Positions 1 through 32,000 of a stretch of 32,000 nucleotides of DNA are shown piece by piece. The stretch is from an uncultured Actinomycetota bacterium (lineage in GTDB: Bacteria; Actinomycetota; Actinomycetes; Propionibacteriales; Nocardioidaceae). The position numbers and the translations under genes were made by a program. How positions within the stretch are numbered: the stretch's first letter is position 1; each line of letters starts with the position of its first letter. The stretch lies in NCBI GenBank assembly GCA_963726885.1, contig CAVSDS010000007.1, positions 9,946 to 41,945 of the forward strand, written 5' to 3'. Below the pieces are notes generated by a model. It did no database searches. It was not told the DNA's origin and was given only the letters and a program-made list of their open reading frames with translations.

Positions 1-1223
1 GCGTCGACAACGGCCGCATCATGTTCGACGAGGTTCGGGTGCCCCGCCAGAACCTGCTCAACCGCTACGGCCAGGTCGACGAGGGTGGCGCCTACACCTC
101 GCCCGTCGACGACACCGGACGCCGGTTCTTCACGATGCTCGGCACGCTCATCCGCGGCCGGGTGAGCGTCGGCGGCTCGGCCAGCGCGACGGCCGAGGTA
201 GCCCTCACCATCGCCGGCCGTTATGCGCTGAAGCGACGCCAGTTCGGACCGAACCCGGAGCAGGAGATCCTGCTGGCCGACTACCGCGTGCACCAGCGAC
301 GCCTGCTCCCGCTCATCGCTCGCTCGTACGCCTATCGCTTCGCGCAGAACCAGCTCGTGGCCCGCATGCACCGACTCCAGCTCGTCGACGAGCCCGACCC
401 GATGCAGAAGCGTGAGCTCGAGAGCCGCGCTGCCGGGCTGAAGGTCGTGCAGACGTGGCACGCGTCGCGGGCCATCCAGGAGGCCCGGGAGATGTGCGGT
501 GGCGCCGGCTACATGGCGGCCAATCGCCTCACCACCATGCGCGGCGACGTCGACGTCTTCACCACCTTTGAGGGCGACAACCACGTGCTCCTGCAGCTGG
601 TGGCGAAAGAGCTCCTCACGTCGTACGCGTCGGACGTGGGTGGCCTCGACCCGGTCGGCCTGGTGCGCTTCGCCGCTGGCACCGTGGCCGACGTGGTCAA
701 GGAGCGCACCGCGGCATCGCAGCTCATCCAGCGCCTCATCGACGCGCGACCGGGTGGAGGGGACGAGCACGACCTCCTCGACCGCGGCACCCAGCTGAAC
801 ATGTTCGAGGACCGCGAGGAGCACGTCATCGAAACCGCCGCCCGTCGACTTCGGCGCGCTGCCAAGGCCGACGACGACGAGGCCTTCGCGATCTTCAACG
901 CCGCCCAGGATCACGTCATCCGGTGCGCGCGCGTCCACATCGACCGCGTCGTGCTGGAGGCATTCACCGCCGGCATCGCCAGGTGCGAGGACGAGGAAGC
1001 GCAGGAGCTCCTGCGCGACGTCTGCACGCTCTACGCGCTCAGCACCATCGAGGACGACCTCGCCTGGTTCATGGGTCACAACCGGCTGAGCGACCAGAGG
1101 GCCAAGGTGGTGACCAGCGAGATGAACGAGATGCTCGAGAAGCTGCGCCCGCACCTGCTCACGCTGGTCGAAGGCTTCGGTGTGCCCGAGAAGGCATGGG
1201 CTGCCGAGATGCTGCAGGACTGA
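1..1223 (+). CDS. acyl-CoA oxidase, C-terminal ~405 aa (5' end outside window)
   Basis: The frame is open from the window edge (codons from nt 3: VDNGRIMFDEVRVPRQNLLNRYG...). It continues as ORF 21..1223 and ends at TGA 1221-1223. The FDxVRVPxxNLL segment and the long helical C-terminal region are typical of ACOX-type acyl-CoA oxidases. Confidence 0.8.
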   Translation, partial: VDNGRIMFDEVRVPRQNLLNRYGQVDEGGAYTSPVDDTGRRFFTMLGTLIRGRVSVGGSASATAEVALTIAGRYALKRRQFGPNPEQEILLADYRVHQRRLLPLIARSYAYRFAQNQLVARMHRLQLVDEPDPMQKRELESRAAGLKVVQTWHASRAIQEAREMCGGAGYMAANRLTTMRGDVDVFTTFEGDNHVLLQLVAKELLTSYASDVGGLDPVGLVRFAAGTVADVVKERTAASQLIQRLIDARPGGGDEHDLLDRGTQLNMFEDREEHVIETAARRLRRAAKADDDEAFAIFNAAQDHVIRCARVHIDRVVLEAFTAGIARCEDEEAQELLRDVCTLYALSTIEDDLAWFMGHNRLSDQRAKVVTSEMNEMLEKLRPHLLTLVEGFGVPEKAWAAEMLQD

Positions 1224-1227
1224 CGCG

Positions 1228-1665
1228 ATGCACGTGATGGCGGCCCGCGTGGCTCTGGTGGCGCTGGCGATCGCCAACGGGTCCACCGGACTCCTGGCAC
1301 GGCTCAACCCGAAGACCTTCTACGACGACTTCCCGTTCGGCCGGTCCTGGGTGCAGGTCGACGGGCCGTACAACGAGCACCTGGTCACCGACTTCGGCGC
1401 CGCGCTGCTGGCCATCACGGCGGTCTGCCTCGTGGCCGTCTGGCGCCCGACGCGAGAGGTGGTCGTCGCCGCAGCGGCCGCGAACATCGTGCTCGGCGGC
1501 TTCCACATCGCCTATCACGCCGGCGTCGCCGAGCTGCTGAGCACGACCGACAACATCCTCAGCTTCACCGCCATCGGCCTGGGCATCGTCCTCGGCCTGA
1601 TGCTGCTCCCGCTGTCGCGGGGGCTTCCGGCGGCCCACTCCACCAGGGCCCAGTCCCTGGCCTAG
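1228..1665 (+). CDS. hypothetical integral membrane protein (~145 aa)
   Basis: ATG at 1228 lies 4 nt after the ACOX stop (the track ORF 1180..1665 overlaps ACOX upstream). There are several hydrophobic helices (VALVALAIANG, AALLAITAVCLVAV, FTAIGLGIVLGLMLL). I recognise no family. Confidence 0.5.
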   Translation: MHVMAARVALVALAIANGSTGLLARLNPKTFYDDFPFGRSWVQVDGPYNEHLVTDFGAALLAITAVCLVAVWRPTREVVVAAAAANIVLGGFHIAYHAGVAELLSTTDNILSFTAIGLGIVLGLMLLPLSRGLPAAHSTRAQSLA

Positions 1666-2162
1666 CCGTCGAAGTCGGACGAGCGGAGCGCGCGCAGCAG
1701 CTCGTAGGCCTTCTCCTGGTCGGCGGCGTCGAGCGTTCCGACGGCAAAGTCGATGGCGGTGAGCGCGGCAGTAGCTCGCTTGAGCACGCGCCGGCCGGCG
1801 GGCGTCAACGAGGCGAGCACCCGGCGGCGGTCGGCGACGTCGACGGTGCGGGCGACGAGTCCCTGCGCCTCGAGCCGGTCGACGAGGTTCGTCACCGACG
1901 TCGGGTGCACCATGAGTCGCTCTCCCACCTTGCTCAGCGGCAGGGAACCGGTGCGGCTGAAGGACAGCAGCACCAGCACCTCGTAGCGGGCGAACGTGAT
2001 GTCGAACGGCTTGACCGCCGCATCGAGCGCGGCAAGCACGAGCTGCTGCACCCGCATGATCGAGGTGGCGAGCCGCATGGCCCCGTCGTCACCGATGCGT
2101 TCACCCCACAGCTCACCGGCCCGTTCGATCGGGTCGAAGGCGATGCGCGGAGTGGTGGTCAT
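1662..2162 (-). CDS. MarR-family transcriptional regulator
   Basis: 166 aa with the MarR winged-helix pattern (ITFARYEVLVLL...LPLSKVGERLMVHPTSVTNLVDRLEAQGLV.R..D..DRR). It is divergent from icmF. Its stop codon overlaps the stop of the convergent gene within CTAG at 1662-1665. Confidence 0.85.
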   Translation of the reverse strand: MTTTPRIAFDPIERAGELWGERIGDDGAMRLATSIMRVQQLVLAALDAAVKPFDITFARYEVLVLLSFSRTGSLPLSKVGERLMVHPTSVTNLVDRLEAQGLVARTVDVADRRRVLASLTPAGRRVLKRATAALTAIDFAVGTLDAADQEKAYELLRALRSSDFDG

Positions 2163-2170
2163 GGGGCCAG

Positions 2171-2201
2171 CCTAGCAAATACTAGGAAGTCCGACTATCG
2201 T
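2171..2201. promoter_or_regulatory. divergent marR/icmF promoter-operator candidate
   Basis: AT-rich island in the 46-bp divergent spacer. It holds the imperfect palindrome CCTAGCAAATACTAGG (2171-2186), whose minus-strand reading contains TAGTAT (TAnnnT) 16 nt before the marR ATG. TATCGT (2196-2201) ends 7 nt before the icmF ATG, which suggests a leaderless or short-leader transcript. Confidence 0.3.
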
Positions 2202-2208
2202 ATGTCCT

Positions 2209-5200
2209 ATGGAAAAGCCCGACCTGCACGTCCCCGAGCATCCGGTCCGCTTCGTCACGTCGTCAGCCCTGTTCGACGGGCACGACGCGAGCATCAACAT
2301 CATGCGCCGCATCCTGCAGTCGCAGGGTGCCGAGGTCGTGCACCTCGGCCACAACCGGGCGGTCAGCGAGATCGTCGCGGCGGCGCTGGAGGAGGATGTC
2401 CAGGGTGTCGCCGTGAGCTCGTACCAGGGCGGTCACGTCGAGTTCTTCGAGTACCTCGCGGAGTCGCTGCGGGAGCAGGGTGCCGGCCACATCAAGGTGT
2501 TCGGTGGTGGGGGTGGCGTCATCGTGCCCGACGAGATCGCCCGTCTGCGCGAGGCGGGCATCACGATCTTCTCCCCCGAGGACGGCCAGCGCTTCGGCCT
2601 CGCCGGCATGATCAACCAGATGGTCGAGGCGTGCGACCACGACCTCTGGGACGTCGCCCAGGCCGCCGCCGACGACGTGCTCGCCGGACAGCGTGGAGCC
2701 ATCGCCCGCGCCATCACCGGAGCCGAGACCGGTCGGCTCGACGACGCGCTCCGGTCCGCGATCCTCGATGCGGCGGAAGCCTCGAACGTTCCGCTGCTCG
2801 GCATCACCGGCACCGGCGGCTCCGGCAAGAGCTCGCTCACCGACGAGCTGGTGCGCCGGTTCCGCACCGACCAGCAGGACAAGCTCCGCATCGCCGTGCT
2901 GGCCATCGACCCCACGCGGCGCAAGGGCGGAGGGGCGCTGCTCGGCGACCGCATCCGCATGAACGCCCTGGACGGCGATCGCATCTACATGCGCTCGATG
3001 GCCACCCGTGGCGGTCACGAGCACCCCGAGCACCTCGACGACGTCATCGCCGTGCTGCGAGCGTCGGGCTTCGACCTGGTGATCATCGAGACCCCCGGCA
3101 TCGGCCAGGGCGACGCCGGCATCGTCCCGTTCGTCGACCGCTCGATGTACGTGATGACGCCGGAGTTCGGCGCCGCCTCGCAGCTGGAGAAGATCGACAT
3201 GCTCGACTTCGCCGACGTCGTCGCCATCAACAAGTTCGAGCGCCGCGGCGCCAAGGACGCACTGCGTGACGTCGGCCGCCAGCTCGTGCGCAACCAGGAG
3301 GCGTTCGACAAGCAACCGGGCGACATGCCGGTGTTCGGCACATCCGCCGCCACCTTCAACGACGACGGCGTCACCGCGCTCTACCACCACCTGGCCGGGA
3401 TGCTCCGCGAGGACGGCCTCGGGCTCGACGAGGGCGTGCTGCCGCACACCGACACGAAGGTCTCCACCGGCTTCGCCGCCGTCGTGCCGCCGGATCGGGT
3501 GCGCTATCTCTCCGAGATCGCCGAGACCGTGCGCGACTACCACGCCGACACCGAGCGGCTCGCTGACCAGGCTCGTCGCGTCCAGCGGCTCAGCGCCGTG
3601 GCGGACGAGCTCGACGAGCCCGGCGAGGTGGGCCGACTGCTCGACGAAGCACGCAAGGACCTCCCCCGCGACGTCTCCGAGCAGGTCGAGGGCTGGCCGG
3701 ACGTCGTCGAGTCGTACTCCGGCGACGAGCAGGTCGTGATCGTCCGCGACCAGGAGATCCACACGCAGCTCCAGCGCGAGTCGTTGTCCGGCAGCAGGAT
3801 CCCCCGCGTCAGCCTCCCCCGCACCACCGACCACGGCGACCTCGTCTCGTTCCTGCGGCGCGAGAACCTGCCCGGCTTCTTCCCGTTCAGCGCGGGCGTG
3901 TTCCGGTTCAAGCGCGACACCGAGGACGCGGCCCGGATGTTCGCCGGCGAGGGCGACCCATTCCGCACCAACCGCCGGTTCAAGCTGCTCTCCGAGGACG
4001 GCGAGGCCAACCGCCTCTCCACCGCCTTCGACTCCGTGACGCTCTACGGCCGCGACCCCGACCTCCGTCCCGACATCTACGGCAAGGTCGGCACGTCCGG
4101 AGTCTCGGTGGCCACGTTCGACGACATGCAGGCGCTCTACGACGGGTTCGACCTCCTCTCGCCGTCGACGTCGGTGTCGATGACGATCAACGGGCCGGCC
4201 CCGACCGTGCTCGCGTTCTTCCTCAACACCGCCATCGAGCAGGCCATCGCGACGTTCACGCGAGACCGAGGGCCGTGAGCCCGACGACACCGAGCGCTCC
4301 GAGCTGCGCGAGTCCGCGCTCCAGACCGTCCGCGGCACCGTGCAGGCCGACATCCTCAAGGAGGACCAGGGCCAGAACACGTGCCTCTTCTCGACCGAGT
4401 TCAGCCTCCGGATGATGGCCGACATCCAGGAGTGGTTCATCGAGCACCAGGTGCGCAACTTCTACTCGGTGTCGATCTCCGGCTACCACATCGCCGAGGC
4501 CGGGGCGAACCCCATCAGCCAGCTCGCCTTCACCCTCGCCAACGGGTTCACGTACGTCGAGTCCTACCTCGCGCGGGGCATGGACATCGACGACTTCGCA
4601 CCGAACCTGTCGTTCTTCTTCTCCAACGGCATGGACCCGGAGTACTCGGTGCTCGGCCGCGTGGCCCGGCGCATCTGGGCGGTCACGATGCGCGACCGCT
4701 ACGGCGCCAACGAGCGAAGCCAGAAGCTCAAGTACCACGTCCAGACGTCCGGACGCTCCCTGCACGCCCAGGAGATGAGCTTCAACGACATCCGCACCAC
4801 GTTGCAGGCGCTCATCGCCATCTACGACAACGCGAACAGCCTGCACACCAACGCCTTCGACGAAGCCGTCACCACACCGGGCAACGCGTCGGTGCGCCGG
4901 GCGCTCGCGATCCAGATGATCATCAACCGCGAGTGGGGCGTCGCGATGAACGAGAACCCCACCCAGGGCGCGTTCCTCACCGACGAGCTCACCGACCTCG
5001 TCGAGGCGGCGGTGCTCGCGGAGTTCGACAGCATCAGCGAGCGCGGCGGCGTGCTCGGGGCGATGGAGACGGGCTACCAGCGCGGCCGGATCCAGGACGA
5101 GTCGATGCTCTACGAGCAGCGCAAGCACGACGGGTCCCTGCCCATCGTCGGCGTCAACACGTTCCTCAACCCGAACGAGGACGAGGAGCCACCGACCGTC

Positions 5201-5431
5201 GACCTCGCCCGCGCCACCGAGGACGAGAAGAAGTCGCAGCTCGACCGTGTGCAGGCGTTCCAGAAGGAGCACCGCAGCGAGGCCACCGAGGCCATCGCCC
5301 GCCTCAAGGAGGCCGCGACGTCGGACGAGAACGTCTTCGCGGTCCTCATGGAGGCCGCACGGGTCTGCTCGCTGCAGCAGGTGACCGAGGCGTTCTTCGA
5401 GGTCGGCGGCCAGTACCGTCGTTCAGTGTGA
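2209..5431 (+). pseudogene. icmF: fused isobutyryl-CoA mutase IcmF (B12-binding domain + MeaB-like GTPase + mutase barrel), interrupted by one +1 frameshift as sequenced
   Basis: ORFs 2209..4278 and 4340..5431 together give the IcmF domain order: a B12 domain (SALFDGHDASINIMRRIL), a P-loop (GITGTGGSGKSSL) and a mutase core ([19 protein letters not shown]). The second frame is open back to about 4262 and reads ...[30 protein letters not shown]. Removing one G from GGG 4270-4272 restores ...TFTRDRGREPDD..., and 3222 nt then encode 1073 aa. Confidence 0.9.
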
Positions 5432-5928
5432 GCGACCTTCCCACGTACGACCAGATCACCCAGCTCCCTGCCAGCGACGAGCAGGTGGTGCCGCAGGAGT
5501 TCATCGACGAGAACGGTCACATGAACATCCGGCACTACTTCGACGCCGCGTCACTCGCGCTGTGGCGCGTCTGCATCGCTGCCGGCATGGACGACAGCTA
5601 CCACGAGGAGCGCGGCCTCTCGCTGTTCACCGTCGAGCAGCACCTCCGGTACTTCAGCGAGATGAACCTCGGCGACCGGTTCACCGTGCACGGCCGCCTG
5701 CTCGAGCGCTCCGGCAAGGTGCTTCACGGCATGGCGTTCGTCGTGTCGCAGGAGTCCCGATCCCTGGCGTGCACGTTCGAGGTGACGTACATCCACGTGG
5801 ACATGACCACCCGCCGGTCGGTCGGGATTCCTGACGACATGGCTGCCAGCTTCGACGCCGTGATCGCGCGCGGCGACGAGCTCGGCTGGGACGCTCCGGT
5901 GTGCGGTGCCATGGGCGTGCATCGATAG
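5428..5928 (+). CDS. hotdog-fold acyl-CoA thioesterase (4HBT-like)
   Basis: This is the C-terminal part of track ORF 4381..5928. The GTG at 5428 overlaps the icmF stop (GTGA at 5428-5431). The 166-aa product has a thioesterase-like pattern ([19 protein letters not shown]..., [31 protein letters not shown]). Confidence 0.7.
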
Positions 5929-8694
<2,766 letters not shown>

Positions 8695-8756
8695 TCTGCC
8701 AAGATGCGGCTCCGCGCCAGCGCTTTACGCTGAAGGCGGACAGAGGGAGGTCCTTC

Positions 8757-9271
8757 ATGAATGACGTTGACTGGTGGGTGTGGCTGATCGTCGCACTCGT
8801 CGTGATCGCGATCGTGCTGGCGCTCGTCGCCGCAGCTCGCAAGCGGAACGTGGAGCACGCACGGACGCGTGCCGCCAGCATCCGGGACGAGGCCGGGGAG
8901 CGCCGTGTCGAGGCACAACGCACCCAGGCGGCATCCGCCGCAGCCGAGGCCGACGCAGCCGAGGCGAAGCTGGAGGCCCAACGCCTGGAGCAGCGCGCCG
9001 CCGAGCTCGGGAACGAAGCGTCGACCGCCGATGCGGAGGCCGTTGAACGGGCGCGGAAGGCGGACAGCATCGATCCCGACGTGAGACGGACCGTGACCCC
9101 TCGCCGGGAGACGGCGAGGTCGGCAGGGACCGCGACGTCGATGTCGATCGAAACCGCGATGCGGACTTCGACGCCGACCGCCGGGACGACTCGGTGGGTC
9201 GGGACGACTCGGTACGTCGGGACGACTCGGTACGCCGGGACGACGACGGGTCCGTTGCCCGCTGACGACCT
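8757..9271 (+). CDS. small N-terminally anchored coiled-coil protein with Asp/Arg-rich repeat tail (needs a -1 correction near 9081-9086; as sequenced it reads on into the next gene)
   Basis: GGGAGG sits 7 nt upstream of the ATG at 8757. The N-terminus has a TM helix (WWVWLIVALVVIAIVLALVAAA) followed by an Ala/Glu/Arg coiled-coil region. After about 9083 the frame ending at TGA 9269-9271 (ETDRDPSPGDGEVGRDRDVDVDRNRDADFDADRRDDSVGRDDSVRRDDSVRRDDDGSVAR*) has coding-like composition (G-rich position 1, low-GC position 2). The track frame (TVTPRRETARSAGTATS...) does not. Confidence 0.4.
9183..9244 (+). repeat. 18-bp tandem repeat, 3 full units plus a partial fourth
   Basis: The units are GGGACGACTCGGTGGGTC (9183-9200), GGGACGACTCGGTACGTC (9201-9218) and GGGACGACTCGGTACGCC (9219-9236), followed by GGGACGAC... 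(9237-). They encode the hexapeptide repeat RDDSV(G/R) in the proposed frame. Confidence 0.85.
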
Positions 9272-10003
9272 CGGTACAGCCGTCGAGCTGACGGCACCGG
9301 CGAGACGCGTCGTCTCGCTCGTGCCGTCGCTCACCGAAGCCATCGCGGCGACTCGGCCCGAGGCGCTCGTCGGCGCCACCGACTGGTGCACGCACCCGGC
9401 CGACCTCGACGTCGACCGCGTACGGGGCACCAAGAATCCCGACCGGTCCGCCATCGCGGAGCTGGCGCCGGACCTGGTCGTCGCGAACCAGGAGGAGAAC
9501 CGCGAGCTGGACGTCGAGCGGTTGCGGGCCGACGGCATCGCCGTGTGGGTGACCCGCATCCGCACGCTCGACGAGGCGTTCGCCTCGATGCGGCGCCTGT
9601 TCACCGAAGCGGTCGGCTGGGACGTGCCGCACTGGCTGGAGGAGGCCGAGCAGGTCTGGTCCCGTCCTGCGTCGGCAGGCGGGCCGCGAGTCGCCGTCCC
9701 GATCTGGCGAGACCCGTGGATGGTGGTCGGCAGCGACACCTTCACCGGAGACGTGATCGCGCGGCTCGGCTGGCAGAACGTCTTCGAGGACAGCGACGAG
9801 CGCTACCCACGCATGGAGCTGGGCGAGATCGACCGCGACGACGTCGACCTCGTGCTGCTGCCGGACGAGCCCTACGTCTTCGGACCCGAGGACGGGCCCG
9901 AGGCCTTCACCCACGCGCCACCGCACTCGTCTCGGGCCGCGCACTGACCTGGTACGGGCCGTCACTGATCACGGCACGCGCCGAGCTGCAGGCAGTCCCT
10001 TAG
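9255..10003 (+). pseudogene. BtuF/TroA-like 'helical backbone' binding protein (cobalamin/metal-chelate binding family), -1 frameshift near the C-terminus as sequenced
   Basis: The core reads DDLGTAVELTAPARRVVSLVPSLTEAIAATRPEALVGATDWCTHP...DLVVANQEEN. The frame ends ...EAFTHAPPHSSRAAH* at 9947, but the frame of ORF 9386..10003 continues as TALVSGRALTWYGPSLITARAELQAVP*. One base appears to be missing around 9917-9922. The start is uncertain: TTG at 9255 gives (M)PADDLGT, and in-frame ATGs also exist at 9141 and 9159. No signal peptide is evident. Confidence 0.55.
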
Positions 10004-11402
10004 TCGTCGTCGCGATCCTGCCGAAGGCCCTCGACGCCTTGGCTGGCGAGCGTCTCGGCGTTCTTGCGGGCCTGCCGTGCCGACAACGCGCGGGGGGCCT
10101 GCCGGGCGTCGACCACGAACGGCTCGTCGGCCATCACGTACGGGGTCTCGCCCACGATCGCGTTGTGGCTTCCCGACGAGAGGTACTTGGCGCTGAGGTT
10201 GACGAGGGTGGCGAACCGGTTGCGGTTGCCGAGCAGCGTCACGATGTGCAGGCCGACCCAGATGACCCAGGCCGGGAAGCCGGTCAGCTTCGGCAGGAAC
10301 TTGATCTCCGCGACCGCGGAGGAGCGCCCGATGGTGGCCATCGTGCCCTTGTTGAGGTACTTGAACGGCTTGCGGGTCTTGCCCTTGAGATCGGCCTTGA
10401 TCACCTTCGCGACGTACTTGCCGCCCTGGATGGCGGGCTGGGCCAGCTGCGGCAGCTCATCCGGAGCCGATCGAGACGTCACCGATCGCGAAGACGTTGT
10501 CGAGGCCCTTGACGCGTCGCTGCTCGTCGGTCTCGATGCGGCCGCCGCGGCCCTGCGGCACGCCCCAGTCGGCGACGGACGGGTGCGCCGTGATGCCGCG
10601 TGGCCCAGACGACGATGCCGGCAGGAAGGAACTCCTGCTCGCCGTCGTGCTCCACCAGGACGCCGTCCTCGCGCACCTCCTTCACGGCGGTGTCGAGACG
10701 GAGGTCGACGTCGCGCTTCAGCAAGGATTTGCTGGCGTACTCACGCAGCTTCGGGGCGAACGGGCTGAGCACGTGCGGCAGCATCTCGACGAGGGTGATG
10801 TGGATGCGCTCGCGGTCGAGCTCCGGATAGGTGGTGGGCATGTCGAGGTTGCGCATCTCGGCGAACGCGCCCGCCGTCTCGACGCCGGTGGCGCCGCCGC
10901 CGACCACGACGATGCGCAGGTCGCGCTCCTGACCGTTGATGGCCGCGTACTCGAAGTTCGCGAACATCCGGTCGCGCACCTGGAGGGCCTGGGAGCGCTT
11001 GTAGAGCGGCATCGAGTACTTGTCGGCGCCGGGGACTCCGAAGAAGTTCGTGGTGACGCCGACGGCGATGACGAGGTAGTCGTACTTGACGTCGACGCCG
11101 CTCTCGAGGTGGAGCGTCTTGGCATCGTGGTTCATCGTCTTGACGACGCCCTTGAGGAAGCGGACGTTGCTCTGCTTGCCACGGATGGCGCGCAGGAACC
11201 AGGTGATGTCGCCCGGGTTCAGGCTGGCGGTCGCCACTTGGTACAGCAGCGGGTTGAACGTGTTGTAGGTGTGCCGGTCGATCAGGGTGACGTCGACGTC
11301 GGCGCGCTTGAGCTTGCGGACGGCCGCGATTCCTCCGAATCCGCCGCCCACGACGACGACGTGCGGACGCTTGCCGGACGCGGTGGTGGGAGTGGCGCTC
11401 AT
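10000..11402 (-). pseudogene. ndh: type II NADH dehydrogenase (NDH-2), two +1 frameshifts as sequenced
   Basis: ORF 10479..11402 carries two Rossmann motifs (VVVVGGGFGGIAA and VVVGGGATGVETAG). After ...GIVVWA the middle frame reads GITAHPSVADWGVPQGRGGRIETDEQRRVKGLDNVFAIGDVSIGSG. ORF 10000..10482 then supplies DELPQLAQPAIQGGKYVAKVI... The breaks lie at about 10596-10603 and 10458-10485. 1403 nt minus 2 gives 466 aa. Confidence 0.85.
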
Positions 11403-11408
11403 ACCTGA

Positions 11409-11414
11409 ATTCTA
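11409..11414 (-). promoter_or_regulatory. candidate -10 box (TAGAAT) for a leaderless ndh transcript
   Basis: The minus strand reads ...cgcgagTAGAATtcaggtATG. The hexamer fits TAnnnT, and 6 nt separate it from the ndh ATG (11402). That geometry is typical of leaderless actinobacterial mRNAs. Confidence 0.3.
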
Positions 11415-11446
11415 CTCGCGTGACGCAGGTTACTCCGGGCCAGGAC

Positions 11447-12501
11447 TCAGCGGGTGCCGGCGGTCCAGGCGCGCGACTCGTCTCGGTTGAGCAGCACCGT
11501 CACGGCCACCGCCGTGCCCGCGCCGAGCAGTCCCAAGGGCACAGGCACGAGCACGACTCCAACGACGGCGGTGATCCAGGCCAGTGCGAGCGTCAACGGA
11601 CGGCTGCGCGGCAAGCGCGCCAAGAGCGAGAAGCCCGCTGCGAACCCGGCGACGTGCCAACGGAAGAAGCACCAGGCATCCCCAGAACACCGAACGCATG
11701 GCTTCCTCGAGCTCGTCCGCCGAGAACATGTCGGCGAACGGACCATTGAGCACGATTTGCGACGTACTCGTCGCGGGCGAAGCCGTAGAAGAGCAGGTAG
11801 AGCGCCGCGAAGCCGCCGACGAGCGATGAACCGATCACGGTGACGAGCCCGGCGGCGAACACGGCGCGCGGCCGATGGGTGCTCCGCGCTGGTGGCGCCG
11901 ATTCCTCGATGGTCGGCACGCGCTGGACCGGAGCGGCCCACGGGTTGGGGCTCGGCGGTGGATCGGTCGCCGCATCGGGATAGGTGGCGCTGTCGGCGCC
12001 GCCGGCCTCGGTGGGAGACGGTCCGCCGATTCCGGGCGGCAGCTCCTTGCCCGCCGGGGCCAGTCGAGTCGCGTACCACTGACGCGCGTCGGCCGACCAC
12101 AGCATGGCGCCGGCGCCCAGCAGGAACATGGCCTGCAGCAGGCCGATCCATCCGAACGGCAGGACGAGCAGACCGATGATGACGGCCATCACCGTTGAGC
12201 CGACCCGCGACACCTGGTCGCCACGGGAGGCGTAGACGGCGAACACGATGCCGGCGACGAGCAGCAGCACGCAGCCCAGGCCCATCCAGCGCAACGTGCC
12301 GAGCAGATCGCCCATGCTCAGGTCGAAGCCCCGGTCGCTCAGCGTCGAGAGGGTGGGCTGCAGGCTCTTCTGCATCTCGATCGTGCCCCAGTCGCCGAGT
12401 GCCTGGATGAGGCTGACCAGCAGCAGGAACGCGCTGAAACCCACGAAACCGCAGGCCAGGGTGACGGCCGGTGGTCGGGGGGCAGCGCTCATGCCATCCA
12501 T
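11447..12501 (-). pseudogene. polytopic membrane protein with Pro-rich central linker, two +1 frameshifts as sequenced
   Basis: ORF 11593..12501 gives the N-terminal TM helices and a PSPTEAGG...PPPSPNPW linker. After ...FARDEYV the frame of ORF 11430..11753 reads SQIVLNGPFADMFSADELEEAMRSVFWG. The frame of ORF 11447..12511 then gives DAWCFFRWHVAGFAAGFSLL...AWITAVVGVVLVPVPLGLLGAG...*. The breaks lie at about 11753-11766 and at the C-run 11680-11683. Confidence 0.5.
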
Positions 12502-12539
12502 CCCACCACACGGTGAAAGCGGCCGTCGGAGTGCACGGC

Positions 12540-13298
12540 TCAGCGCTGATCGAGGTCGCCGCCGTAGCCCGTCACCACCGCCCGGCGCTCGGAGCCGCCC
12601 TCGAGGTAGGTGACGATGCGGACATCGATGTCGTAGAGCCGGCTGAGCGTCTCCTCGGTGAGCAGGTCATCGGCCACTCCGGAGGTCACGGCGTCCGGCC
12701 CGCCCATCAGCACGACGGTGTCGGCCAGGAAGAGCGCGTGGTCGGGGTGGTGGGTCGTCAGCAGCACGCTCATCCCGTCGGCCACGAGCTTGCGCAGCAG
12801 CGACAGGATCTGCGCCTGGTTGTGCAGGTCGAGCCCCGTGGTCGGCTCGTCCAGCACCAGCGCGGGTGACTCCGAGGCGATCGCCCGGGCGATGAGTACC
12901 AGCTGCTGCTCGCCGCCACTGAGAGTCGGGAACTGGCGTTCGGCCAGGTGGCCCATGCCGACTCGCTCCATGGCGTCCAGGGCGGCCACGCGGTCATCGC
13001 GCGACGGGGTCCCGAACAGGCTCACCTGCCGGACCCTCCCCATCACCACCATGTCGACGGCCCGGTAGGCGAACGCGCCGCCACGTGCCTGCGGCACGAA
13101 GCCGACCGTCCCGTCGTGCCTGACCGAGCCCTCTGCCGGCTTCAGCAGTCCGGCGGCGCAGCGAACGAGGGTCGTCTTGCCGCGGCCGTTCGGGCCGAGC
13201 ACGACAGTCACGGTCCCGGGTGGCACCTCGAGCGAGACGTGGCGGAACACCCAGCCTGTTTCTGGGTACCGGTGGCCGAGGTCGGCGAGCTCAAGCAC
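12540..13298 (-). CDS. ABC transporter ATP-binding protein (FecE/FepC/BtuD-like)
   Basis: Walker A GPNGRGKTT, signature LSGGEQQ and Walker B LVLDEPT are all present. I place the start at the GTG at 13298, which overlaps the permease stop (GTGCTTGA), rather than at the track start 13373. Confidence 0.85.
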   Translation of the reverse strand: MLELADLGHRYPETGWVFRHVSLEVPPGTVTVVLGPNGRGKTTLVRCAAGLLKPAEGSVRHDGTVGFVPQARGGAFAYRAVDMVVMGRVRQVSLFGTPSRDDRVAALDAMERVGMGHLAERQFPTLSGGEQQLVLIARAIASESPALVLDEPTTGLDLHNQAQILSLLRKLVADGMSVLLTTHHPDHALFLADTVVLMGGPDAVTSGVADDLLTEETLSRLYDIDVRIVTYLEGGSERRAVVTGYGGDLDQR

Positions 13299-14368
13299 TG
13301 TCCCAGATCCTGTCCCGGTTGCGACGGAGCAGCAGGAAGAACACCGGCGCACCGACGAGTGCGGTGAGCACACCCAGGGGAATCTCGCCGGCGGTGAGCG
13401 TGCGGGCGATCGTGTCGATCACGACCAGGAAGATCGCTCCGACCAGGAAGCTGACCGGCAGCAGGACCCGATGGTCGGGGCCGACCCACATCCGAGCGAG
13501 GTGCGGGATGACCAGGCCCACCCACCCGACCGCGCCGCTCACCGCGACCGCGCCCGCCACGACGAGCGCGCACGAGAGCAGGAACACCCAGCGCAGCCGA
13601 CTCGGGTTCAGTCCCAACGAGGACGCCTCGTCGTCGCCGAGGGACAGGACGTTGAGACGCCACCTCAGCATCAGCACGACGGCCGCGCCGAGGAGGATCG
13701 GCAAGGCGGCCACGCCGACCTTCGCCCAGGTGGCGGTGGCCAGGCTGCCCAGCAGCCAGAAGACGATCGCCGGCAGGGACGAGTACGGGTCGGCGAAGTA
13801 CTGCACGAGTCCGACGAGTGCTGAGAAGAACGAGCCGAGCACGACCCCGCCGAGCACGACCATGAGCATCGAGGAAGCTCGGCCGGCGGTCAGGGCGAAG
13901 AGGAGCGCGAGGGCGACGAGGCCGAACACGAAGGCGCCGCCCACGAGGAAGACCGTCCCGAGGCCGAGGAGCAACGCGATGGCTCCGCCGAGCGATGCTC
14001 CAGCCGAGACGCCGATGATGTCCGGGCTCACCAGCGGGATTGCGGAACGTCGCCTGGAGAGCGGCGCCGGCGACGCCCAGACCGCCACCGACCAGCACGG
14101 CCAGCAGCACCCGAGGGAGGCGGATGAGCTCGACGACGGTTCGCTCGGTCTCGCCCACTCCGTCGTCGGGGAACAGCCCGGACCCCAGGATCTGGACCAC
14201 GTGCGACACCGGCACGGTGTAGCGGCCGAGGGAGACGGCCACGACGATCGTCGCGACGAGCGCCACGGCTGCGACGACGACGGCGAGAGGTCCGCCGACT
14301 CCCTTCCGGGCGGCCGGCTCGTCCGCGACGACCTCAGGCCGAGAACTGGTCGTAGTCGGCGGAGTCAC
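13291..14368 (-). pseudogene. FecCD-family ABC permease, one +1 frameshift as sequenced
   Basis: The N-terminal frame (ORF 13208..14368) reads ...RLPRVLLAVLVGGGLGVAGAALQATFRNP. ORF 13291..14088 continues as LVSPDIIGVSAGASLGG...GEIPLGVLTALVGAPVFFLLLRR. Removing one base of the run at 14036-14038 joins them as FRNPLVSPD. The GTG start at 14368 overlaps the binding-protein gene by 35 nt. Confidence 0.8.
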
Positions 14369-15443
14369 CGTTCTCCTTCGTCCACAGCATGGTGTCGATC
14401 TCGGCCGGTGTGGGCGTGTGGTCGTAGAAGTAGATGTAGTCCTCGACGATCTTGTCGCGCAGTCCGCCGTCCGACCCGTCGGGGAACGCGATCTGCGACA
14501 GCCACCTCCACATCAGCGGCGACTCGTGGCTCGGTGGGTCCCAGCGGTATCCGCCCAGCGGTGCCCGGTAGACCCGACGCTCCTTCACCGCCGCGACGTC
14601 GCGCCAGCGGCGGTCGCCGTAGACGTCGTCGGGCATGGCCTCGTCGAAGTTCCCGAGCACGACGATCTCGGGATCCCAGTCCAGCACCTGCTCGAGATCG
14701 ACCTCCACCAGGCCCTTCACGTCGGACGAGACGTTCTCCGCGCCGACGAGCCGGATGTAGTCCTCGTTGAACGATCCGGCGCCCTGCACGGTCAGGCTGT
14801 CGGTGAAGCGGTTGAAGTAGAGGACTCGCGGTGCGCGCGCCGTCCGCTCCGCCGCGACCGCCTCGACGTTGGCGCGGTCGGCATCGAGGCGGGCGGCCAT
14901 GGCACGACCGCGCTCGGGCCGCCCCAGCGCCGTGGAGAACATCTCGAGCCAGGTCCCGACGTCCTCCAGCTTCCCGTAGTTGACGCCAAGGACCTTCAGG
15001 CCGGCGTTCTCCAGCGGCTGGACGATCTCATCGCCTTGGTTGGCCCACTGCACCACCACGTCCGGCTCGAGGGCGAGGATCCCCTCGACGTTCGGGGCGA
15101 AGTCCTGCGTTCCCACGTCGTGGGGAACCTTGAGCACCTCGGGGAACATCGTGCCCAGGATGCTCTGGCGCGCCGCGGCGAACGAGGCGTCGTGGATGCC
15201 GACGAGGTGCTCTGCGGATCGGTCGACAGCGATCATGATCGAGGCGGCTGGCATCGGCAGGGTGACGATGCGCCTGGCCGGGCCATCGAGCGAGATCTTC
15301 TTGCCCCGCTGGTCCTCGATGACGAGCTTCTTGCTGGCGGCGGGCTCGGACGAGCCGCACGCGGGGAGCATCGCGAGGCCGCCCAGGGCGACAGCTCCCT
15401 TCAGTAGGGTTCTGCGGGGCAGTGCCTCCGGCTGGAAGTCCAT
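14334..15443 (-). CDS. ABC substrate-binding lipoprotein, class III (FecB/BtuF/heme-type periplasmic binding fold)
   Basis: 369 aa and intact. It has a twin-arginine-like signal with a lipobox (PRRTLLKGAVALGGLAMLPAC). AAGGA lies 8 nt upstream of the ATG at 15443. The PBP-2-like core is RIVTLPMPAASIM...LEPDVVV. Confidence 0.8.
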   Translation of the reverse strand: MDFQPEALPRRTLLKGAVALGGLAMLPACGSSEPAASKKLVIEDQRGKKISLDGPARRIVTLPMPAASIMIAVDRSAEHLVGIHDASFAAARQSILGTMFPEVLKVPHDVGTQDFAPNVEGILALEPDVVVQWANQGDEIVQPLENAGLKVLGVNYGKLEDVGTWLEMFSTALGRPERGRAMAARLDADRANVEAVAAERTARAPRVLYFNRFTDSLTVQGAGSFNEDYIRLVGAENVSSDVKGLVEVDLEQVLDWDPEIVVLGNFDEAMPDDVYGDRRWRDVAAVKERRVYRAPLGGYRWDPPSHESPLMWRWLSQIAFPDGSDGGLRDKIVEDYIYFYDHTPTPAEIDTMLWTKENGDSADYDQFSA

Positions 15444-15458
15444 CGCGCTGTTCCTTTC

Positions 15459-16296
15459 TCAGGTGCCCAGAGAGGGCGGCTGGTCCTTTGTGTAGGTTTC
15501 CTTCGTTGACGATGCGCATGTGTCGCACGGTGAAGTCGCGGAGATACCGCACCTGACGGCCGCTCAGCTTGTCGCAGGCCCATTCCCAGTGCATCGAGAT
15601 CCAGTCGCCCACCTCGAGGTCGTCCATCATGCTGACCCCGTCGACCGACCGCTCGACGGTCTCGGTGATGCGTTCGCCGAAAGCCAGGGTTCGCCCATCC
15701 CATGTCAGCGGGGTCGACTCGACGACCACCTGGTCACCGTGGACCGCCTTCACCTTGCCCCAGCGGATACGGCACTGGTCCAGCACCGTGAGGGCGTGCT
15801 CGGCCTTGCGGCCGTCGCTCAGCAGTCCGGTCCAGGGGTAGATGCAGAACACGGCGAAGCTGTGGTGCGGGACGCCCCCGGCGTTGACGCTCTCAGTCAG
15901 AGTCGAGAAAGCCGACCCGGTCATCGCCCGGAAGCGGTCCTCCATCGAGTTGCCGACCGCTGTCGGCGTGACCCGGTTGAGGCGCGAGTTGCCCGACCCA
16001 GTAGGCGTCGACCACCCGGCGGTCGAGTGGGTCGTCGAGGCCGAGCGAGGCCGCGATGAGCTCGAGGTACGGCCAGGCTCCCGCGAACTGGCGGGAGAGG
16101 GAGCGAAGGCCGAGGTCGACGTCGTCGGACGTCCTTCGGCACCGTGCCCTTGGGCGCCTTCGGCACCGTGCTCGAAGAACGCGCCGTGGTCGGCCGGGCC
16201 GCAGTAGCCGTGGGAGTTGGGCGGGAACGCGTACCGAGCGAACAACACCGGTCCGCTGACCGGTGTGCGACGCCGCACGGCCGTCTGCTCAGACAT
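15459..16296 (-). pseudogene. hydrogenase-cluster-associated conserved protein (resembles what I recall as DUF6390), three frame disruptions as sequenced
   Basis: The N-terminus reads VLFARYAFPPNSHGYCGP. The middle segment is only sensible in another frame (DDVDLGLRSLSRQFAGAWPYLELIAASLGLDDPLDRRVVDAYWVG). The sequence then returns to the first frame (NSRLNRV...HHSFAVFCIYPWTGLL...WEWACDKLSGRQVRYLRDFTVRHMRIVNE). The tail frame gives ETYTKDQPPSLGT* with its stop at 15459-15461, 15 nt before the next ATG. The breaks lie at about 16125-16170 (-1), 15992-15994 (+1) and about 15500 (+1), so the net length is consistent with 278 aa. Confidence 0.55.
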
Positions 16297-16546
16297 CGCT
16301 GGCCTCGTCCGGCTCGCGCGCCTGTCCCATCATCTCCAGCCCAGACATCGCCTCGGCTGCCGCTTCGGCGTCGACGATCTCGAGGGCGAAACCCATGTGG
16401 ATGAGCACCCAGGTCCCAGGTCGTGGGGGATCGTCGAGCATCCCGATGTTGATGGTGCGCTGCACGCCTTCGACGTCGACCATGGCCAGCTGGTCGCCGT
16501 GTCCGTCGACCATCTCGACGACCCGTCCGGGGATGCCCAGGCACAT
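16289..16546 (-). CDS. hypC: [NiFe]-hydrogenase assembly chaperone HypC/HupF family
   Basis: 85 aa starting with MCLGIPGRVVE, the invariant N-terminal Cys. GGGAGGA lies upstream. The ATG is 2 nt after the protease stop. The 3' end overlaps the next gene's start by 8 nt (ATGTCTGA). Confidence 0.88.
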   Translation of the reverse strand: MCLGIPGRVVEMVDGHGDQLAMVDVEGVQRTINIGMLDDPPRPGTWVLIHMGFALEIVDAEAAAEAMSGLEMMGQAREPDEASDV

Positions 16547-16548
16547 GG

Positions 16549-17043
16549 TCAGGTCCTCCCTCGGGCCGCAGCATCGGCCGGGACGTGCTCGTCGATGACC
16601 CGCCGGACGGCCTCGGCCGCCACCGGCACGGCGGCCTGCACCTGCGGGCTCAGGCCGATGCCTTCCTCGACGCTCGCCGGGCGGCACCCGACCACGAACG
16701 TCGGTGGCAGCTCGCCCCCGAGGGCACGGAGGCTGCCGAGGACGGCGAGCGGGTCCATGCCGTGTGCATCCAGCTCGGCGGTACCGATGTCGTCCGGTCC
16801 GACCTGCATGACGACCACGTCGCCGGGCGCGCCCTCGCCGGGCATCGCATCGACGATGACCAGCGCCGTGCAGCCGTCGAGCAGGTCGTACGCGAGGTGC
16901 ATGCCGCGGATGCCGTAGTCGACGACGCGTACGTCGCCGGGCAGCGTGTCCTCGGCCGTGAGGTGTCGCGCGACCTCCGGCCCGAAGCCGTCGTCGCCGA
17001 GGAACAGGTTGCCGATGCCGGCGACCAGGATCGAGGAGCTCAG
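16549..17043 (-). CDS. [NiFe]-hydrogenase maturation endopeptidase (HupD/HybD family); start codon unresolved
   Basis: The frame reads SSSILVAGIGNLFLGDDGFGPEVARHL...VVDYGIRGMHLAYDLLDG...ALVIVDA...GTAELDAHGMDP. There is no ATG, GTG or TTG between the upstream in-frame stop and this conserved N-terminus. The start is therefore either the CTG at 17043 (a CTGA overlap with the upstream stop) or the ATG at 17048 with one C missing from the run at 17043-17045. Confidence 0.8.
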   Translation of the reverse strand: MSSSILVAGIGNLFLGDDGFGPEVARHLTAEDTLPGDVRVVDYGIRGMHLAYDLLDGCTALVIVDAMPGEGAPGDVVVMQVGPDDIGTAELDAHGMDPLAVLGSLRALGGELPPTFVVGCRPASVEEGIGLSPQVQAAVPVAAEAVRRVIDEHVPADAAARGRT

Positions 17044-17351
17044 GGCATGTCCTCCGCCCTGCCGGTGCCACCGGTATGGTCCGGGCCGGTCTCACCCGTG
17101 CCCTCGCCGGGGTCGTCGGACTCCTCCTGTGCCGGCTGCTCGTCGGCGGGCGATGCCGTCGCGCCGCCTTCCGTCTCGTCCGGGTCGGGTTCACTCGGCC
17201 CGTCGGACGACGAAGGAGCGGCAGCTCCGGCCGTGCTCGGATCGTCACTTGCGGTTCCTCCGCCGGGGTCAGCCGACTCCTTGCGGTCGTCGTACGGCGG
17301 GACGGTCTTGCCCTCGGTGTCCGGGTTGTCCGGATCGGGAATCGTCGTCAT
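17040..17351 (-). CDS. acidic, Pro/Asp/Glu/Gly-rich low-complexity protein (103 aa)
   Basis: GGAGG lies 5 nt upstream of the ATG at 17351. The sequence is MTTIPDPDNPDTEGKTVPPYDDRKESADPGGG...EESDDPGEGTGETGPDHTGGTGRAEDMP*. It is co-directional and tightly packed within the hydrogenase operon. I recognise no family. Confidence 0.4.
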   Translation of the reverse strand: MTTIPDPDNPDTEGKTVPPYDDRKESADPGGGTASDDPSTAGAAAPSSSDGPSEPDPDETEGGATASPADEQPAQEESDDPGEGTGETGPDHTGGTGRAEDMP

Positions 17352-17352
17352 G

Positions 17353-17556
17353 TCAGCCTCCGCTCTGCAGGTCCGGGGACTCAGGGTCGATGGGCTCCTG
17401 TGGATCGACTCCGGAGTCGTCGTCCTCATCCGCATGTCCGACCGGGCGGTCAGCCGGGCCGGCGTCGGGCCCTTCGGAACCCTCGTCGCGCGACCCCTCT
17501 GGTCCACGCTCCTCCTGCGGCTCCTCGGTCAGGCCTTCTCCTGGTGTCTCGCTCAT
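17353..17556 (-). CDS. acidic low-complexity protein (67 aa)
   Basis: GAGGAGGAGG lies directly upstream of the ATG at 17556. The sequence is MSETPGEGLTEEPQEERGPEGSRDEGSEGPDAGPADRPVGHADEDDDSGVDPQEPIDPESPDLQSGG*. The stop is 1 nt before the next ATG. Confidence 0.4.
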   Translation of the reverse strand: MSETPGEGLTEEPQEERGPEGSRDEGSEGPDAGPADRPVGHADEDDDSGVDPQEPIDPESPDLQSGG

Positions 17557-17587
17557 GTCCTCCTCCTCGGCTTGGTGGTCGGCGCAC

Positions 17588-17707
17588 TCACATGCGCCGC
17601 ATCTTCAGGTACCGGTTGATGTCGGGGATGGACATCAACAACACGATGATCCCCGCGAGCACGACAACGGCGATGACGCTGGTGGTGATGATGCCGATGA
17701 CTCTCAT
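17588..17707 (-). CDS. 39-aa single-pass membrane miniprotein (not in the ORF track)
   Basis: The ATG at 17707 overlaps the stop of the 465-aa gene (ATGA). The product is MRVIGIITTSVIAVVVLAGIIVLLMSIPDINRYLKMRRM*: one hydrophobic helix and a basic PDxxRYLKMRRM tail. It resembles short actinobacterial DUF-type miniproteins as I recall them, but this is unverified. Confidence 0.5.
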   Translation of the reverse strand: MRVIGIITTSVIAVVVLAGIIVLLMSIPDINRYLKMRRM

Positions 17708-19101
17708 GGGTGAATCTCCTCTCTGTCTGCGCTGGTCTCGACGGGCATGGGTTTCAGCTCGTCAGGTGAGAAGTAGAAGTAGCGGCCGTACCACTCGTGC
17801 ATGTCCGCGGCAGGATCGTCGACCAGCACCACCGCGACGTGCGAGCCGCCGTCGACGTCGGAGAGCACCGCGGTGACGCGGGCGACCTTGCCGGCGAAGA
17901 AGATGTCGTGGGCGTCGGCGCGACGACTCGGATGGACCGTGACGAGGCTGCCCTTCGACACGCTCACCCCGTCGATCACCACCGCGTCGGTCTCTGGTGA
18001 GACCGCCTCGTCGGTCTCCGGGTCCCACCACGGGACGTCGTCGTCAGCACCGAACGTCGGCGGTTCGACGTCACGGATGTCGGACAACACCGGCCACGAC
18101 GGTTCCTCCGGTGCCGCGACTGGAGCGCCGGCGTGCGGGTTGCGCAGGATGCCGTGCATCTGAGCCAGCGTCTCCGGCGTCATCTCGTCGCAACGGTCGA
18201 TGATCTCTCGGGCCTTCGGGTCGGTCGCTCGTGCCTCGGCCTTCTCCTCATCGGTCATCGTCATGACGCGCAGGGTGAGGATCTCGTCGATCTCGGTCGC
18301 GTCGTACAGGGCGCCGGGGCTCTCCGCCGCGATCTCGGGATGGTCGTACAGGATGATCGGCAGACCGAGGACGAGGTCCGTGTCGCCCGGCTCACCGCCG
18401 AGCACAGGCCAGCACCGGTGCTGGGAGCACGCGACCGCCGCGTCCACCAGCTCATCAGGCGGCTCGAACAGAGACACGAACTCGGCGTCGTGCGCCTCGA
18501 TGATGACGTGGGTGCCGATGAGCGAGTACCGGGTCGCCTCGATCGCATCTGCACCGCAGCCGTCATGGAGGTTGGACACGGTGATATCGAGGCGTTCGCA
18601 TCCATCCACCGGTGCGGTCGCGAGGTGGATCTCGGCGTTCAGCGGCCACTGGCGGCGAATCACGCTGCCCACGCCCTCGGCGAGCTGCTGCACATCCTGC
18701 CCACCCTCGACCTGGACGGGAAGGACGATGCCGCCCGCCTCGAGATCGAACCGGGACAGCTCGAAGGTGAGCTCCTGCTCCACGGCCTCGTCCCAGCTCA
18801 ACCACGACGTGCCGGCGGCGTCAGTGAGCTTGGCAACCGGCATGCCGTCTGCGTCATGCAGGCCGCGGTGCTGTAGCTGGAGGAACCGCAGGTGCACCAC
18901 GAGCCGCGCGGACGACGTGAGCAGGCACTGCATCGACATCGTCGAGGACTCACCGACTCCGGCCGCCTCGGCGCCCACCGGACCGAGCACGCCGAACTGC
19001 CAGCGCGTCTGGTTCTTGCTCGAGCTCGCGCGGTAGGGATACAGCAGGTACCCCTCGTAGAGGACGGCGTCGGCGACGGCCCGGGCCAGGTCGAGCCTCA
19101 T
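17704..19101 (-). CDS. conserved hypothetical protein (465 aa), hydrogenase-cluster associated
   Basis: Intact ORF. The ATG at 19101 overlaps the upstream stop (ATGA). The N-terminus reads AVLYEGYLLYPYRASSSKNQTRWQFGVLGP. I cannot assign any domain. Confidence 0.7.
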   Translation of the reverse strand: MRLDLARAVADAVLYEGYLLYPYRASSSKNQTRWQFGVLGPVGAEAAGVGESSTMSMQCLLTSSARLVVHLRFLQLQHRGLHDADGMPVAKLTDAAGTSWLSWDEAVEQELTFELSRFDLEAGGIVLPVQVEGGQDVQQLAEGVGSVIRRQWPLNAEIHLATAPVDGCERLDITVSNLHDGCGADAIEATRYSLIGTHVIIEAHDAEFVSLFEPPDELVDAAVACSQHRCWPVLGGEPGDTDLVLGLPIILYDHPEIAAESPGALYDATEIDEILTLRVMTMTDEEKAEARATDPKAREIIDRCDEMTPETLAQMHGILRNPHAGAPVAAPEEPSWPVLSDIRDVEPPTFGADDDVPWWDPETDEAVSPETDAVVIDGVSVSKGSLVTVHPSRRADAHDIFFAGKVARVTAVLSDVDGGSHVAVVLVDDPAADMHEWYGRYFYFSPDELKPMPVETSADREEIHP

Positions 19102-19739
19102 GGCGCCACCTCCGCCCGCGAGTGCAACAGGTGCGAGAGCGTCTCTTCCCAGGACGTGAGTCCGTGCTCCGTGCGGTAGGCGGCGACCTCATCGAGCACG
19201 TCGGCGTCGACACGCAACCAGCCGGTGTGCGGGTAGTACATCTCGATCATCTGGCGCCAGACGGCAACCGGCATCTGGTGACTGGTGTCGCAGTCCCAGG
19301 GCACCTGCTCCACGGCGAATCCGTTCTCGCCGCGCGTGAAGATGACCCCCGAGAACATGAAGGACAGCGGCACGTCGCCGTCGCCGACGGCGTGAAGGTA
19401 GCGCGAGCCGACCACTTCGAAGTCGTACGTGGCCGGCATCGGGAGGTCGACCTCCGTCACTCCCGTGAAACCCTGCACGGTGGTGCTGCACTGCATCCAC
19501 AGGAACGGGCGCAACGTCTCGGACCAGCGCTCGCGATCACCGAACAGGTCGCGCAGGCCCGCGGCGTCGTCGTCGGAGTACCCACGTCGCTGTGGGTCGA
19601 TGCGGACCTGGCAGCGCAGGGCGATCGCGTGGACGACGACGCCGGTGCTCTCCTCGATGTGCAGGCGGGCGGTGAGCTGGGGCGCGGCCGCGTAGGGCTC
19701 GGCGAAGACATCGAGGACACGGAAGTCGAAGCTGCTCAC
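19098..19739 (-). CDS. conserved hypothetical protein (213 aa; resembles what I recall as DUF6084)
   Basis: The GTG at 19739 is preceded by GAGGAGGGG 5 nt upstream. The protein starts (M)SSFDFRVLDVFAEPYAAAPQLTARLHIEESTG.VVHAIALRCQVRIDPQRRGY. In the track it forms the C-terminal half of ORF 19098..20543. Confidence 0.65.
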   Translation of the reverse strand: MSSFDFRVLDVFAEPYAAAPQLTARLHIEESTGVVVHAIALRCQVRIDPQRRGYSDDDAAGLRDLFGDRERWSETLRPFLWMQCSTTVQGFTGVTEVDLPMPATYDFEVVGSRYLHAVGDGDVPLSFMFSGVIFTRGENGFAVEQVPWDCDTSHQMPVAVWRQMIEMYYPHTGWLRVDADVLDEVAAYRTEHGLTSWEETLSHLLHSRAEVAP

Positions 19740-20405
19740 GACTGCCCCTCCTCGACCGCGCGGGGCGGGGCGGCTGCGCGACTGGACCATCGCGAAGAAC
19801 TTCTCCATGGCGGCCCGGGCCTCCTGACCTCCGTCGAACCCGCGCCACGTCTGGCGCATCGTGCCGACGAGCTCGTAGCAGACGTCGATCGGCACCAGCG
19901 TGCAGACGAAGTCGCCGCGGTCGTGGTCGGAACGATGGATGAGCAGGGCCTCGACGTCGGGCAGCAGGGCTCCCAGCTGCGGATTCGTCTCGAGGAGGCG
20001 GTCCCACGCCTCCAGGGGCAGCTCGGACTCCGTCGCGCCGGCCGGGCTGGGATAGAACGCCACCAACCGGTCCTGCACCGAGTTGCGGAAGCAGAAGACC
20101 AGGCCCACCGGGATCTGAAGATCGTCCCAGGCTGCCTGGTCGAGCACGAAGTCGTCGAAGGAGAGATATCGGTCGGGCACCGCCCGGTATCTCAGCTGCG
20201 CGGTCTGGTCGGTGAAGAGCAGGTAGCACGCGCGGCACGTGCACATCAGGCTGCGCGTCTCGAGGCCGACGACGTGCTGGTGCTCCTCGGTGATCGGCTC
20301 CGCGCACATCTCGCACCGCTCTCCGGGCACGACCTGAGGGCGTGTGGTGCTGATGCGTCTCAGGGTCGCGAGCGGCACACCGCCGCCGCGACCCGGGCCG
20401 GTCAT
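19736..20405 (-). pseudogene. Cys-rich conserved hypothetical protein (resembles what I recall as DUF5947); as sequenced it reads through into the next gene (probable +1 indel near the 3' end)
   Basis: The ATG at 20405 overlaps the hhyE stop (ATGA). A Cys cluster is present (GERCEMCAEPITEEHQHVV...LMCTCRACYLLF). The alternative frame near the end reads ...AAAPPRAVEEGQS* with a TGA that overlaps the next GTG (GTGA at 19736-19739). The length of 670 nt equals 3n+1. The break cannot be localised better than about 19740-19800. Confidence 0.6.
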
Positions 20406-21331
20406 GCCACCTCGGGAGTCAGGACGGCGACGGAGATCGTGTCGCCCTCGGTGAGCAGCGGGAGCGGGTCGAGGTGAAGCTCGGGCACGTCGATGCAGCT
20501 GCCGGCCTTGCGGACGTCGTAGTGCACCTGGCAGCTGGGGCACCTGAGCAGGGCGTCACCGGTGGCGCCGCCGAGGCGTCGGGCGAGCACGGATCCGGCC
20601 AGGCTGGACTCGCACCTCGCGCAGCGGTCGACGTAGGCGAAGATGTCCGAGCCGATCCGGCAGGCCAGCACGCTGGTGTCGCCGACGCGAGTGGTGAGGA
20701 CCTCCCCTGCCCCGAGGCCGGCAAGCTCGGCGACCGGGTGCCAGGCCCCGCTGGGCGCGTCCTCGTGCAGGCGCGACATCAGTGAGCCCACCGGGATGAG
20801 AGCCGGACCGGCCGGTGCCGACTCCGACGGTGTCTCGACCTCGATGGACACCACCTCCGGTGCGGCCGCCTCGATCGCACCCTCGACGGCGAGCTTCAAC
20901 GTCACCGAGGACGACGGGCAGCCGTCGCAGCTGCCGAGCAGCCGGAGGCGCACGGTGCCGTCGTCGGTCACCGCGAGCAGCTCGACGTCGCCGCCGTGCG
21001 AGCCCAGGTAGGGCCGCACGCTCTCCAATCCATCCTCGACCCGCTGCTCGACGCTGTACGGGTGGAGCCCGTGCACCAGCAACAAGCCGGAGACGAGCTC
21101 ATCAGAAGCAAGCTCGCGCAGGAGGTCGTCGTCGAGGTGGCCGGACTCGTGCAAGATCTCCATCGCCCGTTCAAGTCCCGACCCATACAGGTCGGTCACC
21201 AGCCTGACCAGCTCCTCAGCACGTTCACGGGCGACCACACCGCCAGTGGCACTCGCCGTCAGGAGCGCATCGATGCGTTCGCCAGTCGCACCCAGGTCTG
21301 ACGTCTGATCAGGTGACTCCTCGTGCGCCAT
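20402..21331 (-). CDS. hhyE: NifU-C-terminal-domain / Rieske-like-domain iron-sulfur protein (HhyE-like)
   Basis: 309 aa. It has a NifU-type segment (VRPYLGSHGGDVELL...GSCDGCPSSSVTL). The C-terminal beta-rich domain carries C237-x2-C240-x23-C264-x2-C267-x2-H270. The gene lies immediately downstream of hhyL, the position of HhyE in mycobacterial Hhy loci. Confidence 0.7.
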   Translation of the reverse strand: MAHEESPDQTSDLGATGERIDALLTASATGGVVARERAEELVRLVTDLYGSGLERAMEILHESGHLDDDLLRELASDELVSGLLLVHGLHPYSVEQRVEDGLESVRPYLGSHGGDVELLAVTDDGTVRLRLLGSCDGCPSSSVTLKLAVEGAIEAAAPEVVSIEVETPSESAPAGPALIPVGSLMSRLHEDAPSGAWHPVAELAGLGAGEVLTTRVGDTSVLACRIGSDIFAYVDRCARCESSLAGSVLARRLGGATGDALLRCPSCQVHYDVRKAGSCIDVPELHLDPLPLLTEGDTISVAVLTPEVA

Positions 21332-21339
21332 GTCGGCGC

Positions 21340-23139
21340 CTACTCGATGCCGGCGGACTGCGTGGGCGAGTGCAGCTTCTCCAACGTCACGCCGTCACCG
21401 AGGTACATGTGGACGCCGCAGGGCAGGCAGGGATCGAAGCTGCGAACGGTGCGCATGATGTCGATGCCCTTGAAGTGCTCTCGATCGTTCTTCTCGAAGA
21501 TCGGCTGCCCCTGCACCGCGTCCTCGTACGGACCCGGCGTGCCGTAGGAGTCGCGCGGATTCGCGTTCCACGGGGTCGGCGGGTACGGGTGGTAGTTCGC
21601 GATCTTGCCGTCCCGGATGACCATGTGGTGGCTGAGCACCCCACGCACCGCCTCGGTGAAGCCACAGCCGATGCCTTCGTCCGGCACCACGAACTTCTCC
21701 CAGGTCTTGGTGCGACCGGCGCGGATCTCGACCAGCGCCTGCTCGGCAAAGTGGAGCGCGCAGGCTGCCGCGTACGCCTGGAAGTAGGTCCGGGCGCGGT
21801 TGCGCTCGATCGTGTTGCTCCAGCGCGGGATCTTCCACTCGAGCTCGACCGGGCCCTTGAGCGCCGTCTTCGGCAGGTTGATCTTGACGCTCGAGCCGGT
21901 GGACTGCACGTAGCCGATGTCGACGAGTCCGGCCAGCGCGGTCGACCAGAGTCGGGCGAGCGGCCCGCCACCGGTGTCGAGGGCCAGGTAGTCCTTGCCG
22001 TCGAACCAGCGTGGCGACATGACCCAGGAGTACTTGCCACCGTCGAGGTCGCGCTTCTGCGGCTTCGGGTTCGTGTGCTGGTTCCATGGGTGGCGCCGAT
22101 CGACCGGGTTGCCGAGCGGATCGTTCTTGACGAACGTCTCCTGGTCCTCCCAGTCGTCGTAGTACGACGAGCCGAGCAGGATCCGGATGCCGAGGTTGAT
22201 CTCGACGAGATCGGTGGTGACCAGCTTGCCGTCGACCACGATGCCGGGTGTCACGTACATCTTGCGGCCCCAGTTGGTCATGTCCTTGTAGTCGAAGTTG
22301 CAGTGCTCCGGATCCTGGAAGGAGCCCCAGCACGCCAGCAGGATGCGGCGGTTGCCGACCTCCTCATAACCGGGAAGCGCCTCGTAGAAGAAGTCGAACA
22401 GGTCGTCGTGCATGGGCACGACCTTCTTCATGAACTCCACGTACCGCATCAGCCGCGTCATGTAATCGGTCATCAGCTGGATCGTCGCGACCGTGCCGAC
22501 ACCGCCCGGGTAGAGCGTCGACGGGTGGACGTGACGTCCCTCCATCAGGCAGAACATCTCGCGGGTCCAGCGGCTCACCTGGAGCGCCTCGCGGTAGAAC
22601 TCCCCCGTGAACGGGTTCAGCGACCGCATGATGTCGCCGATGGTCTTGTACCCGTGGTCCCCGGCCTGGGGAGCCTCGGTGCGGTTCGCCAGCTCCAGCA
22701 CCTCGGGGTTCGTCTCCTGCACCATCTTCTCGCAGTAGTCGACCCCCACCAGGTTCTCCTGGAAGATGTTGTGGTCGAACATGTACTCCGCGGCCTCGCC
22801 GAGGTTGACGATCCACTCACCCAGGTGTGGCGGCTTCACCCCGTAGGCCATGTTCTGCGTGTAGCACGAACAGGTCGCGTGGTTGTCGCCGCAGATGCCG
22901 CAGATGCGGCTGGTGATGAAGTGGGCGTCGCGCGGGTCCTTGCCCTTCATGAAGATCGAGTAGCCGCGGAAGATCGAGCTGGTGCTGTGGCACTCGGCGA
23001 CCGTGTTGTTCTCGAAGTCGATCTTCGTGTAGATGCCCAGACTGCCGACGATGCGCGTGATCGGGTCCCACGCCATGTCCACCAGGCCGGTGTTCTTGTC
23101 TTCGCCGTAGCTCGTCGGGCTCGGAATCGTCGACGTCAT
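21340..23139 (-). CDS. hhyL: [NiFe]-hydrogenase large subunit, group 1h (Hhy / actinobacterial type)
   Basis: 599 aa. The L1 motif is TSRICGICGDNH and the L2 motif is SFDPCLPCGVH. A 22-aa extension follows L2 (MYLGDGVTLEKLHSPTQSAGIE), which is the expected substrate of the endopeptidase. Confidence 0.95.
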   Translation of the reverse strand: MTSTIPSPTSYGEDKNTGLVDMAWDPITRIVGSLGIYTKIDFENNTVAECHSTSSIFRGYSIFMKGKDPRDAHFITSRICGICGDNHATCSCYTQNMAYGVKPPHLGEWIVNLGEAAEYMFDHNIFQENLVGVDYCEKMVQETNPEVLELANRTEAPQAGDHGYKTIGDIMRSLNPFTGEFYREALQVSRWTREMFCLMEGRHVHPSTLYPGGVGTVATIQLMTDYMTRLMRYVEFMKKVVPMHDDLFDFFYEALPGYEEVGNRRILLACWGSFQDPEHCNFDYKDMTNWGRKMYVTPGIVVDGKLVTTDLVEINLGIRILLGSSYYDDWEDQETFVKNDPLGNPVDRRHPWNQHTNPKPQKRDLDGGKYSWVMSPRWFDGKDYLALDTGGGPLARLWSTALAGLVDIGYVQSTGSSVKINLPKTALKGPVELEWKIPRWSNTIERNRARTYFQAYAAACALHFAEQALVEIRAGRTKTWEKFVVPDEGIGCGFTEAVRGVLSHHMVIRDGKIANYHPYPPTPWNANPRDSYGTPGPYEDAVQGQPIFEKNDREHFKGIDIMRTVRSFDPCLPCGVHMYLGDGVTLEKLHSPTQSAGIE

Positions 23140-23167
23140 GACGCCGCCTTTCTGTGGAGTTGGAGAA

Positions 23168-24223
23168 CTACCAGGTCCGGGTCGCGCCAGTGGTCAGGGA
23201 CTTTCCGGGTTTCCGCCACTTCGGTTCCTTGTCGACGGTGCGCGTGGTGATGCTGCGCAGCGTGCGCATGGTCGCGCCGTACGGGACAACAGCCGCGGTG
23301 GAGAGCTTGCCGCCGGGCGGCTCGTCCATGAACGGCATGAACTTGTCCGGGAAGCCGGGCATGGTGCAGCCGATACAGATGCCGCCGACGTTGGGACAAC
23401 CGCCGATGCCGTTCATCCATCCGCGCTTCGGGACGTTGCACTTCACGACCGGTCCCCAGCAGCCGAGCTTGACGATGCACTTCGGCGACCCGTACTCGGT
23501 CGCGAAGTCACCCTGCTCGTAGTAGCCCGCGCGGTCGCAGCCCTCGTGCACGGTGCGGCCGAACAGCCAGGTGGGACGCAGCGCCTCGTCCAGCGGGATC
23601 ATCGGCGCCTGGCCCGTGGCCATGTAGAGCAGATAGGTGAGGGTCTCCGACAGGTTGTCGGGCTGGATCGGGCACCCCGGCACGCACACGATCGGAATGT
23701 CGGCCTTCGACTTCCAGTCCCAGCCGAGATAGTCGGGCACTCCCATCGCGCCGGTCGGGTTGCCGGCCATGGCATGGATGCCGCCGTAGGTCGCGCACGT
23801 GCCGACGGCGACGACCGCCGTGGCCTTGGGCGCGAGACGGTCGAGCCACTCGCTGGTCGTCATCGGCTGACCTGTGGCGGGGTCGTTGCCGAAGCCGCAC
23901 CAGTAGCCCTCGTCGTGCAGCTGCTCGTTCGGGATGGAGCCCTCGACCACCAGCACGAACGGCTCGAGCTCGCCGCGGTCGGCCTTGAAGAACCACTCGA
24001 GGAAGTCGTCGGCTCCGCCGTTGGGACCGCACTCGAAGTCGATCAACGGCCAGTGGACGGCCACCTGCGGGAGCCCGGGCAGAGCGCCCAGGGCGATCTC
24101 CTCGACGCTCGGCTGGGTGGCGGCGGTCAACGCCACGGAGTCGCCGTCGCAACTCAGCCCGGCATTGATCCAGAGAACATGGATGAGAGTTTCCTCGGCC
24201 TTGATCGCCTCAGCTGTCGGCAT
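23168..24223 (-). CDS. hhyS: [NiFe]-hydrogenase small subunit, group 1h, no Tat signal
   Basis: 351 aa. The N-terminus MPTAEAIKAEETLIHVLWINAGLSCDGDS lacks an RRxFxK signal. The first cluster motif is C-D-G-D rather than CxxC, which fits the Asp-ligated proximal cluster described for the Ralstonia actinobacterial-type enzyme. Further motifs are GTCATYGG, PGCP and a distal Cys cluster (GCPNVGGICIGC). Confidence 0.95.
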   Translation of the reverse strand: MPTAEAIKAEETLIHVLWINAGLSCDGDSVALTAATQPSVEEIALGALPGLPQVAVHWPLIDFECGPNGGADDFLEWFFKADRGELEPFVLVVEGSIPNEQLHDEGYWCGFGNDPATGQPMTTSEWLDRLAPKATAVVAVGTCATYGGIHAMAGNPTGAMGVPDYLGWDWKSKADIPIVCVPGCPIQPDNLSETLTYLLYMATGQAPMIPLDEALRPTWLFGRTVHEGCDRAGYYEQGDFATEYGSPKCIVKLGCWGPVVKCNVPKRGWMNGIGGCPNVGGICIGCTMPGFPDKFMPFMDEPPGGKLSTAAVVPYGATMRTLRSITTRTVDKEPKWRKPGKSLTTGATRTW

Positions 24224-24224
24224 G

Positions 24225-24252
24225 CCAGACCCGCTTTCCGGGCGGGGTCTGG
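24225..24252 (-). promoter_or_regulatory. GC-rich stem-loop abutting the hhyS start codon
   Basis: The mRNA sense reads CCAGACCCCGC-ccggaaa-GCGGGTCTGG, then c, then AUG. This forms about 10 bp with one bulge. The only purine-rich SD-like stretch (GGAAAGCGGG) is inside the hairpin. No U-tract follows, so it is not a classic terminator. Confidence 0.35.
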
Positions 24253-24360
24253 GCCCTCACTCCACTGCTGGGGCCGACTTCCGGTCCGCACACGCAGCGT
24301 CAGTCCCATTAGAAGACGGGCGGGTGCGGCTGTCAACAGACAAATGAGAGCCACGTCACA

Positions 24361-25185
24361 CTAGAGCTCGCCGAGCCAGCGGTACCAGGCATCGAGGCCG
24401 TCCCCGGTACGCGCCGAAATCGGCACCCATTCCAACGAAGAGTTGAGACTGCGTGCGTCCTTCTCGCACCGGTCGACGTCGAAGTCGACGTACGGGAGAA
24501 GATCGGTCTTGTTGACGACCACGAGGTCGGCTGCCGCGAACATGTGCGGGTACTTGAGCGGCTTGTCGTCGCCCTCGGTGACCGAGATGATGACGACCTT
24601 CTTCGTCTCGCCGAGGTCGAACAGTGCCGGGCACACGAGGTTGCCGACGTTCTCCAGCACCACGAGGTCGCCGTCGTCGGGCTCGAGGGTGTCGAGCCCG
24701 CGACGCACCATCATGGCGTCGAGGTGGCAGCCGGAGCCGGTGTTGATCTGCACGGCTCTCGCGCCGACGGCACGGATGCGCTCGGCGTCGTACACGGTCT
24801 CCTGGTCACCCTCGACGACGGCGATGGGGCGGCCGGCGCCCTGCTCCTTGATCGTCCGCTCGAGCAGCGTCGTCTTGCCCGCGCCGGGCGAGCTCATGAG
24901 GTTGACCGCCGCGATCCCCCGCCCGGCCAACCACGCACGGTTGGCCTCGGCCAGCTCGTCGTTCTTCGCCAGGACCGCGGTCTCCAGATCGATCGTGTGG
25001 GTGTGCGGCGCGCCATGGTCGTGGCCGTGGTCATGGTCGTGCACCTGGTCGTGACTGTGCTCGTGGTCGTGGTCGTGCTCTGCACCATGGGCATGGACGG
25101 TGCCGTCCTCGTGGACGTGCAGGAACGCCCCGGTCTCGCCGTCCACTCGCACGTCGGCCTCACCGCATCCGCAGGTTGCACACAT
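24361..25185 (-). CDS. hypB: hydrogenase nickel-insertion GTPase HypB with His-rich tract
   Basis: The true start is the ATG at 25185, giving MCATCGCGE (the CxxCGC motif), 1 nt after the hypA stop. There are 16 His in residues 23-63 (HAHGAEHDHDHEHSHDQVHDHDHGHDHGAPHTH). The P-loop is SSPGAGKTTL, followed by ENVGNLVCP and NKTD. The track start at 25260 is an artefactual extension. Confidence 0.92.
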   Translation of the reverse strand: MCATCGCGEADVRVDGETGAFLHVHEDGTVHAHGAEHDHDHEHSHDQVHDHDHGHDHGAPHTHTIDLETAVLAKNDELAEANRAWLAGRGIAAVNLMSSPGAGKTTLLERTIKEQGAGRPIAVVEGDQETVYDAERIRAVGARAVQINTGSGCHLDAMMVRRGLDTLEPDDGDLVVLENVGNLVCPALFDLGETKKVVIISVTEGDDKPLKYPHMFAAADLVVVNKTDLLPYVDFDVDRCEKDARSLNSSLEWVPISARTGDGLDAWYRWLGEL

Positions 25186-25186
25186 C

Positions 25187-25516
25187 TCAGACCACCTCCA
25201 CGGAGGTGACTGCGAGCTCTCGCCCGGCCACCACCTCGACATCGGCACTTCCACATTCACAGAGAAGGATCAGGTCGTCCTTCTCGAACTCACGGTCGCA
25301 GCTGCGGCAGTGCGCCCGGCCCGACGGCTCGACGATCTCCAGCGTCGCACCCTCCAGCGGGGTGCCGGCGGTGGCCAGCTCGAAGCAGAACTCCAGGGCA
25401 GCGGGAACGACGCCCGACAACCGCCCGACCGCAAGCCGTACGGTCGTCACCCGCCGCTCTTCCGTTCGTTCGAGAATCGCCTCGACGACGGACTCGGCGA
25501 TGGCCAGCTCATGCAT
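25187..25516 (-). CDS. hypA: hydrogenase nickel-incorporation protein HypA
   Basis: The start is at 25516, giving the invariant MHE N-terminus (MHELAIAESVV), with GAGGTGG upstream. The zinc motifs are C-x2-C (CRSC) and C-x-C (CEC). The product is 109 aa. Confidence 0.9.
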   Translation of the reverse strand: MHELAIAESVVEAILERTEERRVTTVRLAVGRLSGVVPAALEFCFELATAGTPLEGATLEIVEPSGRAHCRSCDREFEKDDLILLCECGSADVEVVAGRELAVTSVEVV

Positions 25517-25538
25517 GGCACCACCTCGCTGTCTTTTC

Positions 25539-25568
25539 ACCATAGGTCGGCCCTCGTCGGAGTGGCAA
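25539..25568 (-). promoter_or_regulatory. candidate hypA promoter (TTGCCA-N18-TATGGT)
   Basis: The minus strand reads cTTGCCActccgacgagggccgaccTATGGTgaaaagacagcGAGGTGGtgccATG. The -10 fits TAnnnT, and the SD follows in the short leader. Confidence 0.35.
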
Positions 25569-25584
25569 GGACGACAATGGTGCG

Positions 25585-26049
25585 ATGACGACCGCGAGCA
25601 CCGACGCCGCCCTCGCGATTCTGCGCTCCCACGGAGAGCGAGTGACGGCCGCTCGACGTGCCGTGATCGAGGCCCTGCAGCCGCACGACCACCTCACCGC
25701 AGACGAGATCGCGGCCCGCGCCGAGGCGGCCGCACCGGGCGTCCACCGCACCACGGTGTACCGGGCGCTGGCCACCCTGGGCGAGGTCGGACTGATCGCC
25801 CACACCCATGTGGCGGGCTCCGCCACGATCTACCACCTGACCGCCGACAGCGATGCCGACGACCACCACGCGCTCGACCACGCGCACGTGCAGTGCACCG
25901 AGTGCGGGTCGCTCTTCAACGTCGAGGACCGGCTGCTCACATCGCTCGCCGACGACCTCGAGCGGGAGATCGGATTCCGGCTCGACGTCCACCACGCCGC
26001 ACTGCTGGGCATCTGTGCACAGTGCAGAAAATCCGCGGCGTCCGACTGA
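25585..26049 (+). CDS. Fur-family metalloregulator (Nur-like candidate)
   Basis: 154 aa. It has a winged-helix N-terminus (RVTAARRAVIEAL...HLTADEI...VHRTTVYRAL) and a His cluster (HTHV...DHHALDHAHVQC). There are two CxxC pairs (CTEC and CAQC). The gene is divergent from hypA and directly upstream of a nickel permease. Confidence 0.8.
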   Translation: MTTASTDAALAILRSHGERVTAARRAVIEALQPHDHLTADEIAARAEAAAPGVHRTTVYRALATLGEVGLIAHTHVAGSATIYHLTADSDADDHHALDHAHVQCTECGSLFNVEDRLLTSLADDLEREIGFRLDVHHAALLGICAQCRKSAASD

Positions 26050-26076
26050 AAATCGACCCTCGGTCATCCACTGCTC

Positions 26077-26093
26077 TTGCAACACTGTTGCAT
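26077..26093. promoter_or_regulatory. Nur-box-like palindrome TTGCAA-N5-TTGCAT
   Basis: The sequence is cTTGCAAcactgTTGCATc, 57 nt upstream of the permease ATG. It matches 11 of 12 positions of the tTGCaa-N5-ttGCAA operator reported for Streptomyces Nur (from memory). A CATGGT -10-like hexamer lies 18 nt after the first TTGCAA, so the site would overlap the -35 region. Confidence 0.5.
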
Positions 26094-26149
26094 CTGGGGG
26101 CATGGTGAGATCTCCGGCGTGATGCCGGGACGGGCAAGGAGGGCTCGCC

Positions 26150-27244
26150 ATGTCGGTGCGACTCACCGGTCGGATCAGCCGGCCGGAAGCCCGGTCGATG
26201 GTCGGCATGACCGCCGTCATCGTGGCGTTGCATGTCGTCGGCTGGGGCGCTCTCCTCATCGCCGCCAGCCAGGACCTCCGGCTCGGCAGCGCCGGAGTCT
26301 TCGGCATCGGCCTGGGCGTCACGGCCTACACCCTCGGCATGCGCCATGCCTTCGACGCCGACCACATCGCCGCCATCGACAACGTCACTCGCAAGCTGCT
26401 GGCCGACCGTCAGGACCGAGGCCGGCCTCTGTCGGTCGGGTTCTGGTTCTCACTCGGGCACTCGAGCGTCGTGTTCGGCCTGTGCCTGCTGCTGGCCCTC
26501 GGCGTGCGGTCGTTGGGCGGCCAGGTCGAGGACGATTCGTCCGCCCTGCAGCAGACGACCGGCCTGATCGGGATCAGTGTGTCGTCGATCTTCCTGATCC
26601 TCATCGGCGTGCTCAACGCGACGGTGCTCGTCGGCATCCTGAAGGTCTTCCGCGAGATGCGCACCGGGCACTACGACGAGGCCCAGCTGGAGGACCATCT
26701 GCAGAACCGCGGGCTGATGAACCGGATCCTCGGCCGCACCACCCGCGCCGTGACGAAGCCGCGGCACATGTATCCCGTCGGTCTCCTGTTCGGCCTCGGG
26801 TTCGACACCGCCACGGAGGTCTCCCTGCTGGTGCTGGCCGCCGGCGCGGCGGCGTCCCAGCTCCCCTGGTACGCGTTCCTCGCGCTGCCGATCCTCTTCG
26901 CGGCCGGCATGAGCCTGCTCGACAGCATGGACGGAGCATTCATGTCGATGGCGTACGGCTGGGCGTTCGTCCAGCCGGTGCGCAAGATCTACTACAGCAT
27001 CATCGTGACGGGGCTCTCGGTCGTCGTGGCGCTGCTCATCGGCGGCGTCCAGGTCGTCGGCCTGGTGAGCGAACGCCTCGACGTCACCGACGGCCTGGTC
27101 GGCTGGATCGCGGCACTCAGCCTGGACGACGTGGGTTACCTGATCGTGATCGTGTTCGCCGTGACGTGGGCGCTCGCGGTCGCGGTGTGGCGCTTCGGCC
27201 GCATCGAAGAACGCTGGACGGCGACCGACGGAACCATCGGCTGA
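26150..27244 (+). CDS. NiCoT-family nickel/cobalt permease (HoxN/HupN/NixA)
   Basis: 364 aa. The signature RHAFDADHIAAIDN is in TM2, and FSLGHSSVV, LGFDTATE and LLDSMDG follow. AAGGAGGG lies 7 nt upstream of the ATG. Confidence 0.9.
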   Translation: MSVRLTGRISRPEARSMVGMTAVIVALHVVGWGALLIAASQDLRLGSAGVFGIGLGVTAYTLGMRHAFDADHIAAIDNVTRKLLADRQDRGRPLSVGFWFSLGHSSVVFGLCLLLALGVRSLGGQVEDDSSALQQTTGLIGISVSSIFLILIGVLNATVLVGILKVFREMRTGHYDEAQLEDHLQNRGLMNRILGRTTRAVTKPRHMYPVGLLFGLGFDTATEVSLLVLAAGAAASQLPWYAFLALPILFAAGMSLLDSMDGAFMSMAYGWAFVQPVRKIYYSIIVTGLSVVVALLIGGVQVVGLVSERLDVTDGLVGWIAALSLDDVGYLIVIVFAVTWALAVAVWRFGRIEERWTATDGTIG

Positions 27245-27248
27245 GCGT

Positions 27249-29852
27249 TCAGGCCGAGCTGACGGTCAGGGAGTCGGCCGCCTCGTCCCGGTCGACCTTG
27301 ACGGTGTCGCCGTCACGCACCTCGCCGGCCAGCAGCGCCTTGGCGAGCCGGTCGCCGATGGCCTGCTGCACGAGTCGCCGGAGCGGCCGGGCGCCGTAGG
27401 CGGGGTCCCACCCGGTGAGCGCCAGCCACTCCTTGGCGGCGTCGGTGACGTCGAGCGTGATGCGTCGGGACCCGAGGCGGCGGCCCAGCGCCTCCAGCTG
27501 CAGGTCGACGATGTGCGTGAGCTCGTCGGTGCTCAGGGCGTCGAACATCACGATCTCGTCGAGCCGGTTGAGGAACTCCGGCTTGAACGACGCCTTCACG
27601 AGCTCCATGACGGCGTCCTGGGTGGCCTTGTCGTCGAGAGCCGGGTCGGACAGGCCTGTGCCGCTCAAGAGGCCAGAACCAAGGTTCGACGTCAGCACGA
27701 GGATGACGTTCCGGAAGTCGACGGTGCGACCCTGGCCGTCGGTGAGGCGGCCGTCGTCGAGCACCTGCAGGAGGATGTCGAAGACCTCCGGGTGCGCCTT
27801 CTCGACCTCGTCGAGCAGCACCACCGAGTACGGACGCCTCCGCACGGCCTCGGTGAGCTGGCCGCCTTCTTCGTAGCCCACGTAGCCGGGAGGGGCGCCG
27901 ACGAGCCGCGAGACGCTGTGCTTCTCGCCGTACTCGCTCATGTCGATGCGCACGATGGCGCGCTCGTCGTCGAACAGGAACTCGGCGAGCGTCTTGGCGA
28001 GCTCGGTCTTGCCGACACCGGTGGGCCCGAGGAACAGGAACGATCCGGTCGGACGATCCGGGTCGCTGATGCCGGCCCGCGAGCGACGGACGGCGTCGGA
28101 CACGGCGGTGACTGCGGCCTTCTGGCCGATCAGTCGCCGGCCGAGCTCCTCCTCCATCCGCAGGAGCTTGCCGGTCTCGCCCTCGAGCAGTCGCCCGGTC
28201 GGGATGCCGGTCCAGGCGGCCACGACCTCGGCGATGTCGTCGGCGCCGACCTCCTCGTGGACCATCGACTCGCCGTCCTTGGCGGCTTCAGCCGTCTGGG
28301 CCTCGGCGAGCTGGCGCTCCATGGCCGGGATCTCGGCGTAGAACAGCCGGCTGGACGTCTCGAGGTCGCCCTCGCGCTGGGCGCGCTCCGCGGCCATCCG
28401 CACCTCGTCGATGCGCTCCTTGATCTCACCGACGGCGTTGAGGCTCTCCTTCTCGGACTCCCACCGCTGCTCGAGCGCGCGCAGGGTCTCCTGCTTGTCG
28501 GCCAGCTCGACCCGGAGCTTCTCCAGACGGTCGCGGCTGGCGTCGTCGGACTCGTTCTGGAGGTGCAGCTCCTCCATGCGCAGCCGGTCGACGCTGCGTC
28601 GCAGCTCGTCGATCTCCACCGGGCTGGAGTCGATCTCCATGCGCAGGCGGCTGCTTGCCTCGTCGACGAGGTCGATGGCCTTGTCGGGGAGCTGACGGCC
28701 CGGGATGTAGCGGTCGGAGAGCGTGGCGGCCGCGACGAGTGCGGCATCGGAGATGGACACCTTGTGGTGTGCCTCGTAGCGCTCCTTGAGCCCACGGAGG
28801 ATCGCGATGGTGTCCTCGGCGCTGGGCTCACCCACGAAGACCTGCTGGAATCGACGCTCCAGGGCCGGGTCCTTCTCGATCCGCTGGCGGTACTCGTCGA
28901 GGGTGGTGGCGCCGATCATCCGCAGCTCGCCGCGGGCGAGCATGGGCTTGAGCATGTTGCCGGCGTCCATCGCACTGTCGCCGCCGGCACCTGCGCCGAC
29001 AACGGTGTGCAGCTCGTCGATGAACGTGATGATCTGGCCGTCGCTGTCCTTGATCTCGGCGAGCACGGCCTTGAGTCGCTCCTCGAACTCACCGCGGTAC
29101 TTGGCACCGGCGACCATCGATCCGAGGTCGAGCGCCACGAGACGGCGGCCGCGCAGCGACTCGGGCACGTCGCCGGCGATGATCCGCTGGGCGAGGCCCT
29201 CGACCACGGCGGTCTTGCCGACGCCCGGCTCCCCGATGAGCACAGGGTTGTTCTTGGTGCGGCGGCTCAGCACCTGCACGACGCGGCGGATCTCGGCGTC
29301 GCGACCGATGACCGGGTCGAGCTTGCCGTCGCGAGCCACCGCGGTCAGGTCGACGCCGTACTTCTCCAGCGCCTGGTACGTGTCCTCGGCATCGGCGCTC
29401 GTCACGCGCGAGGTGCCGCGGATCGAGGCGAACGCGGCCTGCAGGGAGTCGGGGGTCGCGCCGGCATCGGTGAGGATCGTTCGCGCGGGCGACTCGACCG
29501 TGGCGATGCCGACGACGAGGTGCTCGCTGGACACGAAGTCGTCGCCGAGCTGGGCAGCCAGGTCCTGGGCGCGCTGCAGCACCTCGTGGGAGCTGCGGGA
29601 CAGGGTCGGGTTGCCGACGCTCGCGCCGGTGGCGGACGGCAGCCGTCCGAGCTCGTCCTTGAGCTGCTGGGCGACGACCTGCGGGTCGACGCCGGTGGCC
29701 GCGAGCAGGGGAACGGAGGTGCCGCCCGGCTGCGAGAGCAGGGCGTCGAGCAGGTGGGCGGGCTCCACAGCGGGGTTGCCCGAGGCGGCGGCAGCCTGGA
29801 CGGCCGCGGCCAGCGCCTGCTGGCTGCGCGTGGTGTAGGTCGAGAGGTCCAT
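27249..29852 (-). CDS. clpB: ATP-dependent chaperone/disaggregase ClpB
   Basis: 867 aa and intact. It has two AAA+ modules (GEPGVGKTA and GPTGVGKTE), a long middle coiled-coil and a Clp N-domain. AGGAG lies 5 nt upstream of the ATG. Confidence 0.95.
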
Positions 29853-29885
29853 GGAGTCTCCTGGCCGGAAGGATCGGTCTACTGG

Positions 29886-29925
29886 TCAACGCTCTAGCGA
29901 TTCAACGCTCTACTGATTCAACGTC
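29886..29925. repeat. 16-bp direct repeat, 2.5 units, in the clpB upstream region
   Basis: The units are TCAACGCTCTAGCGAT (29886-29901), TCAACGCTCTACTGAT (29902-29917) and TCAACGTC (29918-29925). In clpB sense each unit reads GTTGAAT(C/G)..TAGAGC, which gives phased -35-like and -10-like hexamers. Confidence 0.6.
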
Positions 29926-29932
29926 GGCAAAG

Positions 29933-29951
29933 TTGAGTCCATTCCACTCAA
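29933..29951. promoter_or_regulatory. HAIR-like inverted repeat (HspR operator candidate) upstream of clpB
   Basis: TTGAGT-ccattcc-ACTCAA is a perfect 6-bp inverted repeat with a 7-nt spacer. The HAIR consensus is CTTGAGT-N7-ACTCAAG. A third half-site, CTTGAG, lies at 29960-29965. The right arm overlaps the stop codon of the upstream oxidoreductase gene. Confidence 0.6.
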
Positions 29952-31348
29952 CTCAGGGACTTGAGGACCGAATTTCCCGCGTGATATCCAGCCATTCCGT
30001 GCACTCCACCACCGGGAGGCGTGGACGCCGAGCAGATGAACAGGCCCTGGCCCAGCCAGTACGGATTGTGGCTGACTCGCGGGCGGAACACCGTCTGCCA
30101 CGGGGTGCCGGCGCCGCCGGTCATGTCGCCGCCGACGTAGTTCGCGTTCTCGGCGTACCCCTCGGCCGGCGAGCGCACCGATCTCGCGACGATGCGATCA
30201 CGAACACCCGGTGCGTACCGCTCGATCTGGTCGATGATCACCTCGGTCGCGTCGCCGGTGTAGCCGTTCGGAACGTGCCCGTAGGCCCAGATCGGGTGGA
30301 CGTCGCCCACCGAGCGGGACGGGTCGGCGAGGTACTGCTGGCACAGGAGCACGAACGGGCGCTCCGGCATCCGGCCGTTCACGGCCTCGGTGTCGCACGC
30401 GACGATGTCCTCCATGGTGCCGCCGAGATGAACGGTGCCCGCCCGAGAGGCCGCCTCGTTCGTCCACGGGATGCCGCCCTCGACCGCGAGGTCGACCTTG
30501 AAGGCCGCCGGTCCGAACTTCCAGCGTCGGAGCGGACGCGCCACCCGGCTGGGGAGCCGATGACCGGCGAGCGAGAGCACCTGGTCGGGCGAGGTGTCGA
30601 ACACGACGACGTCGGCGTCAGGCAGCTCCGTGACCCGGTGGTTGGTCTCGATGGTGCCGCCGGCCGCGAGCAGCACCGACTCGAGTGCGCTGGCGATCGA
30701 CCCGGACCCACCGATGGCCACGGGCCAGCCGTACGCGTGCCCGAACACGCCGAACATCATGCCGAGCGCGCCCGTGGTGGGAAGGTTCAGCGGCGAGATG
30801 GCGTGCGCGGCCATGCCCGCGAAGAGCGCCCTGGCCTCGTCGGTCTCCCACCGGCGGGCGATCCAGGTGGCGGGTTGCAGGGCGCGCAGCCCGAACCTGG
30901 CCATGCCGATCGGGTGGCTCGGGACGTGGATGATCGGGCCGAAGAGATCGCCGACCAGGTCGTCGGCGTGCTTGACGAGCGGCTCGTAGAGACCCCGCCA
31001 CGCGTCGCCGTCGGCGCCCAGCGCCTCGGCCGTGCGGTCGATGTCGCGGTACATGACGCCGGCGCGTCCGTCGTCGAGCGGATGGACGGCCTCGACGTCG
31101 GTCCAGCTCCACTTCAGGCCATGCGCCTCGAGGTCCAGGCTGCGGAAGAACGGTGACGCGATCGCGGTGGGATGCGCCGCCGAGCAGACGTCGTGGATGA
31201 GTCCCGGCACTGTGAGCTCGGCCGAGCGCATGCCGCCGCCGATGTCGTCGTTGGCCTCGAGCACCGTGACGTCGAGCCCGGCCTGGGCGAGCACGATCGC
31301 CGCCGACAGACCGTTCGGCCCGGAGCCGATGACGACCGCTGAAGTCAT
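29948..31348 (-). CDS. NAD(P)/FAD-dependent oxidoreductase, phytoene-desaturase (CrtI-like) family
   Basis: The start is the ATG at 31348 (GGAGGGG upstream), giving MTSAVVIGSGPNGLSAAIVLAQAGLDVTVLEANDDIGGG, a dinucleotide-binding fold. The product is 466 aa. The track start at 31585 is an artefactual extension. Confidence 0.75.
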   Translation of the reverse strand: MTSAVVIGSGPNGLSAAIVLAQAGLDVTVLEANDDIGGGMRSAELTVPGLIHDVCSAAHPTAIASPFFRSLDLEAHGLKWSWTDVEAVHPLDDGRAGVMYRDIDRTAEALGADGDAWRGLYEPLVKHADDLVGDLFGPIIHVPSHPIGMARFGLRALQPATWIARRWETDEARALFAGMAAHAISPLNLPTTGALGMMFGVFGHAYGWPVAIGGSGSIASALESVLLAAGGTIETNHRVTELPDADVVVFDTSPDQVLSLAGHRLPSRVARPLRRWKFGPAAFKVDLAVEGGIPWTNEAASRAGTVHLGGTMEDIVACDTEAVNGRMPERPFVLLCQQYLADPSRSVGDVHPIWAYGHVPNGYTGDATEVIIDQIERYAPGVRDRIVARSVRSPAEGYAENANYVGGDMTGGAGTPWQTVFRPRVSHNPYWLGQGLFICSASTPPGGGVHGMAGYHAGNSVLKSLS

Positions 31349-31383
31349 GATGCCCCTCCGGGCACTGGAGTCATGGCACCAAC

Positions 31384-32000
31384 CTAGGGCGTGCCGGCGA
31401 GGCCGCGGACACGGAAGGGCAGGGCACCGTCCCACGGCTGGTGGGCGACCATGTCGGCCACGTCCACCTCGCCCTCCTCGACGAGGCCGGTGGCCGCGTC
31501 GACGATGCGGTACTGCTGCACCGGATGACCCATGGGGGGCGACTCCATCATGATGACCCGGAGCTCGCCGGGCGCGAACGCGCATCTCTCCTGGATCGCC
31601 TCCAGCAGACGTTCGTGGTGGAGGTGGCCGTCCCCGAAGTTCCAGCCGATCGCCGAGCCCGCCACCATCTCGCCGTCGACGGCGAAACGCGACTCATGGT
31701 CGTCCGTCGCATGCGGGTACAGGCCGAGCATCGCCCGGCCATGGGTGTGCAGGCCGCGCCACGCGCCGAGCTTGCCCATCATCAGGTCGACCGTGTCGGG
31801 TGGGTAGAGCCTGGCGAGCTGGCGTTGTGGGAGCTGGGCCGCCTTGGTCACACGCTCGGCGTACTTCTCCTCGGCGCCTTCCCCGAACAGCCACACCGAC
31901 GTCGCCCAGGTGCCGGCGTAGTACCGCATCGAGGGCAGGAACGACCACTGGTCGGGCCGGAGATTGCCCCAGACGACCGAGGCGACGATGAGGGCCACGA
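31384..32000 (-). CDS. conserved hypothetical protein, C-terminal ~205 aa (5' end outside window)
   Basis: The frame is open to the window edge and ends at TAG 31384-31386. The sequence reads ...WGNLRPDQWSFLPSMRYYAGTWATSVWLF...GWNFGDGHLHHERLLEAIQERC... It is possibly a DUF3556-type protein, but that is memory only. Confidence 0.45.
   Translation of the reverse strand, partial: VALIVASVVWGNLRPDQWSFLPSMRYYAGTWATSVWLFGEGAEEKYAERVTKAAQLPQRQLARLYPPDTVDLMMGKLGAWRGLHTHGRAMLGLYPHATDDHESRFAVDGEMVAGSAIGWNFGDGHLHHERLLEAIQERCAFAPGELRVIMMESPPMGHPVQQYRIVDAATGLVEEGEVDVADMVAHQPWDGALPFRVRGLAGTP

Follow-up and report, generated by a model that had tools for sequence, protein, structure and literature searches.

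The window, that is, the entire 32,000-nucleotide stretch of an uncultured Nocardioidaceae genome considered here, contains otherwise full-length genes interrupted by shifts of a single base, raising the question of whether the organism is losing these genes or whether the deposited sequence misrepresents them. The original prediction, made from the letters alone, counted at least 13 such breaks between about 4.2 and 20 kb, favored assembly or consensus error over gene decay and considered the absence of breaks on either side difficult to reconcile with a uniform error rate.

As reference for mapping the breaks, a related genome (G022) that is collinear with the window, shares 84-88% nucleotide identity with it and carries intact genes was used. 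G022 and three further relatives were compared, such that a given site could be supported by up to four relatives. Three concordant methods were employed, namely, phase-tracking at the DNA level against G022, views of individual sites against up to four relatives, and frameshift-aware protein-to-DNA alignment. Because raw ORF lists are useless at 69% GC, framing relied instead on GC3 and codon usage. When plain tblastn was performed with the ORFs of relatives, off-frame translations of homologous high-GC DNA aligned as well; one single-frame match masked two breaks in the DUF6390 gene that were resolved by frameshift-aware alignment.

In this manner, 13 frame disruptions in nine genes were found by the three methods between positions 4260 and 19760, with ten being apparent insertions (+1) and three being apparent deletions (-1). 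All of the predicted breaks were recovered, most lying only a few bases from where they had been placed, two lying 10-25 nt away and one about 28 nt away, and insertions formed the majority, as had been anticipated. The proposed pinning of each break with intact orthologues located all 13 sites when frameshift-aware protein-to-DNA alignment was used. Each site represents a one-base offset (modulo 3) relative to G022, in which all of these genes are intact, and Pfam profile coordinates run on across the breaks in icmF, ndh and the FecCD permease gene.

Four of these genes lie on the plus strand. In icmF, encoding a fused isobutyryl-CoA mutase (about 2221-5428), a base is gained at 4260/61 (4259-4262; predicted at 4270-4272), such that the frame changes after residue 685 of 1,075 and the Pfam MM_CoA_mutase profile is divided at 150/159 between two ORFs. 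In serA (7101-8691), the insertion at 8534/35 (8533-8537; predicted at 8535-8537) affects residue 478 of 530, at which point G022, G031 and G063 are each one base shorter. The gene at about 8778-9313, whose small, membrane-anchored product combines a coiled coil with an acidic tail, lacks a base at about 9085 (9080-9090; predicted at 9081-9086), with the Asp/Arg-rich acidic (DR-rich) tail aligning with G022 only in the shifted frame. As G022 is the sole support for this event and the region is of low complexity, it is the weakest of the 13. In the gene encoding a BtuF-like periplasmic binding protein (about 9246-9997), a base is missing from a C-rich run at 9915-9922 (predicted at 9917-9922), and four relatives, G022, G010, G008 and G007, all go on as '...EAFTHAP / ALVSGRALTWYGPSL' in the other frame.

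The remaining genes lie on the minus strand. The type II NADH dehydrogenase gene ndh (10003-11402) contains insertions at 10465 (10464-10466; residue 312) and at 10598/99 (10597-10600; residue 268), both within the predicted ranges (about 10458-10485 and about 10596-10603). A membrane protein gene (11450-12492) likewise contains two, one at 11654/55 (11653-11656; residue 278 of 344), where three relatives are one base shorter, and one at 11760/61 (11759-11762; residue 243); these had been placed at 11680-11683 and about 11753-11766, respectively. In the FecCD-type ABC permease gene (13294-14251), the insertion at 14038/39 (14037-14040; predicted at 14036-14038) affects residue 72 and divides the Pfam FecCD profile at 74/70.

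Three events fall within the DUF6390 gene (15466-16248, minus strand), predicted at about 15500, 15992-15994 and about 16125-16170. The first, an insertion at about 15472-15475 (15470-15476), lies 4-5 codons before the stop, at a point where four relatives are one base shorter and where frameshift-aware alignment placed shifts against G031 and G063. The TGA at 15459-15461 is bypassed, yielding a false 146-residue extension across the binding-protein gene (ORF 15028-16296). The second, an insertion at 15994/95 (15993-15996), affects residue 82 of 259 and is supported by four relatives. The third, a -1 event (net +8 nt relative to G022) at 16130-16147 (16130-16148), is required by G022 and G008 and lies inside a variable segment in which the exact lesion is not resolvable. 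Finally, what had been described as a Cys-rich protein broken at 19740-19800 proved to be the C-terminal tail of DUF6084 (minus strand), where a net change of -2 nt relative to G022, equivalent to +1, affects the last 9 or so codons at about 19760 (19742-19775). This break masks a normal GTGA stop/start overlap, fusing DUF6084 in frame with DUF5947 (ORF 19098-20543), whereas in four of four relatives these are separate genes with a 4-nt overlap.

That several breaks sit in short G/C runs, as had been stated, is only weakly true, given that the BtuF-like deletion lies in a C-rich run but most inserted bases lie outside homopolymers. Inspection of the 13 sites by eye revealed no shared motif, be it slippery or repetitive. 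These observations bear on programmed recoding, whereby ribosomal frameshifting or transcriptional slippage would restore the frames and the genes would be functional as written. Such recoding would explain the full conservation of the downstream frames, as is seen in truly recoded genes, yet it would have to act at sites sharing no slippery or repeat motif, in both directions and 2-3 times per gene, while at every site the shift is absent from four relatives, all of which read straight through. To our knowledge, programmed frameshifting of the prfB or dnaX type offers no example of a gene with 2-3 shifts in both directions. Recoding is thus regarded as vanishingly improbable.

Gene decay was considered by examining the condition of the broken genes. 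Over their full length, the icmF, serA, ndh, FecCD, DUF6390 and DUF6084 products share 88-94% amino acid identity with their G022 counterparts, with the membrane protein (70%) and the small protein (59%) showing lower values. Identity does not differ between the two sides of a break, nor from that of intact neighbors. As both sides of the breaks match G022 as well as do intact neighbors, no decay is visible; likewise, the expectation that each downstream frame continues the expected protein was borne out by conservation relative to G022 on both sides. In agreement with the original prediction, comparison with G022 revealed neither nonsense codons nor larger deletions in the broken window genes. 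Rather than the mixed lesions and deletion bias of gene decay, only one-base (modulo 3) offsets with a bias toward insertion were seen, and the identity comparison offered no sign of relaxed constraint following a lesion. Mycobacterium leprae-type decay likewise leaves numerous genes disrupted, some of them at several points; there, however, lesions are mixed (stops, deletions and IS elements), constraint is relaxed and coding density is lower, none of which is seen here.

Examination of the entire assembly (G000; 16 contigs, 2.95 Mb, 69% GC) revealed a marker completeness of 84.4%, as compared to 94-100% in relatives assembled into 1-6 contigs. Relative to G010, 33 frameshifts were detected in 166 kb of aligned coding sequence (0.20 per coding kb), affecting 28 of 160 orthologues, while relative to G022, 40 were detected in 239 kb (0.167 per coding kb), affecting 29 of 243 aligned orthologues. 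Hence, 12-18% of orthologues carry a frameshift in this genome. An ab initio frame-HMM returned 338 candidates (0.115 per kb), as opposed to 0.016 per kb in 440 kb of G022 and 0.010 per kb in 400 kb of G010, both good relatives, corresponding to an excess of about 8-10 times by this one ab initio detector. Breaks of this kind were found on all larger contigs, and the error signature of the window agrees with that of the remainder of the genome. Apparent insertions outnumber apparent deletions by about 4:1 (32:8 in the comparison with G022; 264:74 ab initio), and 21 of 24 cleanly resolved insertions lie outside homopolymers. Housekeeping genes are among those broken, including serA and ndh in the window and nuoG (twice) and genes for a 2-oxoacid dehydrogenase E1 and a biotin carboxylase elsewhere.

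Were the breaks real mutations, a recent burst of single-base indels, such as a mutator episode, in the organism or its dominant clone would have generated fresh pseudogenes. The breaks are indeed present in the deposited sequence, they cluster, as would be expected of a local mutagenic event, and the clean neighboring genes show that the assembler was capable of a good consensus nearby. Such a burst would nonetheless have had to reach every one of the larger contigs, at a frequency 8-10 times that in relatives, and to strike complex I nuoG, serA and ndh, all without producing nonsense mutations or larger deletions and with protein conservation being kept past the breaks. Bacterial gene decay is generally described as being deletion-biased, opposite to the roughly 4:1 insertion bias observed, and indels outside homopolymers are unlike those of mismatch-repair-deficient mutators, which fall within such runs. 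Moreover, low marker completeness together with high contiguity is a known mark of indel-rich assemblies. As such, real mutation is considered very unlikely.

The distribution of the breaks was considered next to their number. Eleven of the 13 events fall within a dense core of 7.6 kb (8534-16147; 1.44 per kb), for which the rate in the rest of the genome predicts about one (P ~9e-9). Coding breaks were absent from 1-4.2 kb and 20.4-32 kb of the window as well as from the remainder of the contig; the claim that the two window flanks are free of breaks therefore holds for coding sequence, the one-base differences found there being intergenic. At the background rate, the probability of break-free flanks is 0.04-0.13, and these flanks, together with the events at 4260 and 19760, fit the genome-wide background. 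GC content presented no obvious difference between the patch and its flanks. Across the whole assembly, binning at 15 kb gives overdispersed counts (variance/mean 1.88, P = 3e-12), candidate rates for individual contigs lie between 0.05 and 0.32 per kb, and a denser patch, located at 25.4-40.2 kb of contig C3, contains at least 30 single-base offsets relative to G022, among them a group of 12 deletions spanning no more than 1.7 kb. The noted clash with a uniform error rate was hence well founded, with clustering exceeding chance, and the puzzle that it posed dissolves because the error rate is non-uniform throughout this genome. The hydrogenase structural genes adjoining the window patch are free of breaks and share 98-99% identity with those of G022; whatever degraded the consensus must therefore have ended abruptly, a point that counts against the explanation by consensus error.

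Given that patches of such breaks occur throughout the draft genome, the 13 breaks in all probability reflect faults in the consensus of a noisy assembly rather than mutations that the organism carries, judging from the sequence comparisons presented here. The preference originally expressed for this reading over decay is thus supported, indirectly, by the genome-wide excess, the prevalence of insertions, the breaking of housekeeping genes and the intact conservation. The assembly would be a noisy, probably long-read, metagenome-assembled genome (MAG) carrying several hundred single-base consensus errors, falling in patches of roughly read length. Such patches would mark regions in which raw-read indels survived for want of sufficient local depth or polishing, with 8.5-16.1 kb of the window presumably being one such patch and the events at 4260 and 19760 belonging to the genome-wide background. 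Low local coverage or failed polishing as cause, as well as the sequencing platform, are what we infer from this pattern. The errors usually described for nanopore consensus sequences are homopolymer indels, whereas here, insertions outside homopolymers predominate; this departure from the classical nanopore homopolymer-deletion signature counts against the explanation.

In other respects, the assembly resembles known cases. Indel-truncated ORFs in nanopore and PacBio CLR assemblies (the 'ideel' diagnosis) similarly reflect many single-base frameshifts in conserved genes, and indel-rich long-read MAGs likewise present more predicted pseudogenes and a marker completeness of about 85% despite few contigs, an effect that is stronger in those assemblies at low coverage; in published long-read MAGs, completeness rose from about 85% to 94-95% after frameshift correction (PMC8103633). 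Spurious pseudogenes caused by assembler, platform and coverage have also been documented (Cooley and Wright 2024, PMC11017572). There, as here, the frameshifted 'pseudogenes' are missing from close relatives, although that study handles whole-genome counts, whereas within-genome patchiness is resolved here (variance/mean 1.9, patches of 7-15 kb).

A variant of the artefact is that two co-occurring strains were collapsed, with a substitution having been written as an insertion plus a deletion and both alleles retained side by side. On this view, the patch would correspond to a region in which both strains were abundant as well as divergent. Indeed, at four of the eight cleanly resolved +1 sites (15995 C/G, 14039 G/A, 10599 G/C and 11761 C/G), adjacent window bases correspond to two alleles found at one position among the relatives, and the patch sits where the gene content of relatives varies (a serC-serA insert and an ABC/hydrogenase island). 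Collapsed alleles leading to apparent frameshifts are described for a diploid eukaryote (PMC8445201). By contrast, the other four sites offer no such allele, the assembly contains no second haplotype contig of the region and, with a chance match of about 0.2 per site at roughly 15% divergence, four of eight gives P ~0.06, a rough estimate that is not significant. Strain collapse is accordingly deemed unlikely, if conceivable. Highly improbable is that the breaks are real in the sampled population, having arisen in a very recent, localized burst of non-homopolymer insertions in the 7.6-kb stretch and in similar patches; this would imply locally acting mutagenesis that favors insertions in a manner not described for bacteria.

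If the breaks are consensus errors, the value of the finding is practical rather than biological. Gene calls, pseudogene counts, completeness estimates, fusions and 'novel long ORFs' in this genome would be unreliable, with the DUF6084-DUF5947 fusion and the DUF6390 extension being false products in the window. Such patches are to be expected in other windows of this assembly, which should be read accordingly. As error density within one MAG can vary more than 10-fold over a few kb, a clean neighborhood is no guarantee for an adjoining broken gene.

Other one-base differences, at 8695, 16546-16571, 24223, 25185 and 26096, were set aside as being intergenic or as gene-junction variation common to some relatives. 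A start codon follows closely after each of those at 24223 and 25185, and that at 26096 lies in the spacer ahead of a nickel-transporter gene. The hydrogenase large subunit had its nearest named matches in long-read MAGs from soil and, at 93%, in an Aeromicrobium MAG. A possible 14th event, a deletion proposed at the start of a HycI-type hydrogenase maturation protease gene (17043-17045), was dismissed on the grounds that the surroundings of the CTG start are conserved. Here, at the junction with a variable acidic ORF (17040-17050, minus strand; stop TGA 17042-17040), there is no frameshift, and GGAGG-N(6-8)-CTG, lacking ATG, GTG or TTG, is retained in five genomes, namely, the present one, G022, G008, G031 and G063. 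The protease most likely starts at the CTG at 17043-17041, behind GGAGG.

The draft assembly carrying the window (G000) comprises 2.95 Mb at 69% GC in 16 contigs, of which C7, containing the window at 9946-41945, is the smallest at 43.9 kb. Marker completeness stands at 84.4%, as compared to 94-100% in relatives assembled into 1-6 contigs. As unfiltered ORF lists are uninformative at 69% GC, genes were instead framed via GC3 and codon usage, together with a frame HMM of seven states for which the long ORFs of G000 served as training set. In this manner, the window was seen to open with genes encoding an acyl-CoA oxidase, a small ORF and a MarR regulator, followed by icmF (2221-5428), a thioesterase gene (5428-5925), a class-V aminotransferase gene (serC-like) that together with serA (7101-8691) spans 5953-8691, and sequences encoding a small coiled-coil protein with an acidic tail and a BtuF-like binding protein. 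Next come, on the minus strand, ndh, a membrane protein gene and an ABC ATPase/FecCD permease/binding protein set, then [NiFe]-hydrogenase accessory genes (DUF6390, HypC, HycI protease, variable acidic ORFs, a 465-aa protein, DUF5947, DUF6084 and NifU-Rieske) and genes for the hydrogenase large and small subunits, HypB, HypA, a Fur-family regulator and a NicO nickel transporter. The window closes with clpB, an FAD oxidoreductase gene and a DUF3556 gene.

The original prediction of at least 13 single-base frame disruptions at about 4.2-20 kb was borne out, with offset tracking, site views and frameshift-aware alignment yielding 13 breaks, ten of them apparent insertions (+1) and three apparent deletions (-1). 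The frame HMM recovered most of these sites as frame switches on the same strand with gaps of 0-16 nt. A genus-wide search provided G022 (six contigs, 98% complete), a relative that aligns collinearly over the whole window with 84-88% nucleotide identity and in which all matching genes are intact. When the window-minus-G022 coordinate offset modulo 3 was followed along the alignment, sharp one-base steps appeared at 4260, 8534, 9915, 10465, 10599, 11655, 11761, 14039 and 15995, with a sharp step, net -2, at 19760 and blurrier steps at 8990-9107, 15448-15472 and 16140-16147. Site views of G022 and three other relatives (G031, G063 and G008) revealed one base fewer than in the window at the break sites, and one base more at 9915.

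A frameshift-aware protein-to-DNA dynamic programme using G022 proteins placed the events at residue 685 of IcmF, 478 of SerA, 99 of the small protein (in a low-complexity tail, with G022 as the one supporting relative), 312 of the BtuF-like protein (confirmed by four relatives), 268 and 312 of Ndh, 243 and 278 of the membrane protein, 72 of the FecCD permease, 35 and 82 of the DUF6390 protein (both confirmed by G022 and G008) and 214 of the DUF6084 protein. DUF6390 is broken a third time 4-5 codons ahead of the stop, where all four relatives are one base shorter; because of this break, ORF 15028-16296 overruns 146 codons into the neighboring gene. Around 19760, DUF6084 and DUF5947 read as a single 481-aa ORF in the window, whereas each of the four relatives has them as two separate genes with a GTGA/ATGA overlap at the junction. 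In the shifted frame, the window DUF6084 ends in AVEEGQS before a stop on such a GTGA, in agreement with the AMAEGEQP end of its G022 counterpart. Single-HSP coverage is no proof of an intact frame, since tblastn aligned a relative's protein to window 15466-16269 in one frame through a pair of real frameshifts separated by 144 nt, and off-frame ORFs of relatives match the high-GC DNA of the window at 50-65% identity.

As also predicted, no coding frame change was found in 1-4.2 kb or 20.4-32 kb. The remainder of C7 has none either. One-base differences from G022 at 8695, 24223, 25185 and 26096 all fall in spacers between genes, with 24223 and 25185 located between ribosome-binding site and start codon; all four may be natural variation or additional consensus errors.

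Frame breaks are not peculiar to the window but occur throughout G000. When G000 was searched with ORFs taken from 20 stretches, each of 20 kb, of G010, a complete relative, 33 frame changes between adjacent HSPs were detected among 160 orthologues, corresponding to 0.20 per coding kb and affecting 28 genes. Comparison with 440 kb of G022 contig C6, involving 243 aligned orthologues (241 once double mappings were removed), revealed 40 events (+1 to -1, 32:8), corresponding to 0.167 per coding kb, or 0.130 excluding the cluster in the window. An ab initio detector that caught about 40% of the true events in the window returned 338 candidates in G000 (0.115/kb; 264 +1 and 74 -1), as opposed to seven in 440 kb of G022 and four in 400 kb of G010. 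Broken orthologues outside the window include nuoG (twice) and those encoding a 2-oxoacid dehydrogenase E1, biotin carboxylase and acyl-CoA dehydrogenases.

The uneven distribution flagged in the original prediction is real, yet is a general property of the assembly. Break rates spread six-fold among G000 contigs, and counts in non-overlapping 15-kb bins are overdispersed (variance/mean 1.88; dispersion test P = 3e-12). In terms of ab initio candidates, 4.4% of 15-kb windows equal or exceed this one in density, the densest patch being C3:25-40 kb. There, C3:25400-40200 (L152) differs from G022 contig C5 by at least 30 single-base offsets, some nine of which lie inside 1.2 kb; 25.4-25.9 kb has a run of insertions, and 38.45-40.18 kb (1.7 kb) has twelve single-base deletions. 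The real patch inside the window extends over 8534-16147, with 11 events in 7.6 kb (1.44/kb; about one expected, P about 9e-9). The background rate is compatible with the remaining two events, at 4260 and 19760, and with the clean flanks (2.1-3.2 events expected; P(0) 0.04-0.13).

Of 24 insertions scored with a single clean gap relative to G022, 21 have no identical neighboring base, the inserted bases being seven C, seven G, six A and four T; three of five clean deletions fall in runs of 2-5 identical bases. The break sites of the window show the same signature in site views. In four of the eight clean +1 sites, two alleles found among relatives at a single position stand in tandem in the window, such that, as a variant of consensus error, two strains could have been collapsed into one consensus retaining both, although these matches are not beyond chance (P about 0.06, a rough estimate).

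Protein identity is kept on both sides of every break (88-94% for six of nine genes), and comparison with G022 proteins detected no nonsense or larger lesions in the broken genes; that these are genuine recent pseudogenes, or that the breaks serve programmed recoding, is very unlikely. Together with the genome-wide occurrence of breaks at a rate far above that of relatives, the predominance of insertions, the housekeeping genes affected and the depressed completeness, this conservation supports the assembly or consensus error originally proposed, and points to an artefact of a noisy, probably long-read MAG rather than a biological feature. Poor local depth or polishing over stretches of the assembly would leave such one-base errors in the consensus. 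The same syndrome and its coverage dependence have been described previously (PMC8103633; PMC11017572). Every other annotation taken from this genome should thus be treated with caution.

A possible further break, suspected at the protease start (17043-17045), proved to be none. In all five genomes, the minus-strand frame of the HycI-type hydrogenase maturation protease lacks ATG, GTG or TTG and instead presents GGAGG, a 6-8 nt spacer, CTG and a conserved ILVAGIGN N-terminus, a shared context suggesting that CTG at 17041-17043 is the start codon. Two small, very acidic, low-complexity ORFs (17046-17590, minus strand), for which Pfam gave no match, come after a conserved small membrane protein (...IPDINRYLKMRRM). 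The window shares them with G008; G031 has them in part, and G022 and G063 lack them.

The ABC importer (ATPase, FecCD permease and binding protein) and complete [NiFe]-hydrogenase cluster form a block (12540-27241) between the membrane protein gene and clpB that is common to G022, G031, G063 and G008. In G010, these two flanking genes are both seen and directly adjoin, and no match to the block was found in G007, another relative; within this genus, the block is thus a variable island. Its accessory-gene set presumably resembles those of actinobacterial high-affinity (group 1h-type) hydrogenase loci. Between its BtuF-like gene and ndh, G022 has an additional gene of 271 aa on the minus strand (12515-13330 of L046, a stretch of its contig C6) that is missing from the window (9993-10017) and G010. 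Finally, only some members of the genus (G022, G031, G063, G043, G032, G060 and G050) have the serC-like/serA pair beside icmF, the remaining members having only a distant serA-like homologue (33-35% identical) located elsewhere; one homologue of this kind is also found on G000 contig C15.

Follow-up and report, generated by a model that had tools for sequence, protein, structure and literature searches.

A putative accessory gene block of group 1h (Hhy) hydrogenase operons and its possible role in enzyme assembly

Results and discussion

The locus and its flanks

What is the function of the tightly packed genes between hhyE and the maturation protease of a group 1h (Hhy) hydrogenase operon? 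The window analysed here, a stretch of DNA of 32,000 nt in its whole length, holds such a block, for which an initial annotation had listed six ORFs of no assignable function. The block lies within a group 1h hydrogenase operon, and according to the ORF map all of its features and those of the flanks are on the minus strand, in the order hypB-hhyS-hhyL-hhyE-DUF5947-DUF6084-465-aa protein-DUF6893 miniprotein-two acidic proteins-hupD-hypC. HhyL, the 599-aa product of 21340-23139, contains verbatim the motifs TSRICGICGDNH (L1) and SFDPCLPCGVH (L2), which we took from the literature on group 1h large subunits. The N-terminus of HhyS, MPTAEAIKAEETLIHVLWINAGLSCDGDS, was inspected by eye and shows neither an RR motif nor a hydrophobic signal, in agreement with the earlier description of a Tat-less enzyme.

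The two flanking genes are also those named before. Upstream, hhyE (20402-21331) encodes a putative Fe-S protein with a NifU-like (Pfam NifU, 1.8e-21) and a Rieske-like domain (Rieske, 1.5e-4), and its stop overlaps the start of DUF5947 (ATGA, 20402-20405). Downstream, the hupD-type maturation endopeptidase (16549-17043) matches HycI/TIGR00072 (6.6e-36) and Pfam HycI, and is followed by hypC (16289-16546; HupF_HypC, 9e-23). The CTG at 17043, with GGAGGA 6 nt upstream, is probably the hupD start; across loci this start position is conserved at -8 from GxGN and occupied by ATG, GTG, CTG or ATC. Within the block the ORFs of 465, 39, 67 and 103 aa were recovered as reported before, as were the junctions ATGA at 19098-19101, ATGA at 17704-17707, TGAcATG at 17349-17355 and CTGA at 17040-17043 along with that at the hhyE stop.

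Five ORFs or six genes

The remaining junction did not hold. The initial annotation had read 19736-20405 as an ORF ending in a GTGA junction, but there is no ORF here in the literal sequence because the interval is 670 nt long and cannot be divided into whole codons. The ATG at 20405 is in frame with the GTG at 19739, and the TGA of the GTGA is out of frame. Taken literally, the sequence has a single 435-aa ORF (19098-20405) made up of a DUF5947 part (19740-20405), which reads through, and a DUF6084 part (19098-19739; 213 aa from the GTG at 19739), and the literal coding content of the block is five ORFs.

The blastn alignment and frame analysis trace this fusion to an extra G at 19761, which shifts the DUF5947 frame past its own TGA (19736-19738) into DUF6084. 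The closest relative, locus L083 (94.4% DNA identity by blastn), is 1 nt shorter at this point and has the two genes separate (221 and 213 aa) with a 4-nt overlap; up to 19761 the DUF5947 part is 98.6% identical to its counterpart there. By this comparison the extra G is probably a sequence error. DUF5947 and DUF6084 are split in 75 of 76 related loci, and six genes are therefore the ancestral layout; the count of six survives in that sense, though not for the sequence as given.

The DUF5947 and DUF6084 proteins

Both parts of the fused ORF match Pfam families. The DUF5947 part (PF19372, 5e-74, aa 30-210) scored 248.2 bits against a gathering threshold of 25 and covers profile positions 1-176 of 177, while the DUF6084 part (PF19562, 1e-91) reached 306.7 bits, likewise against 25. 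The CxxC...CxCxxC cluster reported earlier is present in DUF5947, where C31-x2-C34, H42/H44, C55-x-C57-x2-C60 and C176 are conserved, and the motif is kept as far as the proteobacteria, in Cupriavidus necator and Methylocystis. It is the only metal-type Cys motif of the block, and the five to six conserved Cys together with the His could be ligands of an Fe-S cluster. The CxxC...CxCxxC and HxH residues, conserved across phyla, are a candidate metal site of rubredoxin or zinc-ribbon type; AF2 predicts short strands in this region, and hhalign gave 0.2% probability against the rubredoxin HoxR.

DUF6084 is modelled as an Ig-like beta-sandwich to which helices are appended at the C-terminus (AF2 pLDDT 88.7). 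Its Foldseek matches are generic beta-sandwiches only, among them LEA14 (At2g46140, PDB 1yyc) and an ApaG-type chain (PDB 1xq4), both weak with TM <0.45. The AF2 model of the fused protein has a pTM of only 0.53 and so does not show the two parts packed against each other.

The 465-aa protein and its fusions to the protease

The next gene (17704-19101) encodes a 465-aa protein that, judged by full-length homology and by its site between DUF6084 and the protease, belongs to the MSMEG_2715/PHG069 family. This family is without a curated model, no Pfam model included, and comprises 3771 representative clusters. A 60%-identical homologue bears the database name 'Uncharacterized protein MSMEG_2715', and tblastn found 31% identity over 94% of the length (5e-48) to a hypothetical protein of pHG1. 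Its AF2 model (pLDDT 87.8) combines an N-terminal domain rich in beta strands with a helical segment that is acidic and conserved (TEIDEILTLR...) and with an SH3-like barrel at the C-terminus (about residues 370-455). The cytochrome b6f subunit PetP superposes on this barrel with an rmsd of 2.3-2.4 A over 73 columns (Foldseek; TM relative to the target 0.66-0.77, identity 22-23%, weak E-values of 7e-3 to 1e-2), and the C-terminal domain of nitrile hydratase beta shares the same fold likeness. As a predicted fold the SH3-like barrel is common and says little on function. Neither sequence motifs nor Foldseek indicated a redox cofactor or redox fold in the 465-aa protein or in DUF6084.

Clean in-frame fusions of this family to the HupD/HycI endopeptidase (for example ...PEEIEPLARSVLVAGIGN...) occur in at least 7 divergent clusters, the 7 having been counted among the ten longest family representatives. 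These clusters each have several members, which come from independent samples (JGI, NCBI and Logan), and the 465-aa protein is the only member of the block that is fused to the protease. The 465-aa gene shares 4 nt with the protease gene in C. necator, and in locus L085 it is the sole gene between hhyL and the protease, DUF5947 and DUF6084 being absent; the parts of the block are therefore separable. We take the fusions to point to assembly and not to a permanent subunit.

The miniprotein and the acidic proteins

The 39-aa ORF at 17588-17707 is a DUF6893 miniprotein (Pfam PF21833, 1.2e-13; 51.3 bits, gathering threshold 24.6). It consists of one hydrophobic helix, the only hydrophobic element of the block, and a conserved tail, SIPDIxRYLKxRxM-stop. 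The miniprotein was found in 78 of 80 loci, is exactly 39 aa long in 75 of these 78 and keeps the C-terminal motif in all 78. It always adjoins the protease or the 465-aa gene, the order being variable. A DUF6893-like minigene, unannotated in the gene tables we examined, is present in C. necator and Methylocystis as well. Comparison with HoxZ by hhalign gave no homology to a HoxZ-type cytochrome b anchor (<1% probability).

The 67-aa (17353-17556) and 103-aa (17040-17351) proteins are acidic and disordered, and their conserved motifs and codon differences relative to L083 mark them as genes. The former has EEPQxERGxxGSRDxGS...GGPxDRPxG...PDLQSGG, conserved in about 20 loci, and the latter TVPPY(D/E)xR(K/R)ES and ASPxDEQPA...GTGRxED; a single ORF carries both sets of motifs in the Nocardia loci L053, L063 and L078. 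The small ORFs differ from L083 mostly at synonymous sites, with synonymous and non-synonymous differences numbering 3 and 1 (39 aa), 4 and 1 (67 aa) and 3 and 1 (103 aa), and every one of them is truly coding. The two acidic proteins are limited to certain lineages, having been found in about 22 of 78 loci, and do not belong to the core of the set in which they had been included.

Conservation and earlier descriptions

Gene order is identical in all 80 related loci with enough flank. Co-occurrence with group 1h hydrogenase genes, suggested earlier as a check, was seen in all of the related loci that were inspected, those on C. necator pHG1 and on a Methylocystis plasmid among them, and the block is conserved from actinobacteria to proteobacteria. 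The 4-nt overlap of DUF5947 with DUF6084 is kept in 67 of 76 loci and that of DUF6084 with the 465-aa gene, the most conserved junction, in 73 of 80. The idea of co-translation drawn from the tight packing gains from these figures, which support translational coupling by conserved 4-nt overlaps, and loses the GTGA junction that is out of frame here.

By sequence match the block is not new. It corresponds to PHG067-069 of C. necator and MSMEG_2717-2715 of Mycobacterium smegmatis, labelled hypothetical proteins in the literature; 'four ORFs of unknown function PHG066-69' have been described, MSMEG_2717 and its neighbours likewise, and PHG067, the C. necator DUF5947 orthologue, has already been proposed as electron acceptor. 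The statement that none of the products could be assigned is hence too strong, with three of them in Pfam (DUF5947, DUF6084, DUF6893) and the block in print. The accompanying remark on the lack of a biochemical role agrees with our searches, as experimental characterisation of these families was not found in the searchable literature, nor did a structure of the Hhy complex turn up. As new leads we regard the fusions of the 465-aa protein to HupD, the conserved overlaps, the proteobacterial DUF6893-like minigenes and the lineage-limited acidic proteins.

PHG066-PHG070 of the C. necator H16 plasmid pHG1 (AH) and MSMEG_2718-2715 of M. smegmatis have the same families in the same order, namely NifU-type protein, DUF5947, DUF6084, a hypothetical protein of about 470 aa and protease. 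By comparison, HhyE here has the extra Rieske-like domain (309 aa versus 192 aa), and the miniprotein precedes the protease instead of following it. The two acidic proteins are inserted and, in the literal sequence, DUF5947 and DUF6084 are fused by the 1-nt insertion.

A possible role in assembly

On homology and synteny we regard these genes as an accessory block conserved in group 1h (Hhy/AH) operons, with the miniprotein added and with the acidic proteins in some actinobacteria. We tentatively propose, at somewhat less than even chances, that it is an enzyme-specific assembly and maturation module and does not supply permanent catalytic or electron-transfer subunits. The 465-aa protein would be a chaperone or adaptor specific for the large subunit, holding pre-HhyL and recruiting the HupD endopeptidase, to which its SH3-like domain possibly presents the C-terminal extension of HhyL. 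DUF5947, with its putative Cys/His metal site, and the DUF6084 beta-sandwich would form a unit with it, which together with the Nfu-like HhyE may aid metal or Fe-S loading in air, and the DUF6893 helix would put the assembly platform at the membrane. In favour of maturation are the protease fusions, the overlap in C. necator, the layout of L085, the placement of the miniprotein, the kept overlaps, and the lack of redox motifs or folds in DUF6084 and the 465-aa protein, together with the gel and purification reports and the statement of Islam et al. given below.

Along the lines of the tether suggested earlier, the proteins could instead be stable partners of mature HhySL, with DUF5947 and HhyE relaying electrons, the miniprotein anchoring the enzyme near menaquinone and the rest forming a scaffold as HucM does for Huc; we consider this unlikely. 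M. smegmatis Hhy is found in the membrane fraction only, withstands 5% cholate and lacks a known anchor, membrane association is considered important for high affinity, and DUF6893 offers a conserved single helix with a basic, strongly conserved tail of cytoplasmic type. The C. necator AH, however, is described as cytoplasmic although a DUF6893-like minigene is present there as in Methylocystis, and the Hyd-1h of Methylacidiphilum is membrane-associated without these genes. A relay would suit the conserved Cys/His motif and the proposal for PHG067; on the other hand, only HhyL, HhyS and HhyE are reported to co-migrate on native gels, and the joining of 465-aa protein and protease in several lineages is hard to square with a permanent subunit. 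Purified C. necator AH, in the work of Schafer from 2013 and 2016, reportedly consisted of HofK and HofG only. HucM, too, counted as a 'hypothetical' gene of a structural operon before the structure of Huc became available. Like the block proteins it is encoded with an atmospheric-H2 hydrogenase, in its case of group 2a, that lacks a classical membrane anchor, and it links Huc to the membrane and menaquinone; in the mature complex it is visible as a coiled-coil scaffold of 189 aa, whereas the only hydrophobic element of the block is the single 39-aa helix. Taken together, the comparative evidence favours an assembly role over a membrane tether. On the opposite side of the maturation reading, the block genes lie within the so-called structural operon, the DUF5947 Cys/His residues could bind Fe-S in line with the electron-acceptor proposal, Methylacidiphilum is active without the block, and the pTM of the DUF5947-DUF6084 model is low.

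Divided labour, in which the 465-aa protein and HupD mature the large subunit, HhyE and DUF5947/DUF6084 are redox partners and the miniprotein anchors the finished enzyme, seems to us more doubtful still, and all three roles are proposals at that same low level. It would fit L085, the restriction of fusions to the 465-aa protein and of the metal motif to DUF5947, while the most conserved overlap, DUF6084 with the 465-aa gene, suggests one functional unit. Very improbable is a function in stabilisation during dormancy, desiccation or sporulation, with the acidic proteins and the LEA14-like sandwich as protectants and no part in catalysis or assembly. Hhy activity is known to rise late in persistence and to lag behind the transcript, DUF6084 has its weak LEA14 and ApaG-type matches, and the acidic proteins are disordered with short conserved motifs; yet those matches are to generic Ig-like folds, the acidic proteins are missing from most loci, and protease fusions and Cys motif are left unexplained.

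Returning to assembly, Methylacidiphilum lacks these genes and yet makes an active group 1h enzyme; the block is therefore neither present with every functional group 1h enzyme nor generally required for the maturation of these enzymes. An assembly role of the operon's Fe-S proteins was explicitly left possible by Islam et al.

Profile comparison with hhalign gave no homology of the block proteins to HoxL/O/Q/R/T/V, HypA-F or HypX (all <3% probability), and no Pfam or NCBIfam match to HycH or another known maturation-factor family was obtained. The block proteins may work like known [NiFe] maturation factors without being members of those families. In the maturation of E. coli Hyd-3, HycH is a helper that serves this enzyme alone and, with the dedicated endopeptidase, acts on the large-subunit precursor; other [NiFe] hydrogenases have accessory proteins of similar large-subunit specificity. 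The HycH case resembles the proposed role and protease-adjacent gene of the 465-aa protein, whose putative function is drawn only from gene fusions and gene order; the two have no sequence relationship, and the 465-aa protein is much larger with another predicted fold. HoxO, HoxQ, HoxR, HoxT and HoxV of the O2-tolerant membrane-bound hydrogenase of C. necator, an aerobic hydrogen oxidiser, are likewise operon-encoded, enzyme-specific helpers between structural and hyp genes. Among them HoxR, a small Cys4 metal protein, has a possible parallel in DUF5947, though with every Hox pair below 3% the Hox and block proteins are not homologues.

In its fullest form, which we think unlikely, the 465-aa protein would be a new class of large-subunit chaperone that recruits, and in certain lineages is fused to, the C-terminal endopeptidase and works with DUF5947 and DUF6084 on a membrane platform held by DUF6893. 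If so, the membrane would be the place where the group 1h hydrogenase is completed and delivered. This would account for the maturation of a Tat-less enzyme in air as well as for the detergent-resistant retention of M. smegmatis Hhy on the membrane.

Organisation of the operon

The relevant genes of the hydrogenase operon lie on the minus strand throughout, in a window of about 69% G+C whose closest protein matches carry Aeromicrobium/Nocardioidaceae names. Using Pfam and NCBIfam we assigned the gene order as a hypB-like cobW gene (25260-24361), hhyS without a Tat signal (24223-23168), hhyL with the group 1h L1 and L2 motifs (23139-21340) and hhyE with NifU and Rieske domains (21331-20402), followed by a single ORF holding both DUF5947 (aa 30-210, 5e-74) and DUF6084 (aa 224-432, 1e-91) at 20405-19098, a 465-aa ORF of no family (19101-17704), a 39-aa ORF matching DUF6893 (17707-17588, 1e-13) and two acidic ORFs of 67 aa (17556-17353) and 103 aa (17351-17040). 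The HycI/HupD endopeptidase (17043-16549) and hypC (16546-16289) come next, then a DUF6390 gene and a FecCD-type ABC transporter.

The initial annotation had described the block between hhyE and the protease as six tightly packed ORFs of no assignable function. Each junction that it listed was found in the sequence, the first gene excepted, and its small ORFs stand as genes, being conserved across loci and differing from the closest retrievable relative (L083, a JGI metagenome locus) by synonymous and non-synonymous codon changes in ratios of 3:1, 4:1 and 3:1. A scan inside the block detected no promoter or terminator above shuffled expectation. The feature itself is thus real; it adds one more example of a gene set that is already known, though functionally uncharacterised.

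Metal-supply genes flank the operon on both sides, and the same neighbours are found in the related locus L082. Upstream, genes for a Fur-family regulator and for a nickel transporter of the NicO type run divergently (25585-27244, plus strand); downstream, DUF6390 is followed by a transporter of the periplasmic-binding-protein/FecCD/ABC ATPase kind (15443-12540, minus strand). HhyE varies in size, with 309 aa and NifU and Rieske-like domains in the window (20402-21331) against 192 aa of the NifU family in C. necator (L089, 5091-5669). Its place is taken by 174-181-aa proteins without an annotated domain in the Acidimicrobiia-type (L087, 7112-7657) and Methylocystis operons.

Distribution and gene order

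The family of the 465-aa protein is large, with at least 8000 matching clusters at 90% identity and 3771 matching representatives at 50% identity (E of 1e-3 or better), and a scan of one genome per species gave at least 580 genomes with a relative. Wherever the contig is long enough, the 80 best loci share one gene order, hypB-hhyS-hhyL-hhyE-DUF5947-DUF6084-465-DUF6893-(acidic pair)-hupD-hypC. The core was also found on C. necator pHG1 (hofK, hofG, the 192-aa NifU protein, DUF5947, DUF6084, a 476-aa hypothetical protein and the protease), on a Methylocystis parvus plasmid and on the Acidimicrobiia-type contig. DUF5947 overlaps DUF6084 by 4 nt in 67 of 76 loci, and DUF6084 overlaps the 465-aa gene likewise in 73 of 80; these conserved overlaps support a putative coupled translation of a functional unit.

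An association of the block with group 1h hydrogenases holds in one direction, as the loci were retrieved via the 465-aa protein. For the other direction, the literature describes Methylacidiphilum as lacking these genes and yet having a group 1h enzyme that is active and associated with the membrane.

The DUF5947-DUF6084 reading frame

The first gene of the initial annotation (19736-20405) spans 670 nt, and its ATG at 20405 is in frame with the GTG at 19739; the TGA within the GTGA is therefore never read. In L083, at 94.4% DNA identity, the region is divided into separate genes for 221 and 213 aa with a 4-nt overlap, and relative to it the window carries an extra G at 19761, 23 nt ahead of the bypassed TGA. 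The two parts are also split in another relative, with 82% identity in the 465-aa protein, and in 75 of 76 related genome loci containing the pair, the exception being L005. Further single-base indels between the window and L083 lie within DUF6390 at 15995 and 15471, and the other differences are mainly synonymous. For these reasons we think that the fusion in the window is a sequence error, with a recent real mutation as the alternative. The DUF6390 indels together with the extra G suggest either errors in the sequence or decay of the operon tail. Compared with L083, the DUF6390 gene (16296-15459) has a frame-scrambled stretch of about 50 codons at roughly 16165-15995, and the 1-nt insertion near its 3' end (15471) lets the ORF grow to 422 aa and enter the next gene.

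It should be noted that the database proteins with both domains (P0270-P0310) are mostly single-member ENA entries, several of them with out-of-frame segments (e.g. P0276, P0278, P0280, P0282 and P0291). They look like frameshift artefacts arising at the ATGA/GTGA overlap and not like true fusions. Hence we rejected the fusion as Rosetta-stone evidence for an interaction of DUF5947 with DUF6084, given the one inserted base relative to L083 and the state of these entries, and we caution that entries of public databases showing DUF5947 'fused' to DUF6084 are for the most part such artefacts.

Fusions of the 465-aa protein to the protease

The most informative new result of the analysis is a different set of fusions. 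Of the ten longest representatives in the 465-aa family, seven (P0143, P0152, P0160, P0162, P0166, P0220 and P0250; 606-682 aa) are natural in-frame fusions with a C-terminal HycI/HupD domain, and they belong to several divergent clusters. The joint is clean; the conserved ...YF.PDE(V/L)E... end is followed by a short linker and then by the protease N-terminus, ...VLVAGIGN.FLGDDGFG. Unlike the DUF5947-DUF6084 'fusions', these clusters have several members of full length, and the samples behind them, from JGI, NCBI (an Acidimicrobiaceae MAG) and Logan, are independent. In the Acidimicrobiia-type locus the fused gene (L087, 9001-10938) sits in an otherwise typical operon with a 34-aa DUF6893 after it, and in another relative (L085) the 465-aa gene stands alone between hhyL and the protease gene, which it overlaps. 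As the protease acts once, on the large-subunit precursor, fusion to it argues that the 465-aa protein participates in maturation.

The DUF6893 minigene

DUF6893 was found in 78 of the 80 loci and is exactly 39 aa long in 75 of these 78. Its hydrophobic helix is variable, and the tail, (R/K)S(I/L/V)PD(I/A)xRY(L/M)(K/R)xRxM-stop, is nearly fixed. A profile HMM built from the 78 copies detected a 33-aa minigene on C. necator pHG1 (L089, 8978-9079; MKGFLKYLVLPALVVALLANIKDIRRYIRIRSM; E 3.5e-6), just after the protease and preceded by an AGGAGG-type ribosome-binding site. A weaker match of 32 aa lies likewise downstream of the protease in Methylocystis (L090, 8705-8803; ...FRDIVRYIKITMM). Both are absent from the readable gene tables, and in both one hydrophobic helix is combined with a tail of the form D-I-x-R-Y-I-(R/K)-I-x-x-M-stop. 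The minigene is therefore part of the cross-phylum core, and always adjoins either the 465-aa gene or the protease. The idea that DUF6893 is confined to organisms with a membrane-bound Hhy was rejected on account of the C. necator copy and the weaker Methylocystis copy.

The nearly invariant R-E-E-(S/I) C-terminus of the 465-aa protein is encoded by AGAGAGGAG (17704-17725). As this directly precedes the overlapping ATG of the miniprotein, its conservation may be due to a ribosome-binding site no less than to constraint on the protein.

Structure predictions and remote homology

The AF2 models are confident for single domains. The 465-aa model has a pLDDT of 87.8; that of DUF5947-DUF6084 reaches 88.7, but its pTM, 0.53, is too low to define how the two domains pack. 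Foldseek against the PDB gave no informative relative from which a function could be derived for the 465-aa protein or DUF6084. The C-terminal part of the former is predicted as an SH3-like barrel similar to PetP and to the C-terminus of nitrile hydratase beta, and DUF6084 as an Ig-like sandwich with generic sandwich matches. The beta-rich N-terminal part of the 465-aa model weakly matched DrmA (E 2e-6, but TM 0.27 and rmsd 22 A). A role in anti-phage defence, considered from this match, was dropped; profile searches with PHROGs, PADLOC and NCBIfam gave no matches. The 465-aa family profile reached no E below 0.7 against PDB sequences, and no relationship emerged when the three families were compared by hhalign with HoxZ and with the Hox/Hyp accessory proteins of C. 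necator. DUF5947 keeps C-x2-C, H-x-H and C-x-C-x2-C motifs and a further Cys from actinobacteria to proteobacteria, a pattern that fits a putative metal site.

Possible roles of the block

Group 1h hydrogenases account for a large share of the soil sink for atmospheric H2, and among their puzzles are their maturation in air, their route to the membrane when they have neither a Tat signal nor an anchor subunit, and the identity of their electron acceptor. The block genes are obvious candidates for these questions. Literature searches by DUF name, by locus tag and for structures of Hhy brought up no study of the function or structure of these proteins, and MSMEG_2715 to MSMEG_2718 are not mentioned in the supplement text of Cordero et al., which therefore offers no mass-spectrometry evidence on them. 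We tentatively lean, with somewhat less than even confidence, towards an enzyme-specific module for assembly and maturation that has at its centre the 465-aa protein and HupD, the two partners in the protease fusions.

The initial annotation instead proposed stable subunits with an electron relay and a tether, which we regard as unlikely. As to the tether, Hhy of M. smegmatis is found in membranes only, resists 5% cholate and has no known anchor, and the actinobacterial-type hydrogenase of C. necator is described as cytoplasmic; the cross-phylum minigene weakens a simple anchor of the mature enzyme without killing it. That the module proteins have divided roles seems quite improbable to us, and to a protective role during dormancy we give very little credence; a part of the probability we assign to none of these readings. 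Compared with the vague label 'hypothetical proteins', the leads are more specific: the protease fusions, the cross-phylum minigene, and a DUF5947/DUF6084/465-aa unit joined by conserved overlaps.

Acidic proteins and the protease start

The two acidic disordered proteins match no known family or function. The pair (17353-17556 and 17040-17351 in the window) is present in about 22 of 78 loci and is therefore a lineage-specific addition. Short motifs, among them EEPQxERGxxGSRDxGS, PPY(E/D)GR(R/K)ES and ASPxDEQPA, are conserved in Nocardioidaceae, Streptomyces, Jatrophihabitans and Pseudonocardiales, and in three Nocardia loci (L053, L063 and L078) both motif sets are within one ORF of 105-108 aa.

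In the window (17043-16902, minus strand), the conserved N-terminus of the hupD-type protease (ILVAGIGN...DDGFG) is not preceded by any ATG, GTG or TTG, and gene callers shorten the gene to 117-131 aa. At the conserved start position, -8 from GxGN, the window has a CTG with GGAGGA 6 nt upstream; across the 80 best loci this position is mostly ATG or GTG, with CTG in about eight and ATC in about nine. It looks like non-canonical initiation.
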